From positions 1 to 59,413 of the forward strand of contig CAZJNH010000003.1 of assembly GCA_964547425.1 (NCBI GenBank): a stretch of 59,413 bases of DNA. Direction: 5' to 3'. The DNA comes from an uncultured Candidatus Saccharibacteria bacterium (GTDB taxonomy: Bacteria > Patescibacteriota > Saccharimonadia > UBA4664 > CAZJNH01). Below the pieces are notes generated by a model. That model saw only the letters and a program-made list of their open reading frames with translations, was not told where the DNA came from and did not search any database. Shown piece by piece: positions 1-59,413 of this stretch. Numbering within the stretch: position 1 is the stretch's first letter; every line of letters starts with the position of its first letter. Made by a program: the position numbers and the translations under genes.

Positions 1-3000
1 TTTCCTTTGACGTCGTCCAGTCGGTCCTGGCCGGCAACGGTCTAGGTACCAGTGGAGATGGCTTAGTTGTTAACACCGGCACTGGTTTGACGATTACCTC
101 CGACAATGTTGCCATCGACCAGGCTTCATCCCTAACTTGGACCGGTACCGAGACCTTTACACCGAGCGGTAGTAACGGCTTTGCTCTCAACTTAGATTCC
201 AACTCTTTAGCCACCATCAACCAAACCTTCACCTCCACCACTACCGCCGACGGCCTTACCTACACAATCACCAACCAATCCACTTCGGGAACCCAGCATG
301 GTCTGGTGATTTCCAACGCCGACGACGCGGCGAACGCCAGCACGGAAGGTTTACTGCAGATTAACAACAACGAAACAACCGCCAACACCGTCCCGGCCTA
401 TCTCCAGATCACCAAGGCTTCGACCGGCCCAGACACTACAGCCATCGCGTTGGATGTTTCGGACTCCGACCTTGGTGTCGCCCTAGCCATTGGTACCAAT
501 GACATTACAACTGGTGCAACTACCATCTCATCGACTGAACTGGATGTCCTAGACGGCGGCGTCAACTTCAACGAGATTGGCGCTGGCACCAACACCAATG
601 CTCTGGTCATTGGCTCTGGCGGCTCGCTCACCACCTCTGGTACCGGTACTATCACTGCCACCGATGTGGCTTGCACCGACTGTATAGCTCTAACCACTGA
701 GACTACCGGTAACTATGTGGCCTCCATCACCGCCGGTAATGGTTTAACCGGTGACGTGGCCTCTGAAGGTTCCACTCCAACCATCGCAGTCGCCTCCGCC
801 AACGGTGGCATTGTGGTCAACGCTGACAACATTGCACTAACCGTAGCACCTTCGGCTGACGGCCTGTCATCTACCACCTCATCCGGCTCCGGCCTGGAAG
901 TCCTTTCAACGGGGGTTGCCTTACTCCAGGGTTGTAGCGATACTCAAGTCCTGAAATGGAATGAAACCAGCGACGTTTGGGCATGTAATGCTGATGCGAC
1001 TGACAGTACTACATTGGCTGGCGCATACACTAACGGTTCGGCGGGGGACCAAACCATTACTCTAAGCACGGCCAATGACTCGATTATCATCAGCAACCCG
1101 TCATCTTCAGGTACGGATTCGACCTTTATGTTTGAGCTCAGTAACCTTTCTGGAACCGACAAGACAGGTCTCCTGATTGCATCGGCTGCTTCCGGGATGA
1201 CTAACGCGATCGATGCTTCCGATGCCGACATCGTGAACGCTCTGAATGTGGGTGCCAACACCATTACCGGCGCCGGTTACTTACTGACATCAACTGCTTC
1301 TGGTTTAACGGTCAACTCAACCTCGGCTGATCTTGCTCTGACCACTACAACCTCTGGCAACATCACCGTAACGCCAGGCGGAGCGGGCGATACCAGCTTC
1401 GGTATCGATGCCGACTCCGTTGTAAGCTTTACCGCCAGCGCGGTTCCGGCGATCGACATGGTAACCATCACCAACGCGGGCCAAGGGGTTACTACCTCCG
1501 GAGTAAGTGCTTTGCAAATTACCTATGCTGGTGGTTCCGGCGCGGTTGAATCTAGCGGCGAACGGATTGACTTAACGGCGGGAGGTACTGCCGCATCAAC
1601 CTGGAACGCGCTTCGAATAACGACCAGTGCTCCAGCAGCCGTTGCCATGACTGAAAACGCCTTAAAGATTGAGGGTGCAGCTGCTGGGTCAACCTCAACC
1701 CTCAATGGTGTGTTTCTTGCCAACGTCACTGGCGGTGCGGGTAATGAATATGGCTTCCATGTTGGGACTGGTTGGGACGCCGGCTTAGTCTTTGACGACA
1801 CCACGCCAACCATCAAACTTAACGCAACCGATAATACTGGTGTACTAAGCATTACTGACGCCTGTACGACCTCTTGTGCCGACGCAGGCACCGCAAACAA
1901 CAACCTGTTGCAGCTTCGGGACCTTAGCACTAACTTTGGTGCTGCTGTAACTTCCGGCGCGTTTATCAGCCGCAACTCGGCTTATGACGAGGAGTTCAAT
2001 ACCTTTAACGGCACGACTACCGGTTGTGTGACTAGCAACACGACTACAGAAACCAACACCTTGAATGCCCGGGGTGACTACGGCAGCCATGGTGGAACAA
2101 CCAGTCTATGCCAGGCTAACGCCGGTGAGCTTACTTTCAGCCTCAAACTCGGAGGTACTCTGGGCGGTAACCTCTGTAGCGCAACTCAGCTTTCAGATGC
2201 AACAGGAAACGTTAACGGTGTAGAGAGAATCACCGCAACTTCATCTGCTACCGCTACTAATACCGCGAACTGCGTTGAGACTCTTGGTGGCCAGACCGCC
2301 ACAACTTCCAACAAGATCTACGCTGCCGCAAACTTGCCTGTAATGGAGATGAAGGTAAGGCCTTCCACCCTTACCGCCTCGAGCAACAACGCTAGGGTTT
2401 ACATCGGTGCCGCTAACAGCAACACGGCTAACACCGGTAACGGCGCAGGCGAACCGCAAAACGGCATATTCTTTACGAACTGTTCTACATATAGCACAAC
2501 GGCCCCTACGGGCTGTAGTAATACTACTTGGTATGGAGTTGTCTCTAGCGCCGGCGCGGCCACGGTCGTTACGTGTACAGGTACAATGTCTACTACCAAA
2601 TTCGCGCTTTTGAGGATTGAGGTTAGAGGTAGCAGTGACGTGCACTTCTTTATCGACCCAGACGTCTCAAATGGTGTTAACGAGGTAGAATGTGGCACAG
2701 GAGCGGCCACCAATGTGCCTTCGGCCAACCTGGCCCCATGGGTACAAGCTATGTTTATGACTAACACCGCAACCTCTACGGTCCTTGACCTTGATTTCAT
2801 ACGGACCTGGCAAGACGACAACCAGCCAACGGGTGATACAAATGATCCCATCGATAGCCAAAGTGGTGTTTCCGATGACCCGTTACAGGTTGATAGCCTT
2901 TCGCCATCCGATCAATCGGGTAAGGATTCTGGATTCGACGGCAGAGTCTTGTTGTCGCAATTTATGGCGCAGACGGATGATGAGAACCAGGCTGTGTTGA

Positions 3001-4250
3001 CTTCGGGTAATGAGATCGATACTGATAGGTTGGTGGCGAAGGGTGCGATTGTGGCGCCGACTGTGACGACCGACAAGCTGCAAACTAATTCGGTGGAGGC
3101 GGCGACGGGGAAGGATATTACGCTTAAACCTGGTGCTGACGGCAAGGTCGCGATCCAGGGAGCCGATGGAGCTGTCGCGAGCATAGACGATAAAGGTAAC
3201 GCGGACTTTAACGGCTCCGTTTCGGCCGATCAGATAAGCGGTAACCAAGTGGTTGGAACCAATATCGGTCAGCGCTATTACACCAACGACTCGTCTCTCG
3301 AGGTCGGGGATCTGGTGTCGGTTGATCCGTCGCTCGAGCATGGTGTCAAAAAGGCTTCCGGGAAGAATGATCCGGGGCTGGTCGGTGTCGTGTCGACTGG
3401 ACCGGGCCTGATTGTGGGCGATATCCAGTCGCAGGGGACGGAAGTCATCGTGGCGGCCTCGGGAACCGTATCGGTCAAGGTTAATAAAGAAAACGGCGCG
3501 ATCGTGGCCGGAGATCCGCTAACATCATCTTCAACACCAGGAGTCGCGATGAAGGCAACTGGTAACGCGCCGATTATCGGGCGGTCCATTGACGCCTTCG
3601 ACGCCGATGGTGTTGGCCGAGTCCTCACGGTGGTAAACAATAGCGCCGGAACCAGCGCCGACCTATCAACTGAACTCAAGGGACTGTCCGACCGCGTCGC
3701 CCAGCTGGAGCAGAAGCTGCCGGCTGATGGTACTACTCAGACGGGGACAGACGCGACGGCTCAACCTACCGGTCAGCCTGCTCAGAGTGATCAAACTACA
3801 TTGCAGAACTTAAGCGTTCAATCCGAGACGGTAGCCATCGACCTAAACGTAATGGGAACCCTGGAAGTAGCTGGCGCGCTAACTATCGGTGGCCCGGCCG
3901 AATTCAAGGCGCCAAGTACCTTTGACTCGCTGGTAGCTTTCGTTGGTAACGCCATCTTCCACGGTAACGTCACCTTCGAGAAAGCGCCGACCTTTAGCAA
4001 CAACACCGCCGGGTTCGCGCTCATCAAGACCGGCGAGCAAACGGTTCACATCGACTTTACCGACGAATACGCCACGCTTCCGGTGGTCACTGCCAGTGTT
4101 GGCAACGGCAAATTCGCCAGCTACTCGATCAATAACGTCACCACCAAAGGCTTTGATATCGTGTTGAAGGACGTCTCAACCGATGACCTCAACTTCAACT
4201 GGATCGCCATCGCCGCCAAAGACGCCCAAACGGCGGTCAACCATCCCTAA
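1..4250 (+). CDS. giant Thr/Ser/Gly/Asn/Ala-rich secreted or cell-surface protein; the 5' end lies upstream of the window
   Basis: Frame 3 is open from the first bases of the window. The TTG at 87 is only the first start-like codon, so the gene continues upstream. It encodes >1,387 aa dominated by T/S/G/A/N/V with no internal TM segments. A coiled-coil-like 'LSDRVAQLEQKL' lies near 3,690. The many short antisense ORFs are shadows of this gene. Confidence 0.7.
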   Translation, partial: SFDVVQSVLAGNGLGTSGDGLVVNTGTGLTITSDNVAIDQASSLTWTGTETFTPSGSNGFALNLDSNSLATINQTFTSTTTADGLTYTITNQSTSGTQHGLVISNADDAANASTEGLLQINNNETTANTVPAYLQITKASTGPDTTAIALDVSDSDLGVALAIGTNDITTGATTISSTELDVLDGGVNFNEIGAGTNTNALVIGSGGSLTTSGTGTITATDVACTDCIALTTETTGNYVASITAGNGLTGDVASEGSTPTIAVASANGGIVVNADNIALTVAPSADGLSSTTSSGSGLEVLSTGVALLQGCSDTQVLKWNETSDVWACNADATDSTTLAGAYTNGSAGDQTITLSTANDSIIISNPSSSGTDSTFMFELSNLSGTDKTGLLIASAASGMTNAIDASDADIVNALNVGANTITGAGYLLTSTASGLTVNSTSADLALTTTTSGNITVTPGGAGDTSFGIDADSVVSFTASAVPAIDMVTITNAGQGVTTSGVSALQITYAGGSGAVESSGERIDLTAGGTAASTWNALRITTSAPAAVAMTENALKIEGAAAGSTSTLNGVFLANVTGGAGNEYGFHVGTGWDAGLVFDDTTPTIKLNATDNTGVLSITDACTTSCADAGTANNNLLQLRDLSTNFGAAVTSGAFISRNSAYDEEFNTFNGTTTGCVTSNTTTETNTLNARGDYGSHGGTTSLCQANAGELTFSLKLGGTLGGNLCSATQLSDATGNVNGVERITATSSATATNTANCVETLGGQTATTSNKIYAAANLPVMEMKVRPSTLTASSNNARVYIGAANSNTANTGNGAGEPQNGIFFTNCSTYSTTAPTGCSNTTWYGVVSSAGAATVVTCTGTMSTTKFALLRIEVRGSSDVHFFIDPDVSNGVNEVECGTGAATNVPSANLAPWVQAMFMTNTATSTVLDLDFIRTWQDDNQPTGDTNDPIDSQSGVSDDPLQVDSLSPSDQSGKDSGFDGRVLLSQFMAQTDDENQAVLTSGNEIDTDRLVAKGAIVAPTVTTDKLQTNSVEAATGKDITLKPGADGKVAIQGADGAVASIDDKGNADFNGSVSADQISGNQVVGTNIGQRYYTNDSSLEVGDLVSVDPSLEHGVKKASGKNDPGLVGVVSTGPGLIVGDIQSQGTEVIVAASGTVSVKVNKENGAIVAGDPLTSSSTPGVAMKATGNAPIIGRSIDAFDADGVGRVLTVVNNSAGTSADLSTELKGLSDRVAQLEQKLPADGTTQTGTDATAQPTGQPAQSDQTTLQNLSVQSETVAIDLNVMGTLEVAGALTIGGPAEFKAPSTFDSLVAFVGNAIFHGNVTFEKAPTFSNNTAGFALIKTGEQTVHIDFTDEYATLPVVTASVGNGKFASYSINNVTTKGFDIVLKDVSTDDLNFNWIAIAAKDAQTAVNHP

Positions 4251-4269
4251 TAAGATATAATTACTTGTA

Positions 4270-5961
4270 ATGCTAAGAGGGTGGAAGAAACTGTTATTGG
4301 TATTGCTGGGCTGTATTAGCCTCAGCTTCTTGCTTTACGCCTTCAGCTTGCACGGCGCTTTTGTCCGAGACGACTTTTTATACGCCGACCGTACAGATCT
4401 TCATACTAAATCGGCGCTTTGGCATTTGTGGGGCCAGTCTTATACACCACTGAACAACCACATCGGGGTTTATCGGCCTTTGACGTTATCGACTTTTGCT
4501 ATTAATTTCATTGTTTTCGGCGGTGGTACGACCAGCTTCCATGTCGTCAACGTTATTCTCAACGGAGTGGTTATTTGGCTGGTTTTCCTTCTGGTACAAG
4601 CATTATTTGACGACGATAATCTAGCAATCCTGGCGGCACTTTTGTTCGCGTTCTTGCCGATACATACCGAAGCCATCGCGTTCGTTAAGTCCAGGGATGA
4701 GATATTGGCGGCGTTATTCGGTCTTCTTTCCTGGTTGAGTTTCATTTATTCGCAGAAAAAGAAAAAACTAAAATACCTCTGGCTGTCGCTCAGCTCGGCT
4801 TTTTTTGTACTGACCCTGCTCTCAAAAGAAACCCTGCTTACATTACCTGCGATTTTTATATTGGTGGCCTGGCTAAGAGGGGAAGCGAAAAAAATCAAAG
4901 AACTTATAGCGATTGGCTTGATCTATGCCGTGCCGCTGATACCGTACTTTTTTCTCCGCTGGCGCGTCTTAGGCCCTTCTGCGTTCGGAAACGACAATGC
5001 ACTTTATGACATCAACCCCCTTAAAGATGCAGGATTTATTACTAGATTCGCGACTGGGTGCAAGCTGGCGTTTTTGATGTTAGGCAAAACCCTCTTACCT
5101 CTGAATCTAACCGCTACATACAACTTCAACAGCGTACCCTTGATATCCAATGTCTTCAGCTCGTGGGAGGCAGTTGTAGGGCTGCTAATGCTGCTGGCTT
5201 TACTGTTCGCAGCGATTTGGCCCAAGTTCCCGAAGATGATACGAGTTGGGAGTATCGTTTTGCTCGTGAGCTACTTTATGGTTTCAAAATTTCTCTTCTC
5301 GGGCGGGGAAATAACCGGTGAACGCTGGATGTATTTTCCTTCAATCGGCTTAGTTTTAATTGGCGCCTATTTACTCGAGAAAGCGTTCAAAAAGAAAGAG
5401 TGGATTGGACTGGCTATTTTGGCTCCATTGCTCGCTTGGTATGGCTATGCCGCTATTAATCGCAACCTTGCCTGGATAAACCAGAAGACGTTAGGAGAAA
5501 GTATGATAAAGACCTCTCCCAACAGCGTTGTTAGCTACCTTTCCCTAGCTGGCTGGTACTACACCAGACAAGAGTATCCTGAGGCTGAGAAAGTAATAGA
5601 CAGAGGTAAGCAAGTGGATCCCCACTACCCACCGCTACAAGAATTTGTTGGCCAGTTGGAGTTCAAAAAGCACAATTACGAGGCCGCGGCAGCGGCTTAT
5701 CGAGACGCAATCGAACACCACGATCAGGAATATTTTACTTTTGTTTCGTACGCTCAAAGCCTAACCAAAGCCCATCATTATCTCGATGCCATCGACCTTA
5801 TCGATAATGTACTAAAACCCACATTCAAGGATCCTCAGCTGGAGTTCATAAAATCGGTCTGTTACTTCAGGCTGGGGAATAACAAAAAAGCCCTGGAATA
5901 CTTTGACTGGGGACCAAACTTAACTCTGGAGCAAAAGTGGATTCACGTAAAAGAGTACTAA
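4270..5961 (+). CDS. polytopic membrane GT-C-type glycosyltransferase with C-terminal TPR-like repeats (TMTC/PMT/ArnT-like), paralog 1
   Basis: 563 aa with about 10 hydrophobic segments. An acidic 'FSLHGAFVRDD' motif follows TM1. The blocks 'GVYRPLT', 'FAFLPIHTEAIAFVKSRDE' and 'ERWMYFPSIG' are shared with 7533..9254. The C-terminal ~150 aa are helical-repeat (TPR-like) with Y/A/E-rich pairs. Confidence 0.65.
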   Translation: MLRGWKKLLLVLLGCISLSFLLYAFSLHGAFVRDDFLYADRTDLHTKSALWHLWGQSYTPLNNHIGVYRPLTLSTFAINFIVFGGGTTSFHVVNVILNGVVIWLVFLLVQALFDDDNLAILAALLFAFLPIHTEAIAFVKSRDEILAALFGLLSWLSFIYSQKKKKLKYLWLSLSSAFFVLTLLSKETLLTLPAIFILVAWLRGEAKKIKELIAIGLIYAVPLIPYFFLRWRVLGPSAFGNDNALYDINPLKDAGFITRFATGCKLAFLMLGKTLLPLNLTATYNFNSVPLISNVFSSWEAVVGLLMLLALLFAAIWPKFPKMIRVGSIVLLVSYFMVSKFLFSGGEITGERWMYFPSIGLVLIGAYLLEKAFKKKEWIGLAILAPLLAWYGYAAINRNLAWINQKTLGESMIKTSPNSVVSYLSLAGWYYTRQEYPEAEKVIDRGKQVDPHYPPLQEFVGQLEFKKHNYEAAAAAYRDAIEHHDQEYFTFVSYAQSLTKAHHYLDAIDLIDNVLKPTFKDPQLEFIKSVCYFRLGNNKKALEYFDWGPNLTLEQKWIHVKEY

Positions 5962-6341
5962 GTCCGAACAGGGAGGGTATTACTTCCAGGAGATTATGGG
6001 AAATCGTTGCAATTATTGCCGTATCAACAGTGCTGCCGACGATCCTGCTACTAGGCTCTTACCACAAGGCTGTTGCAAGGTTTGAGGCTTTAAGTGAGTT
6101 GAGCCCGGCAGAACACACTAAAAAAGTAATCGAACTTGTTAACGCGTTAATACCAACTCAAAGTGATGAAATACCAGAGGTACTAACTTTGATTGACCCC
6201 TCAAAACTCCCGAATGATCCGTTTTTTAAAGATGCTCAAAAGGACGACGAGTACTTGATCTACCACGTCAGCGGGCGGCAGGTTTTATATAGGCCATCCG
6301 ACAACAAGATCATCAACAAGTCAGGATTTTCTACACCTTAA
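5937..6341 (+). CDS. small N-terminally membrane-anchored protein of the 'FFKDAQ..D..LIY....LYRPS..KII' family, paralog 1
   Basis: 134 aa with one TM helix ('LWEIVAIIAVSTVLPTILLLG'). The C-terminal motif 'FFKDAQKDDEYLIYHVSGRQVLYRPSDNKIIN' is shared with 9241..9618 and 10447..10848. The GTG start overlaps the 3' end of the upstream GT-C gene. Confidence 0.55.
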   Translation: MDSRKRVLSPNREGITSRRLWEIVAIIAVSTVLPTILLLGSYHKAVARFEALSELSPAEHTKKVIELVNALIPTQSDEIPEVLTLIDPSKLPNDPFFKDAQKDDEYLIYHVSGRQVLYRPSDNKIINKSGFSTP

Positions 6342-6375
6342 GTTTGTAGGCGACGGCCATGCCTTGGTTGAAGTG
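6337..6375. repeat. left copy of a ~40-bp direct repeat; a degenerate duplicate of the methyltransferase gene 3' end
   Basis: 'ttaag-tttgtaggcgacggccatgccttggttgaagtg' recurs at 6886..6931. The 35-bp core 6341..6375 is identical to 6897..6931. The left copy lacks 7 bp ('ccgtcag'). Confidence 0.9.
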
Positions 6376-6383
6376 GACGCATT

Positions 6384-6412
6384 TTGATGTTTTGATGCAT
6401 TGATGATATGCT
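6384..6412 (+). promoter_or_regulatory. putative promoter/operator of the toxin-antitoxin operon
   Basis: TTGATG(6384-6389)-17 nt-TATGCT(6407-6412), ending 6 nt before the ATG at 6419, which suggests a near-leaderless mRNA. Three 'TTGATG' direct repeats spaced 8 nt apart could be an operator. Confidence 0.4.
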
Positions 6413-6418
6413 TTGACT

Positions 6419-6637
6419 ATGAGAACAACTATTACGCTGAACGACAAAATCTATAAGGCACTGAAGGTAAGAGCGGCTGAAAGTGGAGAGTCTATCTCGG
6501 CTATGGTTGAGGACGCAATAAAATACCAAGTCCTCGAAGACTTAGCGGACATTAAGGCTATCGAAGAGCGGAAGAATGAGCCATCCATCGATCTAGATAC
6601 ATTCGTGAAGTCTCTCAAAGCCGATGGCCTCCTTTAA
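6419..6637 (+). CDS. ribbon-helix-helix (CopG/RelB-type) antitoxin
   Basis: 'MRTTITLNDKIYKALKVRAAESGESISAMVEDAIK' is a typical RHH N-terminus. The gene overlaps the downstream RelE-like gene by 14 nt. The ATG at 6419 is preferred over the TTG at 6413. Confidence 0.75.
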   Translation: MRTTITLNDKIYKALKVRAAESGESISAMVEDAIKYQVLEDLADIKAIEERKNEPSIDLDTFVKSLKADGLL

Positions 6638-6890
6638 AGTCGAGCTTAAGAAGTCTGCCAGCAAGGAAATCCGGAAACTACCAAAGTCTGTCCGCCAAAA
6701 AGTAATCGCGAAGATCCAGAGGCTGGCGAATAACCCTATTCCTGCATGGGCAGAAAAAATCGCCGGTACAGAAGCTACTTATCGTTTAAGGCAAGGTGAC
6801 TATCGTATCTTGTACGAGGTTGAGGGCAAACGGCTTATCGTCCTAATTATTCGAGTGGCTCATCGGCGCGAAGTCTATCGCAATCTTTAA
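6624..6890 (+). CDS. relE: RelE/ParE-family (RelE/StbE-type) toxin
   Basis: 88 aa. 'YRLRQGDYRILYEVEGKRLIVLIIRVAHRREVY' matches the conserved RelE/StbE C-terminal core. It forms a two-gene operon with the upstream RHH antitoxin. Confidence 0.85.
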   Translation: MASFKVELKKSASKEIRKLPKSVRQKVIAKIQRLANNPIPAWAEKIAGTEATYRLRQGDYRILYEVEGKRLIVLIIRVAHRREVYRNL

Positions 6891-6931
6891 GCCGTCAGTT
6901 TGTAGGCGACGGCCATGCCTTGGTTGAAGTG
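6886..6931. repeat. right copy of the direct repeat; this is the functional 3' end of the methyltransferase gene
   Basis: The reverse complement encodes '...HFNQGMAVAYKLTA*', the C-terminus of the 6887..7519 ORF. See 6337..6375. Confidence 0.9.
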
Positions 6932-7519
6932 AGTGACTTTTCTGATTGTTAGCCCCGTTGATTTGATGGTTTTCTCGAGGTGGTCTATAGAGAAGTGGCC
7001 CATATGGGCGTTGTGCCAGACCTTGCCTTTGAACTTTTCCCAGATGCCGAAGACGATGCGAAAAGGGAGATTGCCTGAGTCTACTTCGATAATGATTGTG
7101 CTGCCGGGCTTAACGACTCGCTTCATCTCGGCGATCGCGACGGAAATGTCGTAAAGGTGCTCGATAACTTCTGTGCAAATTACAACATCGAATGAGCCGG
7201 ACTTGAAGGGAAGCTTGTGGGCGTCGGCTTGCTGGAGGTCCAGTTTCCGGTAGCGTTTCTTCCCGTAGGTGATCGCATCGGGGTAAAGATCTACGCCGGT
7301 CAGCTGAGTTTTGGGAAACCGTTTTGAGACTTCATTGAGGAACCAGCCGGAGCCGCAGCCGACGTCGAGGATGGTTTTCGCATCGGCGGGAATAAGGTCG
7401 AGAACGGCCCGTAGTTTGCCTAGGTGCCAGATTTTCTGCAGCCAGTTTAAGGTCTGGTAATAGTCCGGCGGGACTTGCTCCAAAATCTTCTTTAGTTTGG
7501 CATCAGGTTGGGCTGGCAT
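6887..7519 (-). CDS. class I SAM-dependent methyltransferase
   Basis: Motif I 'ILDVGCGSGWF', an acidic post-I 'GVDL', and 'FDVVICTEVIEHL'. 210 aa. The ATG lies 13 bp from the divergent GT-C paralog 2 start. Confidence 0.8.
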   Translation of the reverse strand: MPAQPDAKLKKILEQVPPDYYQTLNWLQKIWHLGKLRAVLDLIPADAKTILDVGCGSGWFLNEVSKRFPKTQLTGVDLYPDAITYGKKRYRKLDLQQADAHKLPFKSGSFDVVICTEVIEHLYDISVAIAEMKRVVKPGSTIIIEVDSGNLPFRIVFGIWEKFKGKVWHNAHMGHFSIDHLEKTIKSTGLTIRKVTHFNQGMAVAYKLTA

Positions 7520-7532
7520 ATACTTTAGTGTA

Positions 7533-9254
7533 ATGCTTAAGGGGTTTTTGGTTAAGAACCGTTATTGGCTGGTGGCGCTCGGTTTCTGCCTGGCCATCAG
7601 CTTTATTTTGTACGGCTTTAGCCTCCACGGCGCGTTCGTGCGCGATGACACTTTGTTTTCGCCGCGGACCGATCTGCACTATGCCGGATCACTCGGGCAG
7701 GTATGGTTCCAGACATATATTCCGGGCATCCGGGAGGTTGGGGTTTACCGCCCATTAACGATTTTTACGTTTGCGCTGAACTTCGTCGTCTTTGGGTCAT
7801 CGACGGTTAGCTTCCATGTCTTTAACGTCATATTAAACGCGCTGAACATTTTCCTGGTCTTCGCCATTTTGCGCCGGCTTTTCAAAGAAGAGATGGTAGC
7901 GATTTTCGGCGCCGCGGTGTTTGCTTTCTTGCCAATCCACACCGAGGCGGTCGCCTTCATTAAATCCCGCGATGAGTTGCTGGCGACGTTCTTTAGTTTG
8001 CTGGCTTGGCTGGTTTTTATCCGGGCCACCAAGGCGAAGGAGATTAACTTCAAGAAGCTGTGGCTCTCCGCCGGCTTTTTTGTGCTGGCCGTTCTAGGAA
8101 AGGAGACTTTGTTTAGCGCTCCGGGAGTATTCTTGGCGGTGTGGTGGATGATGGATCGGCCTAAAATTAAGGATCTGGCCCGGGTTGCCTCGGTTTACGC
8201 GACCGCCGGAGCTGGCTATTTATTGTTGAGATTGTCGGTTCTTCACCAATACGCTTTCGGTAACGACAACGGTGAGTTTGTGGTGAACCAGCTGGTCGGG
8301 GCCAGCTTAGCGGAGCGCTTGGTGACCGGGTGTAAGATTGCCTTTTTGATGTTTTCAAAGAGCTTTGTGCCGTGGAATTTGAGTTCGGTTTATAACTACA
8401 ACCAGGTACAGGTAACTTCGAATCTGTTTGGATCCTGGCAGGCTTTAGGCGGTCTAGCGATGTTGCTGGGGTTATTGGCGCTGGTTGTAATGGGAATCAG
8501 GAACAAAGCCTGGCAGTGGGCGGGAGTCGGCGCGGCGATCACTCTAATCTCCTACGCCATGGTTTCGAAGATGATCTTTTCGGGCGGGGAGTTCGCGGCT
8601 GAGCGGTGGATGTATTTTCCGTCGATCGGCTTTGCTCTAATTCTGGGCTGGGGGATCGCTTGGCTCTACCGGCAGAAACAGTGGCTAGGGTTGGCAGTAG
8701 GCGGTGCTTTACTGCTTTACTACGGTGCCGTCACGGTGCCGCGCAACTTTGCTTGGCTAAACTCCCGGACCGTCATCGACAGCTTGCTGAAGAGCGCGCC
8801 AAAGGCCGCCATAACCTACCAGACGCAAGCGTCATGGTATCTGGACCACGGCGACCCTAAAGCCTGCGAGATTGCCGCCAAAAAGGCGTTGGCAATCTAC
8901 CCCGATTACTGGGAGGCGTACGAAATGCTGTCCAGGGCGGCCTTTGCCGAGGGCGACTGGGCGGCCAACGACCGTTACTTTACGCGGGCCTACCAGCTGG
9001 CGGCACCTTACACTACTATCCGCAGCCGGATCAGCCACGCGGAGGCGCTACTGCGGTTGAAACGTTACAAAGACGCTATCGCTGCCGCCCAACAGGTAAT
9101 GAGGTTGGCGCCGACGAGGGAAGCGTATCTAATTATCGCGGCGGGCAGCTATAAGCTCTACGGCCTCGACGTTGCCAAACACTTTTTGGGCCGCAGCGGC
9201 TTTCCGGTCAACGAGGAAATCAGGCAGATGAAGGAGCTACTTGGTGAAAAATAA
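7533..9254 (+). CDS. polytopic membrane GT-C-type glycosyltransferase with C-terminal TPR-like repeats, paralog 2
   Basis: Aligns end to end with 4270..5961 ('MLKGF...FSLHGAFVRDD', 'FAFLPIHTEAVAFIKSRDE', 'ERWMYFPSIG'). The start is set at ATG 7533 by alignment with paralog 1. The ORF-track TTG at 7497 would overlap the divergent methyltransferase. Confidence 0.65.
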   Translation: MLKGFLVKNRYWLVALGFCLAISFILYGFSLHGAFVRDDTLFSPRTDLHYAGSLGQVWFQTYIPGIREVGVYRPLTIFTFALNFVVFGSSTVSFHVFNVILNALNIFLVFAILRRLFKEEMVAIFGAAVFAFLPIHTEAVAFIKSRDELLATFFSLLAWLVFIRATKAKEINFKKLWLSAGFFVLAVLGKETLFSAPGVFLAVWWMMDRPKIKDLARVASVYATAGAGYLLLRLSVLHQYAFGNDNGEFVVNQLVGASLAERLVTGCKIAFLMFSKSFVPWNLSSVYNYNQVQVTSNLFGSWQALGGLAMLLGLLALVVMGIRNKAWQWAGVGAAITLISYAMVSKMIFSGGEFAAERWMYFPSIGFALILGWGIAWLYRQKQWLGLAVGGALLLYYGAVTVPRNFAWLNSRTVIDSLLKSAPKAAITYQTQASWYLDHGDPKACEIAAKKALAIYPDYWEAYEMLSRAAFAEGDWAANDRYFTRAYQLAAPYTTIRSRISHAEALLRLKRYKDAIAAAQQVMRLAPTREAYLIIAAGSYKLYGLDVAKHFLGRSGFPVNEEIRQMKELLGEK

Positions 9255-9618
9255 ATCGTTCGGTCTGAAGTTACCGGCTGTGGTGATTGTTTTGGCGGCT
9301 TTGCTGCCGGCCGCTTACTTTTTCGGCACGTACCGGAGTATTGTTAACCGAGTTGACCCAAAAACCGTTGATCAAGAGACGCTTCCGGAGAGCGCCGCCG
9401 ATATCGTGAATAAATTAGTCGTGGTTCCGGGCGACGAGGCGCCGGAGCAGCTGACCGTGCCCAAGGCCTCGCATCTGCCGGCGAATTTTATATTTAAGCA
9501 GGCCCAGGAAAATGATATCGTCCTGCTTTACCAGCACGCAGGCCAGGCGATTTTATACCGCCCATCGACAGGGAAGATTATCGCGGAGTATCCGGCAGAC
9601 TCGTTTCGGAAGCGCTAG
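9241..9618 (+). CDS. small N-terminally membrane-anchored protein of the 'LYRPS..KII' family, paralog 2
   Basis: 125 aa with TM 'LPAVVIVLAALLPAAYFFG' and C-terminal 'IFKQAQENDIVLLYQHAGQAILYRPSTGKIIA'. The TTG/GTG start overlaps the stop of the GT-C paralog 2 gene by 14 nt. Confidence 0.55.
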   Translation: MVKNKSFGLKLPAVVIVLAALLPAAYFFGTYRSIVNRVDPKTVDQETLPESAADIVNKLVVVPGDEAPEQLTVPKASHLPANFIFKQAQENDIVLLYQHAGQAILYRPSTGKIIAEYPADSFRKR

Positions 9619-10321
9619 GCGGCTCAGTTGAACTTATCTTGAGGATTTTTATACAGCTTTCGAAAAAGACATGCCAACTTAGTTTGGAAATTCCAGTAAC
9701 GCGTTGAGTGAAGGTTATCGGTACTTCGCTGATCGAAAAACCTAACTGGCTGGCGTAGTAGGCGGTCTCAGGAAGGAAGACATAGCCAGCGGAATCCAGT
9801 CGGAGCTTGAGGATTTGGGTCAGTGCCTCCGGTTTCCAGCAGCGGTAGCCGGTGGTGGCGTCTTTGATCTTAAGGTTAAGGATTTGCCGGGCGTAGAGGT
9901 TTGCCATTCGGGACAGGATCCTCCGCCAAGTTTCCCACTTTTCGATCCGCCCGCCCGGTATGTAGCGCGAACCGATAACCAGGTCGGCGTCTTGTCGAAG
10001 CATTCGGGGGATGACTCTGGGGTCGTGTGAGAGATCGGCGTCCATCTGAATGACGCGGTCGGGATTCTGTTTGAGTGCCGCTCTGATACCGGCCAAACAT
10101 GCCGAGCCGTAGCCGGTTTTGCGGGAGCGGTGGACGACTTCGATTGGCCGTTTTTTGGCGAGGGTATCGAGAATATCCCCGGTGCCGTCAGGTGAATTAT
10201 CATCGACCGCGACCAGACGGAGATTGGGGACCCCAACTTTAAACAAACGCTCAACGTATTGGGTGATGTTTTCGGCCTCGTTGTAGGTCGGGATTACGAC
10301 CATGATCTTGGCGGGTTTCAT
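9578..10321 (-). CDS. polyprenol-phosphate sugar synthase (GT2, Dpm1/Ppm1-like dolichol-phosphate mannosyltransferase family)
   Basis: 'MVVIPTYNEAENI', 'VAVDDNSPDGTGD', 'QMDADLSHDP', 'VIGSRYIPGG' and 'DATTGYRCW' form the canonical GT2 Dpm1-type motif series. Confidence 0.85.
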   Translation of the reverse strand: MKPAKIMVVIPTYNEAENITQYVERLFKVGVPNLRLVAVDDNSPDGTGDILDTLAKKRPIEVVHRSRKTGYGSACLAGIRAALKQNPDRVIQMDADLSHDPRVIPRMLRQDADLVIGSRYIPGGRIEKWETWRRILSRMANLYARQILNLKIKDATTGYRCWKPEALTQILKLRLDSAGYVFLPETAYYASQLGFSISEVPITFTQRVTGISKLSWHVFFESCIKILKISSTEPPSASETSLPDTPR

Positions 10322-10341
10322 TTAGCCATTATACAAACCCG

Positions 10342-10370
10342 TTGCGAAGGATAAGAGTATTGGTTAGAAT
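10342..10370 (+). promoter_or_regulatory. sigma70-type promoter upstream of small-protein paralog 3
   Basis: TTGCGA(10342-10347)-17 nt-TAGAAT(10365-10370). Confidence 0.55.
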
Positions 10371-10384
10371 GTGGTAAAACAAAA

Positions 10385-10423
10385 AGCTTATCCAGATAGG
10401 GCGGATAAGCTATTAATTTTTTA
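10385..10423 (+). terminator. terminator-like hairpin inside the 5' leader of paralog 3
   Basis: A 9-bp perfect stem, AGCTTATCC(10385-10393)/GGATAAGCT(10403-10411), followed by the T-rich 'attaatttttta'. It lies between the promoter and the RBS/GTG at 10447. Confidence 0.45.
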
Positions 10424-10446
10424 CGGAACTAAACGAAGGAGGAGGA

Positions 10447-10848
10447 GTGTTCAAAAAGACCGCAATCGTAGTGCTCGTACTAGTTGTCGCAGGAGGTGCT
10501 GTCTTCGGAGCCAGCAAGTACAAGAAATTAAGGGATGAGAACAACAAGCTCAAGAACCCGCAGGAGCAGGCTCGGATCCAGACCGACAACCTGGTTAAAG
10601 ACGTAGGCAAGATTACCGTTTTGCCGACGGACGAAACCCCGACCGTCGCTACGGTGGCCGATGCTTCTAAGCTCAAGAACCAGGCGTTCTTCAAAGACGC
10701 CCAAAACGGTGACAAGGTGTTGATTTACACCAAGGCCAAGAAAGCGTATCTGTACCGCCCGTCGACCAACAAGATCATCGAGATCGCTCCGGTCAACATT
10801 GGCTCCAGTACTAAGTCTACGACCCCGGCAAAGACAACGACCAAGTAG
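10447..10848 (+). CDS. small N-terminally membrane-anchored protein of the 'LYRPS..KII' family, paralog 3
   Basis: 133 aa with TM 'TAIVVLVLVVAGGAVFGA' and C-terminal 'FFKDAQNGDKVLIYTKAKKAYLYRPSTNKIIE'. A strong SD 'GAAGGAGGAGGA' lies directly upstream of the GTG. Confidence 0.6.
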   Translation: MFKKTAIVVLVLVVAGGAVFGASKYKKLRDENNKLKNPQEQARIQTDNLVKDVGKITVLPTDETPTVATVADASKLKNQAFFKDAQNGDKVLIYTKAKKAYLYRPSTNKIIEIAPVNIGSSTKSTTPAKTTTK

Positions 10849-10862
10849 AGTTCGCAACTAGA

Positions 10863-10889
10863 AAGCGGTCGCCTTCGCGGCCGTTTTTT
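10863..10889 (+). terminator. intrinsic terminator
   Basis: AGCGGTCGC-CTTC-GCGGCCGTT hairpin (with G-U pairs) followed by TTTTTT. Confidence 0.7.
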
Positions 10890-10909
10890 AGTATATTTGT
10901 ACTTCGCGC

Positions 10910-10986
10910 GGGTCCTTAGCTCATTTGGTTAGAGCGCTTCCTTGACGTGGAAGAGGTGACTGGTTCGAATCCAGTAGGACCCACCA
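10910..10986 (+). tRNA. tRNA-Val (anticodon GAC), CCA encoded
   Basis: Acceptor stem GGGTCCT/AGGACCC, anticodon stem CTTCC/GGAAG with loop TTGACGT, T-arm ACTGG-TTCGAAT-CCAGT, 3' ACCA. Confidence 0.93.
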
Positions 10987-10989
10987 TTC

Positions 10990-11065
10990 GGACCTGTGGC
11001 TCAGCGGTTAGAGCACTGCATTCACATTGCAGGGGTCGTTGGTTCGAATCCAACCAGGTCCACCA
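10990..11065 (+). tRNA. tRNA-Val (anticodon CAC), CCA encoded
   Basis: Acceptor stem GGACCTG/CAGGTCC, anticodon stem CTGCA/TGCAG with loop TTCACAT, T-arm GTTGG-TTCGAAT-CCAAC, 3' ACCA. Confidence 0.93.
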
Positions 11066-11096
11066 GAATTTATTCCTCATACGCTATACTGTCTTT

Positions 11097-12944
11097 ATGC
11101 CTGACAAAGCCAAAAAACCAGTCGATTTGGAATCCTTACGCCATACCCTGGCGCATACTTTGGCGGCCGCGGTGCAGTTGATGTATCCGAAAACCAAGTT
11201 TGGTGTCGGTCCGACGGTTGAGGACGGTTTTTACTATGATCTAGATCCGGGGGTAACAATTTCGCCCGAGGATTTGCCAAAGATCGAAGCCAAAATGAGA
11301 AAGCTGATTGAGCAAGATCTGCGGCTGGAGCGCTTTGACCTCAAGATTGACGCGGCGATCAAACGCTACGAAGCGGAAAAGCAGCCCTACAAAGTCGAGC
11401 TGCTAAAAGATTTGAAACAGCACGGGACGACCAGCCAAAAAGAGATAAGCGTAACAGATATGGGAGTGGAAAAGGTTGTTGATAAAGTTACAACTGTATC
11501 CTTCTATCGGCTGGGGAAATTCGAAGATCTCTGTAGGGGTCCGCACTTGGATTCGACCGGGCAAATTGGTGCCTTCAAACTATTGCGGGTCTCGGGGGCG
11601 TATTGGCGAGGCAACGAGAAAAATCCTCAACTCCAGCGCATTTACGGTGCCGCCTTTGCAACCGATAAAGAACTCGCCGATTATCTGAAAATGCTCGAAG
11701 AGGCCGAGAAGCGGGACCACCGTAAGCTAGGAAAAGACTTAGACCTATTTGTGTTTTCCGATTTAGTTGGTTCAGGCTTACCGCTATGGACCCCTCGAGG
11801 AACGATCCTGCGAACTGAGGTTGATCGCTACGTCCAATCACTGCGCGGTCAGTATGGCTACGAAGAAGTGGCGATTCCGCACATCACTAAGAAAGACTTA
11901 TACGAAAAAAGCGGCCACTGGGCCAAGTTCGCCGACGAACTCTTCAGAATAAAGACTCGCGAGGGCCACGAGTTTGCGATGAAGCCGATGAACTGCCCGC
12001 ACCACGCCCAGATCTACGCCAGCCGCCAGCGCAGTTACCGAGATTTGCCGATCCGCTACCGGGAGACGACGATGGTTTACCGAGACGAGCAGTCGGGTGA
12101 GCTCGGTGGTTTGTCTCGAGTCAGAGCTATTACTCAGGACGATGCCCACGTCTTTTGCCGCAAAGATCAAGTCAAAGACGAGGTACTTAAGATCTGGGAC
12201 ATTGTCGAGAAATTTTACAAGACTATGGGTATGCCGGTGCGACTAAGACTATCTCTACATGACCCGGCTGAGAAGCAGGCCTATCTCGGCGATGAAAAAA
12301 TGTGGAAGGAGCTTGAGGGTGAACTAAAGGCTTTGGCCGACAAGAAGGTTAAAAAATATGAGGTTGGGATTGGCGAAGCTGCTTTCTACGGTCCGAAACT
12401 CGACTTTATGGCCAAGGACGCCATTGGCCGGGAGCATCAAGTGGCCACCATCCAACTCGACTTCAACCAACCCGAAGGCTTTGATTTGACCTGCGTAAAC
12501 GAGAAGAGTGAAGCGGAACGGATTGTCATGATCCATGCCGCCATCGCCGGCTCCTTCGAGCGTTTCTTGGCGGTCGTCATTGAGCATTTCGCGGGCAAGT
12601 TCCCGCTGTGGCTGTCGCCGGAGCAAGTTAGGCTGATTGTCGTCAATGACACAAAGTCCTTAGCTAAATTCGCTAGCACCATTGAGACCCAGCTAAACCA
12701 GGCGGGTTTGAGAGTCTCGGTCGACAGCTCGAATGAATCGGTCGGCCGCAAGATCCGCGAGGCTGAATTGATGAAGGTGCCTTATACGCTAGTGGTCGGA
12801 GACAAAGAGGCCAAAAGTGGGAAGGTTACTCCAAGAATTAGATCGGAGCATGGTTCCGAGAATCCAAAAGAGATCAGCATCGGCCAATTCATCGCCACCC
12901 TCGCAACCGAATACGAATCCCGCGCCCCCCGCTCGAGCCTGTAA
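11097..12944 (+). CDS. thrS: threonine--tRNA ligase, short form lacking the N-terminal TGS domain
   Basis: Starts 'MPDKAKKPVDLESLRHTLAHTLAAA' (the SAD/editing HxxxH motif is at residue ~15). Class II motifs 'FAMKPMNCPHH', 'YRDEQSGELGGLSRVRAITQDDAHVF' and 'GPKLDF' are present, followed by an anticodon-binding C-terminus. The ORF-track start at 10947 is rejected because it runs through two tRNA genes. Confidence 0.92.
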   Translation: MPDKAKKPVDLESLRHTLAHTLAAAVQLMYPKTKFGVGPTVEDGFYYDLDPGVTISPEDLPKIEAKMRKLIEQDLRLERFDLKIDAAIKRYEAEKQPYKVELLKDLKQHGTTSQKEISVTDMGVEKVVDKVTTVSFYRLGKFEDLCRGPHLDSTGQIGAFKLLRVSGAYWRGNEKNPQLQRIYGAAFATDKELADYLKMLEEAEKRDHRKLGKDLDLFVFSDLVGSGLPLWTPRGTILRTEVDRYVQSLRGQYGYEEVAIPHITKKDLYEKSGHWAKFADELFRIKTREGHEFAMKPMNCPHHAQIYASRQRSYRDLPIRYRETTMVYRDEQSGELGGLSRVRAITQDDAHVFCRKDQVKDEVLKIWDIVEKFYKTMGMPVRLRLSLHDPAEKQAYLGDEKMWKELEGELKALADKKVKKYEVGIGEAAFYGPKLDFMAKDAIGREHQVATIQLDFNQPEGFDLTCVNEKSEAERIVMIHAAIAGSFERFLAVVIEHFAGKFPLWLSPEQVRLIVVNDTKSLAKFASTIETQLNQAGLRVSVDSSNESVGRKIREAELMKVPYTLVVGDKEAKSGKVTPRIRSEHGSENPKEISIGQFIATLATEYESRAPRSSL

Positions 12945-13516
12945 TGGGCAATATCTACCTCGTTCGTCATGGCCAGGACGAAGACAATGCTGAAGGGCTG
13001 CTGAATGGTCACCGCGATAGACCACTGACCGAACTAGGACGACAACAGGCGGCGATAGTCGCGGAGAAGCTCAGGGCTAATGCTATAGATGTGATCTACT
13101 CCTCGCCGCTACAAAGAGCCAAAGCAACAGCGGATACCATCGGCAAGGCTATTGATAAGCCGGTGGAAGTGTTACCGGATTTAATAGAGCGCGACTTTGG
13201 GGTACTTACAGGCAAGCCGGCTATCGATATTCCCAAGTACAGTCAAAAGACTTTGCAAACGGAAGTAGTTAATTACTTCCTGGAAGCTGAGGGCGCGGAG
13301 GATTTCCCGACTCTACTCCGGAGGGCGAAAAAGATATTAGCCTATGTTCAGTCCAGACATCCTAAGGAGAATGTACTGCTCGTAGCGCACGGTGATATAG
13401 GCAAGATGATAAGAGCGGCTTATCACAACTGGGACTGGCTGAAGGCTCTTAAAACCCCGTATTTCGATAACACTCATATCCTCGACTTGATGTCAGACAA
13501 AGATGTTGTCGAATAG
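12944..13516 (+). CDS. histidine phosphatase family protein (phosphoglycerate mutase-like)
   Basis: N-terminal 'IYLVRHGQDEDN' (RHG motif) and a later 'LLVAHGD'. The ATG overlaps the thrS stop (TAATG). Confidence 0.8.
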   Translation: MGNIYLVRHGQDEDNAEGLLNGHRDRPLTELGRQQAAIVAEKLRANAIDVIYSSPLQRAKATADTIGKAIDKPVEVLPDLIERDFGVLTGKPAIDIPKYSQKTLQTEVVNYFLEAEGAEDFPTLLRRAKKILAYVQSRHPKENVLLVAHGDIGKMIRAAYHNWDWLKALKTPYFDNTHILDLMSDKDVVE

Positions 13517-13820
13517 CCGCTTTAAGGAGGATGTTTATACGATAGTGAGGCAGATTCCGCACGGGCGGGTGATGACTTATGGGCAGATCGCGGCGCTGTG
13601 CGGCAGCCCGCGGGCCGCTCGACAGGTCGGGCAAGTGGCGCATTGGGGGCCGATGGATTTGCCATGGCAGAGGGTTGTGAATAAGGATGGCGGTTTGGCT
13701 CGCGGATACACTACCGGTGGACTAGAGGCGCATAAGCGCGCACTGGAAGCCGATGGCGTTGAGGTCAAAGGCTATCGAGTTAATGTTGAGGAACTACTTT
13801 GGTGGCCTCCGAAAAGCTAG
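13503..13820 (+). CDS. MGMT-family DNA-binding protein without the acceptor cysteine (alkyltransferase-like, YbaZ/ATL type)
   Basis: 'IPHGRVMTYGQIAALCGSPRAARQVGQV' followed by 'LPWQRVVNKDG', where O6-alkylguanine transferases have 'PCHRV'. Confidence 0.75.
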   Translation: MLSNSRFKEDVYTIVRQIPHGRVMTYGQIAALCGSPRAARQVGQVAHWGPMDLPWQRVVNKDGGLARGYTTGGLEAHKRALEADGVEVKGYRVNVEELLWWPPKS

Positions 13821-14671
13821 TTGCCATTGTTGGGCCGACGGCGAGCGGGAAGTCAGACTTAGCGATTGAGCTAGCGGAGAAGTTTGATGGTGAAATTATC
13901 TGCGCCGATTCGCGGACCGTTTATAAAGGCATGGACATCGGGACCGCTAAGCCTACGAAGGAAGATCAGGCGAGAGTTCGGCACCATCTGGTGGATTTAG
14001 TTGAGCCCGGAGAAGCATTCAGCGTCGCGGACTTTAAGCGGATGGCGGAGCAGGCGATTGCAGATATTCAAGCTAGAGGTAAAGTGCCGATTATCGTTGG
14101 CGGCAGTGGTTTATACATAAGCGTGTTGTTGTACGATTTTCAACTGCTGCCTCCCGCCGACCACGCTTTCCGCCAACAGCTCGAGGAGCTAACAACCCCA
14201 CAATTGATCGAGAAACTGGAGCAAGTAGACCCCGATTCGGCCGCCGCCATCGATACCAAAAATCGGCGCCGGGTGATCCGCGCGATTGAAACCGCAGGGC
14301 TGCCAAAGGTTCGGCTAACAGCCCTCCGACCAAATTGTTTGCTCATTGGAATCGGCCTGAACAAAGAAATTCTGCGGCAACGAATCACCGAAAGAGCCGA
14401 TAAAATGATTGCGCGGGGACTGCTAGATGAGGTCCGATTTCTTGGAGAAAAATACGGCTGGGACAGCGAAGCGATGACAGGGATTGGTTACCGGGTGTTC
14501 AAGCGAGCGGCACTTGGCGAACAGATGGTCGACGAAGCCAAACAGCAGTTTATCAAAGGCGATATCGCCTTAGCCAAGAAGCAAATGACTTGGTTTAATC
14601 GCGACAAAAACATTCAGTGGATCGAATCTCCTACGGAGGCGGCAGACCTAGTTAAAAAGTTTTTAGGCTAA
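13799..14671 (+). CDS. miaA: tRNA dimethylallyltransferase
   Basis: P-loop 'IVGPTASGKSDLAIELA' and 'IICADSRTVYKGMDIGTAKPT'. Typical ~290 aa length. TTG/GTG start. Confidence 0.9.
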   Translation: MVASEKLVAIVGPTASGKSDLAIELAEKFDGEIICADSRTVYKGMDIGTAKPTKEDQARVRHHLVDLVEPGEAFSVADFKRMAEQAIADIQARGKVPIIVGGSGLYISVLLYDFQLLPPADHAFRQQLEELTTPQLIEKLEQVDPDSAAAIDTKNRRRVIRAIETAGLPKVRLTALRPNCLLIGIGLNKEILRQRITERADKMIARGLLDEVRFLGEKYGWDSEAMTGIGYRVFKRAALGEQMVDEAKQQFIKGDIALAKKQMTWFNRDKNIQWIESPTEAADLVKKFLG

Positions 14672-14680
14672 ACTAGTCCT

Positions 14681-16039
14681 ATGCCAACGTTCGTAACGGT
14701 AGCGATCGCCAAATTTATTCTGAACTTTAACCGCTGGTTTGGGCTCGGCGGCGGCTCGGCTTTGCCTGGTTTGGTGGCCGAAAACCTCGACCCCAAGATC
14801 CTCAAAAAGCTGGCTCGCCGGATTCCTAAAGGCTCAATCATCATCACCGGTACCAATGGGAAGACGACAACCACTAAAATGGCGGCGGAGATTTTGCGCG
14901 ATCACGGCCTAGAGCCGATCACCAATTCCGGCGGTTCCAACTTGAGCCGTGGAATCGTTTCGACGCTAATCGAACGAGCCAAGTTTTTCGGTATTCGAGG
15001 CAAAATCGGATTGTTTGAAGTTGATGAGGCAGCCATGCCGGAGGTGGCGGCCGCGGTGAAGCCGGGCGTGATCATTGTCCTGAACCTGTTTCGTGACCAG
15101 CTGGACCGTTACGGTGAACTCGACCGGACAGCCAGTTTAATCGGCGGAGCTATCGCCGCGACTTCAGCTAAGGTTTATCTCAACGCCGACGATCCGCTGG
15201 TAGCATCGTTGGCCAAGTACGCCAGAAAGCCCGACAAAGTCCGCTACTTCGGCATCAACTCGACCAAATCCCAAAAGCTTAAAAACGACCACACGGCAGA
15301 CTCGATCCACTGCCCGGTCGACGGCAAGCCGCTGAAATACTCGACCGAATTCTTCGCCCACGTTGGACATTACAGCTGTCCTAGTCGCGACTTTAAGCGG
15401 CCCAGCCCACAGATTGCCGAAACAGGTATCAAGCTGCAGCTGCCTGGGCTGTACAACCTCTACAACGCTTTGGGCGCGTTGGCTGTCGCCGACGCGCTTG
15501 AGTTTGAACGTGCCAAATCTATCCAGGTTCTGGAAAAAGTGGCGGCTGCGTTTGGCAGGGTCGAAAAGGTTAGCATCGACGGCAAAGAAATTTACTTAAT
15601 GCTGATCAAAAACCCGACAGGGTTCAACCAAATCATCCAGACTTTTTTTACCTCCCCGTCATTGCGAGGAGGTACGACGAAGCAATCTGGAAGATCGCCG
15701 CGCTCCGCTCGCGATGACATTAAGGTTTTGATCGCAATCAACGACAATTTTGCAGATGGGCGGGACGTCTCGTGGTTATGGGATGCCGCGCTAGAGGAGT
15801 TTACCGGGAAGAAGCTAGAGGTTATAACGTCTGGCACCAGAGCGTATGACATGGCGCTGCGGTTAAAGTACGCCGAGGTTAAGGCCGAGGCTGAGATGGA
15901 TTTGGATACTGCGGTCGAGAAGTTTTTGCGTGGAGTGAAGAAAGGCGAAACTGCTTACATCCTGCCAACTTATACATCAATGCTGGCCATCCGCAAAATG
16001 ATTGCAACCCGCGCGGGCCTGGAAGGATTCTGGAAATGA
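14681..16039 (+). CDS. murT: Mur-ligase-family lipid II isoglutaminyl synthase subunit MurT
   Basis: 'ITGTNGKTTTTKM' ATP-binding loop, 'LFRDQLDRYGELD', and a C-terminal DUF1727-like 'NDNFADGRDVSWLWD'. It is immediately followed by, and overlaps, gatD. Confidence 0.85.
   Translation: MPTFVTVAIAKFILNFNRWFGLGGGSALPGLVAENLDPKILKKLARRIPKGSIIITGTNGKTTTTKMAAEILRDHGLEPITNSGGSNLSRGIVSTLIERAKFFGIRGKIGLFEVDEAAMPEVAAAVKPGVIIVLNLFRDQLDRYGELDRTASLIGGAIAATSAKVYLNADDPLVASLAKYARKPDKVRYFGINSTKSQKLKNDHTADSIHCPVDGKPLKYSTEFFAHVGHYSCPSRDFKRPSPQIAETGIKLQLPGLYNLYNALGALAVADALEFERAKSIQVLEKVAAAFGRVEKVSIDGKEIYLMLIKNPTGFNQIIQTFFTSPSLRGGTTKQSGRSPRSARDDIKVLIAINDNFADGRDVSWLWDAALEEFTGKKLEVITSGTRAYDMALRLKYAEVKAEAEMDLDTAVEKFLRGVKKGETAYILPTYTSMLAIRKMIATRAGLEGFWK
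15658..15718. repeat. short palindromic (MITE-like) element embedded in-frame in murT
   Basis: Terminal inverted repeats GTCATTGCGAG (15658-15668) and CTCGCGATGAC (15708-15718), 10 of 11 complementary. It encodes the low-complexity insert 'SLRGGTTKQSGRSPRSARDD' between conserved MurT blocks. Confidence 0.6.
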
Positions 16040-16752
16040 AGCTGACGATTGCGCATTTGTATCCGCAGGAGATGAACATTTACGGCGACCGCGGGAATGT
16101 CATCACATTGCTCAAGCGATGCGAGTGGCGGGGAATCGAAACCGAGCTGAAGTTGGTTGGGCCGGGCGACAAGTTTGACTTTAGTTCAGCCGACATTGTT
16201 TTTGGCGGAGGCGGGCAGGACCGGGGCCAGTTGTTGATCGGTGAAGATCTGTTGAAGCGCGAAAAGAACCTTAAACAAGCGGCCGACGAGGGAGTGTCGA
16301 TGCTTCTAGTCTGCGGACTGTACCAATTGTTCGGCCGCGGTTTTACGACCATCGAAGGCCATGAGATTCCGGGCATCAATGTCTTTGCTGCACGGACGGT
16401 CGGCTCGGAGCACCGGATGATCGGCAACATCATTGTCGACAGTAAATTTGGCAAGCTGGTTGGGTTTGAAAATCATAGCGGCGAGACTTTCTTGGATGAT
16501 GGCCAGGCTTCGATAGGCAAGGTCGAGCAGGGATGGGGGAACGATTATGAATCGGGGTTTGAAGGAGCGATTACCAAGAACGCGATCGGGACTTATTTGC
16601 ACGGGCCGATTTTGCCGAAGAACCCAGTCCTGGCTGACCATCTTATCCTGACTGCCTTACGGCGTCGCTACGGCGACAAAACTCAACTCAAAGAACTCGA
16701 CGACTCGCTGGAGCACAAAGCCGCGCAGACCGCCGCTAAACGGCCGCAGTAA
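16036..16752 (+). CDS. gatD: glutamine amidotransferase subunit GatD (CobQ/CobB-type GATase) of lipid II isoglutaminyl synthase
   Basis: 'MKLTIAHLYPQEMNIYGDRGNV', 'LLVCGLYQLFG' (nucleophile Cys) and 'GTYLHGPILPKNP'. It overlaps the murT stop by 4 nt. Confidence 0.85.
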   Translation: MKLTIAHLYPQEMNIYGDRGNVITLLKRCEWRGIETELKLVGPGDKFDFSSADIVFGGGGQDRGQLLIGEDLLKREKNLKQAADEGVSMLLVCGLYQLFGRGFTTIEGHEIPGINVFAARTVGSEHRMIGNIIVDSKFGKLVGFENHSGETFLDDGQASIGKVEQGWGNDYESGFEGAITKNAIGTYLHGPILPKNPVLADHLILTALRRRYGDKTQLKELDDSLEHKAAQTAAKRPQ

Positions 16753-16865
16753 TCGAAAAGGGAACGACCCTTCTTCGTCTAGAGAATTATTACTTGGATT
16801 GTTAAGGGTCGCACCCTTTCCGAAGAGCGCTCGTCAACAAGGTCGGACCTTATTCAAACTAAAAA

Positions 16866-16889
16866 AGTCCGCGGGTCGCGGACTTTTTT
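16866..16889. terminator. bidirectional intrinsic terminator between convergent genes
   Basis: AAAAAAGTCCGCG-GGT-CGCGGACTTTTTT: an 8-bp GC stem flanked by an A-tract and a T-tract. Confidence 0.85.
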
Positions 16890-16901
16890 AGTGCAAAGAG
16901 T

Positions 16902-17579
16902 TTACTTAACGTTCTTGCGAACGCGGTCTAAAACGTCTTTGGCCAAATCGCGGCCACCCAGACCGAAGGCCAGACCACCGGCTAGAGCCACCATCACAAC
17001 GATGGCGGTAAACAGGCGATCAAGGAAGAGAGTGTTAACTCCCAGCTGAGCCAATGCTGTAAAGGCCACAATCGCTACAATGCTGTAACGGCTGAAATCA
17101 CCCAAAAGGTGAGCGACCTTACTGCCCAAGGCTCTGGCAGCTTCGGTTACAACGCGACTGGTTAGATCAGCTACTACTACACCCACAAACACCACGGCCG
17201 CTGCCGCGAAGACGTTCGGGACGTAAGCCAGTAGCTTCGTAACCACCTCGTTGACTTTCTCCAGGTGAGCGATGGTTAAAGCTTGGAGTAAGAAAACGAT
17301 AATAAAGAACCATTTAACCAAATCACCCAACAGATCAGCGACTTGATAGTCACCGCTGAAGACTTTGTCGAGCCCAACCCGTTTAGTCATGCTTCCGAGG
17401 TTGATGGTTTTGAGCACGCGAACGACGATGTTTTTTAGCACAACACCGATCACCACACCTAGCAGGAAGACGACAATGGCGGCGAGGACGTCAGGGACGC
17501 CGGCGACGGTACTGTGCACCGCATCGCCCACACCATTACGAACGGAATCGGACCAAACCGTAAATCCGCTGTCAGTCAT
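16902..17579 (-). CDS. integral membrane protein with repeated 'conserved TM helix' segments (small mechanosensitive-channel-like)
   Basis: Several hydrophobic helices separated by short K/R/D linkers. The start is set at the internal ATG 17579, which has the SD 'GGAGGTGA' 8 nt upstream. The longer ORF-track start lacks an RBS. Confidence 0.45.
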   Translation of the reverse strand: MTDSGFTVWSDSVRNGVGDAVHSTVAGVPDVLAAIVVFLLGVVIGVVLKNIVVRVLKTINLGSMTKRVGLDKVFSGDYQVADLLGDLVKWFFIIVFLLQALTIAHLEKVNEVVTKLLAYVPNVFAAAAVVFVGVVVADLTSRVVTEAARALGSKVAHLLGDFSRYSIVAIVAFTALAQLGVNTLFLDRLFTAIVVMVALAGGLAFGLGGRDLAKDVLDRVRKNVK

Positions 17580-17693
17580 ATTTATCTCACCTCCCCTCGT
17601 AGTAACGCTAAGGCTATTATGACTCCGGTTATGCTTGGTTGTCAAACCTGTTGCTTCTGGAAGGGCTAAGCATAAGTGGTACAATTGCGGGTA

Positions 17694-19076
17694 ATGAAGA
17701 GGGACAAACAGCCGAAAAAAGATTTACTCAAAGCAGTGGTTGAGATTCCGGCCGATATTCTGGAAGACACCGTTGAGGTGGCCGAGCAGCTAACCAAAAA
17801 TTCTCCGCCGGCGAAGCTAATGGCTGAGGGCCGCAGTTACTGGCACATGCTGGGCCCCGGACTAACCACCGGCGCGTCCGACGACGACCCGTCCGGCATC
17901 GCGACCTATTCACAAACGGGCGCCCAATACGGCTTTAAATTGCTGTGGCTTGCCCCGCTGACCCTCCCTCTAATGGCGATCGTACAAGAAATGTGCGCGC
18001 GCATCGGCTTGGTGACCGGCCGGGGACTCGCAGGCAACATCCGGGCCCACTTATCCCGCAGGACTCTCTACGTCAGCGCGATACTGCTGTTCGCGGCCAA
18101 CACCTTTAATCTCGGCGCCGATCTCGGCGCTATGGCCAAAGGATTGCAGCTAATCCATCCCAGCCTGAGTTTTCCGCTGGCGTTGATCGGGTTTGGCATG
18201 CTGAGTTTATTGCTCCAGATCTTCACGCCCTACGCCAGCTACGCCCGTTATCTCAAGTGGTTGGCGCTAATTTTGTTCGCCTATGTGGCTTCGGCGCTGA
18301 TGGCGCATCTCAACTGGGGTGACCTCGCCCGGCACGCAGTTGTACCAGCCTTTAGCTTCAGCAAAGCCCAGATTCTGCTAGTTGCCGCCATTTTGGGTAC
18401 AACCATTTCACCTTACTTATTTTTCTGGCAGACATCGCAGGAAGTTGAAGAGCAGATTCTGCAGGGTAAAACAACAATTCCTTCGCGTTTGGGATCGAAC
18501 AAAGCAAGTGTCCGCAGTATGAGAATCGATGTTTGGTCGGGGATGTTTCTCTCTAACCTGGTAATGTTTTTCATCATCGCCGCCTGCGGAGCGGTATTGT
18601 TTAGCCACGGCGTTACCAACATAACTTCGGCAGCCCAAGCCGCCGAAGCCCTGCGCCCGTTTGCGGGTAACTCAACCTACTTTTTGTTCGCGCTTGGCAT
18701 TATTGGCACCGGCCTTCTCGCGGTCCCGGTCCTGGCCGGCTCGGCGTCCTACGCTTTGTCGGAGAGCTTCCGCTGGAGCGAGGGGCTTTATCGTAACCTC
18801 AAACATGCCCGGGCCTTTTACGGTGTCATTATCATTTCACTTTTGCTCGGCCTCGGCCTTAACTTCGTTGGCTTAAATCCGATTAAAGCTTTGATCTACT
18901 CTGCTGTGGCCAATGCCGTCGTCGCGCCGGTGGTACTTTGGTCGGTCGTAAAGCTTAGCCGGGACCCTAAAGTAATGGGTGAGTGGGCCAACAAACCTAC
19001 TACCACCGCCCTTGGCTGGCTCATAACCGGGCTGATGGCACTGACCGGTGTGGCCGCGATTATCTCACTGTTTTAA
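17694..19076 (+). CDS. NRAMP-family divalent metal cation transporter
   Basis: 'GPGLTTGASDDDPSGIATYSQTGAQYG' (the Nramp DPGN-like signature region) and about 11 TM segments. ATG 17694 is preferred over GTG 17676. Confidence 0.8.
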   Translation: MKRDKQPKKDLLKAVVEIPADILEDTVEVAEQLTKNSPPAKLMAEGRSYWHMLGPGLTTGASDDDPSGIATYSQTGAQYGFKLLWLAPLTLPLMAIVQEMCARIGLVTGRGLAGNIRAHLSRRTLYVSAILLFAANTFNLGADLGAMAKGLQLIHPSLSFPLALIGFGMLSLLLQIFTPYASYARYLKWLALILFAYVASALMAHLNWGDLARHAVVPAFSFSKAQILLVAAILGTTISPYLFFWQTSQEVEEQILQGKTTIPSRLGSNKASVRSMRIDVWSGMFLSNLVMFFIIAACGAVLFSHGVTNITSAAQAAEALRPFAGNSTYFLFALGIIGTGLLAVPVLAGSASYALSESFRWSEGLYRNLKHARAFYGVIIISLLLGLGLNFVGLNPIKALIYSAVANAVVAPVVLWSVVKLSRDPKVMGEWANKPTTTALGWLITGLMALTGVAAIISLF

Positions 19077-19138
19077 CCCGTTGGTGCGCTAATTTATTCG
19101 CCAGCAGCTTAAGCGTTTTGCTGTAATGAACACAACTT

Positions 19139-19167
19139 TTGCGGCACTTGCCGGGGTTTGATATAAT
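19139..19167 (+). promoter_or_regulatory. putative promoter with an extended -10
   Basis: TTGCGG(19139-19144)-17 nt-TATAAT(19162-19167), preceded by TGA (TGnTATAAT). Confidence 0.5.
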
Positions 19168-19229
19168 CGAGCTGATCTTAAATTGTGGGGTAACGGCCGA
19201 ATATTTATTCAGCCGGCATAAGAATTTAG

Positions 19230-19952
19230 ATGTTCGATCAACTATTTGGCTCAAAGACGCGAGTTAAGCTGTTAAGCCTATTCCTGAACAACCCCGGCCG
19301 GGCTTATTACGTTCGTGAAATCACCCGTAAAATCGATGAGCAAATTAACTCTGTAAGGCGGGAACTGTCGAATCTTTTGAGTATTGGGCTGATTAAATCC
19401 AGCACCCAAAACAACCGTCTCTACTATGAAGTTAACGATAAGTATGCCCATTACAACGAGATGCACCGGATCTTTGGCTCGCTCAAAGTCGGCAAGAGTA
19501 AGGCGCTAAAGGGCACCCGTGAAGAAGAGGAGATCGTAACCAAACTGCGTGAATCCGGCACCATAGAGGTGGCGTTTTTGACCGGCAGTTTCGTCCGCGA
19601 CAGCCACAACAAAATCGACGTCTTTATCGTTGGTGATGTTAACCGAGCGAAGGTTAATAAAGTTATCGCGGAGATGGAACAAGAGCTGGGCCGAGAGTTA
19701 AACTACACTTTGATGAACTCCGAAGATTATGGCTATCGCCGGGATTTGAACGACCGCTTTTTGGCCGACATTATGGAAGCCAAGAAAATTGTTTTAGTTG
19801 ATGAGCGCGGAGCGTTTCCGGGTGGCGTGAAAAAGGTTGATTTGCAGGAAAACATCGTCGAGGAAGAACCGGCTGAGTCGGATGAACCGGCAAGCGACAA
19901 GGACAAGAAATCGACTAAAGTTAAGGTTGAACCGGCGGAGTCGAAAAAATAA
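19230..19952 (+). CDS. winged-helix (ArsR-like) DNA-binding protein with a nucleotidyltransferase-like middle domain and an acidic/lysine-rich tail
   Basis: 'SKTRVKLLSLFLNNPGRAYYVREITRKIDEQINSVRRELSNLLSIGLI' is a wHTH. 'VAFLTGSFVRDSHNKIDVFIVGD' resembles a GS..D.D NTase core. The tail is K/E/D-rich. Confidence 0.5.
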   Translation: MFDQLFGSKTRVKLLSLFLNNPGRAYYVREITRKIDEQINSVRRELSNLLSIGLIKSSTQNNRLYYEVNDKYAHYNEMHRIFGSLKVGKSKALKGTREEEEIVTKLRESGTIEVAFLTGSFVRDSHNKIDVFIVGDVNRAKVNKVIAEMEQELGRELNYTLMNSEDYGYRRDLNDRFLADIMEAKKIVLVDERGAFPGGVKKVDLQENIVEEEPAESDEPASDKDKKSTKVKVEPAESKK

Positions 19953-20530
19953 TGGATATAACTTACCTCGGCCGCTCCGGAATCCGGATTAGCGGCAAAA
20001 ACATCGCGGTCTTGATAGATCCCAGCGAAACGGCCAAGATCAAAGATGAGATCGTGGTGCTGACCGACCCTAAAGAGAGTTCCAAGTTGAGCGGCACGGG
20101 CCATATTTTGATCGACGGGCCAGGGGAGTACGAGGTCAAAGGCGCTTTGGCGGTTGGCGTTCCGGCGCTGCTACAAGGCTCCGAGTCGGACAAACCGGAA
20201 GGGGCGGTATACCGTGTTGAAGTTGATGGCTTTAAGGTTGCTGTCATCGGTAACCTTAAGGGCAAGCTGACCGACAAACAGGCCGAAGAACTGTCGGAAT
20301 CAGAAGTACTTATTATCCCGGTCGGCGGCAACGGCACCCTCGATCCTTCGGAAGCCTCAGAGATTATTAGCCGGCTCGAGCCCAAGTACGTGGTTCCGGT
20401 GAACTATGAAAAGCTGGATGATTTTTTGAAGGAAATGGGCGCGCACCCCGAAGTTCAGCCCAAATTAAAATTAGCCTCCAAGGACCTACCCCTAGAAACG
20501 ACCGTTACACCGTTACAGGTAACGGCGTAA
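19952..20530 (+). CDS. MBL-fold-like protein lacking the HxHxDH motif (hypothetical)
   Basis: 'MDITYLGRSGIRISGKNIAVLIDP' resembles the first strands of UPF0173/MBL-fold proteins, but no metal-binding histidine cluster is visible. Confidence 0.35.
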   Translation: MDITYLGRSGIRISGKNIAVLIDPSETAKIKDEIVVLTDPKESSKLSGTGHILIDGPGEYEVKGALAVGVPALLQGSESDKPEGAVYRVEVDGFKVAVIGNLKGKLTDKQAEELSESEVLIIPVGGNGTLDPSEASEIISRLEPKYVVPVNYEKLDDFLKEMGAHPEVQPKLKLASKDLPLETTVTPLQVTA

Positions 20531-20633
20531 GTACTAAGAGCTAAGTTCTAAACTCTAAGTAAGTTCAAAGATTAAAGACTTGATTCTTGAACCTTGGATC
20601 TTACTTAGTACTTAGCTCTTGGGTCTTAGAGTT
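20531..20633. repeat. CTAAG/CTTAG-rich imperfect palindromic element, copy 1
   Basis: Contains the 23-mer CTAAGTTCTAAACTCTAAGTAAG (20541-20563), which is identical to 28709-28731. CTAAGTAAG (20555-63) pairs with CTTACTTAG (20600-08). The right arm supplies the last codons of rpmB. Confidence 0.8.
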
Positions 20634-20825
20634 TTCCGCTTTAGCGGACTTCTTGAGGGTGCGCAAACACTGCGTACAAATCCGCACCTGCATGCGGGTA
20701 CCGCCAATTTCAATAAACTGGCGTTGCAGGTTGGGTTTCCAAACCTTGTTGGTTTTCTTGAGCGAGAAGGGGACGTTCTTGCCGAACTGCCGACCCTTGC
20801 CACAGATGTCGCATACGTATGCCAT
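20601..20825 (-). CDS. rpmB: 50S ribosomal protein L28
   Basis: 'MAYVCDICGKGRQFGKNVPFSLKKTNKVWKPNLQ'. The start is set at the internal ATG 20825. The upstream extension overlaps a hairpin and the pyrE 3' region. Confidence 0.9.
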   Translation of the reverse strand: MAYVCDICGKGRQFGKNVPFSLKKTNKVWKPNLQRQFIEIGGTRMQVRICTQCLRTLKKSAKAENSKTQELSTK

Positions 20826-20870
20826 AACCGAGAAAGTATAACGTATGACGTATCCCGTATCAAGTATAAG

Positions 20871-20903
20871 AAGAGGCCCGAGTCGCAGTGACTCGGGCCT
20901 CTT
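20871..20903 (-). terminator. hairpin terminator after pyrE
   Basis: A 14-bp perfect stem AAGAGGCCCGAGTC/GACTCGGGCCTCTT with a 5-nt loop, followed on the minus strand by the U-rich 'CUUAUACUU'. Confidence 0.55.
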
Positions 20904-20910
20904 GAGCTTT

Positions 20911-21576
20911 CTAGGACTTGTTGGCCTTGATGTACTCAATGACCTCCATTCTTTTCTCCCAATCGATACGGCCAGTATCCGTATAGTGGTTGAGAAGACC
21001 TTCGAGAGTCAGCACAGCCGTCAGGTAGTACCCGGCTGCCAGTAGCTGCTCGGCGCCTCCTTGTTGCCGATCAACCAGCACCAGTATGTCCCGGACCAGC
21101 ATTTCCAGGCTCATCACGGCGCCTATGGCCTCGAACTTGCTGTCGGCCTGGGTGATCAAGTCATCGGTCAACAACACGATCTTGCCGGGCGTACCGGCTT
21201 GACCCTCGGCCACTATCCGCCGTTTTCCATCGGTTTCGACTTTGCCGAGCCGTAGCTGCGGTTTGGCATTCTTGCCGAGCGCCTTCGTTACGACGTCCGC
21301 AAAGGGATCGCCGGCGTTTGGTATGCCGGCAAGGTAGTCGAAGTGGAGACGAGGCGTGTACTCGATGACATCGGCCATAGCCCGGCCAATCAACTCCAGC
21401 GCTTCATCGGTCAAGGGGCCGGGCTTAGGGTTGTCCCGTGTCCGCAGATTCAAGTAGATCGGGGACAGCGGCGCGTCCGGTTGTGTTTCGTGCAGCTTGA
21501 GCTTGAAAGCGCCGAACTGGATTGCCCCGAGCTCGAAAAGCAGGTCAGCTACTTCGCCGTACAGCCCTTTGTACAT
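20911..21576 (-). CDS. pyrE: orotate phosphoribosyltransferase-like PRTase
   Basis: 'GAIQFGAFKLKLH', 'SPIYLNLR' and the PRPP-binding motif 'KIVLLTDDLITQADS'. It sits directly downstream of pyrF. Confidence 0.7.
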   Translation of the reverse strand: MYKGLYGEVADLLFELGAIQFGAFKLKLHETQPDAPLSPIYLNLRTRDNPKPGPLTDEALELIGRAMADVIEYTPRLHFDYLAGIPNAGDPFADVVTKALGKNAKPQLRLGKVETDGKRRIVAEGQAGTPGKIVLLTDDLITQADSKFEAIGAVMSLEMLVRDILVLVDRQQGGAEQLLAAGYYLTAVLTLEGLLNHYTDTGRIDWEKRMEVIEYIKANKS

Positions 21577-22308
21577 TTACGCCTCCTTACTGGCGAGGAT
21601 GTGACCGACGATCTTGTCCCAGTTTTCGGCTGGGTTGCTCGTCAGATCGCGGCCTATCACCAACCGTGTCGCGCCGGCTTCCAAGGTTCCGCCGGGTGTG
21701 CCGACTCGAGCCTGGTCGTCTTGGCTCGAGCTTGGCAGTCTGATCCCCGGCACGTTGAGGGCCAGGGAGTCAAAGCGACTCTCCGATCGGATCGCCGCAA
21801 CTTCTTCGGTCGAGCACACCACATCAGTGAAGCCGGCGATCAGCAGCTGCTCGACGTAGTAGAGAACTTGGTCGACGCTGCTCCGGCCGTTGAACTCCTC
21901 GCGCACAACTTCGGCCGATTTGCTGGTCAATACAGTTACGCCACAGGGCCGAGTGCCGACGCTGTGGCAAGCGTCTGCGAATTGCATCAGGCCATCGAGT
22001 TGTTCGGCTTCACTGTAGACACCGTTAGAGATCGCCCCAGCCATGCAGTTGAGCATCCATGGGCGGTGTTTCAGGTGCTTCTCCGCGATGGCGGCCAGCT
22101 TCGACGGGATCTCGATGATCTTGGCGTCGTCGAAGACCAGCAGGCCTCTGTCGTTAAGCCGATCGATGACGCTGTGGTCGGTCCCGGTCAGGAACAACCG
22201 GTCGACCTTAATCGCCTTGAGATGTGGAAGCCGGTCCAGGCATCCCATCATCGTCTCCTCATCCGGTACGTCTGCACTCCAAATGATGACTTCATCTGCG
22301 TTTGGCAT
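21577..22308 (-). CDS. pyrF: orotidine 5'-phosphate decarboxylase
   Basis: 'IKVDRLFL', 'FDDAKIIEIPSK' (D-x-K..D/E-I-P motif) and a C-terminal 'RLVIGRDLT'. The operon context includes pyrE, pyrC and pyrD. Confidence 0.7.
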   Translation of the reverse strand: MPNADEVIIWSADVPDEETMMGCLDRLPHLKAIKVDRLFLTGTDHSVIDRLNDRGLLVFDDAKIIEIPSKLAAIAEKHLKHRPWMLNCMAGAISNGVYSEAEQLDGLMQFADACHSVGTRPCGVTVLTSKSAEVVREEFNGRSSVDQVLYYVEQLLIAGFTDVVCSTEEVAAIRSESRFDSLALNVPGIRLPSSSQDDQARVGTPGGTLEAGATRLVIGRDLTSNPAENWDKIVGHILASKEA

Positions 22309-22399
22309 CCCGCCTCCTTGTTGTCAAAACTGCCACCGTTAAGTCTCGAGGTATTCTATGCCGACTGATCTGGTTTGGCAATTGAAAGAGCCCGGATCA

Positions 22400-23443
22400 T
22401 TACGATCCGGGCTCTGGTGAAACTTGCCAGTCAAGGGTTTGACCGGCGAGGAACGGGACGACCTTTCCGGTATTGCCGTACACGTACGGCGACTCCACTT
22501 TCCATGGCTCTTTGTAGAGCCGAATGAAGCCTTCGTTCAGTGGCAGGCCGTAGAACTCCGCCCCGAACCGCGAGGTGAAATCCTCGAGTTTGTCGAGTGA
22601 TCCCATTCCCTCAAACACCCCGGCCAATGCCTGCATTGCAACCGGAGCGCAGAACACTCCAGCGCTACAGCTATCCGACTGCTTCTTTCTCCGAGGGTGC
22701 GGCGCGCTGTCGCTTCCGAAGAAGAAACAGGGATTGCCGCTGGTGGCGGCCATGAGCAGTGCGGCTTTGTCCGCCGGCCGCTTGACCACGGGTTTGCAGA
22801 AGAGATGGGGCTTCAGCTCGCCGCCCATCAGGTCATCAACCGTCATCATCAGATGATGGACGGTAATGGTGGCCGCCACACTGGCGCCACTCTCTGCCAA
22901 CCCGGCCACGAAATCCGCGGCTACAGAAGTTGAGATGTGCTCCAGGACGATCAGAAGGTTCGGGAAAGCATCGGCGATCTGCCCGAGCATCGGTAGGAAA
23001 GCGGCTTCGCGCTCGAAGACGCTGGTCTTCGGGTGCTCGCCATGTAGGCACAGCACCATTCCAACTTCCTGCATCGCGGCGAAGACGGGCCACAGTCCGT
23101 TGATGTTAGTGACGCCATCAGCCGAGTTGGTGGTGACGCCGACCGGGTAAAGCTTGGCGGCGACTACTCCCCAGCGATGCGCCTTGATGACCGTGTCCGG
23201 TGTGGTCGCATCCGTCAGCTTGATGGTCATAAGCGGCTCTGAGCCGGAGAAACCGGCGTTGATGATCTGGCTCTTGTAATGCCAGGCATCCTCCGCGGTC
23301 AGGATCGGTGGATCGGTGTTGGGCATGACGAGGTTTCGCCCAAACACCATCGAGCTGTAGTAGCAACACAGTCCTAACAGCTCGTCTTGGCGGAGGTGGA
23401 CATGCAAGTCGTCCGGCCGCCGAATCGTCAGACTCTTACTCAT
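22400..23443 (-). CDS. pyrC: dihydroorotase, homodimeric (E. coli PyrC-like) type
   Basis: 'LTIRRPDDLHVHLRQ', 'VMPNTDPPI', 'AAKLYPVGVTTNSADGVT', 'LCLHGE' and 'FFGSDSAPH' track E. coli PyrC along its whole length. Confidence 0.88.
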   Translation of the reverse strand: MSKSLTIRRPDDLHVHLRQDELLGLCCYYSSMVFGRNLVMPNTDPPILTAEDAWHYKSQIINAGFSGSEPLMTIKLTDATTPDTVIKAHRWGVVAAKLYPVGVTTNSADGVTNINGLWPVFAAMQEVGMVLCLHGEHPKTSVFEREAAFLPMLGQIADAFPNLLIVLEHISTSVAADFVAGLAESGASVAATITVHHLMMTVDDLMGGELKPHLFCKPVVKRPADKAALLMAATSGNPCFFFGSDSAPHPRRKKQSDSCSAGVFCAPVAMQALAGVFEGMGSLDKLEDFTSRFGAEFYGLPLNEGFIRLYKEPWKVESPYVYGNTGKVVPFLAGQTLDWQVSPEPGS

Positions 23444-24330
23444 TACACCTCCTCGTAGGTCGACAGGATGTCGCCGTACACACCGGGGTTCTCACCGGCG
23501 TTCCAATACGCTGTCGCGGCTTGAACCGCCGTGGCGCCAGCGTTGAGGTAGTCGGTGATATCTTGGCCATTCATCACTCCGCCAACTCCAACCATTTGGA
23601 TATCACTCGGCAGGTTCCGTTTCAGCTGGGTAACTTGGCCGATTGATATGGGTTTCATTGCCGCTCCGCTAAGCCCAGCCAATCCCACGCTGATAACCGG
23701 GGTGCCAGTCTGATCAAGTTGCATGGAATTAGGGAAAGTGTTGCACGCGGCGACATACCCTACAGGGTAACTCCAGAACGTCTTGGCTACGCTCTCAAGG
23801 AGTGTGGGGTCAGAAAAAGGCGAAAGTTTGACCCCAACCGGGATGTCTTCGCCCAACAAGCGGTAAACGGCGTCAAGGATGTAACTTATCGCTGGGCGGT
23901 CGAAAGAAGCGATCTTCTTTTGCTCGCCATCGACCCAGACATTTGGACAACCGAGATTCAGTTCGACAGCGTCGAATCCCAAAGCGACAGCCCTATCGCA
24001 AAGGAGGGCGTACTGCTTGTCGTCAAACCCTGCCACGCTGGCGATCAAAGGCTTCCCAGCTTGATGGGCAGTTTGAACCATCCAGCCGGCGCGTTTCTCG
24101 TAGTACCCAAGCCCTCTGTTGGGGAGGCCGAGCGAGTTGAGGCTGTAGCCGTCACCCTTCCAGTAGACGTTGCCTTCGTTGCCCGTGCGGGCATCAACGG
24201 TGATGGAGCCGACGACGATGGCCGACACCGCGGAGCGGGCGAACTTCTCGACATCTTCGAGCGTCTTGCAGGTGCCGGCCGCGTTCATCAGCGGGTGTTC
24301 TAGCTCCAAACCAGCCAGCTTAACGGTCAC
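23443..24330 (-). CDS. pyrD: dihydroorotate dehydrogenase, class 1 (catalytic Cys type)
   Basis: 'LEHPLMNAAGT', 'NSLGLPNRG', 'ELNLGCPNV' (a Cys where class 2 enzymes have Ser), 'GLSGAAMKP' and 'VGVGGV'. Confidence 0.85.
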   Translation of the reverse strand: MTVKLAGLELEHPLMNAAGTCKTLEDVEKFARSAVSAIVVGSITVDARTGNEGNVYWKGDGYSLNSLGLPNRGLGYYEKRAGWMVQTAHQAGKPLIASVAGFDDKQYALLCDRAVALGFDAVELNLGCPNVWVDGEQKKIASFDRPAISYILDAVYRLLGEDIPVGVKLSPFSDPTLLESVAKTFWSYPVGYVAACNTFPNSMQLDQTGTPVISVGLAGLSGAAMKPISIGQVTQLKRNLPSDIQMVGVGGVMNGQDITDYLNAGATAVQAATAYWNAGENPGVYGDILSTYEEV

Positions 24331-24400
24331 GGTAATTCCTTTCGGTAGATTTCAAGGGTCTCTCAAGAGCTGGCCTATTCTAATCTGTTAAGATGGCGCT

Positions 24401-25012
24401 ATGCAAGTTGTGATACTTATTATTGGGCTCGGATTCTCGGTCATTTTGCACGAAGTGTCTCACGGGCTAATGGCGGATTGGCTCGGAGATCCTACCGCTA
24501 GAGTGATGGGTAGGCTGACACTAAATCCGATCCCGCACATCGATCCTTTTATGACGGTAATTTTGCCGGCACTACTAATATTTACCGGTTCGCCGGTGGT
24601 CTTTGGCGCTGCCAAACCCGTCCCCTTTAACCCTCATAATCTACGGAACGGGCAGAGGGGAGTAGCGATGGTAGCTGCGGCAGGCCCGGCTACGAATCTA
24701 CTCATTGCCTCCGTGCTAGCGGTTTGGGCCAGGCTATTTCCAGCCGCCGATGACACGATTGTGACTCTCATCGTCATTAACCTTGGCCTGATGGTGTTTA
24801 ACCTGATTCCATTTCCGCCGCTCGACGGCTCTCGGATTGTTTACACTTTCTCTCCGCATAGGGTTCGTGAGATCTTTGACCGGGTTGAGCGGCTGGGTTT
24901 GATCGGGATTGGACTACTCATTTTGGTGGCTTTTCCGCTAATTCGGCCAGCAATCGTGGCAATTGTTTCGGGCATAGCCACCGTCTTAATCGGCCACAAT
25001 CCCGGTTTCTAA
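24401..25012 (+). CDS. site-2 protease family (peptidase M50) membrane metalloprotease
   Basis: 'HEVSHGLMA' (HExxH) in the first TM region and 'NLIPFPPLDGSRI' (the LDG motif) in a later one. Confidence 0.85.
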   Translation: MQVVILIIGLGFSVILHEVSHGLMADWLGDPTARVMGRLTLNPIPHIDPFMTVILPALLIFTGSPVVFGAAKPVPFNPHNLRNGQRGVAMVAAAGPATNLLIASVLAVWARLFPAADDTIVTLIVINLGLMVFNLIPFPPLDGSRIVYTFSPHRVREIFDRVERLGLIGIGLLILVAFPLIRPAIVAIVSGIATVLIGHNPGF

Positions 25013-25196
25013 TTTGGTAGAATAAGGGTATCTCTGCCGCATCGGTGCTGAGGTGATATTTTCCTGATAATTCTAGAAAGGGAGTTCAAGATTGTTCTTC
25101 GCCGAGGCGAAGGAACTGAGGGCACCCACCTGTCATTTGGCAGGGAATATATCAGACTTGGCGCCATGCCGCGGAGCTGGAATGATCAATAATTTC

Positions 25197-25272
25197 TGGT
25201 CGGGGTGACAGGGCTCGAACCTGCGACCTCACGGCCCCCAGCCGTACGCGCTACCAACTGCGCTACACCCCG
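25197..25272 (-). tRNA. tRNA-Pro (anticodon GGG), CCA encoded
   Basis: On the reverse complement: acceptor CGGGGTG/CACCCCG, anticodon stem TACGG/CCGTG with loop CTGGGGG (G37), T-arm GCAGG-TTCGAGC-CCTGT, 3' ACCA. Confidence 0.92.
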
Positions 25273-25302
25273 GAACAAACACTAATTATAGAGTAAAGAG
25301 AT

Positions 25303-25713
25303 TTGGCAGAATATAAGCACTTAAAGATTTATACCGATGGTGGAGCGAGAGGGAACCCCGGGCCAGCCGCTGCCGGGGCTGTGATTCAGAATGTTGACGG
25401 GAAGTTGCTGGAAGAAGCCAGCAAGTATTTGGGGGAGATGACCAACAACCAAGCTGAGTATCTCGCGCTGAAGTTGGGAATTGAGACCGCGAAACAGTAC
25501 CAGCCGGAGGCGATTGACTGCTTTCTGGACAGCGAGCTGGTCGTTAACCAGCTAAACGGATCGTACCGGGTCAAAAATACTGAACTGAAGCCTTTATTTG
25601 CCGAGATCCAAGCTATGATTGCTGGTATGAAGGTGACTTTCAAGCATGTGCCCCGCAGCCAAAACGCGCACGCGGATAAGTTGGTTAACGCCGAACTAGA
25701 CCGCCAAGCGTAA
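25303..25713 (+). CDS. rnhA: ribonuclease HI
   Basis: 'IYTDGGARGNPGPAAAG', 'TNNQAEYLALKLGIE', 'DSELVVNQL' and 'HVPRSQNAHADKL' supply the DEDD catalytic residues. TTG start. Confidence 0.85.
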   Translation: MAEYKHLKIYTDGGARGNPGPAAAGAVIQNVDGKLLEEASKYLGEMTNNQAEYLALKLGIETAKQYQPEAIDCFLDSELVVNQLNGSYRVKNTELKPLFAEIQAMIAGMKVTFKHVPRSQNAHADKLVNAELDRQA

Positions 25714-25750
25714 GGGTTGTAAAAATTACCTATCTGGTATACACTATCCA

Positions 25751-26128
25751 CCTGCCAGATTGCTGAATGGCTGCCCGCCTCAGGCGGGAGGAAAGTCCGG
25801 ACAGCATAGAGCAAGGACGGTTGCTAACGGCAACCGAACGGCATCGGCCACTATTTCTCTCGAGAAAATAGGGACTGATGGAAGTTTAGGGAAAGTGCCA
25901 CAGAAACGAAACCGCTCGCCTTTGGCGAGTAAGGGTGAAACGAGTGCGGTAAGAGCGCACAGCGTCGCTAGGTGACTAGCGAAGAAGGTAAACCCCGTCC
26001 GCTGCAAGGCGATTGACCTATTGGGCTGCTCGCTACGGTCAATGATTAGCCGCTCGAGCCAGTTGGCAACAGCTGGCCTAGATAGATAGCCATTTAAACA
26101 GAATCCGGCTTATAGGCAATCTGGCAGG
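25751..26128 (+). ncRNA. rnpB: RNase P RNA, bacterial type A
   Basis: P1 pairs CCTGCCAGATTGC (25751-) with GCAATCTGGCAGG (-26128). P4 strands are 'GGGAGGAAAGTCCGGAC' and 'ACAGAATCCGGCTTATA'. 'AAGGGTGAAACGAGTGCGGTAAGAGCGCACAG' is also present. A TATACA -10 ends 7 nt upstream. Confidence 0.95.
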
Positions 26129-26130
26129 CC

Positions 26131-26156
26131 AAAGACCCCGCTTCAGCGGGGTCTTT
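26131..26156 (+). terminator. hairpin terminator after rnpB
   Basis: AAAGACCCCGC-TTCA-GCGGGGTCTTT, an 11-bp stem, followed by 'GTG'. The U-tract is short. Confidence 0.6.
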
Positions 26157-26181
26157 GTGAGATAATCGAGGAAGCTTCGGT

Positions 26182-27612
26182 ATGAGAAAAAAGAGTGAGC
26201 TAATCTTCAACCTCTTGCTGGTGCCGCTGGACTTTCTAGCCGTCACCGCCGCTTTTGTATTGGCCTACATTATCCGGATCAAAATTGATGGTCGTCCGGC
26301 GGCCCACCCGATCCAGGCTTTTTTGTTTCTAAAGATCATCCTGCTTATCATCCCGGTTTGGCTGTTTATTTTCGTTATCACCGGAATGTATAACCTGACC
26401 AGCCAACGCGGCCGGTTGGAAGAGGTAAGCAAAGCCTTTGTGGCCGTCTCCGGCGGGACGATGTTTATGATTTTGATCGACTTTTTGTTTCGCCAGCCGA
26501 TTTTTCCCTCTAAGGCCGTGCCGATTTATGGTTTTTTCCTGTCGCTACTTTTCGTCATCGCCGGCCGCCAAATTATCCGCAAAATCCAGCGGTATTTGTT
26601 CACCTACAAGGTCGGTATTCGGCGGGCGGTCCTGATCGGTAGCGGCCCGATAGCCCAAAAGATATTGGATGATCTCTCAAGCCGCCACAGTGGTTATGAG
26701 GTCGTCGCGGTGGTTGACGAGCGCCAGCCAAAAACCACGGACTTTGAAGGGCTCGAAACGTATCGAGATTTCGATGAGATGATGAAAAAACACCGCGAGA
26801 TCGATGAAATGATTCAGGCTGATTCCGGATTTGAAGCGGAAGAGGTTCTGCGGATGGTCAACTACGCCACCAACCACCATATCGCGTTTAGGTTCGTGCC
26901 CAACCAGTTTGGCGTCTATGCCATTAACGCCTCGGTTGGCACGCTGGCCGGTATGCCGGTGATGGAGATCAAGCACACTCCGCTAGACGGCTGGGGCAGA
27001 ATCTTTAAGCGAGCCTTTGACGTTGTCGGTTCCGCTGTTGGACTGGTGATACTTTCGCCGCTGTTCTTGGTGATCGCAGTAGCGATTAAGCTGACCGACA
27101 ACGGCCCGGTCTTTTTCGTTCACCGCCGGCTGTCACGGATCGGGAAGAAGGTAGGGGTTCACAAATTCCGCACGATGCAAGCGCGCTATAGCGGCAAGGA
27201 TCCTGCGGGAGTATTTAAAGCGATGGGGCGTCCGGAATTGGCTAGCGAGTTTAAGGAGAACCAGAAGCTGGAGGACGATCCGAGAGTGACGCCAATCGGC
27301 AGTTTCCTGCGCCGCACTAGCCTGGATGAGCTGCCTCAATTGGTGAACGTTTTTAAAGGTGAGCTGAGCTTGGTGGGGCCGCGTCCGATCATCGAGGATG
27401 AGTTGAAGCATTATGGGAGTGAGCAAGCGGCTTTCTTGGCGCTTAAGCCTGGCGTTACGGGGTTGTGGCAAATCTCCGGCCGCAGCGACATTGGTTACGA
27501 CGAGCGTGTGAAGCTGGACATTTACTACGTCGAAAACTGGAGTCTACTGCTCGACATTCGCATCCTTGCTAAAACTATTTTGACGGTGTTTAAACGCCGG
27601 GGAGCGTACTAG
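26182..27612 (+). CDS. polyprenyl glycosylphosphotransferase (WbaP/EpsL-type bacterial sugar transferase)
   Basis: N-terminal TM bundle plus a central Rossmann-like linker. The C-terminal domain has 'KRAFDVVGSAVGLVILSPLFLVIAVAIKL', 'GPVFFVHRR', 'HKFRTM', 'DELPQLVNVFKGELSLVGPRP' and 'DIYYVENWSLLLD'. Confidence 0.9.
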   Translation: MRKKSELIFNLLLVPLDFLAVTAAFVLAYIIRIKIDGRPAAHPIQAFLFLKIILLIIPVWLFIFVITGMYNLTSQRGRLEEVSKAFVAVSGGTMFMILIDFLFRQPIFPSKAVPIYGFFLSLLFVIAGRQIIRKIQRYLFTYKVGIRRAVLIGSGPIAQKILDDLSSRHSGYEVVAVVDERQPKTTDFEGLETYRDFDEMMKKHREIDEMIQADSGFEAEEVLRMVNYATNHHIAFRFVPNQFGVYAINASVGTLAGMPVMEIKHTPLDGWGRIFKRAFDVVGSAVGLVILSPLFLVIAVAIKLTDNGPVFFVHRRLSRIGKKVGVHKFRTMQARYSGKDPAGVFKAMGRPELASEFKENQKLEDDPRVTPIGSFLRRTSLDELPQLVNVFKGELSLVGPRPIIEDELKHYGSEQAAFLALKPGVTGLWQISGRSDIGYDERVKLDIYYVENWSLLLDIRILAKTILTVFKRRGAY

Positions 27613-28712
27613 TGAAGGTTGCTATCGTTCACGACTGGTTGGTGTCTCCAGGCGGCGCGGAGCGGGTGATCGAAGCGATGCACGAAATTTGGCCCGACGC
27701 TCCAATTTATACGGCGGCGTATGAGCCGAGCAAATTCCCGCAGTTCGCCGGCTACGACATCAGAACCACCTGGCTAAACCGGATCGGTCTGGCCAAACGG
27801 AAGCACCAATTGTTCTCGGTTGCTCGAGCCTTTGCGTTCAGAGGCTTAGATCTCTCGGAATATGATGTTGTTATTTCTTCATCCAGCGCCGAGTCTAAAT
27901 ATGTAAAAACCGGCGGCGCTACCCACATTTGCTACTGCTACACTCCCATCAGGTATTACTGGAGCGATTACGACTGGTACCGCCAAAACCCACCGTTTGG
28001 CTGGCTAAATCCAGTGGCCAGACTGCTCTTGCCGATTATCATCGGTCCGCTGCGCTGGTTTGACTACCGTATGGCCCAGAATGTGGATTATTTTGTATCG
28101 CAGTCGGAGTACATCAAGGGACGGATCAAAAAATACTATCATCGGGACTCAGCAGTAATCTATCCGCCGACCGATATCAAACGCTTCGCCAAGTCCAAAA
28201 AGCGTCCAGGCGATTATTACCTTATCGTCGGCCGGCAAGTGGCTTACAAGAGATTAGATCTGGCAGTCGATGCTTTTAACGAATTGGGACTGCATTTGGT
28301 GGTCGCCGGAGTGGGCGAAGAAGTTAACCGCCAGTTACGGCGGGCGAAGGGTAACATTGATTTCCGCGGCCGGGTTAGCGACAGGGAACTGATTGAACTT
28401 TACGCTGGAGCTAAGGCGGTACTTTACCCCCAGGAGGAGGACTTTGGCCTGGTTCCAGTTGAAGCCCAAGCTACGGGCACTCCGGTGATCGCTTTTGGTA
28501 AAGGCGGAGCGGCTGAAACGGTGATCGACGGCAAGACGGGCGTACTGTTCGAAAAGCAGACCCCGGCGGACTTAATCGCGGCGGTCAAACGCTTCGAGAA
28601 ACTCAAATTCGACCCTGCCGCGTTGCGCGAAAATGCCGCCAAATTCGACATCGCCATCTTCAAATCCAAGCTCAAAGCCTTCGTCGACCAAAAGGCAAAC
28701 TCTAAGAACTAA
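27612..28712 (+). CDS. glycosyltransferase family 4 (GT-B, Glycos_transf_1)
   Basis: 'MKVAIVHDWLVSPGGAERV' N-terminus and C-terminal 'EEDFGLVPVEAQATGTPVIAFGKGGAAETV' (the E-x7-E motif region). Its start overlaps the stop of the upstream gene. Confidence 0.85.
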   Translation: MKVAIVHDWLVSPGGAERVIEAMHEIWPDAPIYTAAYEPSKFPQFAGYDIRTTWLNRIGLAKRKHQLFSVARAFAFRGLDLSEYDVVISSSSAESKYVKTGGATHICYCYTPIRYYWSDYDWYRQNPPFGWLNPVARLLLPIIIGPLRWFDYRMAQNVDYFVSQSEYIKGRIKKYYHRDSAVIYPPTDIKRFAKSKKRPGDYYLIVGRQVAYKRLDLAVDAFNELGLHLVVAGVGEEVNRQLRRAKGNIDFRGRVSDRELIELYAGAKAVLYPQEEDFGLVPVEAQATGTPVIAFGKGGAAETVIDGKTGVLFEKQTPADLIAAVKRFEKLKFDPAALRENAAKFDIAIFKSKLKAFVDQKANSKN

Positions 28713-28800
28713 GTTCTAAACTCTAAGTAAGATTAAAGTCCCAAGTCTTAAGTTTTTAATCTTGAAACTTACTTAGCCCTTAGGACTTGAATCTTAGTTC
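28700..28800. repeat. CTAAG/CTTAG-rich imperfect palindromic element, copy 2
   Basis: Carries the same 23-mer (28709-28731) as copy 1. CTAAGTAAG (28723-31) pairs with CTTACTTAG (28768-76). It sits between the convergent GT4 gene and rplT. Confidence 0.8.
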
Positions 28801-28802
28801 TT

Positions 28803-29156
28803 CTACTTGGTGAGGGCTTTTTGGGCGTGTTCGGAGACGGTTTTGAAGGCCTTGGGTTCGGAGACGGCCAGTTCCGACAAAATCTTACGGTCGAGGGTGA
28901 TGCCGCTCTTTTTTAAGCCATTTATGAATGCGGAGTAAGACATATCCTCACCAAGTCCGGCGTTGATACGGGTGATCCAAAGTGAACGCAGGTCGCGTTT
29001 GCGGTTGCGCCGGTCGCGGTAGCTATAGGAAAGGGCTTTGATAACGGCTTCGTTGGCTTTGCGCGAACTGGAGCGCCGCGAGGCGATCATGCCTTTGGCT
29101 TGTTTGGTAATCTTCTTGTGGCGGCGGTGGGCTGTAACTCCTCGTTTTACTCTCAT
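28803..29156 (-). CDS. rplT: 50S ribosomal protein L20
   Basis: 'MRVKRGVTAHRRHKKI...YRDRRNRKRDLRSLWITRINA'. Confidence 0.95.
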   Translation of the reverse strand: MRVKRGVTAHRRHKKITKQAKGMIASRRSSSRKANEAVIKALSYSYRDRRNRKRDLRSLWITRINAGLGEDMSYSAFINGLKKSGITLDRKILSELAVSEPKAFKTVSEHAQKALTK

Positions 29157-29353
29157 TACTTCTGCCTCAGCTGCTGTTTAACGCGGGCCAAATCACTATG
29201 GGTAAGTTCAAGGTCAACGGTGTGCGTGCGTTTAGTCTTGGCCTGTTGATGGGCCAAGTTATGGGAACGGTTGGCTTTACGGCGGAGTAATTTACCGCTG
29301 CCGGACACCTTAATCCGTTTCGTTATCGCTTTGTTGGTCTTGAGCTTGGGCAC
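29156..29353 (-). CDS. rpmI: 50S ribosomal protein L35
   Basis: 'MPKLKTNKAITKRIKVSGSGKLLRRKANRSHNL'. It follows the infC-rpmI-rplT order. Confidence 0.92.
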   Translation of the reverse strand: MPKLKTNKAITKRIKVSGSGKLLRRKANRSHNLAHQQAKTKRTHTVDLELTHSDLARVKQQLRQK

Positions 29354-29855
29354 TTTTTGCCTTTCCTAGTAGCATACTTAATTCGCGGCCGGCCAGGACT
29401 GGTTCTTGTTCGATTTCGACGTCTCCGAGGGCGGAGGCGAATCGACTTAACACACCTTTGCCCAGTTCCGGCCGGGCGATTTCGCGTCCTCGGAACCTAA
29501 GAGCAACCCTGACCTTGTGGCCCTCTTCCAAAAATCGGCGGGCTTGATCTCGTTTGACTTCAAGATCATGCTCGGAGATTTTTAGACCCATCCGAATTCC
29601 TTTAACCTCGATCTGCTTGTGCTTCTTGCGGCTTTTTTGCTCAAGCTTGCCCTGTTCGTAGCGGTACTTGCCCCAGTCCAAAATTTTGGCGACGGGCGGG
29701 GAAGCGTTCGGCGCGATCTCTGCAAGGTCGTAACCGCTCTCCTCAGCTTGCCTTAGGGCGTCCGGCAAGCTAACAACCCCTAGCTGGGCACCGTCGGCGC
29801 CGATCAGACGGACTTCTCGGGCAGTAATTTCGCGGTTTAAGCGGACCTTATTGAT
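29310..29855 (-). CDS. infC: translation initiation factor IF-3 with a probable non-canonical ATC start
   Basis: The conserved N-terminus 'INKVRLNREITAREVRLIGADGAQLGVVSLPDALRQAEE' lies upstream of the first canonical start (TTG 29768). No ATG, GTG or TTG occurs in frame after the upstream TGA. The ATC at 29855 has a GAGG 7 nt upstream. Confidence 0.85.
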   Translation of the reverse strand: MNKVRLNREITAREVRLIGADGAQLGVVSLPDALRQAEESGYDLAEIAPNASPPVAKILDWGKYRYEQGKLEQKSRKKHKQIEVKGIRMGLKISEHDLEVKRDQARRFLEEGHKVRVALRFRGREIARPELGKGVLSRFASALGDVEIEQEPVLAGRELSMLLGKAKSAQAQDQQSDNETD

Positions 29856-29907
29856 CTTGGAACCTCGTTTAGGCGCGAGTAATCTTACCAGAAAGAATCA
29901 GGAGTGG

Positions 29908-30768
29908 TCAACTCTTAGTACTACGGCCGCAGATGAAGCGGATTTTCTTGTCGGTTAGCCTTACCGCCACCGGAGTCCGCCCCGACAGCTTGGAGTCGAT
30001 CATCACACTGGCGTCAGGCTTGGTCTCAATCACTACGCGGTTGGCCTGGATTCTGGTGGTAAAACTCTCATCCGACACTTGGCGGTTGGTTAACAGCTGC
30101 CAAACCAAGGTGGTGATTTGGCGGCGGTTGGGCCGGTCACTAAAGCTGATGATTAGCTTGTTGGGGCTTTGAGGATTTTGAAATTTCTGATTAGTAATCC
30201 AAAGGTAAAACACAGTGGCTTCGATCTTGAGATTGTCGTCGATTTGCAGTTTGCATTTGAACTCCTCGAAGTTTTTGGTGTGGGAGAGGCTTTGTTTAAT
30301 CTGGCGCAGCCGGCCTTTGGCACCGCCAGGTCCGCTTTCAACCTGCTTGTCCCAATCGGCCGGGAAGCCAACCGCCAGGTTAGACAAGAAGTAGTGCGAC
30401 CCGGCGGCCATCAAATTAAAACTGGTCAACCGGCGGCTGGCCAGCAGCTCAGCGGCCTGCTGCCAGTTATATACTCCTAGCTTTTTGGCCAACGTGTTGT
30501 GGCTGCCCAACGGGACGATGCCTAAGGCGACGTTGTCTTTTTTGATCCCGTTGATGATTTCGTTGACGGTGCCGTCACCGCCGACCGCGACTATGGTGTT
30601 GTAACCTTTTTGGACCGCGGCGTAAGCCAGCTTGGTAGCGTCACCCGGGCCAGTGGTCTTTACGAATTCACCGCCGATACCCAGCTCAACCAGCCGTGCG
30701 CGCAGCCGCTGTTCTACCTGACCGACGCCGCCTCGTCCCGCTGCCGGATTAAGGATGTAGTAGTACAT
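29908..30768 (-). CDS. diacylglycerol/lipid kinase family protein (YegS/DagK-like)
   Basis: 'YYILNPAAGRG', 'IVAVGGDGTVNEIING' and 'LGIVPLGSHN'. Confidence 0.85.
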   Translation of the reverse strand: MYYYILNPAAGRGGVGQVEQRLRARLVELGIGGEFVKTTGPGDATKLAYAAVQKGYNTIVAVGGDGTVNEIINGIKKDNVALGIVPLGSHNTLAKKLGVYNWQQAAELLASRRLTSFNLMAAGSHYFLSNLAVGFPADWDKQVESGPGGAKGRLRQIKQSLSHTKNFEEFKCKLQIDDNLKIEATVFYLWITNQKFQNPQSPNKLIISFSDRPNRRQITTLVWQLLTNRQVSDESFTTRIQANRVVIETKPDASVMIDSKLSGRTPVAVRLTDKKIRFICGRSTKS

Positions 30769-31166
30769 TAGGCCGGCTCGTCAGGCTCAGGAGAAGATTG
30801 GGGGCCGTCGGTCATTACCGTTTGCCCGGAGAAAACGGCTCCGTGGTTGATCGCCAGCAGCCCGGTGTGGACGTTGCCTTTGACCTTGCCGCTTGATTCA
30901 ATCACCGTTTCACTTTCGCACTTAATGTTACCAACCAAATGGCCGCCAACCTTAACGTTTCGGGCTGACACGTTTGCCTCGATGACGCCATTAACACCGA
31001 TCGTTAAGTTGCCGCCGGTTTTGATACTGCCCTTGAGCTCGCCGTCTATACTGACGTCGCCGTCACTGACCAGCGTGCCCTTTACCTTCACGCCGGTGCC
31101 AATCACGGTCTCGGTTTCGGTCATTGGGCTGTCGATTCTTTTAGCCACGGGATGCCGCCTGCTCAC
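30768..31166 (-). CDS. bactofilin-family polymer-forming protein
   Basis: Beta-helical repeats 'VIGTGVKVKGTLVSDGDVSIDGELKGSIKTGGNLTIGVNGVIEANVSARNVKVGGHLVGNI'. Confidence 0.85.
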   Translation of the reverse strand: MSRRHPVAKRIDSPMTETETVIGTGVKVKGTLVSDGDVSIDGELKGSIKTGGNLTIGVNGVIEANVSARNVKVGGHLVGNIKCESETVIESSGKVKGNVHTGLLAINHGAVFSGQTVMTDGPQSSPEPDEPA

Positions 31167-31632
31167 TTACTTTAAATTTTGGTACCCGTTTGGTCGCCTG
31201 ATCAATGGCCTGCTTTTCCTCCTTAGACAGGGTGTGCTTGCTGTGGCCGAGATCGATCGGCTTAATGTAGGTTCGGGTGTTTTCCCGGCCATGGATACTG
31301 GTAATGACATAACCGGAGTTGTGGGCGTCGAGCACAGCCAAAGAAAAACTCTGGTCACCGCCGGTATCGCCAAAAGGATTGAAACGAACTATCGAGATTT
31401 TTTGAGAAGCCAAATCGATTTGAGTGGCCAGTTTCTCGAGCGTCTCGGTAGTCAAGTCCGACCGCTTTTCAAGTACCTTAATCCGGCCGAAGTAGTCGGC
31501 GAAGTTGGACTCCAGGCTGCCGGGCGACTTGCCTCCCAAAGCGCTGTTGAATCGGCCTCCAAGCTGCCGGGTGTACCAAAACAGCGCCGCCACGGCCACT
31601 GCCAATACTGCCACGATCACAATGATCTGCAC
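31141..31632 (-). CDS. DUF4446-like membrane-anchored protein
   Basis: N-terminal TM helix and C-terminal 'VRFNPFGDTGGDQSFSLAVLDAHNSGYVITSIHGRE'. Confidence 0.65.
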   Translation of the reverse strand: MQIIVIVAVLAVAVAALFWYTRQLGGRFNSALGGKSPGSLESNFADYFGRIKVLEKRSDLTTETLEKLATQIDLASQKISIVRFNPFGDTGGDQSFSLAVLDAHNSGYVITSIHGRENTRTYIKPIDLGHSKHTLSKEEKQAIDQATKRVPKFKVSEQAASRG

Positions 31633-31636
31633 GGAG

Positions 31637-33283
31637 TTAAGTATAGTCGAGGGGGAGAGAAATCGTAAATACGCTGCCGGTTCCAGGTGAGTAGGCCTCG
31701 ATTTTGCCGCCGTGGGCTTCGGCTACTAACTTGGTCAGGTATAGGCCCATCCCATGGCCTTCTTTGAACGACTCACGGACGGAGGCAACCTTGGCGAATT
31801 TCTTGAACAGCATATAGGTATCTTGTTCTTTAATACCCGGTCCAGTGTCGGCTACGGTGATGATCATTTGCTTACCCTGCGGCTCGACGGTTAACTGGAC
31901 GCCGCCTTTCTCGGTGAATTTGACGGCGTTGTCGAGCAGGTTGAGGACGGCGCTGCGCAGTAGACGGGCGTCGCCGTAAAACTTCGGCAGGTTAGGGGAG
32001 ATTCGGCAGCTTAGCTTTAAGCCCTTACTTTGGGCTACTGGCTGGAGGCTGGCGCATGCGGAGTTGGCAATTTCGGCCAAATCGACAGGTTCATGGACCG
32101 GTTTGAAGTGGCCTTTTTCGATCGTGGCGACGTTGATTAACTCGTCGGTTAAGTGGATTAAGCGGACGATGCCGCCTTGGATTAGCTTGATCGGGGTAAC
32201 CGCCTCGCCCGGCAGTTTTTGGGCTGAAAGCAAGTCGGCCCCGCCCTTGATTGAGGTCAGCGGAGTGCGAAGTTCGTGGGAGGCGATGGCGATGAAGCGG
32301 TCTTTTAGTTCGGTGACTTCCTGGTCGCGGTGGTAGAGGCGAGTGAGCAGGACAACGGCCATTAACAGGAATACGATGCCGATACTAAGCAGCGACAAAA
32401 TCAGATAATTACGCGCCACAAGCCCCTGATGGAATATTTCTCGCGGCGCTTCAACCCGCAGTACTAGAAGCGGCTTGCCGTAGATATCGTTTAATACCTT
32501 GTAGCCGTAGATCACGTTCTTGTCCCGCGGCGCAGTGTGAATAGGAGCCTTGGACGTGATTGCGGCTTTGGCGGCTACAACGTCCGCAGGTAAGTTCGGG
32601 TCGTTTATGGGGAAGACCGCCAATTTGAGGTGAGTTTTGTCGCCGAGGTGGTTGATATTGGCCAGGTCAAAATCGTGGCCGGTGGCGACGGTGCCTTCGA
32701 TTGGCGGCTGGTTGTTACTGTCGACCAGCGGCTGGGATGATAGATACATTAAACCTTCGGAAACAATGACAAATCCGTTTTTGATGTCGTCGGGGCCGCT
32801 GTGCTTTACCAGCGGACTGCCGGGGGCGAACTGCTTTTTTAGGCTATCGGATATCGGCCTAAACTTGGCACCGTGCAAGTCGTAACCGGCCCCCCAGATT
32901 AGTTTTCCCTTCTTGTCGATATAGAGGAACAAATTATGGCCCTCGGCCTCAAAGGTCGAGGCCACAACGTTACTGCTGACATACGGGTCGTTGGCGTTTT
33001 GGGCAAAGCTGCGATTTTCGCCGCGCTGGACGAACTTGATCGACTCGTCCCATTTAGAGTAGGCGCTGGTGTAGTTAGACAGCGACTGCATTTCATCGGT
33101 GATGGCGTCGCTAACCCGGTTGACGTTGCGTTCGGTAACGGTTTTTTCGACATTATTAAAGCTGGTAAATAAGATGCCTTGGGTGGCGAAGAACAGGGCG
33201 ATCGTTAACGCGATAAGTATCCCGCCGATTACCGCCAGTGATTTAGTTCGCAGGTTCCAGAAATTTTTGATCGAGAACGCCAT
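31637..33283 (-). CDS. sensor histidine kinase with a CHASE4-like extracytoplasmic domain; no adjacent response regulator
   Basis: Two TM helices flank a ~270-aa domain ('AYSKWDESIKFV'). H-box 'ASHELRTPLTSI', N-box 'LLDNAVKFT', and G-boxes 'DTGPGI' and 'GHGMGL'. Confidence 0.85.
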   Translation of the reverse strand: MAFSIKNFWNLRTKSLAVIGGILIALTIALFFATQGILFTSFNNVEKTVTERNVNRVSDAITDEMQSLSNYTSAYSKWDESIKFVQRGENRSFAQNANDPYVSSNVVASTFEAEGHNLFLYIDKKGKLIWGAGYDLHGAKFRPISDSLKKQFAPGSPLVKHSGPDDIKNGFVIVSEGLMYLSSQPLVDSNNQPPIEGTVATGHDFDLANINHLGDKTHLKLAVFPINDPNLPADVVAAKAAITSKAPIHTAPRDKNVIYGYKVLNDIYGKPLLVLRVEAPREIFHQGLVARNYLILSLLSIGIVFLLMAVVLLTRLYHRDQEVTELKDRFIAIASHELRTPLTSIKGGADLLSAQKLPGEAVTPIKLIQGGIVRLIHLTDELINVATIEKGHFKPVHEPVDLAEIANSACASLQPVAQSKGLKLSCRISPNLPKFYGDARLLRSAVLNLLDNAVKFTEKGGVQLTVEPQGKQMIITVADTGPGIKEQDTYMLFKKFAKVASVRESFKEGHGMGLYLTKLVAEAHGGKIEAYSPGTGSVFTISLPLDYT

Positions 33284-33307
33284 CTATATAAAGTATACTA
33301 AACCATT

Positions 33308-33586
33308 ATGGCCAAGAAGAAACGCAAGACCAGGAAGCAGAAGCAGCAGCAGACTCCGGCGGTCAAAGCCGCCAAGCCGGTTTCAACTCAAGTGGCCGCA
33401 ACCGAAGTTCCGGCTGTTGAAGCGGAGACGGTCAAGGTCGAGGTCGGGCAGTACGGTTACGTTCGGCGTGAGATCCGCCACATCCTGTTCATCACCGCCG
33501 CTTTTGTACTGCTTGAGGTTGGTTTGTGGCTGCTGTTTGGCCGCACAAGCTTTGAAACCAAACTGACCGGCCTAATCAACCTTTAA
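33308..33586 (+). CDS. small hypothetical protein with a lysine-rich N-terminus and a C-terminal TM helix
   Basis: ATG start. 'MAKKKRKTRKQKQQQ' followed by 'ILFITAAFVLLEVGLWLLFG'. No similarity recognised and no clear SD. Confidence 0.35.
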   Translation: MAKKKRKTRKQKQQQTPAVKAAKPVSTQVAATEVPAVEAETVKVEVGQYGYVRREIRHILFITAAFVLLEVGLWLLFGRTSFETKLTGLINL

Positions 33587-35085
33587 CCGCTCGAGCGGTA
33601 TTGCAGCGCCTCGGCGAGGTGGCTGGTGGAGATATTTTTTGCCTCCGCCAGATCGGCTATAGTGCGGGCGGTTTTAAGCAGCCTCATATAGCTCCTAGCT
33701 GACAGACCGAATTTATCGACCGCCATAGCCGTCAAGTTAGCCGCTTCGGCTTCCAACGCACAGTGCTGTTTGATTTCACTGTTGTTCATCTGGGAGTTGG
33801 TTTTAGCCCGGCCAAATCTGGCGGTCTGGAGCTTTCGGGCGGCGAGTACGCGCTGGGTTACTGATTTGGTTGATTCCCCGGTCCGGGCATCGAGGAGCTT
33901 GTCTTTTTCGACTCTGGCCACGGTTACCACCAAGTCGATACGGTCAAGCAGCGGGCCGGAGACTTTCCGGTTGTAGTTATGAACCTGGGCGAGGCTGCAA
34001 GTACAGTCTTTGACTGGATCGCCGGCGTAGCCGCAGGGGCACGGATTTTGGGTAGCGACGAGCATAAACTCGGCCGGCAAGGTGATGGTGTTGTTGGCTC
34101 TGGCGATGGTGACGCGACCGTCTTCCAGCGGCTGCCGCAACGCCTCGAGGACGCAGCGCTGGAATTCGGGGAACTCGTCGAGAAACAGAACCCCCAAATG
34201 GGCGAGGCTGATTTCGCCGGGTTTTGGATTTTGCCCGCCGCCAATTAACGACACATCGCTTGAAGTGTGATGGGGCGCGCGGAACGGGCGCTGGCGGATC
34301 AGGCCGCTACCGCTGTGGCTGGCGAGTGAGTGGATTTGAGTTATTTCGATCTGCTCTGAAGACGTCAGGGGAGGTAATAATCCTGGCAGGGCTTTAGCCA
34401 GCATGGTTTTACCGCTTCCCGGAGGTCCGGACAGCAGGATATTGTGGCCGCCGGCCGCGGCGATTTCTAACGCTCGCTTAGCCTGCTCCTGGCCGTAAAT
34501 TTCGGCTAAGTCCGTTGTGGGAACGACATCAGCATAAGCACTTTTCTTGGTAGACAAGTAGGGCTTAACCGCGGTTTGTTTAACCAGGTGGGCGTAAAGT
34601 TCGGAGAGGTTTTTGATAGGATAAATCTCGACGCCCTTTACGGCGGCGGCTTCCTCGGCGTTGGCGGCTGGCAAAAAAAGTTTGTTCAATTTGCGCTCCC
34701 TTGCTAGCCGGGCCGCGAGCAGCGCGCCTTTGACCGGCCGCAGCTGGCCGTCGAGCGAAAGCTCACCGAGCAGTAAACTATCCTCCAAACTATCCGCCTC
34801 GATCTGACCGCTGGCAGCCAAGACCGCGGCCGCTAAGGCCAAGTCGTAGCTGGTGCCGTCCTTTGGCAAGTCGGCTGGTGCCAGATTCAAAGTTAACTTT
34901 TTGGGCGGTAAGTTGAGACGGCTGTTCTTGAGGGCACTGCGCAGCCGGTCGCGGGCTTCGGCGATAGCTTTGTCGCCCAAACCGACCACCGTTAGCGAGG
35001 GGAGCCCGTGGTTAATATCACACTCGACTTCTACCAGCTGGCCTTCGATGCCGACGTTGGCCGGCGCGTGGACTTTGGCGATCAT
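33583..35085 (-). CDS. comM: YifB/ComM-family Mg-chelatase-like AAA+ ATPase
   Basis: N-terminal Lon-like domain 'GIEGQLVEVECDINHGLPSLTVVGL'. Walker A 'LSGPPGSGKTMLA', Walker B 'GVLFLDEFPEF', a 'CPCGY' zinc motif and 'RIDL'. The start is set at the internal ATG 35085. Confidence 0.9.
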   Translation of the reverse strand: MIAKVHAPANVGIEGQLVEVECDINHGLPSLTVVGLGDKAIAEARDRLRSALKNSRLNLPPKKLTLNLAPADLPKDGTSYDLALAAAVLAASGQIEADSLEDSLLLGELSLDGQLRPVKGALLAARLARERKLNKLFLPAANAEEAAAVKGVEIYPIKNLSELYAHLVKQTAVKPYLSTKKSAYADVVPTTDLAEIYGQEQAKRALEIAAAGGHNILLSGPPGSGKTMLAKALPGLLPPLTSSEQIEITQIHSLASHSGSGLIRQRPFRAPHHTSSDVSLIGGGQNPKPGEISLAHLGVLFLDEFPEFQRCVLEALRQPLEDGRVTIARANNTITLPAEFMLVATQNPCPCGYAGDPVKDCTCSLAQVHNYNRKVSGPLLDRIDLVVTVARVEKDKLLDARTGESTKSVTQRVLAARKLQTARFGRAKTNSQMNNSEIKQHCALEAEAANLTAMAVDKFGLSARSYMRLLKTARTIADLAEAKNISTSHLAEALQYRSSG

Positions 35086-35196
35086 AATTCCTCCAATTAA
35101 CCGCCCATTGACAGATACAATAGCGAACAAATAACGAACGGTCAAGTTTTACTTTTTTAGCTTGTTGTCAACGATTATTTACAATATAATTACTAT

Positions 35197-35979
35197 ATGG
35201 ATGAACAGTTAATTAAAGCCGTTGAAGATCTCGGCCTCTCCCAAAAGGAGGCCCGGGTTTACATGGCCAACTTGGCACTCGGTCCGGCCACCGTCCAGCA
35301 AATCGCTGACCGGTCGGGCATTAAGCGGGTGACCACCTACGTAATCTTGGAATCATTGGCCAACCTAGGCTTAGTCAGCCAAACAAGTCAGGGCAAAAAG
35401 ACTTTCTTTAACGCCGAAGACCCGGTCAGCTTACGCCGCCTGCTCGACAAAAAGGATCAGGAGATCAAGGAGCAGAAGCAAAACTTCGAGGATATACTGC
35501 CAGAACTGAAGACCCTGAAGAGTTTGCCTAAGGAAGCTCCGGGCGTGAAATTCTACGACACCCCCGGCGGAATTAAATCGATAGTAGCTTCGTTCTACGA
35601 AGCCCATCCGGACGCGAGAGAGGCTATTGGCATCAGTAACCTCACTCAGCTTTATAATTTTTTCCCGGAATTCGAGGCCGCTAACGCTAACCCTCAGCGA
35701 ACCAGAGCCAGAGTTAAGAGCCGGATTATCTATACCCACAAGAAAGGGCCGGTCCTAAAGGACACCGACAAGGCGATGAGCCGCGTCTCACGCTTCGTGC
35801 CTTACGACAAGTTTCCTTTCAACGGCGATTGGAACGTGATCGGCAATCATATTGTGATCCTCTCCTTAAGTGGAGTTAAGCCGATCGGAATTACCATCGA
35901 CAGCGAAGAGCTGGCCAGGGGCATGGAGGTTATTTTTAGCCTAGCTTGGGAAGCGGCCCAGCAATATAACCCAAAATAG
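35197..35979 (+). CDS. TrmB-family transcriptional regulator
   Basis: 'LGLSQKEARVYMANLALGPATVQQIADRSGIKRVTTYVILESLANLGLV' (TrmB wHTH) plus a C-terminal effector-like domain. Confidence 0.75.
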   Translation: MDEQLIKAVEDLGLSQKEARVYMANLALGPATVQQIADRSGIKRVTTYVILESLANLGLVSQTSQGKKTFFNAEDPVSLRRLLDKKDQEIKEQKQNFEDILPELKTLKSLPKEAPGVKFYDTPGGIKSIVASFYEAHPDAREAIGISNLTQLYNFFPEFEAANANPQRTRARVKSRIIYTHKKGPVLKDTDKAMSRVSRFVPYDKFPFNGDWNVIGNHIVILSLSGVKPIGITIDSEELARGMEVIFSLAWEAAQQYNPK

Positions 35980-36017
35980 CTTCCAGATTTACGTCAGATT
36001 TGTTAGCGGTTAATACA

Positions 36018-36046
36018 TTGACGATTTAGCCGCCAACTGTTAGAAT
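36018..36046 (+). promoter_or_regulatory. near-consensus sigma70 promoter with no downstream ORF
   Basis: TTGACG(36018-36023)-17 nt-TAGAAT(36041-36046). Confidence 0.65.
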
Positions 36047-36052
36047 TTCTTC

Positions 36053-36432
36053 GCTCGCGCACCCTGCCGGGCCGGCAGTCTTCTGGCTATTTTGCTTCTC
36101 AGAAGAGCCTGCTGAAGCGTTGGTTGTATGTAAGGAGGCAGGTGTGAACACTTGGTAACGGCTGCGGCCGTGCAAGTAGTACCCCTGCCGGTGGCGATCC
36201 GGATGTAACAATGGTCGCTATAGGCAGGGCGTGTGCGTCCTTCGCTCCGATCACACGCCCGGAGCGGGGACAAAAAAGGGTTCAGCCGAGAGGGGAAGGA
36301 GTTCTAACGCAGACGCGTTGGAACGGGGGTCTCCTCGTAGCTCAAGCTCCGGCGAATAGCTATCGCCAAAGGGGGAACCCTGTTACAAACTGAGGGTCGG
36401 GTGTCTTCAAGAGCCCGGCCCTCTGCCTTTTT
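36053..36432 (+). ncRNA. candidate structured non-coding RNA of unknown family (~380 nt)
   Basis: Framed by the promoter at 36018-36046 and the terminator at 36392-36432. Only R/G/A-rich ORFs of <=77 aa occur, and none has an RBS. Stems are dense: 36301-36324 (10 bp), 36183-89/36223-29, the long-range pair 36278-83/36375-80, and a possible pseudoknot 36229-35/36252-58 with 36243-49/36260-66. I found no RNase P, tmRNA, SRP or 6S signature. Confidence 0.55.
36392..36432 (+). terminator. intrinsic terminator oriented for the + strand
   Basis: GAGGGTCGGG(36392-36401)/CCCGGCCCTC(36414-36423), a 10-bp stem followed by TGCCTTTTT. The convergent galT-like gene stops at 36435. Confidence 0.75.
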
Positions 36433-36434
36433 AT

Positions 36435-37391
36435 CTAGCCTTTTTTATACCAATCAGCGGCGGTTTCGGGCGGAACGGGGTTGATGACAACGCCGGTCGA
36501 GAGCTCCAAGCCGCCCCATACGTTGGGCCGCGGTTCGACTTTTAAAATAAAGTGGTGGTCTTGTCCTGCCAAAGAGTCCTGCAAAAAGAAATTAAAGCTA
36601 ATCCCGTACTTATCCAGTTGTTTGGCCACAATTCGTAATATCTCCGCGAAGGACTTGAGTTCGCCGCTTCCCAGGTCACAAAAGCTTGGCTGGTGCTGCT
36701 TAGGTATTATCCAAACCCCATAAGGCGCGGTCCCGGCGTAGGGACAGATAGCCTGTAGGTGGTCGTCTTCATAGATGACCCGCTCATTTTGCTGTTTTTC
36801 CCAAGCCAGGATGTCGCAAACCGGGCAGGCTCCGTGGCGCATGCGGTACTGCTCAAAGGCGATAGCTTCGGTCTCGACTATGGGCGGCACTAGAGGCAGG
36901 GCGACGATTTGAGAGTGGGCATGGGCGATGGTGGCACCGGCTTTTGGCCCGTCGTTTTTAAATACGGCGACGTAGGCGATGCCTTCGATTTTGCGCAGCG
37001 CTTCGGCGCGCGTCGTGTAGGTTTTAAAGATTTGTCCGATGTGCTCGAGAGACAGCTGGGAGAACTCCTGATTGTGGTGGGGGGTTTCGATGACGATCTC
37101 CTGTTTGCCGAACGCCTGCGGGCTGTCGAGGGAGAGGGCCGGAAACAGGTTGTCGATGACTTTGACCTGCCAATCTCCATTGCCATCCTTGATCTGGAAA
37201 ATAGCCGGTTCGCTCTCGATCGCCGGACTGGCGGCGGTTTCTGAGCTGTGGGTTTCGGGATTGGCAAAAGCATCGGGCCGTTTGCCGCGCTTTGGGGCAA
37301 TAATCACGTAGCGGTCGAGAAAATAATGCTTCCGGATCTCGCCGCCTTCGGTTGAAGTTATAGTGTCGAATTTTGGCTCGGTTTTAGCCAT
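36435..37391 (-). CDS. galactose-1-phosphate uridylyltransferase-like (GalT/HIT superfamily) nucleotidyltransferase
   Basis: 'HAHSQIVALP' (His-x-His-x-Gln active site). The C-terminal half 'HLQAICPYAGTAPYGVWIIPKQH' parallels E. coli GalT. The start is set at the internal ATG 37391. Confidence 0.78.
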   Translation of the reverse strand: MAKTEPKFDTITSTEGGEIRKHYFLDRYVIIAPKRGKRPDAFANPETHSSETAASPAIESEPAIFQIKDGNGDWQVKVIDNLFPALSLDSPQAFGKQEIVIETPHHNQEFSQLSLEHIGQIFKTYTTRAEALRKIEGIAYVAVFKNDGPKAGATIAHAHSQIVALPLVPPIVETEAIAFEQYRMRHGACPVCDILAWEKQQNERVIYEDDHLQAICPYAGTAPYGVWIIPKQHQPSFCDLGSGELKSFAEILRIVAKQLDKYGISFNFFLQDSLAGQDHHFILKVEPRPNVWGGLELSTGVVINPVPPETAADWYKKG

Positions 37392-37454
37392 GGCTATCTG
37401 GAGTAAGCGTAACAGCTTTGCCCTGATTTGGCGAGTTACGGCAAGCAACCTAAA

Positions 37455-38597
37455 ATGGCTCTAGTGAAGAAGAAGATTTTAATTCTGACTACGCCGCTGG
37501 GCGGCGGCCACACCGCGGCTGCCAACGCCATCGCCAAAGGCGTAGAGCAAAGCTATCCCGGCAAATTCGAGGTCAAGGTGGTTGACGCTTTGGCCGAAGC
37601 CAAGCTGATTGTGACGCTCGACAAAATCTTCGTGCCGTTTTACACCCACTCGGTCAGAAACCTCAAAGGCTACCCCTATAAAGCCTTCTACCGGGCGACC
37701 GACATAACGCATGACACAATGCGTAAACTGCTGTCGATGGTGTTTAAAACCGACGCCGAAGACATCCTAAAACGTGAGAACCCGGACGTAGTCATCTCGA
37801 CTTTTTGGTTCATTGGCTATGCAGTTTCCTCGATTGTTAAGTCTCGCCGCTGGCCGAAGCCAGTTAGCGTTGTCAGCTTGATTACCGACTCGGGAGATGT
37901 CCACAAGATGTGGCTGCTGTCTAACGAGGACGCGCTGCTGGTTTCGACTCCGGAAACGATCGCGTATGCCGAGGCTTTGGGCGCGCCGCGGGACATTATG
38001 CACTACCTCGGTTTTCCGCTGGATGCCCGCTTCGCCAAGCTACCGTCCAGGGCCAAAGCTAGGGGAAAGTTGGGGCTCGACCCGGATAAATTTACGATTC
38101 TTTTGACCGGCGGAGGTCTTGGGCTAAACCGCAAACTTCTGGCACTAGCTAAGCATCTTTGCAGGCAAAAGCTGGGAGTTCAGTACCTGCTGGTATCCGG
38201 CAAAGACAAGTCAACGCAAACTCGGTTGTCGCGCCTCACTTTCCTCGACGACGCCCACGTTTTTGGTTTCGTTGGCAACATGCCGGATATGATCGCGGCC
38301 GCCGACCTCGTGGTTGGTAAAGCCGGCTGGATCTCGCTGTGCGAAGCCTTTGCCGCCCGCCGGCCGGTGATGGTGATCGACATGGTACCGGGGCAGGAAG
38401 AACCGAACGCCGAACTCGTCCACCGACAAGGGGTCGGTTGGGTGATCTTCAATCCGGAAGAGGCCGCGGCTAAAATCGCCGAGGTTGCCGCCGACCCGAA
38501 GCTGCTTAATCCGCTAGTCGCCAATCTCAAAAAACTGAATTTCGACCCGGCCGCCGCGCCCAAAGTAGCTAAATTCATCGTCGACAAATTCCTGTAG
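37455..38597 (+). CDS. GT28 diacylglycerol glycosyltransferase (MGDG synthase/UgtP-like)
   Basis: 'KKILILTTPLGGGHTAAANAIAKG' N-terminus and a C-terminal GT-B domain 'DLVVGKAGWISLCEAFAARRPVMVIDMVPGQEEPNA'. ATG 37455 is preferred. Confidence 0.75.
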   Translation: MALVKKKILILTTPLGGGHTAAANAIAKGVEQSYPGKFEVKVVDALAEAKLIVTLDKIFVPFYTHSVRNLKGYPYKAFYRATDITHDTMRKLLSMVFKTDAEDILKRENPDVVISTFWFIGYAVSSIVKSRRWPKPVSVVSLITDSGDVHKMWLLSNEDALLVSTPETIAYAEALGAPRDIMHYLGFPLDARFAKLPSRAKARGKLGLDPDKFTILLTGGGLGLNRKLLALAKHLCRQKLGVQYLLVSGKDKSTQTRLSRLTFLDDAHVFGFVGNMPDMIAAADLVVGKAGWISLCEAFAARRPVMVIDMVPGQEEPNAELVHRQGVGWVIFNPEEAAAKIAEVAADPKLLNPLVANLKKLNFDPAAAPKVAKFIVDKFL

Positions 38598-38713
38598 CCC
38601 CAGCCGTTTAGCCACAAACCACTCTCAGACAAAAGGAACGAGGATTTTCCTGAAAATAGAATACTGTTCCGCAGAGACGACTTGGATGAGAGTGGTGAGT
38701 GGCTAGGAAGGCG

Positions 38714-38739
38714 AAAAGACTCCTCGAAGGGAGTCTTTT
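38714..38739. terminator. intrinsic terminator with an A-tract and a T-tract
   Basis: AAAAGACTCC-TCGAA-GGGAGTCTTTT. Confidence 0.7.
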
Positions 38740-38857
38740 CAGTGCATGGCCCGGAACTCAATCAGTAGGCTCCGTTGCCTGCTGAGGACATCGTAGATAC
38801 TCGGGCGGGATGGGGCTACAGGCAAGATTCCAAATTTAGTAAAGGTATACTTGGTTT

Positions 38858-39868
38858 ATGTGGGCAAAAAGACTACTTATCGCTTTATCCGCCGTCTTTA
38901 TGGTGTTCGTGGCGATCTCAACGGAAGCGCTCGACCACTTCAACCGCCAGCACGCGGGGCAGCCTTACGAATACGGTGCCACTTTCTCGGCGGAGTACGC
39001 CAACTACCTGGGTGTTGACCCAAAAACAACACTTACAGCGATCCTAACGGATCTGCACCCAACCCGCCTGCGGCTGGTGAGTTACTGGGACCAGATCGAG
39101 GGTAAGCCTGGTAAGTACGACTTTTCCAAACTCGACTGGCAGTTTGAGTTGGCGAAGAAGTACGGCGCCAAGGTTAGCCTGGCGGTCGGTCTGCGACAGC
39201 CCCGATTTCCGGAGTGTCATTACCCCCAGTGGACCAAAGGCCAGAGCGAGCAAATGATTTATTCCGAGCTGGATCCGTTTATTGCCGCCGTAGTGAACCA
39301 CTACAAAGTCCGTCCGGAGCTGGAGGATTACCAATTAGAGAACGAGGCGCTCTTAACCGTCTTTGGCAAATGCATGCCGTTTAGCCGGAGCCAACTGGTC
39401 AAAGAGTTTAATCTGGTGCACCAGCTCGACCCGGGCCGGCCGGTTGCCGTGAATGTTAGCAATGAGTATGGCCTGCCGCTGCGCGCGCCGATCGGCGATG
39501 AGATTGGTTTTTCGGTCTACCGTCGGGTGTTTGACTCGAGGATTACCCATCGTTTCGTCAATTATCCCTTCCCGACGCTATGGTTTAAGCTGCGCGCGGC
39601 CGTAATTGAGCGCTACTTGGGCGCGAAGGTCTTTATTCACGAGCAGCAGGCCGAGCCTTGGGGCAGGACCGACACCAAGACACTGACTCTAGCGGAGCAA
39701 AACGAAGCCTTTGGCGTTAACAACCTACGCGAAACGGCCAGCTACGCCCGGTCGACCGGCATCAAACGGATCGATTTTTGGGGAGCGGAGTGGTGGTACT
39801 GGCGCAAAGTAAAGTTCAACGACCCGTCGATTTGGGAAACCGCTCAAGCTGTCTTTCGTAGCCGCTAA
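38858..39868 (+). CDS. membrane-anchored TIM-barrel glycoside-hydrolase-like protein (clan GH-A-like)
   Basis: N-terminal TM/signal anchor. 'RLVSYWDQIEGKPGKYDFSKLDWQFELAKKYGAKV' resembles the GH42/GH5 N-terminal strands. 'YQLENEA' is a candidate NE acid/base motif. Confidence 0.4.
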   Translation: MWAKRLLIALSAVFMVFVAISTEALDHFNRQHAGQPYEYGATFSAEYANYLGVDPKTTLTAILTDLHPTRLRLVSYWDQIEGKPGKYDFSKLDWQFELAKKYGAKVSLAVGLRQPRFPECHYPQWTKGQSEQMIYSELDPFIAAVVNHYKVRPELEDYQLENEALLTVFGKCMPFSRSQLVKEFNLVHQLDPGRPVAVNVSNEYGLPLRAPIGDEIGFSVYRRVFDSRITHRFVNYPFPTLWFKLRAAVIERYLGAKVFIHEQQAEPWGRTDTKTLTLAEQNEAFGVNNLRETASYARSTGIKRIDFWGAEWWYWRKVKFNDPSIWETAQAVFRSR

Positions 39869-39886
39869 GTTGTTACAATCATTTGG

Positions 39887-41089
39887 ATGTACCAGCCCGA
39901 CGAGAAAACTTTAGCCAAGTACGCGGACCTGCTGATTAAGTTTGCTTTGGGCGGCGGAACTGGCGCCAAAAAAGGCGAGACGGTGATGGTGAATTTACCC
40001 GAGGCGGCCAAAGTTTTTATTCCTCACTTGAGGCGCTCAATCCTGACCTCGGGCGCGCACATGCTGACGCTATACACAGCGGATGATGTTAAAAGCCACG
40101 AGTTCTACGATCTGGCCAGCGAGCACCAGCTAACTCATTTCCCGGACAAGTTTTATAAAGGCCTCGTCGAACAGATGGACCACTCAGTTTTCATTATCGC
40201 CGAACACGACAAGTACGAGCTAAAGGATGTCGACAGCGCCAAGATTATGAAGCGCAGTAAGACGTTCAAGCCCTATATGGAGTGGCGCAACGAGAAAGAA
40301 AACCAAGGCAAGTTCAGCTGGACGCTGGCGGCTTTTGCCACCCCGGCGATGGCTAAAGACGTTGGAATGAGTCTTGAGCAGTATTGGGAACAGATTATCC
40401 TAGGCTGTTACCTCGACGAGAAGGACCCTATCGCTAAGTGGCGCTCGATTGTGCAGGAGCAAGCACGGCTAATTAAGGTATTGGATGATCTCAAAATCGA
40501 ATGGCTGCACGTTGAAGGAGATAGCGTCGACCTCAAAGTTCAGCTGGGCGCGACGCGGCGCTGGCTCGGCGGCCGGGGGGCTAACATCCCGAGCTTTGAG
40601 CTGTTTATTTCCCCCGACTGGCGAGGGACTGAAGGCGAAATCGAGTTTAACCAGCCGCTTTACCGCTACGGCAACAAGATCGGCGGGATCAAATTAAAGT
40701 TCAAAAAAGGCCGGGTGGTTGAGGCTACCGCCACCGAAAATCAGAAGGTTTTAACCGACATGATTGCGGTCGAGAACGCCGATAAATTGGGTGAATACTC
40801 GCTGACCGACGGGCGGATGAGCCGGATTACTAAGCTTATGGGGGAGACGCTGTTCGACGAAAACTTTGGTGGCAAGCAGGGCAACACCCATATGGCGTTG
40901 GGCAACGCCTACCAGGAATCATTCAGCGGCGATCCCAGTAAAGTTACCAAGAAACAATGGGCCGAGTTAGGCTTTAACGAAAGCGCCGTCCACACCGACA
41001 TTATCTCGACCGAACGCCGCAAAGTTACCGCCACTTTGCCCGACGGCTCCAAAAAAGTCATCTACCAAGACGGCCAATTCAAGCTTTAG
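39887..41089 (+). CDS. aminopeptidase, peptidase M29 (AmpS/PepS/aminopeptidase T) family
   Basis: 'LAKYADLLIKFALGGGTGAKKGETVMV' N-terminus, ~400 aa, with C-terminal 'GNTHMALGNAY' and 'HTDII'. Confidence 0.8.
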   Translation: MYQPDEKTLAKYADLLIKFALGGGTGAKKGETVMVNLPEAAKVFIPHLRRSILTSGAHMLTLYTADDVKSHEFYDLASEHQLTHFPDKFYKGLVEQMDHSVFIIAEHDKYELKDVDSAKIMKRSKTFKPYMEWRNEKENQGKFSWTLAAFATPAMAKDVGMSLEQYWEQIILGCYLDEKDPIAKWRSIVQEQARLIKVLDDLKIEWLHVEGDSVDLKVQLGATRRWLGGRGANIPSFELFISPDWRGTEGEIEFNQPLYRYGNKIGGIKLKFKKGRVVEATATENQKVLTDMIAVENADKLGEYSLTDGRMSRITKLMGETLFDENFGGKQGNTHMALGNAYQESFSGDPSKVTKKQWAELGFNESAVHTDIISTERRKVTATLPDGSKKVIYQDGQFKL

Positions 41090-41102
41090 TACGACGAAGC
41101 CC

Positions 41103-41936
41103 TCAGGCTTCGTCGCCTGAGGGCAGTTGTTGGTGTAGTTCGACTAGCAGCTGGTGGAGTGTTTCTCCGTGGAGGCTTAACGCGTGAAGCTCGTTCCCCC
41201 AAGCCACCCGCTTAGCGTGCTTGGCCTGCTGAAGGATCTTCTCCAGATGCAGTCTGGCTGTATCGTCGAGCTTGTGCAGCATGGTCTGGGTACTGCCCCA
41301 GGCATGCCGGTTGGGGCTCGTCGGCTCAAGCCAGCCTCGGCCGTGGGCCTCGTCGAAACGCCGGATGGCATGGCGCCAAGTGCTGAGGATTTCTGCCAGC
41401 CAGTCCATCCATGTGACGGTGTCGACCTGCGAAGCCGGGGCAGACAGCATCCGGCGGCACTTTTGCAGCTTGTGCGCCAGGTAGCTGCGGGCGTCTTCAA
41501 CTGGAGTGATCGGCAGTGCGGACAAGTTCGAGGCCTCGCCCCACAGCAAACCGCCGTTTGCGATGGCCCAGCGCAGATGGCCGACGAAGCCGGGTCCAAG
41601 GGTGTGGGTGTGGGATGCCAATTCCGACGATGTCGTGATTGCTAGTCCCAACGGTACCCATCTCTCATCCGCAAACCGGCGGATATGCCTGAGGTCGTCG
41701 AAACAGTCCAGCCACTCCACGATGCTCGGCTGATCTTTGAGGCAAACCACCAGGTCGAGGTCGCTGGCCAGCGTTTGGGTTTGCCGCAGGACCGAGCCGG
41801 CCAGGATGACCCAGTCGAAGAAACGGCCGGAGTCCCCATCGGTGATCTGGTCGCGGATCAGGTTCAAAACCGCCGTAAAGTCCTCTGGCTTCGGGACTTG
41901 CTTGTGGAGCAGTTGCTCGTAGGTAAAGGTGCGCAT
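41103..41936 (-). CDS. Pol-beta-superfamily nucleotidyltransferase-domain protein (hypothetical)
   Basis: 'ILAGSVLRQTQTLASDLDLVVCL' fits the G-S...D-x-D NTase motif. The remainder is helical and unrecognised. The gene is visibly GC-rich, with several long shadow ORFs. Confidence 0.45.
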   Translation of the reverse strand: MRTFTYEQLLHKQVPKPEDFTAVLNLIRDQITDGDSGRFFDWVILAGSVLRQTQTLASDLDLVVCLKDQPSIVEWLDCFDDLRHIRRFADERWVPLGLAITTSSELASHTHTLGPGFVGHLRWAIANGGLLWGEASNLSALPITPVEDARSYLAHKLQKCRRMLSAPASQVDTVTWMDWLAEILSTWRHAIRRFDEAHGRGWLEPTSPNRHAWGSTQTMLHKLDDTARLHLEKILQQAKHAKRVAWGNELHALSLHGETLHQLLVELHQQLPSGDEA

Positions 41937-42275
41937 CGTTTCTCCTGTGCTTGAAACGAAAAGCGGCCTTTTGCCGCTTGCCGGTTATTATACACCCGAG
42001 TTGAAAGCGGGCGAGCGCAGGTGTAGGATGAGCGTAAGCTTTTTGCTGGGCAGCCAGCCTGGAGGGAAGCGAAAATCAAAAGGAGGCACGCAATGCCTCG
42101 CGCCAGACCAGCTTAACGGTCACAAAAACCAGACTTTTAGCTCTTAGCCCCGCCCAGTTCGCTAGGTGCTAGCGCAACCGGACAGACTAAGCAGCCGAAA
42201 GCTTATAAAAATGCAAAGTAGCGATTTGCCGCTCTTAAAATTACCCCGCCGCTAGGCGGTCTTTTTGTTGCCAAT

Positions 42276-42304
42276 CAAAAACGCCCGAACCGGAGTTCAG
42301 ACGT
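42276..42304 (-). terminator. intrinsic terminator of ssrA
   Basis: On the minus strand: ACGTCTGAAC-TCCG-GTTCGGGCGT (10 bp including G-U pairs) followed by TTTTT, immediately 3' of the tmRNA CCA. Confidence 0.75.
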
Positions 42305-42307
42305 TTT

Positions 42308-42650
42308 TGGTGGAGCTGCGGGGATTTGCACCCCGGTCCGCGAGATAACGAATCAGGCTTCTACAAGCTTAGCTGGTCTAGATGTTTCTTTTCCAACCGG
42401 CCTCAAAATCAGCAAAACAACCGTTTGGAGCAGCCAGTCATCTTAGCCTTGGCGACTAGGCTGGTGCCAAGGAGCGTTCAGATAAATGTCGTCGTTTAAT
42501 CCTATCTGAGTCAGGTTAATGACGGCTTTCGAACTTAAGCGAAAGCGGGAACTAGACTAGTGTTGTCAGTTCTTTTGGGTTGCCTATAACGGTGGCCACC
42601 GGCTTGCAGCACTGATCTGTCAAAGTCCCACGTCGAAGCTGATCAGCCCC
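42308..42650 (-). ncRNA. ssrA: tmRNA (transfer-messenger RNA)
   Basis: The minus strand begins 'GGGGCTGATCAGCTTCGACGTGGGA' and ends 'CGGACCGGGGTGCAAATCCCCGCAGCTCCACCA'. The acceptor stem GGGGCUG/CAGCUCC carries the G3:U identity pair. A candidate tag frame ends '...DNTSLVPAFA' with UAA in a hairpin loop. Confidence 0.93.
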
Positions 42651-42666
42651 TCGTTTGAGCCCAGAC

Positions 42667-42695
42667 ATATTAGCAAAATTAGGCCGGTTTTTCAA
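42667..42695 (-). promoter_or_regulatory. ssrA promoter
   Basis: On the minus strand: TTGAAA-17 nt-TAATAT with an upstream TG (TGcTAATAT), ending 16 nt before the mature 5' GGGG. Confidence 0.65.
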
Positions 42696-42746
42696 TGAGC
42701 TGGTGTAAAATCGGCGTACTAGGCGGAGCAACTTGATAGGAGCGAG

Positions 42747-43187
42747 ATGAACTTCCCACGGATTGGCGTAGCGGCGGTAGTCCGGATTGAGGATCACTTC
42801 TTGATCGGCCGCCGCAACGGTACTCACGGCCCAGGTACATGGGGAATGCCCGGCGGGGCGCTTGAACTTGGCGAAACGATCCAGGCTTGCGCCCTCCGAG
42901 AAACGCTGGAGGAGACCGGCCTGAAAGTCCGGCCGTACGACCCGGGCGCCGTCTTTACCGAGGTGGTATTTCCAGACGGGCAGCATTGGGTGACTCACTT
43001 TGTGCCGTGCGAGTGGCGCGGGGGTAATCCCGAAATCATGGAGCCAGACAAGATGGCCGAGTGGCGTTGGGTCAAATGGAGTACGATCCCCGAGCCAATC
43101 TTCCTGCCTCTAGAAAAACTGCTCGAGCACCCTCAACTTGGTTTACTCACTTCGGGCCGCCACCGCGGCGTTGACAAGCAAGCGTAA
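42747..43187 (+). CDS. NUDIX hydrolase
   Basis: Nudix box 'GGALELGETIQACALRETLEETGL'. Confidence 0.85.
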   Translation: MNFPRIGVAAVVRIEDHFLIGRRNGTHGPGTWGMPGGALELGETIQACALRETLEETGLKVRPYDPGAVFTEVVFPDGQHWVTHFVPCEWRGGNPEIMEPDKMAEWRWVKWSTIPEPIFLPLEKLLEHPQLGLLTSGRHRGVDKQA

Positions 43188-43235
43188 GAGGCACAATATA
43201 GTGCCAATTTCGTACCTTGATGACTGGGGGCAGAG

Positions 43236-43727
43236 ATGACAAGTGAAGTCATGCCCGAGCTGGAAGCGATCAACGCGCTGCTGGAACGGCGGATCGAGTT
43301 GGACTACAAAGGCTGGGGTCTGATGGGGATATCGGATCCGCTGACGACTATCCTGGCCATGTACCCGGACAAAGACGATCCCAGCGGCTTCGAGATGAAG
43401 ATCTTCGGCGACCGGCTCACCGTACCGACTCTGGCAAGGGTCGCGAGCTACGACTTGGGCCCGCGGATTGAACAGAATCAAGTCGATCTGCTTCGCAGTT
43501 GGGACGAACTCACCGACTCGGAGGCCGCGATCCAGATCAGCCTCCGTGAGGCCGAAGCTATGTCGGCAGGCGTGCCAATCACGTTTCTGTACTTCGGGTG
43601 CACTACCGAAGACGGCGAGGTTCTAGCCAACTTATTTCACCCAACCACTTTGCCGGCGGCCCTGTGCTGGAATTGGATCCAGGGAGGCGCCTACTGCCGG
43701 GCCAACACTCTGGCGTCGATGAACTGA
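43236..43727 (+). CDS. hypothetical protein (ORFan, GC-rich)
   Basis: 163-aa ORF with balanced composition and a G-rich SD-like 'GGGGGCAGAG' before the ATG. No recognisable motif. Confidence 0.4.
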   Translation: MTSEVMPELEAINALLERRIELDYKGWGLMGISDPLTTILAMYPDKDDPSGFEMKIFGDRLTVPTLARVASYDLGPRIEQNQVDLLRSWDELTDSEAAIQISLREAEAMSAGVPITFLYFGCTTEDGEVLANLFHPTTLPAALCWNWIQGGAYCRANTLASMN

Positions 43728-43911
43728 CGCCGCGGGCTCTCATCTTTGAAGATGGGAGCCCGCTTTGTTTCGGCGTGTAACCCAAGAGCACCCAAGTTTT
43801 TTTATCGTCCAAAAGCCGGCGATGAGCCGCGCCTGACCGCTTGCTAAGATTCCGCTTAAGTTTTACAGTTGCCGTGCAAGACACCTGTCGAGAGCACATT
43901 GGAGGATGGAC

Positions 43912-44295
43912 ATGCGGTACTGCCGTAGTCTGTTTTCGTCGAATTCGGAATGGACAGCCGGGCCGTACTGCACGGTCGAGTTGTCGGACCAGCAGGAAAT
44001 GCACCACGAACCCCACCGCAACGACTGGGATCTGTTCTGGGACACCGAGGTCAACATCGCCGGCAGGATTGGCCAACGCTACATCGTGCTGGTGAAGAAG
44101 CTCAAGCCGCTGCGTGGTTACGAGCTCGTGAGGCTGACCAGCGACCATAGCGTCCTGGTGCCGCAAGACATCAAACGCAAGCTGGAAACCGGCGGGTTCT
44201 TGCCCTCGCTTCAGGACGCTACGATGGTGCCGCTCAGCTTCGAGAGGTTCGACGAGTTGGTCGACGCGTACGACCCGGTGAAGGTTCCAGCCTAA
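43912..44295 (+). CDS. hypothetical protein (ORFan, GC-rich)
   Basis: SD 'GGAGGA' lies 6-7 nt before ATG 43912, the second Met of the ORF. The composition is protein-like ('YIVLVKKLKPLRGYELVRL'). The competing minus-strand ORF 43603..44166 is R/P/G-rich. Confidence 0.45.
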   Translation: MRYCRSLFSSNSEWTAGPYCTVELSDQQEMHHEPHRNDWDLFWDTEVNIAGRIGQRYIVLVKKLKPLRGYELVRLTSDHSVLVPQDIKRKLETGGFLPSLQDATMVPLSFERFDELVDAYDPVKVPA

Positions 44296-44319
44296 GAACC
44301 CACTTCCTCCTTCCTTCGC

Positions 44320-44348
44320 GAGGGCCCGGGCAATTACGCCGGGCCCTC
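44320..44348 (+). terminator. GC-rich hairpin with no U-tract
   Basis: GAGGGCCCGG-GCAATTACG-CCGGGCCCTC, a perfect 10-bp stem directly after the 43912..44295 ORF. Confidence 0.4.
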
Positions 44349-44368
44349 GATCTGTTAAAATAGATTTC

Positions 44369-46153
44369 GTGCGAGATTTGTTAAAGATAGTTAAATACTC
44401 CTGGTCGCTAAAGCGTTACTACCTGGCGACCGGCTTTTTTGTGATTCTGATTTCGCTGCTGCGCCAAGCCACGCCGTTTTTCCTGAAGTTTATCGTTGAT
44501 GGCCTGGTCAAGATGAACAAAGGCACGCATGTTGCCGCCAACTACTTTGTCTTCTGGGTGGTGTTGATTTTGGTCGTAGGTTTGATCGAAACCGTCTTCG
44601 ATAACTACTCCGGTTATCTAGGCGACCAGCTCGGCGCCAAGCTCAAAACCTTACTCTCCCAGCGTTACTACGACCATATTCTGTCTCTGCCAATGGAGTA
44701 CTTCGACAACGAAATCACCGGACGGATTACTTCGAGGTTGGATCGCAGCATCGTGACGGTTAGCGAACTCATTCAGGCCTTCACGAACAACTTCCTGACG
44801 TTTTTCCTGACCGCCGCGATTACGATCGCGATTTTGGCCTATTACTCACCTCCGGTAGCCATTTTGCTGCTGGCGCTGTTCCCGCTGTACATGTGGCTAA
44901 CGACTCTGTCTTCCCGAGCCTGGCAAAAAAAGCAGGAAGGGATCAACGCGGACACCGACTTTGCCCAGGGCCGGTTTGTCGAAGCGGTCGGGCAGGTCAG
45001 GGTTGTTAAATCATTTGTTCAGGAGGTCGTAGAGTCGAGAATTTTTGCCGGCAAGCGCCGCTCGATCGAGAAACAAACCGCCGTCCAGTCGGCCGAGTGG
45101 CATCGCTACGATGTGATCCGCCGCGTCGGCCTAAGCATTGTCTTCTTCGCCATCTACGGATTTATCGTTTACCAGGCTTATAAGCAGCAAATTACTCTGG
45201 GCACAATGACATTGATGCTACAGCTGGTAACCCAGGCTCAGTTCCCGCTGTTCGCGTCAAGTTTTATCATCGACCAAATCCAGCGAGCCAAAGCCGGCAG
45301 CCGTGATTACTTTAAGGTTATGGAGCAGGAGGCGGCGATTAAGGACGCGCCGGGAGCCAAGCCGCTCAGGGTCAAACAAGGGGGAATCACCTACAACCAC
45401 ATCGACTTCGCTTACGGAGGTGGTAAAAAAGTGCTCAAAGACGTTGGTTTCCAGGTTAAACCGGGCCAGAAAGTGGCGCTGGTCGGCGAATCGGGCGAAG
45501 GCAAGACAACGGTCTCTAATTTGCTGCTTAGGTTCTATGAACCGTCAGATGGACAGATCTTGATCGACGGCCAGGATGTTATGAAAGTGACGCAGGCTTC
45601 ATTGCGGTCGCAAATTGGCGTAGTGTTCCAGGATCCGGCGCTTTTCTCCGGCAGCGTGAAAGAAAACATCGGTTACGGACAGACTAAGGTTAACGAAAAA
45701 GATTTGATGGCTGCCGCCAAAGCCGCCAACGCCTATGATTTCATCAAGAAATTGCCGCAAGGTTTTGATACCGAAATCGGGGAGCGGGGAGTCAAACTTT
45801 CCGGCGGTCAAAAACAGCGGATCGCCATCGCCCGCGCCATCCTCAAGAACCCGCCTATTTTGGTCCTAGACGAAGCCACCAGTTCGCTTGACTCCAAGGC
45901 CGAGCGGGAGGTGCAAGACGCGTTAGAGAGGCTAATGAAGGGCCGTACGACGATGATTATCGCCCACCGTCTCTCAACTATTCAAAACGTCGACTTAATT
46001 ATCGGCATTCGTAACGGCGAGGTTGCCGAGATGGGTTCGCCGGAGGAGCTGGCGGAACTCGAGGGCGGCATCTACGCCGAACTGCTGGCCCTGCAAACCG
46101 CGCCGCTGCGCCAGCGCAAAGCCCTGCTCAAACAGTACGAGCTGGCGGCTTAA
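44369..46153 (+). CDS. ABC exporter, fused permease/ATPase (MsbA/MdlB-like)
   Basis: Six N-terminal TM helices. Walker A 'GESGEGKTT', signature 'LSGGQKQRIAIARA', Walker B 'ILVLDEATS', H-loop 'IAHRL'. Confidence 0.9.
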   Translation: MRDLLKIVKYSWSLKRYYLATGFFVILISLLRQATPFFLKFIVDGLVKMNKGTHVAANYFVFWVVLILVVGLIETVFDNYSGYLGDQLGAKLKTLLSQRYYDHILSLPMEYFDNEITGRITSRLDRSIVTVSELIQAFTNNFLTFFLTAAITIAILAYYSPPVAILLLALFPLYMWLTTLSSRAWQKKQEGINADTDFAQGRFVEAVGQVRVVKSFVQEVVESRIFAGKRRSIEKQTAVQSAEWHRYDVIRRVGLSIVFFAIYGFIVYQAYKQQITLGTMTLMLQLVTQAQFPLFASSFIIDQIQRAKAGSRDYFKVMEQEAAIKDAPGAKPLRVKQGGITYNHIDFAYGGGKKVLKDVGFQVKPGQKVALVGESGEGKTTVSNLLLRFYEPSDGQILIDGQDVMKVTQASLRSQIGVVFQDPALFSGSVKENIGYGQTKVNEKDLMAAAKAANAYDFIKKLPQGFDTEIGERGVKLSGGQKQRIAIARAILKNPPILVLDEATSSLDSKAEREVQDALERLMKGRTTMIIAHRLSTIQNVDLIIGIRNGEVAEMGSPEELAELEGGIYAELLALQTAPLRQRKALLKQYELAA

Positions 46154-46209
46154 CGAACCGGCCAAAAAATTATAAAATAAGGCTGCCTACCCGAGAGTTA
46201 GGAGCAGCT

Positions 46210-46446
46210 GTGTCCGATACGACGATTGCGTTGGAGGAGCACCTCAAGGAAGTCCACGCGGCTCTTATCGAGCTAGGAGGCAAGTCGACCACGGTCGACA
46301 TTGCCGAGTTCCTCGATCCCGGCCAAGCCGACGACAGCGATGTCAGCTATGTCCGCGGCCGGTTGCTGGTTTTGGAGAGGTCCCATGGACTCGTCCAGCG
46401 CGGCGGCCGCGACGGGCGGGGACTCACAGTCTGGAGTCTGAAGTAA
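46210..46446 (+). CDS. small hypothetical protein, possibly winged-helix
   Basis: 78 aa. SD 'AGGAG' lies 5 nt before the GTG. 'STTVDIAEFL...VSYVRGRLLVLERSHGLVQR' resembles a wHTH recognition helix plus wing. Confidence 0.45.
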   Translation: MSDTTIALEEHLKEVHAALIELGGKSTTVDIAEFLDPGQADDSDVSYVRGRLLVLERSHGLVQRGGRDGRGLTVWSLK

Positions 46447-46493
46447 GCATTACGAACCCGCACCTCCGTTTGAGAGGGGCGGGTTCGACCTTT
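46447..46493 (+). terminator. 47-nt hairpin element, copy 1
   Basis: 'GCATTACGAACCCGCACCTCCGTTTGAGAGGGGCGGGTTCGACCTTT'. The stem is CGAACCCGC/GCGGGTTCG. It is identical to 46964..47010 except at 2 positions. Confidence 0.7.
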
Positions 46494-46532
46494 CTGGTAC
46501 AATGGTCTCGCCAATCGAGAGATAGGAGTTCT

Positions 46533-46961
46533 ATGGAGAATTCACTCGAACTCAAGCAGTTCGGCGAGAAGCTATATGAGTCCAGTTCCGAGACGCTTCG
46601 TGAACTTGGCCAGGTCATCATGCTTCTTGGTACCAAAGCCGCATTGTTGGACGAAATTTCGGCTCAGGAAACATTGAAGGATCTGGCGGATATCCTCCGC
46701 GATGCCGAAGGAGACGAGTTCGGATTCATGCGCGAAGTAGCCGAAGAGATCGATGAAGTGCTCGGCGAAAACCAGAAACACGAGGAAGAGTGCCCGACGT
46801 TTAACGCGGGAGTGAACCAACTAGCTCCGCCCGTGATTTGGGTCGTTCAGGATTGCCTCAAGGATTACGAAGAGCTTCTAGTAATGGCAGGGATGAGTCT
46901 GACGAAAGTGAAGGAGGCCCGAGGGGCTGTCGACGAACTCGCCAAGCACATTAGCCGATAA
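46533..46961 (+). CDS. acidic helical hypothetical protein
   Basis: Start set at ATG 46533, with SD 'AGGAG' 6 nt upstream and a TGgTACAAT extended -10 at 46494-46502. The ORF-track start at 46470 lies inside the hairpin element. Confidence 0.45.
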   Translation: MENSLELKQFGEKLYESSSETLRELGQVIMLLGTKAALLDEISAQETLKDLADILRDAEGDEFGFMREVAEEIDEVLGENQKHEEECPTFNAGVNQLAPPVIWVVQDCLKDYEELLVMAGMSLTKVKEARGAVDELAKHISR

Positions 46962-46963
46962 GA

Positions 46964-47010
46964 GCATCACGAACCCGCACCTCCATTTGAGAGGGGCGGG
47001 TTCGACCTTT
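46964..47010. terminator. 47-nt hairpin element, copy 2, between convergent genes
   Basis: 'GCATCACGAACCCGCACCTCCATTTGAGAGGGGCGGGTTCGACCTTT' followed by TAT. Confidence 0.7.
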
Positions 47011-47021
47011 TATATCGGTTT

Positions 47022-47855
47022 TTACATCGAGATTGTGGTCGAGCTGGTGCTGGTATTGTTAGCGCTGCCGGTTGAGGCATTGCCGCCGGTGGTGTTGCCG
47101 GAGACGTTAGCCGAGCCGGACGAGGCGCCTTGAGTATTGTTGTTACTGACGTTAACGGTTGGTGAGTTGGTGATGTTGACGTTTTGGTTGGCCGAAATCG
47201 TCACCTGATTGTTGGAGCTTGGTCCGGTGGTGTTGATGTTAGCCGTGTTTGAGCCGCCGCCAAGGTTTACAGGCGTCACCGCAGCTGTCGAAGTAACTGT
47301 GGTCGAATTGCTGGAAGTGTTTCCCGCGCTGCCGGTTGAGGCACTGCCGCCGGTGGTGTTGCCGGAGACGTTAGCCGAGCCGGATGAGGCACCCTGGTTG
47401 TTGTCGTTGGTTACCGTTACCGAAGGGCTGTTCACCAGGTTAAAGTTCGAGTTATTCGATATATTCACCTGGTTGTTAGAATTCGGTCCGGTGGTGTTGA
47501 TGTTAGCGGTGTTGCTGCCGCCGCTACCGGTAAAGGTAAAGCCGGCTGCCGGCCCGAAACTGATCACAGTATTGGCAGCAGAGCCATTGTTAGCCGCACC
47601 GGTTGAGGCGCTACCGCCTGTAGTGTTACCCGAAACGTTGGCAGCCCCGGAGGTCGTACCCTGGTTATTATTGTTGTTGACCGAGCCATTCGGGACGTTG
47701 ACTATGTTGGCCGTCTGGTCATTCGAGATATTAACTTGGTTGTTCGATCCATTGCCCGTATTACTAATTGTTGCCGAGCTAGACGCCAACAGTGAGCCGC
47801 TCATCCCAAGCGCGGCTACTACAGCGACGCTAACGCGTAAAATAGTTTTTCGCAT
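47022..47855 (-). CDS. secreted Asn/Ser/Thr/Gly-rich protein made of three ~88-aa repeats (curlin-like periodicity)
   Basis: Signal peptide 'MRKTILRVSVAVVAALGMSGSLLASS'. Then three copies of 'NTGP.SNNQV.IS.N....N..NSP.V.V.N.N.QGASSGSANVSGNTTGG.ASTGSA'. The start is set at ATG 47855. Confidence 0.7.
   Translation of the reverse strand: MRKTILRVSVAVVAALGMSGSLLASSSATISNTGNGSNNQVNISNDQTANIVNVPNGSVNNNNNQGTTSGAANVSGNTTGGSASTGAANNGSAANTVISFGPAAGFTFTGSGGSNTANINTTGPNSNNQVNISNNSNFNLVNSPSVTVTNDNNQGASSGSANVSGNTTGGSASTGSAGNTSSNSTTVTSTAAVTPVNLGGGSNTANINTTGPSSNNQVTISANQNVNITNSPTVNVSNNNTQGASSGSANVSGNTTGGNASTGSANNTSTSSTTISM
47025..47777. repeat. three in-frame tandem DNA repeats (period 264-267 bp) inside the secreted-protein gene
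   Basis: 'GTTGAGGCAYTGCCGCCGGTGGTGTTGCCGGAGACGTTAGCCGAGCCGGA' starts at 47071 and 47335. A diverged third copy starts at 47602. Confidence 0.85.
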
Positions 47856-48002
47856 GCACCCTCCACAAATTTTAAGTATCAAATAGCAGTATAAAAGAGC
47901 CGGCGGCCCGGCGAATTGGCAATTAGTTTAAAATCCGGCGTTAGTTTTTTGATATTTTTGGCGGCTTAACTAGCCACCAATACATAAAATCGACTATAAA
48001 GA

Positions 48003-48030
48003 AAAAACGGCTTGGGAAAGCCGTTTTTTC
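48003..48030. terminator. bidirectional terminator-like hairpin in a divergent intergenic region
   Basis: AAAAAACGGCTT-GGGA-AAGCCGTTTTTT. Confidence 0.6.
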
Positions 48031-48223
48031 TGTGGAAGTTGATGCGTTTTTGTTTTGAATACTTTTTTTATGCAGGTACCTAAGACGAATTTACGGCATT
48101 AGCATAACCACTGTCAAGGGTTTTTGCATAAAAAAGTGTAAATTTTTTCGGCCCAATCTATACATTTTTTTAGGAACCCTCACAAACATTAAGAGCCAGG
48201 CAAAGGGTACAATCTGAAACCGT

Positions 48224-48844
48224 ATGAAACTTACCAAATACCCGCAGTCCTGCTTGATCCTCTGCAAAAACGGGCAATGCCTTTGTATCGACCCTGGAAC
48301 GCTGGTAACAGCTAAATACAAACTGGCTGATTTGGGCCTGATAGAGGCGGTTTTGTATACCCACGAACACGCCGACCACTTTGATCCGGCGATCATTCAG
48401 GAATTGGTTGATTCTGGCGTCGAGATCTACGCCAACGCCGATGTAGCGGCCAAAATTACCGCCGAAGTGACCATAGTCAAAGATAAAGAGGAGCTGGTGA
48501 TTGCCGGTTTTAACGTCACGGCTTACGATCTGCCTCACTGCAAAATGAGCGATGGCTCTGATGGCCCGCCCAATACCGGGTTTTTAATTGACGGGATGCT
48601 GTTTCACCCTGGTGACGGTATCGAGCTAACCGGTTTGAGGGCCGAAAATTTAGCTCTGCCGATCGCGGGTCCGAGTATCAACTTCGATAACGCCATCGCC
48701 TTCGCCGACCAGATAGAGGCCGTTAAGATAATCCCTATCCACTACGACGGCCACTACAAAGCCTATCCGGAGGAGTTTACCGCTAAAGCCGGCCCGGACC
48801 GCGTAATCGTCTTAAAGGACGGAGAATCGACCGAATTAACCTAG
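48224..48844 (+). CDS. MBL-fold metallo-hydrolase
   Basis: 'VLYTHEHADHFD' (HxHxDH) and later His/Asp ligand positions ('LPHCK', 'HPGDG', 'IPIHYD'). A TACAAT -10 ends 10 nt before the ATG. Confidence 0.75.
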   Translation: MKLTKYPQSCLILCKNGQCLCIDPGTLVTAKYKLADLGLIEAVLYTHEHADHFDPAIIQELVDSGVEIYANADVAAKITAEVTIVKDKEELVIAGFNVTAYDLPHCKMSDGSDGPPNTGFLIDGMLFHPGDGIELTGLRAENLALPIAGPSINFDNAIAFADQIEAVKIIPIHYDGHYKAYPEEFTAKAGPDRVIVLKDGESTELT

Positions 48845-48907
48845 ATCCGCTCTTCGATTCAAGGACAATGCAACATACTATATCACCCAGATATAGTTTT
48901 TTGGTTA

Positions 48908-48916
48908 TGATATAAT
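48908..48916 (+). promoter_or_regulatory. extended -10 element placed for a leaderless mRNA
   Basis: TGATATAAT ends 7 nt before ATG 48924. No SD is present. Confidence 0.5.
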
Positions 48917-48923
48917 TTAGTAT

Positions 48924-49151
48924 ATGAATAAAACTAACCCGGCCACCGCAATATTGGGGCAGGACATTAAACGCTACCGCCAGGCCAATATGATTTCCCA
49001 GCGGACTCTCGCCGAAAAGGTGGGGACGACTCAAGCCCACATCGCCAGAATCGAAAACGGCCAGGCTAACCCGACCCTAAAGATGATTGTCAGGATCGCC
49101 GCCGCCTTCGGCCACGACTTGGCGATCGGTTTTCGCAAACGCCAAAGCTAA
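48924..49151 (+). CDS. XRE-family helix-turn-helix transcriptional regulator
   Basis: 'IKRYRQANMISQRTLAEKVGTTQAHIARIENGQANPTLKMIVRIAAAFG'. Confidence 0.85.
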   Translation: MNKTNPATAILGQDIKRYRQANMISQRTLAEKVGTTQAHIARIENGQANPTLKMIVRIAAAFGHDLAIGFRKRQS

Positions 49152-49579
49152 TTCTTAAGTTTTTGAGCCTGTTCTCTTTCGAATTGGCGCTGTTTGACGG
49201 TTTCGCGCTTGTCGTAGGCTTTTTTGCCTTTGCCGATACCTATCTCTACCTTTACTAGCCCTTTTTGTTCTAGGAGAGCTAAAGGGACAACGGTTAACCC
49301 GGCCTGGCGTTCGTTCATTAGCTTATTGATCTGTGATCGATGGAGAAGCAGCTTGCGGGTACGCTCCGCGTCGAAGTTCGGAGCGTTTTGATAAGGAGTA
49401 ACGTGCGCGCCTACCAGATAGGCTTCGTCGGATAAGACATTGACGTAGCTGCCTTTTAAGCTGACATGGCCGGCTTTGATGCTTTTGACTTCGGCGCCGG
49501 ACAAGGCAATGCCCGCTATCAGTTTGTCCTCGATAGCGTAGTCATACGATCCCCGACGATTTTTGGCTAAAACTTTCAC
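49148..49579 (-). CDS. smpB: SsrA-binding protein
   Basis: 'NRRGSYDYAIEDKLIAGIALSGAEVKSIKAG..SLKGSY', 'YLVGAHVTPY' and 'RTRKLLLHRSQINKL'. Confidence 0.92.
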   Translation of the reverse strand: MKVLAKNRRGSYDYAIEDKLIAGIALSGAEVKSIKAGHVSLKGSYVNVLSDEAYLVGAHVTPYQNAPNFDAERTRKLLLHRSQINKLMNERQAGLTVVPLALLEQKGLVKVEIGIGKGKKAYDKRETVKQRQFEREQAQKLKN

Positions 49580-49610
49580 TAACCAGATTATACGGGTTAA
49601 AATCTTAGGA

Positions 49611-51182
49611 GTGAAAAGCGATCAATTAGCCGTTCTCATAAACGAGTCGGTCAAGCAGTTATATAAGGTTGAGGTTGAGGCTCAAGTCGAGCTTGCGCCA
49701 GAAGGCAGGGGCGACTTTGCGTCCAATGTGGCTTTTGAATTGTCTAAAAACTTGGGCAAAAACCCTGCCGATATAGCGAAAGAGATTGCTGAGGCAATGT
49801 CGGACAATATGATCGAGTCGGTTACCGCGGAAGGTCCGTACTTGAACATCACCCTTAAGGATAAGGTTTGGATCGATGAAGTCGGACAGCTGGGCAAAGA
49901 TTACGGTCGGTCGGATCTTGGTAAAGGCCAAAAAGCTCAAGTTGAATTTATTTCCGCCAATCCAACCGGGCCTTTAACGATCGGAAATGCCCGCGGCGGA
50001 TTTATCGGCGACGTATTAAGCAATGTCCTGGAATCCCAGGGGTATTCGGTTACCCGGGAGTATTACTTTAACGACGCCGGCACACAGATTATGAAACTGG
50101 TTGACTCGGCCCGCATCGCCGCTGGAATCACCAAAGGAGTACAGGAATATAAAGGGGCTTACTTGGACGAACTGGCTAAAGAATTTAAAGCCGAGCTGGG
50201 CGCGACCGATATTGAGGCTGCTCAGGCTCTGACGACGGCGATTCGCGAGCGCTACATCGAACCGGCCATCAAGAATATGAACATCGAGATAGGTCACTGG
50301 TTTAACGAGAGGACCCTGATTGAGGACGGAGAGTACGCCCGAATCGAGAATGAATTGCTCGATAAGGGTCTCGCCAACAAAAAAGATGGCGCGGTTTGGG
50401 CGCTTTCGAGCCAGTTTGGGGACGAGCGGGACCGGGTGTTGCGCAAATCCAACGGTGACGTCAGCTACTTGGGCACGGATTTGGCCTACCACGATAATAT
50501 ATTCGAGAAACGCGGCTTCGATTTGGCCATTAAGGTTCTTGGCGCCGACCACTCGGGACAGGTTATCTCCCTTAAACTGATGCTCGAAAACGGATTAAAG
50601 GTTCATGGCAAGATCGATTTCCTGATTTACCAGTTCGTGAGGCTGATGCGAGACGGCCAGGAAGTAAAAATGGGCAAACGCCTAGGCACCTACGTTACGA
50701 CCGATGAGTTAATCGAGGAGGTCGGGGCTGATGTAGCGCGGGTTTTCTTCTTGATGCGCTCGGCTGACAGCCATATGGACTTTGATTTGACGTTAGCCAA
50801 GGAGGAGAGCCAGAAGAATCCTTATTGGTACCTGATGTACGCTTACGTTCGGGCTCAAGCGATTCTGTCTAAAGCGAAGGGGAAAAATCTCAAGCCCGGG
50901 GAACAAATAAGCGAGCTAACAGATAAAGAAAAGGCTATTCTCAAGCAGATTTCGCAGTATCCGGACGTGCTAGCAGATATCAGCAAGGACTTCGGAGTAC
51001 ACAAACTGGCCTTCTTCGGCCAAGAAGTTGCCAAACTGTTCCACGACTACTATGAATCGGTAAAAATTATCGACCTACCAGAAGAAGAGGCGATCAAAAG
51101 GTTGTATTTTATACAACAGATTAGCTCGTTTTTTGAGGCTTATTTTGCGGTTTTGGGTCTCGAACCCCTCAAGAAGATGTGA
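49611..51182 (+). CDS. argS: arginine--tRNA ligase (start uncertain)
   Basis: 'EFISANPTGPLTIGNARGG' (HIGH region), 'ADHSGQ' and 'MGKRLG' (KMSKS-like), plus a DALR C-terminal domain. TTG 49563 would overlap the divergent smpB start, so GTG 49611 is chosen tentatively. Confidence 0.88.
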   Translation: MKSDQLAVLINESVKQLYKVEVEAQVELAPEGRGDFASNVAFELSKNLGKNPADIAKEIAEAMSDNMIESVTAEGPYLNITLKDKVWIDEVGQLGKDYGRSDLGKGQKAQVEFISANPTGPLTIGNARGGFIGDVLSNVLESQGYSVTREYYFNDAGTQIMKLVDSARIAAGITKGVQEYKGAYLDELAKEFKAELGATDIEAAQALTTAIRERYIEPAIKNMNIEIGHWFNERTLIEDGEYARIENELLDKGLANKKDGAVWALSSQFGDERDRVLRKSNGDVSYLGTDLAYHDNIFEKRGFDLAIKVLGADHSGQVISLKLMLENGLKVHGKIDFLIYQFVRLMRDGQEVKMGKRLGTYVTTDELIEEVGADVARVFFLMRSADSHMDFDLTLAKEESQKNPYWYLMYAYVRAQAILSKAKGKNLKPGEQISELTDKEKAILKQISQYPDVLADISKDFGVHKLAFFGQEVAKLFHDYYESVKIIDLPEEEAIKRLYFIQQISSFFEAYFAVLGLEPLKKM

Positions 51183-51183
51183 G

Positions 51184-51639
51184 TTAGTTGATATATTTCC
51201 CGGGCAGGTAGTCAACCGCCGATAAAGAAAGAAAACTGCTTTGTTGATCGATAAGCTTTCCGGCTTGCAAGATATGAAAGTCGATTCCCGGAATTCGCGG
51301 GAGCTTTTGCAGTTCCTTCAAAGAATTTAGCCATTGATAATCAACTCCCGGCTCGGTCGTGACCTTATCGCTTTTAGAGAAAACCGCAAAATGTAAGCCG
51401 AGGGAGTCTCCGTAGTAGTAGGAGTCTAAAAACAGTAGTTTGTCTTCCAGCTGGAGGCCGGTCTCTTCTTTGACCTCGCGCACCAGTGCTCCGGCGATCG
51501 TTTCGCCCTGTTCGACCTTACCTCCTGGAAAACCCCAGGTTCCGCCGAACTTCTTAGCCTTGTCGTGGCGCCTGATCACAAGGAAACTGTCGCGGTAATA
51601 AACGGTTGAAGTGACGACCGGGGTTGGAGCAGCCATCAC
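51184..51639 (-). CDS. NUDIX hydrolase
   Basis: Nudix box 'GGKVEQGETIAGALVREVKEETGL'. Confidence 0.85.
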   Translation of the reverse strand: MMAAPTPVVTSTVYYRDSFLVIRRHDKAKKFGGTWGFPGGKVEQGETIAGALVREVKEETGLQLEDKLLFLDSYYYGDSLGLHFAVFSKSDKVTTEPGVDYQWLNSLKELQKLPRIPGIDFHILQAGKLIDQQSSFLSLSAVDYLPGKYIN

Positions 51640-51998
51640 GCCCCGCGGTGGCTCTTCTTAATCGCCCAGTATTTTTCGCTATTTAGCTCGACGTTCGGAG
51701 GGTACTTTTTTGCCTGCTTTTCCAGTTTCGCGTCGATAGCCTTTGATATGTCGATTTTATTAACTACTGCCATGTAAAGGCAGTAAATGATAATGTCGGC
51801 GAGCTCGTCCTTAACGCCCTGAGCTTCGTCGGCTTCTGGAAAATCATCCCACTGAAACTTCTCCATCAATTCGGCTGACTCTATTGCAATCGAGATTGCC
51901 AGGTTTTTGGATGTGTGGTGCTTTCCCCAGTTGCGCTCTTTTCTAAAACGTTCAACGAGATCTTTGAGTTCTTTAATTGTGACCTTAGAGTCGCTCAT
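51636..51998 (-). CDS. MazG-like nucleotide pyrophosphohydrolase (dCTPase-like all-alpha NTP-PPase)
   Basis: 'FRKERNWGKHHTSKNLAISIAIESAELMEKFQW' and 'ELADIIIYCLYMA' (EExxE/D metal motifs). Confidence 0.75.
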   Translation of the reverse strand: MSDSKVTIKELKDLVERFRKERNWGKHHTSKNLAISIAIESAELMEKFQWDDFPEADEAQGVKDELADIIIYCLYMAVVNKIDISKAIDAKLEKQAKKYPPNVELNSEKYWAIKKSHRGA

Positions 51999-54094
51999 TA
52001 CGGCGCTAGAGTGAAGCTGACGATTTTATTCTGATAGAGACCGTAAACTGTGACGGCATCGCTTGAAGCAAGGAATTTCAGGTTTTTGCCCAGAGTCAGC
52101 TCGTACTGTTTGGCGAATTTCAGTTCCGATCCATCCAGGACCAGCGAGCCTAAGCGGCCCGATTTACTGTCCAGCGCCAGAATAATGGTTCCATCGTTAA
52201 GGGAACGGACTTCTTTGAGGTTCTTGAAGCTGTCGGGCAGGCCTTTGGCGGTTTGGGTTAGCTTGCCTTGCTCAAAGCGTTTGATCTGACTGCCGCCGCC
52301 GGTAATCACCGATCCATCGATGGTCAGAGAGTCCGCGGTGGTGATACCGGGATTGCTGGTGAAATAATTGCTGGGGGAGCCGAAGCTTGAGCCGAACTTG
52401 GTGTAGCGCAGGATTTGGGTCGCGTTTTGATTGAGGATGTAAAGGTTGCCGGAGTAACTGGCGATTGCGCGGCCGGCTTGCCAGGTGCCGTTTTGCTTGG
52501 TTAACGACCCGCTGCCCGGCTGAAACAGCCAGACAGCCGGGGTTGAGGTTAAAAGATAAACCCCGTCGGCTGTGGCTGCTGTATCGACTACCTTGCCGAC
52601 GGCTTTGGTGTCCAGAGTTACCGGAGTTACGTGGCCCGTAGTGGTGTCGACGCTGGCAATAGAGGGGCTGCTGCCTCCGCCAATAACTACCAGCCGTTTA
52701 CCAACCAGTTCCAGGAACTGGGGATCGGCTTGCGTTAGGCTGGCAAGATCCCTGGGGCTGACCCGAGTCAGTCCAGCGATTTGGTCGAGCAGATCCTGGA
52801 CCATTGTCTTTAATCCGCTGAAAGATGCCGGGTCAAACTCCTGGTGCCTGCGCTTTTTTAAAGTTTTGTCGAAGCTAGTGCCGGGGTGAAGCTTGTCGAG
52901 TTTAGCCAGGTCTGTTTGGGCGGCGAGGAGCTTGGTTTTGGCGTCGGTCTTGTCTCCCACCAGCCAAAGCTGCTGGCCATCCCTGGTTTCGGTCAAAGCC
53001 TGGTCGTAGATCTTGAGTAGTTTACCTTGGCTCTTTGAATGGATGGCGCCAAAGATTACAAAGATGAGTACTACTACGACGGCGAGGGCACCGGCGAGCA
53101 ATAACTTTGATTGCCTGGGATGGCGGAGTTTCTCGCGGAGCCAACCGGCCAAACGCAAGCCGTGGTGCCTGGCTTTGGGCCCAACTTTATTTTTAGTGAA
53201 GTGCCAACCCTGCTTTGCTGCCTGAGAGGCTTTGCGAGCTATGGGTTTGGCTTTGGTGTGGGCCGATTTGAGTACGGGGAGGGCTCTGGCCGCCAGGGCG
53301 CTTAGCCGGCCTTCACTTGATCCGTGGATGACCGTTGGTGATTCACTTGGTAGCGGCTCTGCCGATATCATATCCGGAGTAGCCGCCTCCGCAACGACCG
53401 CGGCGACCCTTTCGGCACCGGTCGCTGACTCAATGCGTTGGGCGATCTTGGTGGCGCCGGCGTTGGCGGTGCTTTCACCTAAGATTTCCGTCACCTCGGC
53501 ACGCGACAGGATTTTTAACAGGGCCGGAGTCGCGAGCAGCAAACGGTCGCCGGGCTGGAGGTGGCCGCTGGCTATGTTGGTAAAGGGTTTGTGGGTTTGG
53601 TGCTTGTGCTCGTGGTCTGCGACATCGATTTTGGCTAAGCGCTCCCTTCTGAGTAAATAGACTTCGGCTGAACCGGTGTGGGTGAGATGGAGTTCGGATC
53701 CGGCTGCCACGGCAATGACGGCGCTGGTCTTGCCGATCCAGGTGGCGTCTTCGTGGCCGGTGTACTCGGCCAGGGCTTGATTGGCGGCCTTAACCGCTTG
53801 GTCAAACCGGGCGGCGGTGTCGGTTTCGTCGGCTTCTTCACCAGTATTGGCTTCATAGAAGGCTTTGCCGAAACTTTCTACTATCAAATCTGCAACTTTT
53901 TCCGGGTTGCGGGCGGAGGAGAGGATCTCAAATACGGCGAACAGTTCGCCGATAGCTTCTTGTCCGGGCTCGCCTTCATAGATAAAAGCGCCGGCAAAAC
54001 TCGGCGCTCCGGTCGACCGGTTGGCCGGGAATAGCTTGGCTCCTCTAATGATCAACTCTGCCACGGCGTTTCGCTCTCCATTTAGCTGGAGCAT
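51998..54094 (-). CDS. bitopic membrane protein: cytoplasmic PP2C/SpoIIE-like (possibly degenerate) domain, one TM helix, and a large extracytoplasmic beta-rich domain
   Basis: 'TSAVIAVAAGSELHLTHTGSAEVYLLR' and 'LQPGDRLLLATPALL' resemble PP2C strands, but the usual GDSR has become GSAE. TM 'LLLAGALAVVVVLIFVIFGAI'. The start is set at ATG 54094 because the longer ORF would overlap the divergent helicase gene. Confidence 0.45.
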   Translation of the reverse strand: MLQLNGERNAVAELIIRGAKLFPANRSTGAPSFAGAFIYEGEPGQEAIGELFAVFEILSSARNPEKVADLIVESFGKAFYEANTGEEADETDTAARFDQAVKAANQALAEYTGHEDATWIGKTSAVIAVAAGSELHLTHTGSAEVYLLRRERLAKIDVADHEHKHQTHKPFTNIASGHLQPGDRLLLATPALLKILSRAEVTEILGESTANAGATKIAQRIESATGAERVAAVVAEAATPDMISAEPLPSESPTVIHGSSEGRLSALAARALPVLKSAHTKAKPIARKASQAAKQGWHFTKNKVGPKARHHGLRLAGWLREKLRHPRQSKLLLAGALAVVVVLIFVIFGAIHSKSQGKLLKIYDQALTETRDGQQLWLVGDKTDAKTKLLAAQTDLAKLDKLHPGTSFDKTLKKRRHQEFDPASFSGLKTMVQDLLDQIAGLTRVSPRDLASLTQADPQFLELVGKRLVVIGGGSSPSIASVDTTTGHVTPVTLDTKAVGKVVDTAATADGVYLLTSTPAVWLFQPGSGSLTKQNGTWQAGRAIASYSGNLYILNQNATQILRYTKFGSSFGSPSNYFTSNPGITTADSLTIDGSVITGGGSQIKRFEQGKLTQTAKGLPDSFKNLKEVRSLNDGTIILALDSKSGRLGSLVLDGSELKFAKQYELTLGKNLKFLASSDAVTVYGLYQNKIVSFTLAP

Positions 54095-54144
54095 AACACT
54101 TTTTAACAGGTAAGCCAATCTGTCTGGCTGTATACTGAAATCAG

Positions 54145-57009
54145 ATGGACTTGAGGGATTTAAACGCTGAACAAAAAGCCGCCGTGGTGCATGGCAAAGG
54201 GCCGCTGCTTGTGGTGGCCGGCGCCGGAACCGGCAAGACCGAAGTGATTGCCAGAAGAATTGCTTACTTGATAGATCAAGGTAAGGCTCGCCCTGACGCG
54301 ATATTGGCATTAACCTTCACGGAAAAAGCCGCCGGGGAGATGATCGACCGGCTTGATATCTTAATTGGCTGGTCTGCCCACCAGGTTAACGTTATGACTT
54401 TTCACGCCTTTGGCGCGCAGCTTCTGCTGCGCTATGGCCATCACATCGGAAGGGCAAATCGAGCCGAATTGATAACCAAAAACATAAAAATGTTGCTACT
54501 TCGACAACATTTATCGGAGATCGAATTGAGCTACTACGGTAGCCAAACCGATCCGTTGGACTTTCTAAACGGCTGTGTCGATTACATTGAGGCACTGCAA
54601 AATAATGACATTACACTCACGGCCTTTGAAAAATACGTTAAAAACCTAGAAAAGTCTAAAACGACCCATCCTTTCGACCTCGATGAAGCCCGCGACCGGC
54701 TGAAGCTGTACGAATTGTACGAAAACTTAAAGCGCCGTTACAGCCTGATCGATTATCACGACCAGATTATGCTGCCGCTCGAGCTGCTGCAGCACCGACC
54801 TAACATTGCCGCCAAGCTTGGGGAGCAGTATAAGCATGTTTTGGTCGATGAATACCAAGACACCAACGGATCTCAGGACCAGCTGCTGAGGGCGTTTATA
54901 GCTAAGACGGGTAACATCTTTGCGGTAGGTGACGACGACCAGGCGATCTATGGTTTCCGGGGAGCAAAGGTTGAAAATATCTTGAATTTCGTCGAGCATT
55001 TTGAGGTTAAAAAACCGGTGGTGTTGGTTAAAAACTACCGGTCTACGCAGAAAATTCTCGATCGTGCCTACAAACTCATTCGCCACAACGACCCAGAAAG
55101 GCTGGAGGCAAAGCTTGGGATTAATAAACGGTTGGTGGCGAAACTGGCTGGCGCCGAGCCGGAGTTTAAGCTGTTTCCTTCCAGCCAGGAGGAAGTTAAT
55201 GGTTTGGCCGATGCTCTAGCCGAGCGTACTGAATCCGGCGAAGCGCCAGAGTCGATTGCGGTACTTTCGACCACACATTCGGCTTTGCAGTCGCTCGCCA
55301 GAGTGCTGCGCCGCCGGGGTTTGCCGCATCGCTTGATCAGCACCATTAAGATCTTTGAGCAAAAAGAGCTGCTACAGCTATGGTATTTGCTGCGCTGGCT
55401 GGCGTTTTCGGCCGATGACGAAGCCGCTACCCAGTTGCTGTTAGGCCCGTTTTTTGGCTGGCCCGCCTCGAAGGTGCGCGCTATCACTGAGCTGTCGCGC
55501 AGTGGGCTTATTAGTATCGAGGAAACCCTCGAACAAGCCTCTGCAGGTAATGCCGACGCCAAGCTGGTCTGCAAGCTCCTGGAAGAGTGGCGGGGTTGGT
55601 CTAATGAGCTTTCGGTTAGCGAGTTGGCGTATCGGCTGGTGACGACGACCGGGTTAAGTGAAAAATGGATTAAGGAGGCCGGCAACTCTCCTCGGATGCT
55701 GCGGGTGTTTGAAGACCTGCAGTTACTCTTACGCCAAATGCAGGAGTATGAAAGTGTCGCCGTCGACAGGAGCCTGCCCGGCTTCCTGAGCTTCTTCCCG
55801 CAGCCGCCGGAGATTGAGGCTAGCGAGGTGGCCGGAGACGAGGAAGGGATTTCACTCCTAACGGTGCACGCTTCGAAGGGGCTCGAGTTTGAGACGGTTT
55901 ATTTGATGAACAATACCCGCGAGGCTTGGACCGATCTGGCAATTCCCAGCCGCGTTGATCTGCCGGAAGAGCTAAAGCGGACGGAGCTCGACCTGCCTCC
56001 GGAACACGAGCGCCGGCGTTTGCTCTATGTGGCATTAACTCGGGCCAAAACCAACCTAATCCTGAGCGCGCCGCAGTACGACCGCGGCGGCCGCAACCGC
56101 AAACTAAGCCCGTTTTTGCCGGAAATGTTTGAGCTAGAAGAGATTAAATCCGACCTGCCGGTCCAGCTGACCAACAAACTTGAGCAGACTCTTGAAGCCA
56201 TCGATCGATTTGCCCCTGCCGGCGAGGAGTGGAATTCGAAGCGGCTGCCGTTTGAAACCGCCGACGGCTGGCTGGATTTAAACATCACTGACCTTCAAAA
56301 GTATTTGGACTGCCCGTATGAGTTTTATCTGGAGAAAGTGTTAAAAATCAGCTCGCCGATGGGCCCGGCGATTAACTTCGGTAGCGTCCTGCACCAATTG
56401 TTTAACGAATACTACGAAGGGGTTAAGTCCGGCGAGAAATTATCGCTCAAGGAGCTACAGCAGCGACTGGAGGAGCGCTGGAGCAATCGGGGCTACCGTA
56501 CGGCCGCCGAAGCTGAAACCGCTAAACAAAGAGCTATAACAACGCTTAAGTCGTTTTTCGTTCGCGAAGAGGCACGCAAAGAAAAGCTAAGGTCTTCCGA
56601 GGAGCCGATTCGCCTCCTGATACCAGAGGCCAAGCTACGGCTGCGTGGGCGCATTGACGCGTCGTTTGATACCGAGGAGGGCATCCAGGTGCGAGACTTC
56701 AAGACCGGGCGGCTGCGCGACGCCGAGAAGCTGTCGGGCAAAGCCAAGGATAACTTCCAGCTGCGGACATACGCTTTGGCGACCAAGGAGGTCACGGGAC
56801 AGGCTCCATCGGAGGTTGTTCTCGATTACGTCGTTACCGGTGTAGAAGGTGTGGCCAAACTGACGCCGCAGATTTTGGACAATCATCGCCAGAAAATAAT
56901 TCAAATTGCTAACGACATCCGCGCCCGTAAATTCGAACCCAACAAATCGATGTATCATAAGTGTATTGCCCACCGCTATTGGGGGACGGGAGATGATGAT
57001 GCCGACTGA
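54145..57009 (+). CDS. UvrD/PcrA-family SF1 helicase fused to a C-terminal PD-(D/E)XK (RecB/AddB/Cas4-like) nuclease
   Basis: Motif I 'VVAGAGTGKTEV', motif II 'VLVDEYQDTN', 'VGDDDQAIYGFRGA', 'LTVHASKGLEF' and 'YVALTRAK'. The C-terminus has 'CPYEFYL', 'RGRIDASFD..IQVRDFKTG' and 'YHKCIAHRYWG'. Confidence 0.88.
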   Translation: MDLRDLNAEQKAAVVHGKGPLLVVAGAGTGKTEVIARRIAYLIDQGKARPDAILALTFTEKAAGEMIDRLDILIGWSAHQVNVMTFHAFGAQLLLRYGHHIGRANRAELITKNIKMLLLRQHLSEIELSYYGSQTDPLDFLNGCVDYIEALQNNDITLTAFEKYVKNLEKSKTTHPFDLDEARDRLKLYELYENLKRRYSLIDYHDQIMLPLELLQHRPNIAAKLGEQYKHVLVDEYQDTNGSQDQLLRAFIAKTGNIFAVGDDDQAIYGFRGAKVENILNFVEHFEVKKPVVLVKNYRSTQKILDRAYKLIRHNDPERLEAKLGINKRLVAKLAGAEPEFKLFPSSQEEVNGLADALAERTESGEAPESIAVLSTTHSALQSLARVLRRRGLPHRLISTIKIFEQKELLQLWYLLRWLAFSADDEAATQLLLGPFFGWPASKVRAITELSRSGLISIEETLEQASAGNADAKLVCKLLEEWRGWSNELSVSELAYRLVTTTGLSEKWIKEAGNSPRMLRVFEDLQLLLRQMQEYESVAVDRSLPGFLSFFPQPPEIEASEVAGDEEGISLLTVHASKGLEFETVYLMNNTREAWTDLAIPSRVDLPEELKRTELDLPPEHERRRLLYVALTRAKTNLILSAPQYDRGGRNRKLSPFLPEMFELEEIKSDLPVQLTNKLEQTLEAIDRFAPAGEEWNSKRLPFETADGWLDLNITDLQKYLDCPYEFYLEKVLKISSPMGPAINFGSVLHQLFNEYYEGVKSGEKLSLKELQQRLEERWSNRGYRTAAEAETAKQRAITTLKSFFVREEARKEKLRSSEEPIRLLIPEAKLRLRGRIDASFDTEEGIQVRDFKTGRLRDAEKLSGKAKDNFQLRTYALATKEVTGQAPSEVVLDYVVTGVEGVAKLTPQILDNHRQKIIQIANDIRARKFEPNKSMYHKCIAHRYWGTGDDDAD

Positions 57010-57472
57010 GATCCGCGACGAAGCCTGGCTGCAAGAGATGCTCGACCAAGTTTGGGACGGGCATTTTAGCGACGTGCCCCAAAACAATATCGTCCGGATT
57101 GTGTATGGCCGGAGGGCTAAAACCAGGCTGGGTTCGATCAAGACCGATAGCCGGGACCCAAGCGTCAGTGTGATTACGATGAACGCCTTGTTTAAGGATC
57201 CGGCAATCCCGGAGTTTGTGGCGAGGGCCACTTTGGTGCACGAAATGTCACACTACGCGCATGGTTTCAACTCGCCCTTGGAGCAGAAATTTGAGCACCC
57301 GCACTCTGGCGGCGTGATGAGAGCCGAGTTTGCCGAGAGGGGGTTAGAGGATCTGTATAAGCAGCAGAAAAAATGGCTGAAGGACAATTGGCGAAAGGTG
57401 ATCGAGAAACACTTCGGGCCAATCGCGCTGGTCCGGCGCCGGCGGGTGGTTCGCCGCTACCGCTGGATATAA
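56993..57472 (+). CDS. SprT/WLM-like zinc metalloprotease-domain protein
   Basis: 'RIVYGRRAKTRLGSIK...ITMNALF' followed by 'TLVHEMSHYAHG' (HExxH). The ATG triplet run at 56993-57001 has a GGGAG immediately upstream. The gene overlaps the helicase stop by 17 nt. Confidence 0.5.
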   Translation: MMMPTEIRDEAWLQEMLDQVWDGHFSDVPQNNIVRIVYGRRAKTRLGSIKTDSRDPSVSVITMNALFKDPAIPEFVARATLVHEMSHYAHGFNSPLEQKFEHPHSGGVMRAEFAERGLEDLYKQQKKWLKDNWRKVIEKHFGPIALVRRRRVVRRYRWI

Positions 57473-57476
57473 ATTC

Positions 57477-57552
57477 TGGTCGGGGTGGCGGGACTCGAAC
57501 CCACGGCCTCAGCAACCCGAATGCTGCGCGCTACCAACTGCGCCACACCCCG
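57477..57552 (-). tRNA. tRNA-Pro (anticodon CGG), CCA encoded
   Basis: On the reverse complement: acceptor CGGGGTG/CACCCCG, anticodon stem CAGCA/TGCTG with loop TTCGGGT, T-arm GTGGG-TTCGAGT-CCCGC, 3' ACCA. Confidence 0.92.
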
Positions 57553-57651
57553 AACTAAATAATTCTACATCAGCAAGGCAAAGCTGTTTAGGGGTTGCTT
57601 TCTCTATCTGGACTAGTAAGGTAGAACCATAAGCTTTTTCTAAAACAAAAA

Positions 57652-59413
57652 ATGCAGGGGAAACGAACAAAAATTAGATACGGAACCAGATCGGCAAGCC
57701 TCTTTTTGGTCCTTTTTTTGATTTTCACCAGCCTGCTTAACCCCTTATTTGCTCACGCCAGCGCACCATATATCCCCAGCTCAATACTGGGCCTGCAGGT
57801 CACTCGCTCAACTCTTGGACCTCCCTCGTTCAATGTAGCTGGTGACTCGGTTATTGATTCTGTTCATCATCGCTTATTTGTGTCTGATAGTGGCAACAAC
57901 CGGGTACTTGAATATGATCTTAGCAACATCAACGTGATGGCAGACAATATTCCTGATCATGTACTAGGCCAGCCCAACTTTACTTCTAGTAATGGTTCTA
58001 CTGCTCAAAATCGTATGAACGGTCCCTCCGGACTGAGCTATGACTCTTTAAACGACCAGCTGTTCGTCAGCGACTTCTCGAATCGCCGCGTACTGGTTTT
58101 TAATCTCTCCGGCGGTATCACCGACGGCATGAATGCCAGTAATGTACTTGGGCAGCCAGGTTTCACCACCAACGCTGCAGCAGCCAGCCAAAGCGGCATG
58201 AGTGCGGCTGTTGGGTTGAGTTACGATACGGCTCATGAGCATTTATTTGTAGCGGATCAAGGTTTCGCGCGTGTCTTAGAATACGATCTCTCGGGCGGCA
58301 TTACGAATGGCATGAACGCCAGCCACGTTTTGGGCCAGGCAGACTTTAATTCAGGATCTTTTCAGACGACTCAGAACGGCATGATTACCCCTTACGGTGT
58401 TTGCTACGATGCGGTAAATGACCGCCTGTTCGTGGCCGATTCTGGTAATGACAGAGTCCTGGTTTTCGATCTCTCCAGCGGCATTACCGACCATATGGAT
58501 GCCTCAAACGTCCTCGGGCAAACAGATTTCAATTCGGGGGCGGCTGCTACTAGTCAAAATGGTATGCGTTTCCCGGATGCGGTCAGCTTCGACGGAGTTC
58601 GCAATCGACTGTTCGTAGCTGATTCGAGTAACAACCGTGTTCTGGTTTTCGATCTTTCCAGCGGCGTCACCGACGACATGAACGCCAGCAACGTTCTTGG
58701 CCAACCGGACTTTACTTCACAAACTGCTTCGGGTAGCCAAAGCGGCATGACTAGTCCGGTTGGCGTTAACTTTGACTCACTTAGCAACCGTCTCTATGTC
58801 GGGTCGGGAGACGGCTCTTCGTCCGCCCCCCGTCGAATCATGATTTTCGATCTGTCGAATGGGATTAGTAATGGGATGTCCGAAAACAGTGAGTTTGGCG
58901 CGGCCGCTGACACTACGCTCTCAAGTCCAGAGGGAACTACAATTGATCCGGTGGGTCACCGGTTGTTTGTGGCTGATACTAGTAATAGCCGCGTTCTGGT
59001 TTATAACCTCGATAACGAGAACAATCTGGCTGATCACACCGCCGACTTTGTCTTAGGCCAGGGAGACTTTTCTGGCACAAATCCTAATACCTCCCAGGAC
59101 GGTATGTCGAACCCATTAGGTACGTACTTCGATGTCACGGGGGAGCAATTGTTTGTCGTTGATTCGGGTAATAACCGGGTTCTGGTTTTCGATTTGTCTT
59201 CCGGCATCACCGACGGCATGAACGCCAGCCATGTATTAGGCGAGCCGGACTTTGATACCAACAATTCGGATACTACCCAAAACACAGTGAATAATCCTCA
59301 GGGAATCGGCTATGACCCCGCGGGAAAGCAGCTCTTTGTTGCCGATGATAGTAATAACCGGGTTTTGGTTTTCGATTTGTCTTCCGGCATCACCGACGGC
59401 ATGAACGCCAGCC
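57652..59413 (+). CDS. secreted NHL-repeat (six-bladed-propeller-type repeat) protein; the 3' end lies beyond the window
   Basis: Absent from the ORF track because no stop is reached. ATG 57652. Signal peptide 'RSASLFLVLFLIFTSLLNPLFAHA'. At least 9 repeats of 'LFVADSGNNRVLVFDLSSGITDGMNASHVLGQPDF...Q.GM..P.G' with a ~61-aa period. Confidence 0.8.
   Translation, partial: MQGKRTKIRYGTRSASLFLVLFLIFTSLLNPLFAHASAPYIPSSILGLQVTRSTLGPPSFNVAGDSVIDSVHHRLFVSDSGNNRVLEYDLSNINVMADNIPDHVLGQPNFTSSNGSTAQNRMNGPSGLSYDSLNDQLFVSDFSNRRVLVFNLSGGITDGMNASNVLGQPGFTTNAAAASQSGMSAAVGLSYDTAHEHLFVADQGFARVLEYDLSGGITNGMNASHVLGQADFNSGSFQTTQNGMITPYGVCYDAVNDRLFVADSGNDRVLVFDLSSGITDHMDASNVLGQTDFNSGAAATSQNGMRFPDAVSFDGVRNRLFVADSSNNRVLVFDLSSGVTDDMNASNVLGQPDFTSQTASGSQSGMTSPVGVNFDSLSNRLYVGSGDGSSSAPRRIMIFDLSNGISNGMSENSEFGAAADTTLSSPEGTTIDPVGHRLFVADTSNSRVLVYNLDNENNLADHTADFVLGQGDFSGTNPNTSQDGMSNPLGTYFDVTGEQLFVVDSGNNRVLVFDLSSGITDGMNASHVLGEPDFDTNNSDTTQNTVNNPQGIGYDPAGKQLFVADDSNNRVLVFDLSSGITDGMNAS

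Follow-up and report, generated by a model that had tools for sequence, protein, structure and literature searches.

A candidate protein O-glycosylation locus in a Saccharibacteria-like bacterium, with TMTC-like GT-C/TPR proteins, a Dpm1-like GT2 and a giant Thr/Ser-rich protein

We have analyzed the window, i.e., the whole 59,413-nucleotide stretch of contig CAZJNH010000003.1, and from its genomics we favor the interpretation that its left end, in what is a Saccharibacteria-like (Patescibacteria) genome, is probably a locus for protein O-glycosylation, organized according to the Dpm1-plus-PMT/TMTC logic. A bacterial variant of that logic is plausibly what is new here. The original prediction held that a donor synthase and two GT-C transferases decorate the giant protein encoded beside them. 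This core idea fits the computational evidence, in that the GT-C fold, the homology and a conserved synteny with the giant gene were all recovered; its secondary claims fared less well (see below), and the glycosylation of the giant protein itself is what we infer from these data.

Both putative transferases were found where they had been predicted. The gene for GT-C1 (4270-5961, + strand) starts 19 nt past the stop codon of the giant gene and encodes a 563-aa polytopic protein that contains FSLHGAFVRDD and a TPR-like C-terminus. The gene for its full-length paralog, GT-C2 (7533-9254, + strand), encodes 573 aa in 574 codons, stop included; the two proteins are 43% identical over 531 aa (E=8e-141), far above chance, and share the motifs to which attention had been drawn. 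Both have C-terminal TPR matches in Pfam (aa 410-548), the domain of GT-C1 lying at aa ~405-563; the TPR domain is short, with 4-5 hairpins (~10 helices), as compared with the 8-12 TPR hairpins of TMTC1-4. Pfam PMT_2 is matched by GT-C2 only (E=8e-8, above the gathering score), whereas GT-C1 matches no GT-C model in Pfam even at E<=1; its assignment is based upon its AF2 model, Foldseek, motifs, and the TMTC1 and TPR matches. Sturgeon TMTC1 was matched directly (E=1.2e-26), and homologs in the subfamily carry PMT_2 and TMTC_DUF1736: the latter is matched by 5 of 18 members (best E=7.9e-10), PF02366 PMT is matched by one of the 18, and the PMT_2 matches are weak. GT-C/TMTC homology was thus recovered for both proteins. 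On the other hand, TMTC_DUF1736, which represents the EL4 loop, has no match in GT-C1 (E<=1) or GT-C2 (E<=0.01); the window proteins are therefore a divergent sister branch, for which the proper label is TMTC-like, not TMTC.

Structure prediction yielded two AF2 models, with pLDDT values of 89 and 86.5, and 11 TM helices; the second model is of the TM domain only and has a pTM of 0.90. When this TM-only model was compared with the PDB by Foldseek, the best match was archaeal AglB (3waj; E=1.7e-4, TM 0.56), an N-oligosaccharyltransferase whose soluble domain is of another kind and which has a WWDYG motif. Further matches were to STT3, DPY19, Pmt4, AftA, PglB, Pmt1/2, ALG3/9 and EmbB; no fold outside the GT-C class was found at similar probability, and transporters scored <0.2. 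We therefore confidently assign the modeled membrane domain to the GT-C fold, as predicted. K/R-rich segments at the N-terminus and at residues 162-168, 203-208, 317-321 and 375-377 follow a positive-inside pattern; together with the 11 helices, this distribution places the N-terminus in the cytoplasm, whereas the TPR domain and the loops that bear DD, KET and ER are extracytoplasmic. TMTC1-4 likewise combine an N-in, 11-TM GT-C domain with a non-cytoplasmic TPR domain.

The resemblance extends to the sequence motifs, seven of which (M1-M7) have been tabulated for TMTCs (PMC7801869, Table 4). The window GT-Cs retain M1 (DD, EL1), M4 (KETxxT, or KE(T)xxT, EL3) and M7 (ERxxY, EL5), as well as PIHTE. 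M2 (SHKSYRP) is reduced to YRP, without the SHK, and M3 (RxD) is partly present, as R142-D-E. The metal-binding DW of M5 is not conserved, being replaced by TY/VY, and PxxP (M6) is absent, with SYFM in its place; remoter bacterial homologs, such as P0033, retain DY and PxxP. Across 27 homologs, D34-D35, R69-P70, P130-I131, R142, K186 and E351 are invariant, and H132, T133, E134, E187 and R352 are nearly so (conserved in 90% or more). The acidic D34-D35 pair lies directly after TM1, in the first extracytoplasmic loop, and is also invariant in an 11-sequence alignment that includes animal TMTC1. The conserved equivalents of phosphate-binding residues, K186 and R352, together with the Dpm1-like GT2 described next, lend indirect support to the use of a polyprenyl-phosphate-sugar donor.

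This GT2 (9578-10321, - strand; Glycos_transf_2, E=4e-26) comprises 247 aa and a catalytic domain only. Its closest solved relative is the Pyrococcus DPM synthase (5mlz; E=1.9e-33 over residues 4-229), with which it shares VDDxSPDxT, MDADLxH (the DAD motif), IGSRY and EVPxTFxxRxxGxSK, so the full Dpm1/Ppm1 motif series is indeed present. GtrB and ArnC types are matched at only about 3e-9 to 4e-9. The top NCBIfam match is to AglJ, an enzyme type of archaeal S-layer glycoprotein glycosylation, at 65 bits against an equivalog cut-off of 325; the protein falls under every NCBIfam equivalog cut-off (AglJ, PpgS, ArnC and others). We presume from these alignments that it is a putative polyprenyl-phosphate-hexose synthase, most like dolichol-phosphate-mannose synthase and equivalent to eukaryotic DPM1 as the likely donor synthase. 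No hydrophobic segment or C-terminal TM anchor was found in its 247 aa. C-terminal TM helices anchor PfDPMS, GtrB and yeast Dpm1; human DPM1 and the catalytic domain of mycobacterial Ppm1, which has no TM helices, are anchorless and require a membrane partner. The predicted class I SAM-dependent methyltransferase (MT) was also found (6887-7519, - strand; Methyltransf_11, E=4e-26): it is a cytoplasmic protein of 210 aa without a TM segment, and it has only generic relatives in the PDB. MT homologs occur in nine GT-C loci and lie beside the GT2 gene in L009, L019, L021 and L046.

The giant gene enters the window from the left: its reading frame runs uninterrupted from base 3 until a stop codon at 4250 (+ strand), and the 1,415 codons are the 3' part of a gene truncated by the window's edge. 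Its product is rich in Thr (14.5%), Ser (9.9%), Gly (11%), Ala (11.7%) and Asn, and low in K/R/E. The coordinates, a length above 1,387 aa and a Thr/Ser-rich composition had all been correctly predicted; 'extremely' rich is an overstatement, Thr+Ser content being ~2x usual. We found no DNA tandem repeats in the gene, and no matches of its product in the PDB or PHROG; aa 1347-1403 have a weak H_lectin match, under the Pfam cut-off. A C-terminal module composed of C1 (aa 1003-1085), C2 (1085-1216) and C3 (1266-1410) is common to giants adjoining GT-C genes elsewhere, and recurs in L005, L009, L017, L018, L019, L022, L026, L064 and L087. L087 is an exception in that its giant homolog has no adjacent GT-C gene, and is directly followed by a homolog of the small sp proteins described below. 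A single N-terminal hydrophobic signal/anchor segment was observed in all ten giant ORFs examined in which the N-terminus is present, including the two window-giant homologs in L018 and L087; the prediction of Sec export is thus read from the giants of other loci, the N-terminus of the window's own giant lying beyond the left edge.

The key new observation emerged from a survey of related loci. Within the close subfamily, a giant ORF of 1,100-2,200 aa, with 18-28% Thr+Ser, lies immediately upstream of the GT-C gene and on the same strand in 13 of the 17 informative loci; L007 is an example of the four that have no upstream giant. The distant subfamily has an upstream giant in 7 of 45 loci, and only two of these seven are Thr/Ser-rich. 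Bearing in mind that the adjacent giants belong to at least two unrelated families, their adjacency argues for function over shared ancestry. It is from this conserved neighborhood that the giant protein is presumed to be the glycosylation acceptor; the known acceptors of TMTCs are cadherin EC domains.

The same survey revises other parts of the original prediction. Duplication of the GT-C gene had been thought unusual, but at least nine of ~22 close-subfamily loci carry two to four GT-C/TPR genes. Nor can the locus be described as self-contained: a Dpm1-like GT2 gene lies within 10 kb in 12 of 79 GT-C loci (6 of the ~22 close ones), and we found no flippase or sugar-nucleotide (activation) gene among 37 ORFs scanned, which cover 12.9-24.3 kb almost fully and the remaining window in part. 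Other envelope-glycan genes are present in the window at 26182-28712 and 37428-38597. The description of bacterial TPR-bearing TMTC-like GT-Cs as uncharacterised agrees with the literature that we searched, which yielded no characterised example and in which the only paper that mentions DUF1736 merely notes prokaryotic homologues; these proteins are nevertheless very common, their membrane domain matching 112,621 cluster representatives.

Three single-pass membrane proteins, paralogs of one another by alignment, are encoded on the + strand: sp1 (5937-6341; 134 aa, TM at aa 23-41), sp2 (9241-9618; 125 aa) and sp3 (10447-10848; 133 aa). The sp1 and sp2 genes begin before the stops of GT-C1 and GT-C2, with overlaps of 25 nt and 14 nt, respectively. 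The third, which is 81% identical to its copy in L005, is of a conserved 'housekeeping' type, with a Ser/Thr-rich tail that ends SSTKSTTPAKTTTK. These proteins had been viewed as dedicated partners of the GT-Cs, a view that does not hold: the sp family has no Pfam model and >1,620 members in Saccharibacteria, mostly in a housekeeping context without a GT-C neighbor, and it is represented in only 4 of 79 GT-C loci. Comparison with L005, the sole GT-C of which is the positional counterpart of GT-C2, gives 42% identity for the GT-C, 68% for the giant and 59-81% for flanking genes. The GT-C and sp genes thus seem, from these alignments, to behave as an exchangeable, fast-diverging cassette in an otherwise conserved locus.

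We hypothesize that, at the cytoplasmic face, the anchorless GT2, the fold and motifs of which are evident, would load a nucleotide-sugar hexose onto polyprenyl phosphate; the lipid-linked sugar would then be flipped by a factor encoded elsewhere. Outside the cell, the two 11-TM GT-Cs may transfer the sugar to Ser/Thr hydroxyls of the Sec-exported giant protein, by means of their invariant Asp-Asp loop and of the K-E (KETxxT) and E-R (ERxxY) motifs, while the outward-facing TPR domain could dock the acceptor. GT-C1 and GT-C2 probably prefer different acceptor sites or donors, the sp proteins are membrane-anchored and not obligatory partners, and, speculatively, the MT may methylate the sugar or the lipid carrier. 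A bacterial polyprenyl-phosphate-sugar synthase that works with a GT-C upon Sec-exported, Ser/Thr-rich acceptors (as predicted here) has parallels in the actinobacterial Ppm1/Pmt (GT39) systems of protein O-mannosylation and in the GT39 enzyme Cbes_1864 of Caldicellulosiruptor bescii; the window GT2 resembles the Ppm1 catalytic domain in having no TM helices, and the C. bescii GT39 gene lies close to the gene for its acceptor, CelA, its deletion abolishing the glycosylation of secreted proteins (PMC6151902). The window GT-Cs differ in belonging to another GT-C family with a C-terminal TPR, which GT39 enzymes do not have, and in the paralog arrays and tight enzyme-acceptor synteny that typify their subfamily.

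It is unlikely that the locus is instead a three-component system of the GtrA/GtrB/GtrC, CsbB/GtcA/YfhO or ArnC/ArnT type, in which the GT2 makes the polyprenyl-phosphate-sugar, the GT-Cs decorate a non-protein envelope polymer (a teichoic-acid-like glycopolymer, a peptidoglycan-linked glycan or a lipid), and the giant merely shares a surface gene island. GT-C enzymes act on lipids and glycopolymers too, and a GT2 synthase gene beside that of an extracytoplasmic GT-C matches the architecture of such systems exactly; ArnC and GtrB are detectable as relatives of the GT2, the arabinosyltransferases AftA and EmbB are among the Foldseek matches, the window holds the further envelope-glycan genes noted above, and it is gene neighborhood that nominates the acceptor. 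Yet the sequence relatives of the window GT-Cs are protein O-mannosyltransferases of the TMTC/PMT type, not YfhO, GtrC or ArnT, and their TPR, which the GT-Cs of three-component systems lack, is a protein-binding module that faces outward. Those systems, which act on O-antigen, teichoic acids or lipid A, normally include a small flippase gene, whereas the scan of 37 ORFs revealed no GtrA-type gene, and their GT2s have C-terminal TM helices. Furthermore, a generic surface island is a poor fit to an adjacency that is subfamily-specific, same-strand and shared by unrelated giant families.

We regard as distinctly unlikely a general protein O-glycosylation system, comparable to actinobacterial Pmt or C. 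bescii GT39, that modifies many secreted or membrane proteins, of which the giant is one abundant substrate and the sp proteins, with their Ser/Thr-rich tails, are possibly others. Characterised bacterial enzymes of the PMT type are broad, all the secreted glycoproteins of C. bescii losing their glycan upon the deletion cited above; in addition, the close loci L007, L011 and L016 have a GT-C without an adjacent giant, and L087 a giant without a GT-C. Eukaryotic TMTCs and TMEM260, in contrast, are specific for protein classes (PMC11292533, PMC10214176), and arrays of two to four divergent GT-C/TPR paralogs beside giants, along with a GT-C that diverges faster than the giant, suggest specialised enzyme-substrate pairs. 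Finally, the absence of the TMTC DW and PxxP motifs, the lack of any GT-C Pfam match for GT-C1 and a donor synthase that is often unlinked could be read as signs that the TPR-GT-Cs have lost catalysis and that, as TPR chaperones or assembly factors anchored in the membrane, they assist the export or anchoring of the giant. We consider this highly improbable, since the invariance of DD, K186 and E351, and the near-invariance of E187 and R352 (>=90%), in 27 homologs are not expected of a non-enzyme, and the locus also encodes a Dpm1-like GT2.

If the preferred reading of the locus as one of protein O-glycosylation is pursued, a broader and much more tentative proposal can be framed: that in Patescibacteria each TMTC-like GT-C/TPR enzyme is coupled to one substrate, its adjoining giant, as a protein O-glycosyltransferase, that these enzymes are the prokaryotic counterpart of the animal TMTC pathway and possibly ancestral to it, and that the exchangeable GT-C and sp cassette diversifies the glycans that coat the cell's main adhesin or surface protein. 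Should this be so, diversification might occur, for example, under phage or host-cell pressure in an episymbiotic lifestyle. Saccharibacteria are ultrasmall episymbionts in which host attachment is mediated by the cell surface; if the giant protein were a glycosylated adhesin or surface-layer component, the locus would offer a handle on host-attachment biology. Glycosylation in Saccharibacteria was termed 'unexplored' in a 2024 preprint (10.1101/2024.11.25.624915). The giant/GT-C pairing gives this bacterial enzyme family a likely target, in the form of concrete candidate enzyme-acceptor pairs which, if reconstituted, could define the sugar, where it is attached and what the TPR does; as neither sequence nor fold searches found a TMTC among solved structures, such pairs would be informative about the TMTC enzymes of humans as well.

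The leader of GT-C1 (4255..4282, + strand) is promoter-like, in that a TATAAT box lies 8 nt ahead of the start codon, and may function as a promoter; it shares 75% identity with the GT-C2 leader at 7518-7545 (direct repeat D2); no terminator was detected between the giant gene and GT-C1, and another promoter-like site precedes GT-C2 (7497-7524). Between the two GT-C genes lie those for an RHH (CopG-type) antitoxin (6413-6637, + strand; RHH_1, E=5.6e-7) and a ParE/RelE-family toxin (6624-6890, + strand; ParE_toxin, E=1e-13), which overlap by 14 nt. The original prediction did not mention this type II toxin-antitoxin pair, which is an inserted addiction module outside the glycosylation machinery: it is bracketed by two copies of a 40-nt direct repeat, D1, one at 6336..6375 and the other, a 95% match, in the 3' end of the MT gene (6892-6931). 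GC content is 0.44-0.47 across 4270-6890, as against 0.52-0.54 in the flanks; this low-GC segment, also missed previously, covers GT-C1 (0.457) and sp1. We suggest that the window acquired a second, low-GC GT-C and sp cassette, and that the RHH/ParE module may have entered later. A strong intrinsic-terminator-like hairpin (10857..10892, + strand), with a 16-bp stem and a T run, closes the locus, and two tRNA-Val genes are located downstream of it.

The gene layout of the locus stands as the original prediction placed it. GT-C1, a 563-residue polytopic protein encoded on the forward strand at 4270-5961, begins 19 nt past the stop codon of the giant, the Thr/Ser-rich presumed acceptor at the left edge; its 573-residue paralog, GT-C2, lies at 7533-9254 on the same strand. 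Over 531 residues the two proteins share 43% identity (E=8e-141); their alignment contains every motif that had been quoted as common to both. The nearest relatives, 35-45% identical, belong to Roizmanbacteria, Yanofskybacteria, Saccharibacteria and other Patescibacteria; remoter homologs bear the PMT_2 or TMTC_DUF1736 domain, and vertebrate TMTC1 is found at E=1.2e-26. GT-C2 itself matches Pfam PMT_2 (E=8e-8). At the level of sequence, homology settles membership of the GT-C family, although GT-C1 matches no GT-C model in Pfam.

We also obtained a confident AlphaFold model of full-length GT-C1 (pLDDT 89). A fold search with this model, and a PDB profile search with the full-length alignment, returned TPR proteins alone: both are uninformative on the membrane domain, because the TPR domain swamped them. 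With a model restricted to the transmembrane residues 1-405 (pLDDT 86.5, pTM 0.90), the top 19 matches in the PDB are all GT-C enzymes; the only later matches with a probability >0.4, ALG9 and EmbB, are likewise GT-C enzymes. These fold matches include AglB (E=1.7e-4, TM-score 0.56), STT3, DPY19, Pmt4 (0.56), AftA, PglB, Pmt1/2, ALG3/9 and EmbB. A sequence profile of the same region found nothing among PDB sequences, since the solved GT-Cs are too distant for an HMM-to-sequence search. The fold that had been proposed for the 563- and 573-residue proteins is thus borne out by the transmembrane fold search together with sequence homology. At E<=1e-3 this membrane-domain family numbers 112,621 cluster representatives, which makes it very large.

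The GT-C model has eleven membrane helices, followed by a TPR domain of about ten helices (residues 405-563). Segments rich in Lys and Arg fall at the N-terminus and at residues 162-168, 203-208, 317-321 and 375-377; from this distribution we predict that the N-terminus is inside, and that the DD, KET, long EL4 and ER..Y loops and the TPR domain are outside. Human TMTCs have been deduced to have the same topology, and seven motifs have been described for them (PMC7801869). Those kept in the window's GT-Cs are DD, KETxxT and ERxxY, plus the PIHTE stretch; of SHKSYRP only YRP remains, RxD becomes R-D-E, the metal-binding DW is replaced by TY or VY, and PxxP is absent. Across 27 members of the subfamily, D34, D35, R69, P70, P130, I131, R142, K186 and E351 are invariant, and H132, T133, E134, E187 and R352 are conserved in 90% or more. 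On sequence and modelled structure, we consider it almost certain that GT-C1 and GT-C2 are active GT-C transferases and that they belong to a divergent, TMTC-like branch in bacteria, not to the TMTCs proper.

Of the giant gene, which the window edge truncates, the 3' part is present as an open forward-strand frame of 1,415 codons that runs from base 3 and stops at 4250. Its product contains 14.5% Thr, 9.9% Ser, 11% Gly and 11.7% Ala, and Lys, Arg and Glu are very scarce. The Thr/Ser content is about twice that of an average protein, so the enrichment that had been noted is real, but 'extremely' rich was too strong a description: the composition is not mucin-like. No DNA tandem repeats were found in the gene, and the protein has no match in the PDB or PHROG. 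At its C-terminal end (residues 1347-1403; window 4039-4209) an H-type lectin match scores 22.6 bits, below the 24-bit cut-off; N-terminal to this lie a conserved domain of ~130 residues (1085-1216) and a short coiled-coil-like stretch. The C-terminal module (residues 1003-1410) is common to nine other giants, and has only 47 relatives, all unannotated. The giants found across loci belong to at least two unrelated families. All ten of the examined giant ORFs that include an N-terminus begin with a single hydrophobic segment, a feature consistent with export.

Key evidence for a link between giant and transferase emerges from synteny. We took one genome per species, which gave 79 loci, called their ORFs and searched these with the window's proteins. 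In the close GT-C subfamily (E<1e-70), 13 of the 17 loci with enough upstream sequence have a giant ORF, defined as 1,100-2,200 residues with 18-28% Thr+Ser, on the same strand and <=2.6 kb upstream; one further case (L017) is truncated. At several close loci the reading frames of giant and GT-C abut or overlap. In the distant subfamily, on the other hand, a large ORF lies upstream at just 7 of 45 loci, and it is Thr/Ser-rich at two of the seven; both of these are homologs of the window's giant. The adjacency is therefore kept in close relatives, and it follows the pattern that a donor synthase and two extracytoplasmic GT-Cs decorating the neighbouring giant would predict, one that is hard to get by chance. 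Duplication of the GT-C gene, which had been considered unusual, proved to be common: at least nine close loci have two to four GT-C/TPR genes. In a Yanofskybacteria contig (L004/L006, 1-17070; JACPNJ010000005.1), two giants without a Pfam domain (>1,259 and 1,205 residues) are followed by four consecutive same-strand GT-C/TPR or PMT_2 genes, a larger version of the window's arrangement.

On the donor side, GT2 (9578-10321, reverse strand, 247 residues) has as its best solved relative the dolichol-phosphate-mannose synthase of Pyrococcus (E=1.9e-33), with GtrB- and ArnC-type enzymes at ~4e-9. Alignment with the Pyrococcus enzyme confirms the DPMS motif series, DAD included. We found no hydrophobic segment in GT2, so that the enzyme is a bare catalytic domain, comparable to human DPM1 and the catalytic domain of mycobacterial Ppm1. 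It falls under every NCBIfam equivalog cut-off, so its sugar cannot be named. MT, a 210-residue SAM methyltransferase (6887-7519, reverse strand), could not be assigned a substrate either. The linkage of these two genes is weaker than that of the giant: GT2 lies within 10 kb of a GT-C in 12 of the 79 loci and MT in 9; the two genes directly adjoin each other in L009, L019, L021 and L046. A Pfam scan of 37 ORFs in the window revealed neither a flippase gene nor one for sugar activation; it was near-complete from 12.9 to 24.3 kb (one 112-residue ORF skipped) and partial beyond, where it covered mainly ORFs above ~200 residues. Several sizeable window ORFs are without a Pfam match at E<=1e-4: 51998-54310 (reverse, 770 residues), 21343-22368 (forward, 341) and 38858-39868 (forward, 336). 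Elsewhere in the window, a Bac_transf phosphoglycosyl transferase and a GT4 glycosyltransferase occupy 26182-28712, and a GalT-like uridylyltransferase adjoins an MGDG-synthase/GT28-like glycosyltransferase at 36435-38597.

The most likely reading, which we hold with somewhat better than even confidence, is that GT2, an unlinked flippase and the GT-C paralogs together O-glycosylate the exported giant. GT2 would make a polyprenyl-phosphate-hexose at the cytoplasmic face; a flippase encoded away from the locus would carry it across the membrane; outside, the GT-C paralogs, with their TPR domains facing outward, would modify Ser and Thr of the giant. MT may methylate the sugar or its carrier. This logic matches that of eukaryotic DPM1 with TMTC/PMT and of actinobacterial Ppm1/Pmt, and there is bacterial precedent for a PMT-type gene near that of its acceptor in Caldicellulosiruptor bescii (PMC6151902). 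The GT-Cs might instead decorate a non-protein envelope polymer, as in Gtr, YfhO or ArnT systems, which we regard as unlikely; it is a shade more doubtful that they serve general protein O-glycosylation, with the giant merely one among many substrates. A non-catalytic chaperone role is highly improbable, being contradicted by the conserved catalytic residues.

O-glycosylation of the giant is well supported as a hypothesis from sequence, and it is not categorically new. Three features are new: a TMTC-like branch among bacteria whose TPR domain is short and whose metal-site motifs are altered, the systematic pairing of this branch with giant surface proteins of Patescibacteria, and the cassette-like behaviour suggested for GT-C plus sp (small single-pass membrane protein). 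The literature we searched shows no characterised bacterial member of the TMTC-like GT-Cs, as had been supposed, and glycosylation in Saccharibacteria has been described as unexplored (10.1101/2024.11.25.624915). The pairing is useful in that it makes this uncharacterised family testable.

Three mutually paralogous small proteins with the conserved core FFKDAQ..D..LIY...LYRPS..KII are encoded on the forward strand: the sp1 (5937-6341) and sp2 (9241-9618) genes overlap the stop codons of GT-C1 and GT-C2, respectively, and sp3 lies at 10447-10848. The family has >1,620 members and no relative in Pfam, NCBIfam, PHROG or PDB. Their proposed role as dedicated GT-C partners does not hold as a general rule: a family-wide HMM places an sp at only four GT-C loci, and in other Saccharibacteria an sp3-type gene adjoins genes for KGG, ROK kinase, S1 and IF-2, away from any GT-C. 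The sp3-type protein may belong with the giant and not with the transferase, because in another Saccharibacteria MAG (L087:682-5510; CAYUFM010000002.1) a 1,419-residue giant homolog (E=1e-66) directly precedes an sp3-type gene, and neither GT-C, GT2 nor MT intervenes.

The closest locus, L005 of a Saccharibacteria MAG, is collinear with the window (giant, MT on the reverse strand, GT-C, sp, GT2 on the reverse strand, sp3; L005:2-7328), and a 615-residue ORF occupies the position of the window's threonyl-tRNA synthetase (ThrRS). It differs in having one GT-C only and no toxin-antitoxin pair. Identity to the window is 68% for the giant, 59% for MT, 63% for GT2 and 81% for sp3, whereas the GT-C reaches no more than 42-43% and the adjoining sp 38-39%; evolution or exchange is therefore much faster for the GT-C/sp pair than for its flanks. 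The ancestral gene order was probably that of L005. GC content is 0.44-0.47 over GT-C1, sp1 and an RHH antitoxin/ParE toxin pair that the original prediction missed (6413-6890), versus 0.52-0.54 in the giant, MT, GT-C2 and GT2 genes. This dip, missed as well, suggests that the segment 4270-6890 was acquired from elsewhere; a second cassette of GT-C and sp would have entered the window between the giant and MT genes. A recent duplication is ruled out: GT-C1, GT-C2, the L005 GT-C and the database protein P0002 are all ~40-46% identical pairwise. The second GT-C may nevertheless have arisen by an old duplication rather than by gain from outside, as the near-equal distances among these four proteins would allow. 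An old duplication would also fit the similar 28-nt leaders of GT-C1 (4255-4282) and GT-C2 (7518-7545), which are 75% identical and carry a TATAAT/TATACT box 8 nt before the ATG; these hint at individual promoters and leaderless or near-leaderless mRNAs for both genes.

A 40-nt direct repeat with 95% identity between its copies (6336-6375 and 6892-6931) flanks the toxin-antitoxin pair and duplicates the last MT codons; the MT C-terminus is intact, with two residues changed. The 556-bp RHH/ParE module has the appearance of a discrete insertion where the ends of sp1 and MT converge, presumably a later step at the 3' end of the MT gene. On the right, the locus is bounded by a strong terminator (10857-10892), likewise missed, beyond which lie two tandem tRNA-Val genes with GAC and CAC anticodons (10910-11065). 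The mechanically called ThrRS ORF (10947-12944, from GTG 10947) reads through both tRNA genes; the real start of the synthetase must therefore be further downstream, around MPDKAKK.

Follow-up and report, generated by a model that had tools for sequence, protein, structure and literature searches.

The stretch of DNA analysed here (the window, 59,413 nucleotides) derives from a soil metagenome and opens on the plus strand with the gene of a giant surface protein (3..4250), whose N-terminus is cut by the window edge and whose frame is open from base 3, giving more than 1,415 aa. It is followed by GT-C1, S1, a TA pair, a methyltransferase gene (MT), GT-C2, S2, GT2 and S3, in that order. GT-C1 (4270..5961, plus strand) begins 19 nt past the giant gene and encodes a multi-pass GT-C-type glycosyltransferase with C-terminal TPRs, and GT-C2 (7497..9254, plus strand) is 43% identical to it and matches PMT_2 with 33 bits against a cut-off of 26.1 bits, together with TPR matches. 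The GT2 gene (9578..10321, minus strand) encodes a polyprenyl-phosphate sugar synthase-like protein resembling Dpm1, ArnC, AglJ and PpgS, and presumably supplies the lipid-linked sugar donor to the GT-C enzymes. The SAM-dependent methyltransferase MT (6887..7519, minus strand) belongs to the same cassette and is conserved also in a related MAG (L083/L084).

The small proteins S1 (5937..6341, 134 aa, GTG start after GGAG), S2 (9241..9618, 125 aa from the TTG at 9241) and S3 (10447..10848, 133 aa) are all encoded on the plus strand; S1 and S2 are divergent paralogues of a small bitopic family and S3 is a canonical member of it. A preliminary description of this DNA had delineated the three ORFs and assigned to each one N-terminal TM helix and a near-identical C-terminal block, all of which was borne out; the blocks were found verbatim in the three proteins, the alignment holds 25 invariant columns, pairwise BLAST E values (1e-12 to 1e-17) are well past chance and each protein has a single strongly hydrophobic N-terminal segment (19-residue Kyte-Doolittle mean 2.2–2.35). 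The linker motif (V/L)P.DE.P, proposed for all three, is present in S2 (VPGDEAP) and S3 (LPTDETP) but not in S1, where the corresponding IPTQSDEIP is one residue longer. The start of S1 overlaps the stop codon of GT-C1 (5959–5961) by 25 nt and S2, when read from TTG 9241, overlaps that of GT-C2 (9252–9254) by 14 nt, as described earlier, but the likelier start of S2 is GTG 9244, which is preceded at 6 nt by GAAGGAG and reduces the overlap to 11 nt. At its 3' end S2 overlaps the convergent GT2 gene. S3 had been thought to stand alone with its own promoter. It has a ribosome-binding site (GGAGGAGGA), a promoter-like site at 10342–10370 and a terminator at 10857–10892, and appears to be a monocistronic unit. 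The number of promoter-like sites in this region is no higher than the shuffled expectation. The coding status of the family is secure, since thousands of homologues exist at the protein level and S3 shows a dN/dS of ~0.10 against its orthologue in a related MAG; its identity to the L084 orthologue is 81%.

Analysis of the sequences predicts that the S proteins are bitopic with an N-in/C-out topology. The number of K/R is 5.2 before and 3.4 after the TM segment, that of D/E is 0.25 and 2.0, respectively, and 94 out of 120 members have an excess of K/R on the N-terminal side. This positive-inside bias, together with the LytR_C fusions found in relatives, argues for an extracytoplasmic C-terminal part; a C-terminal LytR_C domain (PF13399) is fused in 42/101, 45/90 and 70/119 family ORFs in three samples (42–59%). 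S1–S3 carry no LytR_C and none of the ORFs in the window contains this domain. In the predicted architecture a short, basic N-terminus lies in the cytoplasm and is followed by a single TM helix, then by a second, extracytoplasmic helix and a very highly conserved beta-meander of ~55 residues, here called the S-domain, and finally by a tail that is usually rich in S/T/N/Q; S3 follows this layout, with the conserved ectodomain preceding an S/T-rich tail. In the AF2 model of S1 the TM helix spans residues 17–38 and the C-terminal domain has a pLDDT above 90, while the model of S3 (pLDDT 89, pTM 0.75) proposes an ectodomain of one helix and a four-stranded beta-meander. Foldseek searches with the full-length S1 model and the S3 ectodomain model gave nothing significant (best E in PDB 0.078 and 0.29), nor did a fold search of BFVD (best E = 0.1), and the sub-significant matches were generic beta-meander or propeller-blade fragments only. 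Two candidate identities were rejected: a diverged LytR_C, as hhalign gave a probability of 3% for the S-domain, and a type IV pilin or pseudopilin, as the N-termini lack the prepilin motif (G|F/M-x-x-x-E) and no pilin Pfam family was matched.

The size and the succession of a cytoplasmic N-terminus, TM segment, extracytoplasmic helix and small C-terminal region are shared with bitopic cell-division proteins, and some annotations point the same way; precomputed DivIC matches (PF04977) exist for 2 of 120 homologues, the JGI automatic names include RodZ and FliL, and the family is near-universal and at times found beside dnaG-rpoD. That S proteins are divisome components of the FtsL/DivIC/FtsB type, or RodZ-like, is nevertheless most improbable. 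The weak match of S3 to the FtsL profile TIGR02209 (12.7 bits, E = 0.09) lies far under the cut-off of 42.45, Pfam DivIC does not match S1–S3, and the profile matches of the family are likewise far under curated cut-offs and confined to the TM segment and helix. The conserved beta domain has no counterpart in FtsL and DivIC, the S genes here lie outside a dcw-type cluster, and multiple paralogues, LytR_C fusions and linkage to a giant gene (see below) are atypical of divisome proteins.

The family was matched 1,620 times in one search and by 6,694 clusters at 50% identity (E ≤ 1e-3), and within the samples taken it is restricted to CPR/Patescibacteria. Among the matches listed are loci from Saccharibacteria, Uhr-, Woese-, Gottesman-, Roizman-, Nomura-, Morani-, Magasanik-, Levy-, Davies-, Chisholm- and Berkelbacteria and others, and several S paralogues occur per locus and per genome. 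The ectodomain of S3 is 53–92% identical to that of 149 family members and the S-domain retains roughly 70% identity across classes, placing the family among the most conserved CPR-restricted proteins met in this analysis. The domain, which had not been recognised in the preliminary description either, gave no meaningful match when S1–S3 and the family profile were compared with Pfam, NCBIfam, PHROGs and PDB sequences; no member was found in 2.9 M viral contigs and nothing in the main text of the Cell 2023 paper could be mapped to the family. With neither a curated family nor a fold relative to its name, it merits a Pfam or NCBIfam definition.

The overlapping starts of S1 and S2 suggested a 1:1 partnership with the GT-C enzymes, and the preliminary description had proposed to test whether homologues always neighbour such genes. 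The coupling itself is real in this lineage. In L083/L084 the order is giant, MT, GT-C, S-like, GT2 and canonical S, the small ORF overlapping the preceding GT-C by 1 nt, and this was the one close relative found. Between the window and this relative the coupled genes diverge fast (GT-C 42–43% identity, coupled S 31–39%), in comparison with the giant (67%), GT2 (63%), MT (59%) and S3 (81%), and GT-C and the small S gene appear to have been duplicated as one unit. In a Daviesbacteria locus (L087) an S gene is located immediately upstream of a GT-C orthologue. Such a constant neighbourhood fails in both directions, however, when the family is considered as a whole. GT-C genes lie near S in 1/80, 0/80 and 2/106 loci (±4–6 kb; ~1% of 266), both matches in the last sample being weak, non-adjacent and encoded on the other strand. 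Conversely, S is found within ±5 kb of 3/57 GT-C relatives, these being retrieved with an alignment query after a scan with a single sequence had found nothing, and it adjoins 2/10 close GT-C orthologues; in the other eight no S was seen, even in a relaxed search for hidden divergent copies downstream. The GT-C link is not a property of the family.

These counts refute, as a family-wide claim, the reading in which every S protein serves a TMTC/PMT-like GT-C enzyme as a dedicated 1:1 partner, be it an accessory, a chaperone or a substrate-recruiting subunit, and we regard it as very unlikely. S3, the most conserved and canonical of the three proteins, is moreover uncoupled from GT-C. An accessory or substrate-recruiting role is still reasonable for the divergent pair of the window, for which the overlaps, the similar arrangement in L083/L084 and the co-duplication and co-accelerated divergence with GT-C speak. 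S1 and S2 form a rare, fast-evolving sub-branch that was co-duplicated with the GT-C genes; a family HMM from which the window sequences were left out scores S3 with 215 bits and S1 with 78 bits, no other database member groups with S1/S2, and a metagenome scan for further members of the sub-branch found none.

Small single-pass subunits of lipid-linked glycosylation machines are known, such as DPM2/DPM3 and the Ost4 type, and GtrA is a small protein of Gtr clusters. S1 and S2 resemble them in being small membrane proteins coupled to GT-C in a cassette with a GT2 lipid-sugar synthase. There is, however, no homology, and the coupling of S to GT-C is seen in one lineage only. A GtrA-like flippase was rejected, as S has one TM segment against four in GtrA, and so was a DPM3-like anchor for the TM-less GT2, as the conserved S-domain is predicted to face outward.

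The recurrent partner of S is instead a giant secreted protein, whose gene immediately precedes S on the same strand in ~50–70% of the loci. The giant-protein cluster is present in 50 of 80 S loci, in 34 of them at the same-strand -1 position, and in 40 of the 56 loci having at least 4 kb of upstream sequence. An immediate same-strand neighbour of at least 800 aa is located upstream in 33/59 cases versus downstream in 4/58, the median gap being 34 nt, and an upstream giant was seen again in 19/33 metagenome contigs and in 26/54 loci of a motif-only sample. In about 30–50% of the S loci a giant gene is missing from the vicinity; S3 lies 6 kb from the giant of the window, and some S genes are found beside housekeeping genes, e.g. 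dnaG-rpoD and ThrRS. A class-A beta-lactamase/PBP-like gene recurs between giant and S genes; LCP-domain genes were not among the recurrent neighbours.

The tailspike-like giant is the dominant conserved neighbour and had not been tied to the S ORFs in the preliminary description. The C-terminal 350 aa of the window giant are homologous to giant ORFs directly upstream of S in other CPR genomes, and complete giant proteins show N-terminal hydrophobic segments. A homologue search with the giant C-terminus gave at least 10 matches, low-complexity words crowding the candidates, and locus-derived profiles were used instead. Two modules could be distinguished. Module A (3207..3671, plus strand) is an intramolecular auto-chaperone like that of phi29 gp12 (Peptidase_G2 type); its profile matches PDB 3gqh, 6qz9 and 3suc with E values from 1.7e-4 (3gqh) to 9e-3, the alignment with 3gqh beginning at the gp12 cleavage motif, and PF11962 is matched in 5 out of 18 giant-protein members. 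Module B (3777..4247, plus strand) is rich in beta structure and closes with an H-type-lectin-like domain, for which Pfam H_lectin gives E = 1.1e-4 in the window giant and 3.5e-8 in the relative P0271, and the profile matches Helix pomatia agglutinin with E ~0.04. Peptidase_S74 and H_lectin occur together in one relative. The C-terminal modules are only 30–50% identical among the giants.

From the gene neighbourhood and the domain fusions we infer, tentatively and at rather less than an even chance, that the S family provides an envelope adaptor for giant surface fibres, two paralogues of which have been recruited to a glycosylation cassette. The S-domain protein would be tethered at the outer face of the membrane and work with giant Sec-exported, phage-tailspike-like fibres, docking or aiding the assembly of their C-terminal module (gp12-type auto-chaperone and H-lectin-like domain), which would be the last portion to leave the membrane; S would touch the giant physically, serving as anchor or as chaperone. 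The S/T-rich tail, plus LytR_C if present, could then anchor the complex where the wall is built. In the window and its near relative an ancestral pair of giant followed by S would have been split by the glycosylation cassette (GT2, GT-C and methyltransferase), and the locus may be read as an operon for surface fibres into which an O-glycosylation cassette has intruded. S1 and S2, apparently co-duplicated with and translationally coupled to GT-C, would most likely contact the transferase and deliver to it either the fibre or further envelope substrates rich in S/T, and the giant would be a glycosylated protein.

Such an adaptor would recall the assembly factors of phage fibres (Tfa, T4 gp38/gp57A). 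An S gene is directly downstream of a fibre- or tailspike-like gene in 33/59 cases, the C-terminus of the long fibre-like gene product is a folding nucleus as in phage fibre genes, and the partner carries an auto-chaperone of the gp12/endosialidase kind. The S proteins differ from these factors in having no PHROG or BFVD similarity, in their absence from the viral contigs and in being membrane-anchored and predicted to be extracytoplasmic, whereas the phage chaperones are soluble and cytoplasmic. In MYRF a trimerising phage-type auto-chaperone and a single-pass anchor keep the precursor membrane-bound until it is assembled or cleaved. The combination of an auto-chaperone domain with a single-pass anchor offers an analogy, with the difference that the MYRF anchor is in the same polypeptide and that of the giant would be a protein of its own. 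Against an adaptor speak the ~30–50% of S loci without a giant and the position of the monocistronic S3, 6 kb away. The phage-type auto-chaperones of known systems also manage on their own, so that the giant has no obvious need of a further factor. Since the S-domain (~70% identity) is better conserved than the giant modules (30–50%), its primary ligand may be more invariant than the giant, for example a component of the wall, a lipid-linked one or part of the core machinery.

A general envelope scaffold is another possible though doubtful explanation, in which the S-domain binds an invariant component (peptidoglycan, a polyprenyl-linked glycan or an LCP/PBP-type enzyme) and organises the assembly of wall or surface glycopolymer, the giants, GT-C and PBP-like genes neighbouring S merely as clients of one wall-assembly zone. 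A precedent is given by VirR/Rv0431 and Cei/Rv2700 of M. tuberculosis, bitopic LytR_C solo proteins that contribute to wall homeostasis as envelope-integrity factors and use LytR_C to bind LCP glycopolymer ligases (PMC11832169). The S proteins are likewise small bitopic envelope proteins of predicted N-in/C-out topology, about half of them with a C-terminal LytR_C. S1–S3 lack LytR_C, however, the S-domain is unrelated to it and according to Pfam absent from VirR/Cei-type proteins, and the family is CPR-restricted in the samples taken. The very high conservation of the ectodomain, the recurring beta-lactamase/PBP-like gene, the loci without a giant and those beside dnaG-rpoD and ThrRS would all fit a scaffold, and so would the coupling to GT-C, because GT-C enzymes use lipid-linked sugar donors. 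The missing LCP-domain neighbour and the lack of homology to LytR_C (the hhalign probability of 3%) weigh against it, and the ~8-fold, upstream-specific enrichment of giants with operon-like spacing exceeds what loose co-location would lead one to expect.

The adaptor reading can be extended to one in which S is the conserved receptor, or platform for assembly, in the membrane for a cell-surface organelle common to CPR bacteria and made of giant tailspike-derived fibres with a gp12-type auto-chaperone, S paralogues in some lineages routing fibres to GT-C O-glycosyltransferases; this is speculative and on balance unlikely. If true, it would represent a previously undescribed envelope assembly pathway for host-contact fibres, with a lectin head, of ultra-small episymbiotic bacteria. 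CPR/Patescibacteria account for much of bacterial diversity and are host-attached, their envelope biogenesis is hardly known, and the giant proteins to which S is genetically linked are obvious candidates for host attachment. A domain of 55 residues with one TM helix is a tractable handle in genetically manipulable Saccharibacteria, of which S. epibionticum and TM7x are naturally competent. The fibre of the window itself may behave atypically, because its cleavage motif has lost the acidic residues to substitution: the motif S|DFAEYF of gp12 corresponds to a consensus GADLAExY in most other CPR giants but is degenerate in the window giant (GTNIGQRYY) and in L084 (GTDIGQRYY).

The three small ORFs named in the preliminary description were all found on the + strand, S1 at 5937..6341 (134 aa), S2 at 9241..9618 (125 aa) and S3 at 10447..10848 (133 aa). 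Each has a single strongly hydrophobic N-terminal segment, as expected from the one TM helix assigned to it, and the C-terminal blocks quoted as shared occur verbatim in their alignment, which holds 25 invariant columns (pairwise BLAST E = 1e-12 to 1e-17). S1 has a GTG start with GGAG in front of it and overlaps the TAA stop of the glycosyltransferase gene GT-C1 (4270..5961, +) by 25 nt, as had been reported; the 14-nt overlap of S2 with the stop of the second such gene, GT-C2 (7497..9254, +), holds if counted from TTG 9241, and an alternative GTG at 9244, downstream of GAAGGAG, is better placed and gives 11 nt. A promoter-like site (10342-10370) and the ribosome-binding site GGAGGAGGA precede S3, and a clear terminator (10857-10892) comes after it; two tRNA-Val genes and ThrRS lie next downstream. 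The tRNA-Val pair (10910..11065) lies in tandem with anticodons GAC and CAC, and the ThrRS ORF as mechanically listed (10947..12944, 665 aa) begins within it, so the ATG near 11097 (MPDKAKKP...) is probably where ThrRS really begins.

Neither S1-S3 nor the profile of their family had a match in Pfam, NCBIfam, PHROGs or PDB sequences, and nearly all members named by any source are called 'hypothetical'. The family gave 1,620 matches in a 90%-clustered database and 6,694 clusters at 50% identity (5,849 with E <= 1e-10), with members of 131-274 aa and loci in many CPR/Patescibacteria lineages, and was absent from 2.9 million viral contigs. Of 120 matches listed by a scan for the motif alone, 106 were true members; the remaining 14 had all matched by chance, 13 of them in non-CPR genomes with proper labels and the last at a contig edge. 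Some true members come from TPA_asm MAGs auto-labelled 'uncultured Gammaproteobacteria/Bdellovibrionales/Pseudomonadales' (homologue loci L011, L018, L020, L022, L024, L028, L033, L045, L046, L049, L050, L052, L059, L065, L070 and many of L221-L340), labels that look wrong given the CPR-type locus; one such MAG, OZ246414.1, is a complete chromosome of 915 kb.

Judged by sequence, S3 belongs to the canonical members: it scores 215 bits with a family profile made without window sequences, it shares 81% identity (dN/dS 0.10) with its orthologue in a related MAG, and its ectodomain is 53-92% identical to those of 149 members across the radiation. On the same grounds S1 and S2 are divergent members (74-78 bits), having lost the consensus ETPTVATV, NGDKVLIY and IAPVNLG motifs and the S/T-rich tail. 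No other database protein groups with them, and their sub-branch is accordingly rare.

A single TM segment was found per member in 120 members, with 5.2 K/R and 0.25 D/E in the 15 residues N-terminal of it and 3.4 K/R and 2.0 D/E in the 15 residues C-terminal of it, a bias that supports an N-in/C-out orientation. AF2 predicts that the TM helix leads through a linker to an extracytoplasmic helix and then to a compact unit built of beta1, a short helix and a three-stranded meander, and in most members an S/T/N/G/Q-rich tail follows this conserved C-terminal ectodomain (the S-domain). The compact domain reached pLDDT >90 in the full-length model of S1, and the S3 ectodomain modelled by itself gave a mean pLDDT of 89 and a pTM of 0.75. 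Foldseek searches of PDB and BFVD returned no significant relative (best E 0.078-0.29), the best matches being single propeller-blade-like fragments. The S family is real, large, uncurated, without fold relative and, in the samples examined, restricted to CPR.

The preliminary description had placed two GT-C paralogues and a GT2 gene beside the small ORFs, and these are indeed the neighbours, together with a SAM methyltransferase gene (MT, 6887..7519, -). The two GT-C proteins are multi-pass with C-terminal TPRs and 43% identical, GT-C2 lies above the Pfam PMT_2 cut-off, and GT2 resembles polyprenyl-phosphate sugar synthases. From this arrangement the small proteins had been proposed as 1:1 accessory or substrate-recruiting subunits of GT-C enzymes, but homologues are not always next to GT-C genes and the expected linkage fails from both sides. 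A GT-C relative was present within the fetched flanks at 1 of 80 species-representative genome loci, at 0 of 80 metagenome loci and at 2 of 106 motif-selected loci, both of the latter weak, on the opposite strand and non-adjacent. Conversely, a family member lay <=5 kb from GT-C relatives at only 3/57 loci, and only two of ten close GT-C orthologues (33-42% identity) had an adjoining S gene (L084 downstream, L087 upstream), with no hidden S copies found at them in relaxed searches. A GT-C-subunit role across the whole family is refuted by these counts. On reading its sequence, GT2 (9578..10321, -; 247 aa) has no C-terminal TM segment and is in this like the TM-less Dpm1-type enzymes, which need a membrane partner; the outward-facing S-domain argues against S as that partner.

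De novo clustering of neighbours revealed one dominant partner of the S genes, a very large protein encoded upstream on the same strand, with a median length of 1,199 aa; many of these giants run off the 6-kb flank at >1,900 aa. The giant cluster is present at 50/80 loci, 34 times at position -1, and at 40 of the 56 loci having >=4 kb of upstream sequence. A protein of >=800 aa is encoded immediately upstream in 33/59 loci, with a median gap of 34 nt, but immediately downstream in only 4/58, and 55/578 of all ORFs reach this size; two independent replicates gave 19/33 and 26/54. A class-A beta-lactamase/PBP-like gene (Pfam Beta-lactamase2, E ~1e-37) recurs between giant and S, which hints at a peptidoglycan link; it stands at position -1 to S in L018, L033, L036 and others. 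Other recurrent neighbours are Ig-like surface proteins, dnaG-rpoD in some lineages and, directly downstream (position +1; L025 and 12 other loci), a C-terminally anchored 444-aa surface protein without Pfam match. The sequence of this protein shows a signal peptide, several copies of a 'GYAWS.N.GWI.F' motif and, at the C-terminus, a TM anchor.

The giant of the window (ORF 87..4250, +) has a frame open back to base 3 and is thus cut by the window edge. Homology among giants is limited to the C-terminal ~350 aa. Module A (window ~3207-3671, +, about aa 1041-1195) is a homologue of the auto-chaperone at the C-terminus of the phi29 gp12 pre-neck appendage (profile against PDB 3gqh, E = 1.7e-4; Pfam Peptidase_G2 matches 5/18 members). 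A coiled-coil segment and module B follow, the latter terminating in an H-type-lectin-like domain, and one relative combines Peptidase_S74 with H_lectin. Giants complete in the fetched loci begin with a hydrophobic segment, which implies that they are exported; with the gp12-type module and the lectin-like end this marks them as phage-tailspike-like surface fibres. The module A alignment opens at the gp12 cleavage motif S|DFAEYF, whose counterpart G(A/S)D(L/V)AExY is strongly conserved in CPR giants. In the window the usual acidic GADLAExY is replaced by GTNIGQRYY (GTDIGQRYY in the closest orthologue, 67% identical), and as the acidic residues of the gp12 motif matter for auto-cleavage, the fibre of this lineage may be a non-cleaving variant. 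The module B profile also weakly matched (E = 0.003) the ORF 30768..31166 (-).

LytR_C (PF13399) is an extracytoplasmic envelope domain and is present C-terminally, after the S/T/N/G/Q-rich tail, in a large fraction of the family: in 6/8 long members tested and, by a local profile, in 42/101, 45/90 and 70/119 family ORFs of three locus sets. LytR_C solo proteins are the nearest comparison, both groups being bitopic envelope accessory proteins; S1-S3 lack LytR_C and are thus not members of the solo family. The biochemical function of LytR_C is still called unknown (PMC11481543). That the S-domain is itself a diverged LytR_C was rejected when the two were compared. Tandem paralogues, usually a short form with a long LytR_C-fused one after it, were seen in many CPR loci (including L016, L019, L021, L026, L033, L034, L061, L071 and L074), with three to four long copies in series in L028 and L080, and separate loci occur within one genome in CP066686.1 (L007 and L277) and CAVPHZ010000001.1 (L238 and L280).

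Drawing on anatomy, distribution, fusions and neighbourhood statistics, we infer contacts and activities in which S would be a membrane-tethered adaptor, its outward-facing S-domain working on the conserved module at the C-terminus of the giant fibre, the last part out of the membrane, as a dock or assembly aid, while the tail, plus LytR_C where present, would link to the wall-building zone. Nearly as good is the main rival, in which S would be a general envelope scaffold like VirR/Cei that binds an invariant component, either of the wall or lipid-linked; this rival better accounts for the stronger conservation of the S-domain compared with the modules of the giants, and for the 30-50% of S loci without a giant gene. 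A divisome role, with S acting like FtsL/DivIC, is unlikely. Its context makes the S family a strong and experimentally tractable candidate for a core component of the CPR envelope. No earlier description of its link at gene level to tailspike-like giants and to LytR_C turned up in the libraries and papers searched.

Within the adaptor model, S1 and S2 would be derived adaptors working for the GT-C enzymes; plausibly they would hand over the same fibre, or other substrates rich in S/T, to be O-glycosylated with sugar from a lipid donor made by GT2. In L083/L084, from a related Saccharibacteria MAG, the order is giant, MT(-), GT-C, an S-like ORF (129 aa, 1-nt overlap with GT-C), GT2(-), canonical S and ThrRS, and the window has the same order plus an extra segment of GT-C1, S1 and RHH/ParE straight after the giant. 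The RHH (CopG-like) antitoxin (6413..6637) and ParE-family toxin (6624..6890) genes directly follow S1 and overlap by 14 nt; being absent from L083/L084, they belong to the extra segment found only in the window genome. The simplest reading is that a glycosylation cassette was inserted into the widespread giant-S pair and that the GT-C and S unit was then duplicated. Identity is 42-43% among GT-C1, GT-C2 and the L084 GT-C and 31-39% among their coupled S copies, less than for the flanking genes (giant 67%, GT2 63%, MT 59%, canonical S 81%), so transferase and small partner are diverging fast together.

Follow-up and report, generated by a model that had tools for sequence, protein, structure and literature searches.

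A predicted structured RNA gene of Saccharibacteria with a Shine-Dalgarno-led reading frame of three to four codons

What occupies the 455-nt gap at 35980-36434 of a Candidatus Saccharibacteria contig, between a gene for a TrmB-like HTH regulator (35197-35979, + strand, Pfam PF01978) and a GalT/HIT-like gene (36435-37448, - strand)? The genomes of Saccharibacteria, like those of other CPR bacteria, are tiny, and few regulators are known from them. For the oral isolate TM7x, a paper states that there are no validated small RNAs (bioRxiv 10.1101/2022.03.25.485537). The original prediction, made on the whole stretch of 59,413 nt that we call the window, took the gap to hold a large, highly structured noncoding RNA with its own promoter and terminator. 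Our analysis retains most of this description: the sequences point to a separate and structured unit, without an Rfam match and with an architecture that recurs in relatives. The further statement that the unit is ORF-less and without a Shine-Dalgarno (SD) sequence does not hold. The best-supported reading is that the RNA family is new, being absent from Rfam and from the literature searched. Tentatively, and with a confidence that stops a little short of calling it probable, we read the element as a stand-alone structured RNA gene of ~380 nt that engages ribosomes and can switch its fold.

A predicted separate transcription unit downstream of a trmB-like gene

The promoter lies where it had been predicted. 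TTGACG at 36018-36023 and TAGAAT at 36041-36046 are separated by a 17-nt spacer and form a putative sigma-70-type promoter on the + strand (36018-36046), with 10 of 12 consensus matches and a TG upstream. A lone site of this kind is not significant (two promoter-like sites in 1.5 kb against 1.1 expected); the same position, some 35-60 nt downstream of the trmB stop codon, is occupied by TTGAC(T/G/C)-N17-18-TAnnnT in all 26 loci examined. No antisense promoter was found within the element, and the sole promoter-like site on the - strand falls inside galT (36572-36544). At the other end, the proposed plus-strand GC hairpin with its U-tract was missed by a consensus scan because its loop exceeds 8 nt, and was recovered by a scan of our own as an intrinsic terminator on the + strand (36392-36432), with a GC-rich stem of 10-11 bp and a loop of 10-12 nt, then UGCCUUUUU. 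Its stem is formed by GAGGGTCGGG (36392-401) and CCCGGCCCTC (36414-23), followed by TGCCTTTTT up to the end at 36432. The loop motif YGUCnnnAAGAG is kept in the window and in the homologous loci L001, L002 and L069, while the stems covary, and strong terminators are present in every locus whose contig reaches the 3' end. Placing the start 6-8 nt past the -10 box and the end at the U-tract gives a predicted + strand transcript of ~380 nt (36053-36432), to which the GalT/HIT-like gene is convergent. Both motifs are conserved across homologs, in which the total RNA length ranges from 377 to 799 nt.

The RNA region has a G+C content of 59%, against 53% for the window, and is predicted to fold strongly. 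The minimum free energy (MFE) of its + strand is -176.8 kcal/mol, whereas its dinucleotide shuffles average -150.5 (z -4.6 to -5.0), and the - strand reaches a z of -3.4. All 25 homologous regions tested fold far below their shuffles (z -3 to -12.8), their mean z being -7.0 (+ strand) and -5.6 (- strand), and in 19 of the 25 the + strand is the more stable.

Homologous loci were gathered from metagenomes and assemblies through TrmB-like homologs, the contigs having come from soils and rhizospheres. At least 27 lineages of Saccharimonadales carry the same element, at the same locus and on the same strand, 3' of the gene for the TrmB-like regulator. The linkage to trmB is in part a sampling effect, because every homolog was found through the adjacent trmB-like gene. 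The nearest genome match is L001, an uncultured Candidatus Saccharibacteria MAG whose TrmB is 72% identical. Gene order is conserved as comM-like (-), trmB-like (+), gap and convergent gene (-), the last of which varies by lineage between a galT-like gene, an MGDG-synthase-like gene and another glycosyltransferase. A gap of ~430-870 nt is found in 26 loci (the window, L001-6, L011-14, L023, L025-29, L069, L070, L072, L073, L076-79 and L081), and the abundant L083 lineage also has one; in L007-10, L015, L017, L018 and L032-34 only 12-51 nt separate the two genes. On a neighbor-joining tree of TrmB, the element is absent from basal lineages and has apparently been lost from one inner clade, and its position is stable and vertically consistent.

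The order of parts is conserved as well, running from the promoter through an element near the 5' end, the SD with its start codon, a hairpin that we call HA, a pseudoknot of two stems (S1 and S2) and a variable 3' domain to the terminator. The primary sequence, by contrast with flanking proteins that are 50-75% identical, is nearly unalignable between members, which match only at the promoter, at the terminator and in a few short blocks. With plain MAFFT, alignment succeeded for the HA arms, the promoter and the terminator alone, and S1 and S2 were out of register; the alignment of these two stems was anchored on manually defined helices. The cmbuild/cmsearch iterations that had been suggested as a check did not extend the family: two covariance models, R1 from six loop-pruned cores and R2 from the real sequences of the same members, found only their own six seeds at E <= 0.01. 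The best other hits, in L070, L076, L006 and L001, were at the right place and on the right strand, with E values of 0.19-5.8. As the models did not generalize, homology rests on synteny and architecture and not on a significant RNA-model match. Compensatory changes were also sought between near-identical copies (the window and L082; L073 and L074 or L075), and these pairs held no informative SNPs. A comparison of L083-86 has one variable column only.

Known RNA families do not account for the element. Rfam 15 (4227 models, including tmRNA, RNase P, SRP, 6S, OLE, GOLLD, ROOL, HEARO, raiA, riboswitches and ribozymes) gave no gathering-level match in 35900-36550, as the original prediction had anticipated, and at gathering thresholds assigned no family to any of 20 homologous loci. 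A permissive scan of 35900-36550 (E <= 10) returned chance-level scores of 13-16 bits to eukaryotic or archaeal families, and the same scan of L001 returned no family. RNase P RNA and tmRNA, said to lie elsewhere in the window, were both matched there by Rfam along with four tRNAs, and the genuine tmRNA occupies 42308-42650. ARAGORN found no tRNA- or tmRNA-like gene in 35900-36500, and searches of full-text literature found no description of such an RNA. Phage or plasmid origin was not supported, since searches of the phage and plasmid collections found no similarity to the element. Nor was a CsrB-like sponge supported: six GGA motifs were counted by eye, which by our estimate is about what composition would lead one to expect.

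The Shine-Dalgarno site and its short reading frame

The gap had been described as holding no credible ORF and only frames without an SD. This proved wrong, as AAGGAGG (36132-36138, + strand) stands 5 nt before a GTG that opens a conserved ORF of four codons, GTG AAC ACT TGG TAA (M-N-T-W-stop; 36144-36158, + strand). Among the start codons scanned in the first 230 nt, this one has the best anti-SD hybridization (-10.1 kcal/mol). An SD-like purine run occupies the equivalent position in all homologs, 4-10 nt before AUG or GUG, and the SD-linked start lies 45-135 nt from the predicted 5' end. Of the 24 annotated homologs, 17 have an SD-linked ORF of 3-4 codons with the start included, and the others one of 8-48; ORFs as short as 3-4 codons follow 12% of the other start codons in the same RNAs (binomial p 3.9e-11). 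When the start codon was chosen by an objective rule, as the one within the first 230 nt that hybridizes best to the anti-SD, 13 of 26 sequences yielded an ORF of 3-4 codons; 40 shuffle sets yielded 3.3 on average and never more than 8. The SD energies under this rule are much stronger, at -8.3 kcal/mol versus -5.3 in the shuffles.

The encoded peptide is not conserved and differs in every lineage. MNTW, MSI, MCGV, MTH, MNT, MNS, MGGG, MCGG, MVS, MLT, MAH, MSA, MQT, MSS, MAL, MGT and MSQ are all found, both AUG and GUG serve as starts, and UGA, UAA and UAG all serve as stops, with UGA in 12 of 17. Ribosome loading thus appears to be part of the design, because SD, start codon and early stop persist although the peptide is free to change.

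Longer forms of the ORF follow a pattern of their own, in that SD-led ORFs of 8-48 codons end just 5' of, or within, the next helix. Those of 29-48 codons (L011, L023, L025, L027 and L029) end at or in HA, that of the L083 lineage has 14 codons, and in five of five expanded loci the region between start and HA stays open in frame. The peptides of the long ORFs are basic and not hydrophobic, and the longer peptides have no Pfam match. For the one tested, from L023, a search of 5.8 billion proteins gave no relatives beyond a 98%-identical copy, P0121. The long-ORF forms are nested within mini-ORF clades on the TrmB tree, and taken together these observations make the long peptides look like lineage-specific extensions and not like an ancestral function. 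The window element also contains longer open frames, of up to 81 codons, which are not conserved as proteins. A hidden protein gene was not supported, as tblastx between homologs revealed no frame-specific protein conservation in any frame.

Predicted helices and a contested hub

The stems listed in the original prediction are all present. Near the 5' end, two local hairpins (36064-36106, + strand) are formed by CTGCC (36064-68) with GGCAG (36074-78) and by TCTTCTG (36079-85) with CAGAAGA (36100-06). HA lies 3' of the ORF, with an outer stem, CCCTGCC (36183-89) / GGCAGGG (36223-29), that spans 36183-36229 on the + strand in both the MFE and RNAalifold predictions, and an inner stem, GGCGATC (36193-99) / GGTCGCT (36213-19), on the same strand. 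In homologs HA often reads CCCUGCC...GGCAGGG. Mini-ORFs stop 9-35 nt short of HA and 8-codon ORFs 14-49 nt short of it, while the ORFs of L026 (12 codons) and L029 (34 codons) end within the 5' arm of HA. Further downstream, the MFE structure contains a 3' domain with a three-way junction (36278-36380, + strand), closed by GGGTTC (36278-83) and GAACCC (36375-80) and including a + strand hairpin of 36301-10 with 36315-24. A 3' domain of two hairpins, closed in a similar way by helices of other sequence, is present in L002 and L069, and the size of the domain varies between clades.

Between HA and the 3' domain lies the proposed H-type pseudoknot, in which CGTGTG (36230-35) / CACACG (36252-57) interleaves with GCTCCG (36244-49) / CGGAGC (36260-65), as had been claimed. 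A position-constrained search extends the first helix to stem S1 (36227-36260, + strand), GGGCGTGTG at 36227-35 with CACACGCCC at 36252-60, and the second to stem S2 (36240-36269, + strand), CTTCGCTCCG at 36240-49 with CGGAGCGGGG at 36260-69, around a core of 36244-49 / 36260-65. The 3' arm of HA directly adjoins the 5' arm of S1, and the 5' arm of S2 lies within the S1 loop. The search required HA to start from -20 to +60 nt from the stop codon, S1 to abut or overlap the 3' arm of HA, and S2 to interleave. For 18 of 24 homologs its result outdid every one of 60 dinucleotide shuffles (p 0.016, the lowest attainable), with a Fisher combined p of 5e-15 that is limited by the floor on the individual p values, and the search recovered the manually defined helices in 16 of 17. 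An unconstrained pseudoknot search was dropped because it gave high-scoring false combinations in GC-rich RNAs.

An unguided MAFFT alignment of the HA regions of 18 homologs, given to RNAalifold, yielded a 7-bp HA stem with three compensatory pairs and few broken ones. The 5' arms of HA, S1 and S2 have 17 different sequences each in 17 homologs, with pairing kept, although per-pair covariation counts are partly circular because complementarity helped to define the helix arms. Only the shuffle tests of the constrained search and of the duplex between the 5' element and the hub described below, together with RNAalifold on the MAFFT alignment, are independent of helix annotation.

The 3' arm of HA and the 5' arm of S1 together make up a hub strand, GGCAGGGCGUGUG (36223-36235, + strand), for which three partners are predicted to compete. 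It is complementary to the 5' arm of HA, to the 3' arm of S1 and to a 5' element, UCGCGCACCCUGCCG (36055-36069, + strand), that lies upstream of the SD. In 17 of 19 homologs, S1 at its maximal length shares 2-7 nt with HA. In the window, the duplex of the 5' element with the hub has an RNAduplex energy of -23.4 kcal/mol (z -3.85 against shuffled 5' regions), and a duplex at p <= 0.05 is found in 15 of 17 annotated homologs (z -1.9 to -5.6) and also in L029. These duplexes comprise 10-15 bp and span the junction of HA and S1. Their sequences, such as CUGGCAGGCCUCG in L005, UACAGGCGGGGC in L012 and CCAAGCGGGGUCCU in L001, differ between members, and the pattern amounts to a three-way covariation.

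Because the hub also pairs with the 5' element, two mutually exclusive folds of similar predicted energy result: a pseudoknot state, in which the two local 5' hairpins (CTGCC/GGCAG and TCTTCTG/CAGAAGA) are predicted to hold the 5' element locally, and a state in which a long-range helix would enclose the SD and the ORF. The ensemble energies of the two forced folds are within ~3.4 kcal/mol in 12 of 17 homologs, before counting S2. Sequestration of the SD in one fold and not in the other was not supported, as its predicted accessibility does not differ between them (p 0.16). The 5' element and HA also lie mostly beyond the footprint of a ribosome on the mini-ORF, and we have counted both points against the coupling proposed below. 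Switching between terminator and antiterminator was not supported, since upstream segments held no complement to the 5' arm of the terminator beyond chance (mean z +0.18).

Proposed ribosome engagement, rival explanations and known systems

The conserved SD, start codon and tiny ORF are better described by a structured RNA that probably engages ribosomes than by a purely non-coding RNA. The SD would recruit ribosomes to translate the tiny ORF, and their occupancy, not the peptide, would matter. Such occupancy may protect the RNA from decay at its 5' end, or it may bias the choice of fold made by the hub, and either effect would tie the RNA's state to translational capacity in the cell. The folded 3' body might then bind a protein, pair with a target or assemble into a particle. 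A stronger version seems to us doubtful, though conceivable: that the element belongs to an abundant, Saccharibacteria-specific class of “ribosome-gated” RNAs, in which a three-codon ORF serves only to load and release ribosomes, the hub toggles between folds and the 3' body passes on a readout of translational capacity. We know of no described bacterial RNA family that works as such a ribosome-gated hub toggle.

The behavior of the reading frame bears most directly on two other explanations. One is a purely non-coding structured RNA, in which the SD and ORF are parts of hairpins or a passive, 30S-binding stabilizer of the 5' end. This would suit the observations that many predicted folds pair part of the SD and start codon, that the mini-ORF often lies in a predicted hairpin with downstream sequence, that peptide sequences vary freely and that the SD is equally accessible in both folds; the 12 UGA codons among 17 stops are likewise expected for a G-rich RNA. 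Against it, an in-frame stop falls after 3-4 codons in 17 of 24 homologs, about six times background and with three different stops in use, the spacing and strength of the SD match those of real start sites, and homologs that lack the early stop keep the frame open as far as HA, over 8-48 codons. We regard this explanation as unlikely, and those that follow as more so. The other is an mRNA that encodes a small peptide and ends in a long, structured 3' UTR, the ORF of the window being a decayed remnant or an RNA-only derivative. Such a history could have left the SD-linked ORFs of 29-48 codons in five loci, the 14 codons of the L083 lineage and the open start-to-HA regions in five of five expanded cases. 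It is made quite improbable by the derived look of the long-ORF forms, nested as they are in mini-ORF clades, and by peptides that have no Pfam match and, for L023, no relatives beyond P0121. Decay would moreover be expected to lose the SD and the start codon and to scatter the stops, instead of placing them at codons 3-4, and the mini-ORF members keep the extreme structure of the RNA body.

The setting of the element is what suggests the remaining alternatives. In every locus a strong promoter aims at a convergent gene, and an ORF resembling a leader peptide is accompanied by alternative helices, so that one may think of a regulated antisense or transcription-interference device acting on the galT-like gene, with the mini-ORF leader controlling read-through at the terminator. 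This is very unlikely given that the upstream segments offer the terminator's 5' arm no partner beyond chance (mean z +0.18), that terminators are strong wherever the contig includes the 3' end, and that the downstream gene is variously galT-like, MGDG-synthase-like or another glycosyltransferase. Scarcely more credible, and to us slightly less, is a selfish inserted element or one akin to type I toxin-antitoxin systems, with a 5' fold-back that silences a small ORF. The gap is indeed present or absent between the same two genes, and a long-range 5' element with alternative folds is like hok-type mRNAs; yet the ORF of the window has only four codons, the long peptides are basic and not hydrophobic, the element contains no antisense promoter and shows no phage or plasmid similarity, and the TrmB tree gives it a stable and vertically consistent position. 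That the gap is a non-functional, GC-rich spacer with chance stems we consider close to negligible. Its primary sequence is barely conserved and covariance models do not generalize, but at least 27 lineages share the order of promoter, SD-led ORF, HA, pseudoknot and terminator, and the folding z scores of -3 to -12.8 and the outcome of the constrained search contradict it.

Returning to the reading of a structured RNA gene that engages ribosomes and can switch fold, the retention of a 380-800-nt RNA gene at one locus, beside neighbor proteins that are only ~50% identical, suggests that it is probably important to its hosts. Families in which only the architecture survives can escape sequence-driven covariance-model searches for that reason. 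To our knowledge, a conserved SD-led ORF of three codons in a pseudoknotted RNA with a three-way contested hub is undescribed, and the element offers a concrete system for probing ribosome loading against RNA folding, beyond classical attenuation.

Several known systems share parts of this architecture. tmRNA (SsrA) interacts with ribosomes, and its tag ORF has neither SD nor start codon. Like tmRNA, the element is a structured RNA of a few hundred nucleotides, with a very short frame, then a helix by or at the stop, and with pseudoknots; tmRNA identity was nevertheless rejected, as the element has no tRNA-like domain (ARAGORN), carries its own AAGGAGG and GTG and ends in an intrinsic terminator. 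The dual-function RNAs RNAIII/hld of S. aureus, SR1/SR1P of B. subtilis and SgrS/SgrT of E. coli encode conserved, functional peptides of 26-43 aa. The element, too, contains a small SD-led ORF, and it would resemble them as a discrete structured transcript, one predicted from conserved promoter and terminator motifs; it differs in that this ORF usually has 3-4 codons, is free in sequence and yields no conserved peptide.

Leader-peptide attenuators such as trp, erm and cat place a short SD-led ORF beside mutually exclusive helices. The element has both features; unlike attenuators, it has no co-directional downstream gene, the next gene being convergent, and no antiterminator alternative, and its alternative helices lie mostly beyond the ribosome footprint. 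In hok-type type I toxin mRNAs of ~400 nt, a 5' element that competes for long-range pairing acts as a switch between folds. The 5' element described here is predicted to compete for long-range pairing in a similar way, with alternative folds, whereas no toxin-sized hydrophobic ORF is present and no antisense RNA gene was found. In the bar minigenes of phage lambda and the STAB-SD of cryIIIA, a strong SD precedes an ORF of 2-4 codons or none, and it is ribosome occupancy that acts. SD-type 5' stabilizers protect Gram-positive transcripts, and protection from 5' decay in the element would resemble them. Those, however, are short elements inside mRNAs or phage transcripts, and not conserved, pseudoknotted RNAs of 380-800 nt.

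A further comparison is with OLE, GOLLD, ROOL, HEARO and raiA, large bacterial RNAs of unknown or recently studied function, which resemble the element in size, strong structure, lineage restriction and discovery through intergenic GC content and structure. None of their Rfam models matches it, and none of these RNAs is known to us to carry a conserved SD-led mini-ORF. Homologs of 377-799 nt, with helices that are conserved while their sequences vary and with no conserved protein, are what one finds in large structured bacterial noncoding RNAs, and a predicted H-type topology, with the 5' arm of S2 inside the S1 loop, was recovered in 18 of 24 homologs. As judged from sequence, the element thus has a place only among the large structured RNAs that are specific to particular bacterial lineages, a loose class within which it is distinguished by its conserved SD-led ORF of 3-4 codons and its three-way contested hub.

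Distribution of the RNA gene among related loci

At ten of the loci homologous to the trmB-like gene of the window (L007-L010, L015, L017, L018 and L032-L034), the trmB-like and galT-like genes are separated by only 12-51 nt, and the RNA gene is absent from the junction. Basal lineages carry no RNA gene at this junction, and the gene appears to have been lost in one inner clade. The L083 lineage, found on more than 25 contigs, carries the RNA gene (L083:2284-2783, and likewise in L084-L086) with the same architecture as the other members. Its ORF comprises 14 codons (MVGFLDLRGSGLLT), the stop codon of which falls within hairpin HA, and the gene downstream of the RNA encodes a different glycosyltransferase. 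A further lineage, represented by a 1.19-Mb contig (P0090), has a gap of 766 nt at the equivalent position.

Uneven conservation along the gene

When the sister lineages L011 (3281-3759) and L023 (3266-3765) were compared using blastn, the last 157 nt at the 3' end of the RNA gene were 95.5% identical, and no alignment was returned over the first ~265 nt, which hold the 5' domain and ORFs of 37 and 43 codons. The near-identical 3' end, set against a non-alignable 5' part, suggests that the gene contains a recombination breakpoint, or else a hypervariable 5' half.

Among the window, L001, L002 and L069 the terminator stem covaries, yet all four keep its 12-nt loop (YGUCnnnAAGAG; window 36402-36413). 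In L070 the same string, GAAGAGCYCGG, lies not in the loop but in the stem, as its 5' arm. This pattern hints that the terminator has a role beyond termination.

Pairing around the SD

In the full-length MFE structure of the window RNA, the SD region AAGGAGGCAG (36132-36141) pairs with the post-terminator tail CUGCCUUUUU (36423-36432), a possible 5'-3' closure that would mask the SD. The SD-start region GGCAGGUGUG (36137-36149) nearly copies the hub GGCAGGGCGUGUG (36223-36235), which consists of the HA 3' arm plus the S1 5' arm of the pseudoknot, and a third CCUGC copy lies at ~36107-36111. One and the same pairing module is therefore present in the window RNA in three C-rich and three G-rich copies.

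Known RNA genes in the window

The original prediction had placed RNase P RNA and tmRNA elsewhere in the window, and both were indeed found: class A RNase P RNA at 25755-26128 (+; 254.7 bits) and tmRNA at 42308-42650 (-; 106.3 bits), alongside four tRNA genes (10910-11062, 25200-25272 and 57480-57552).
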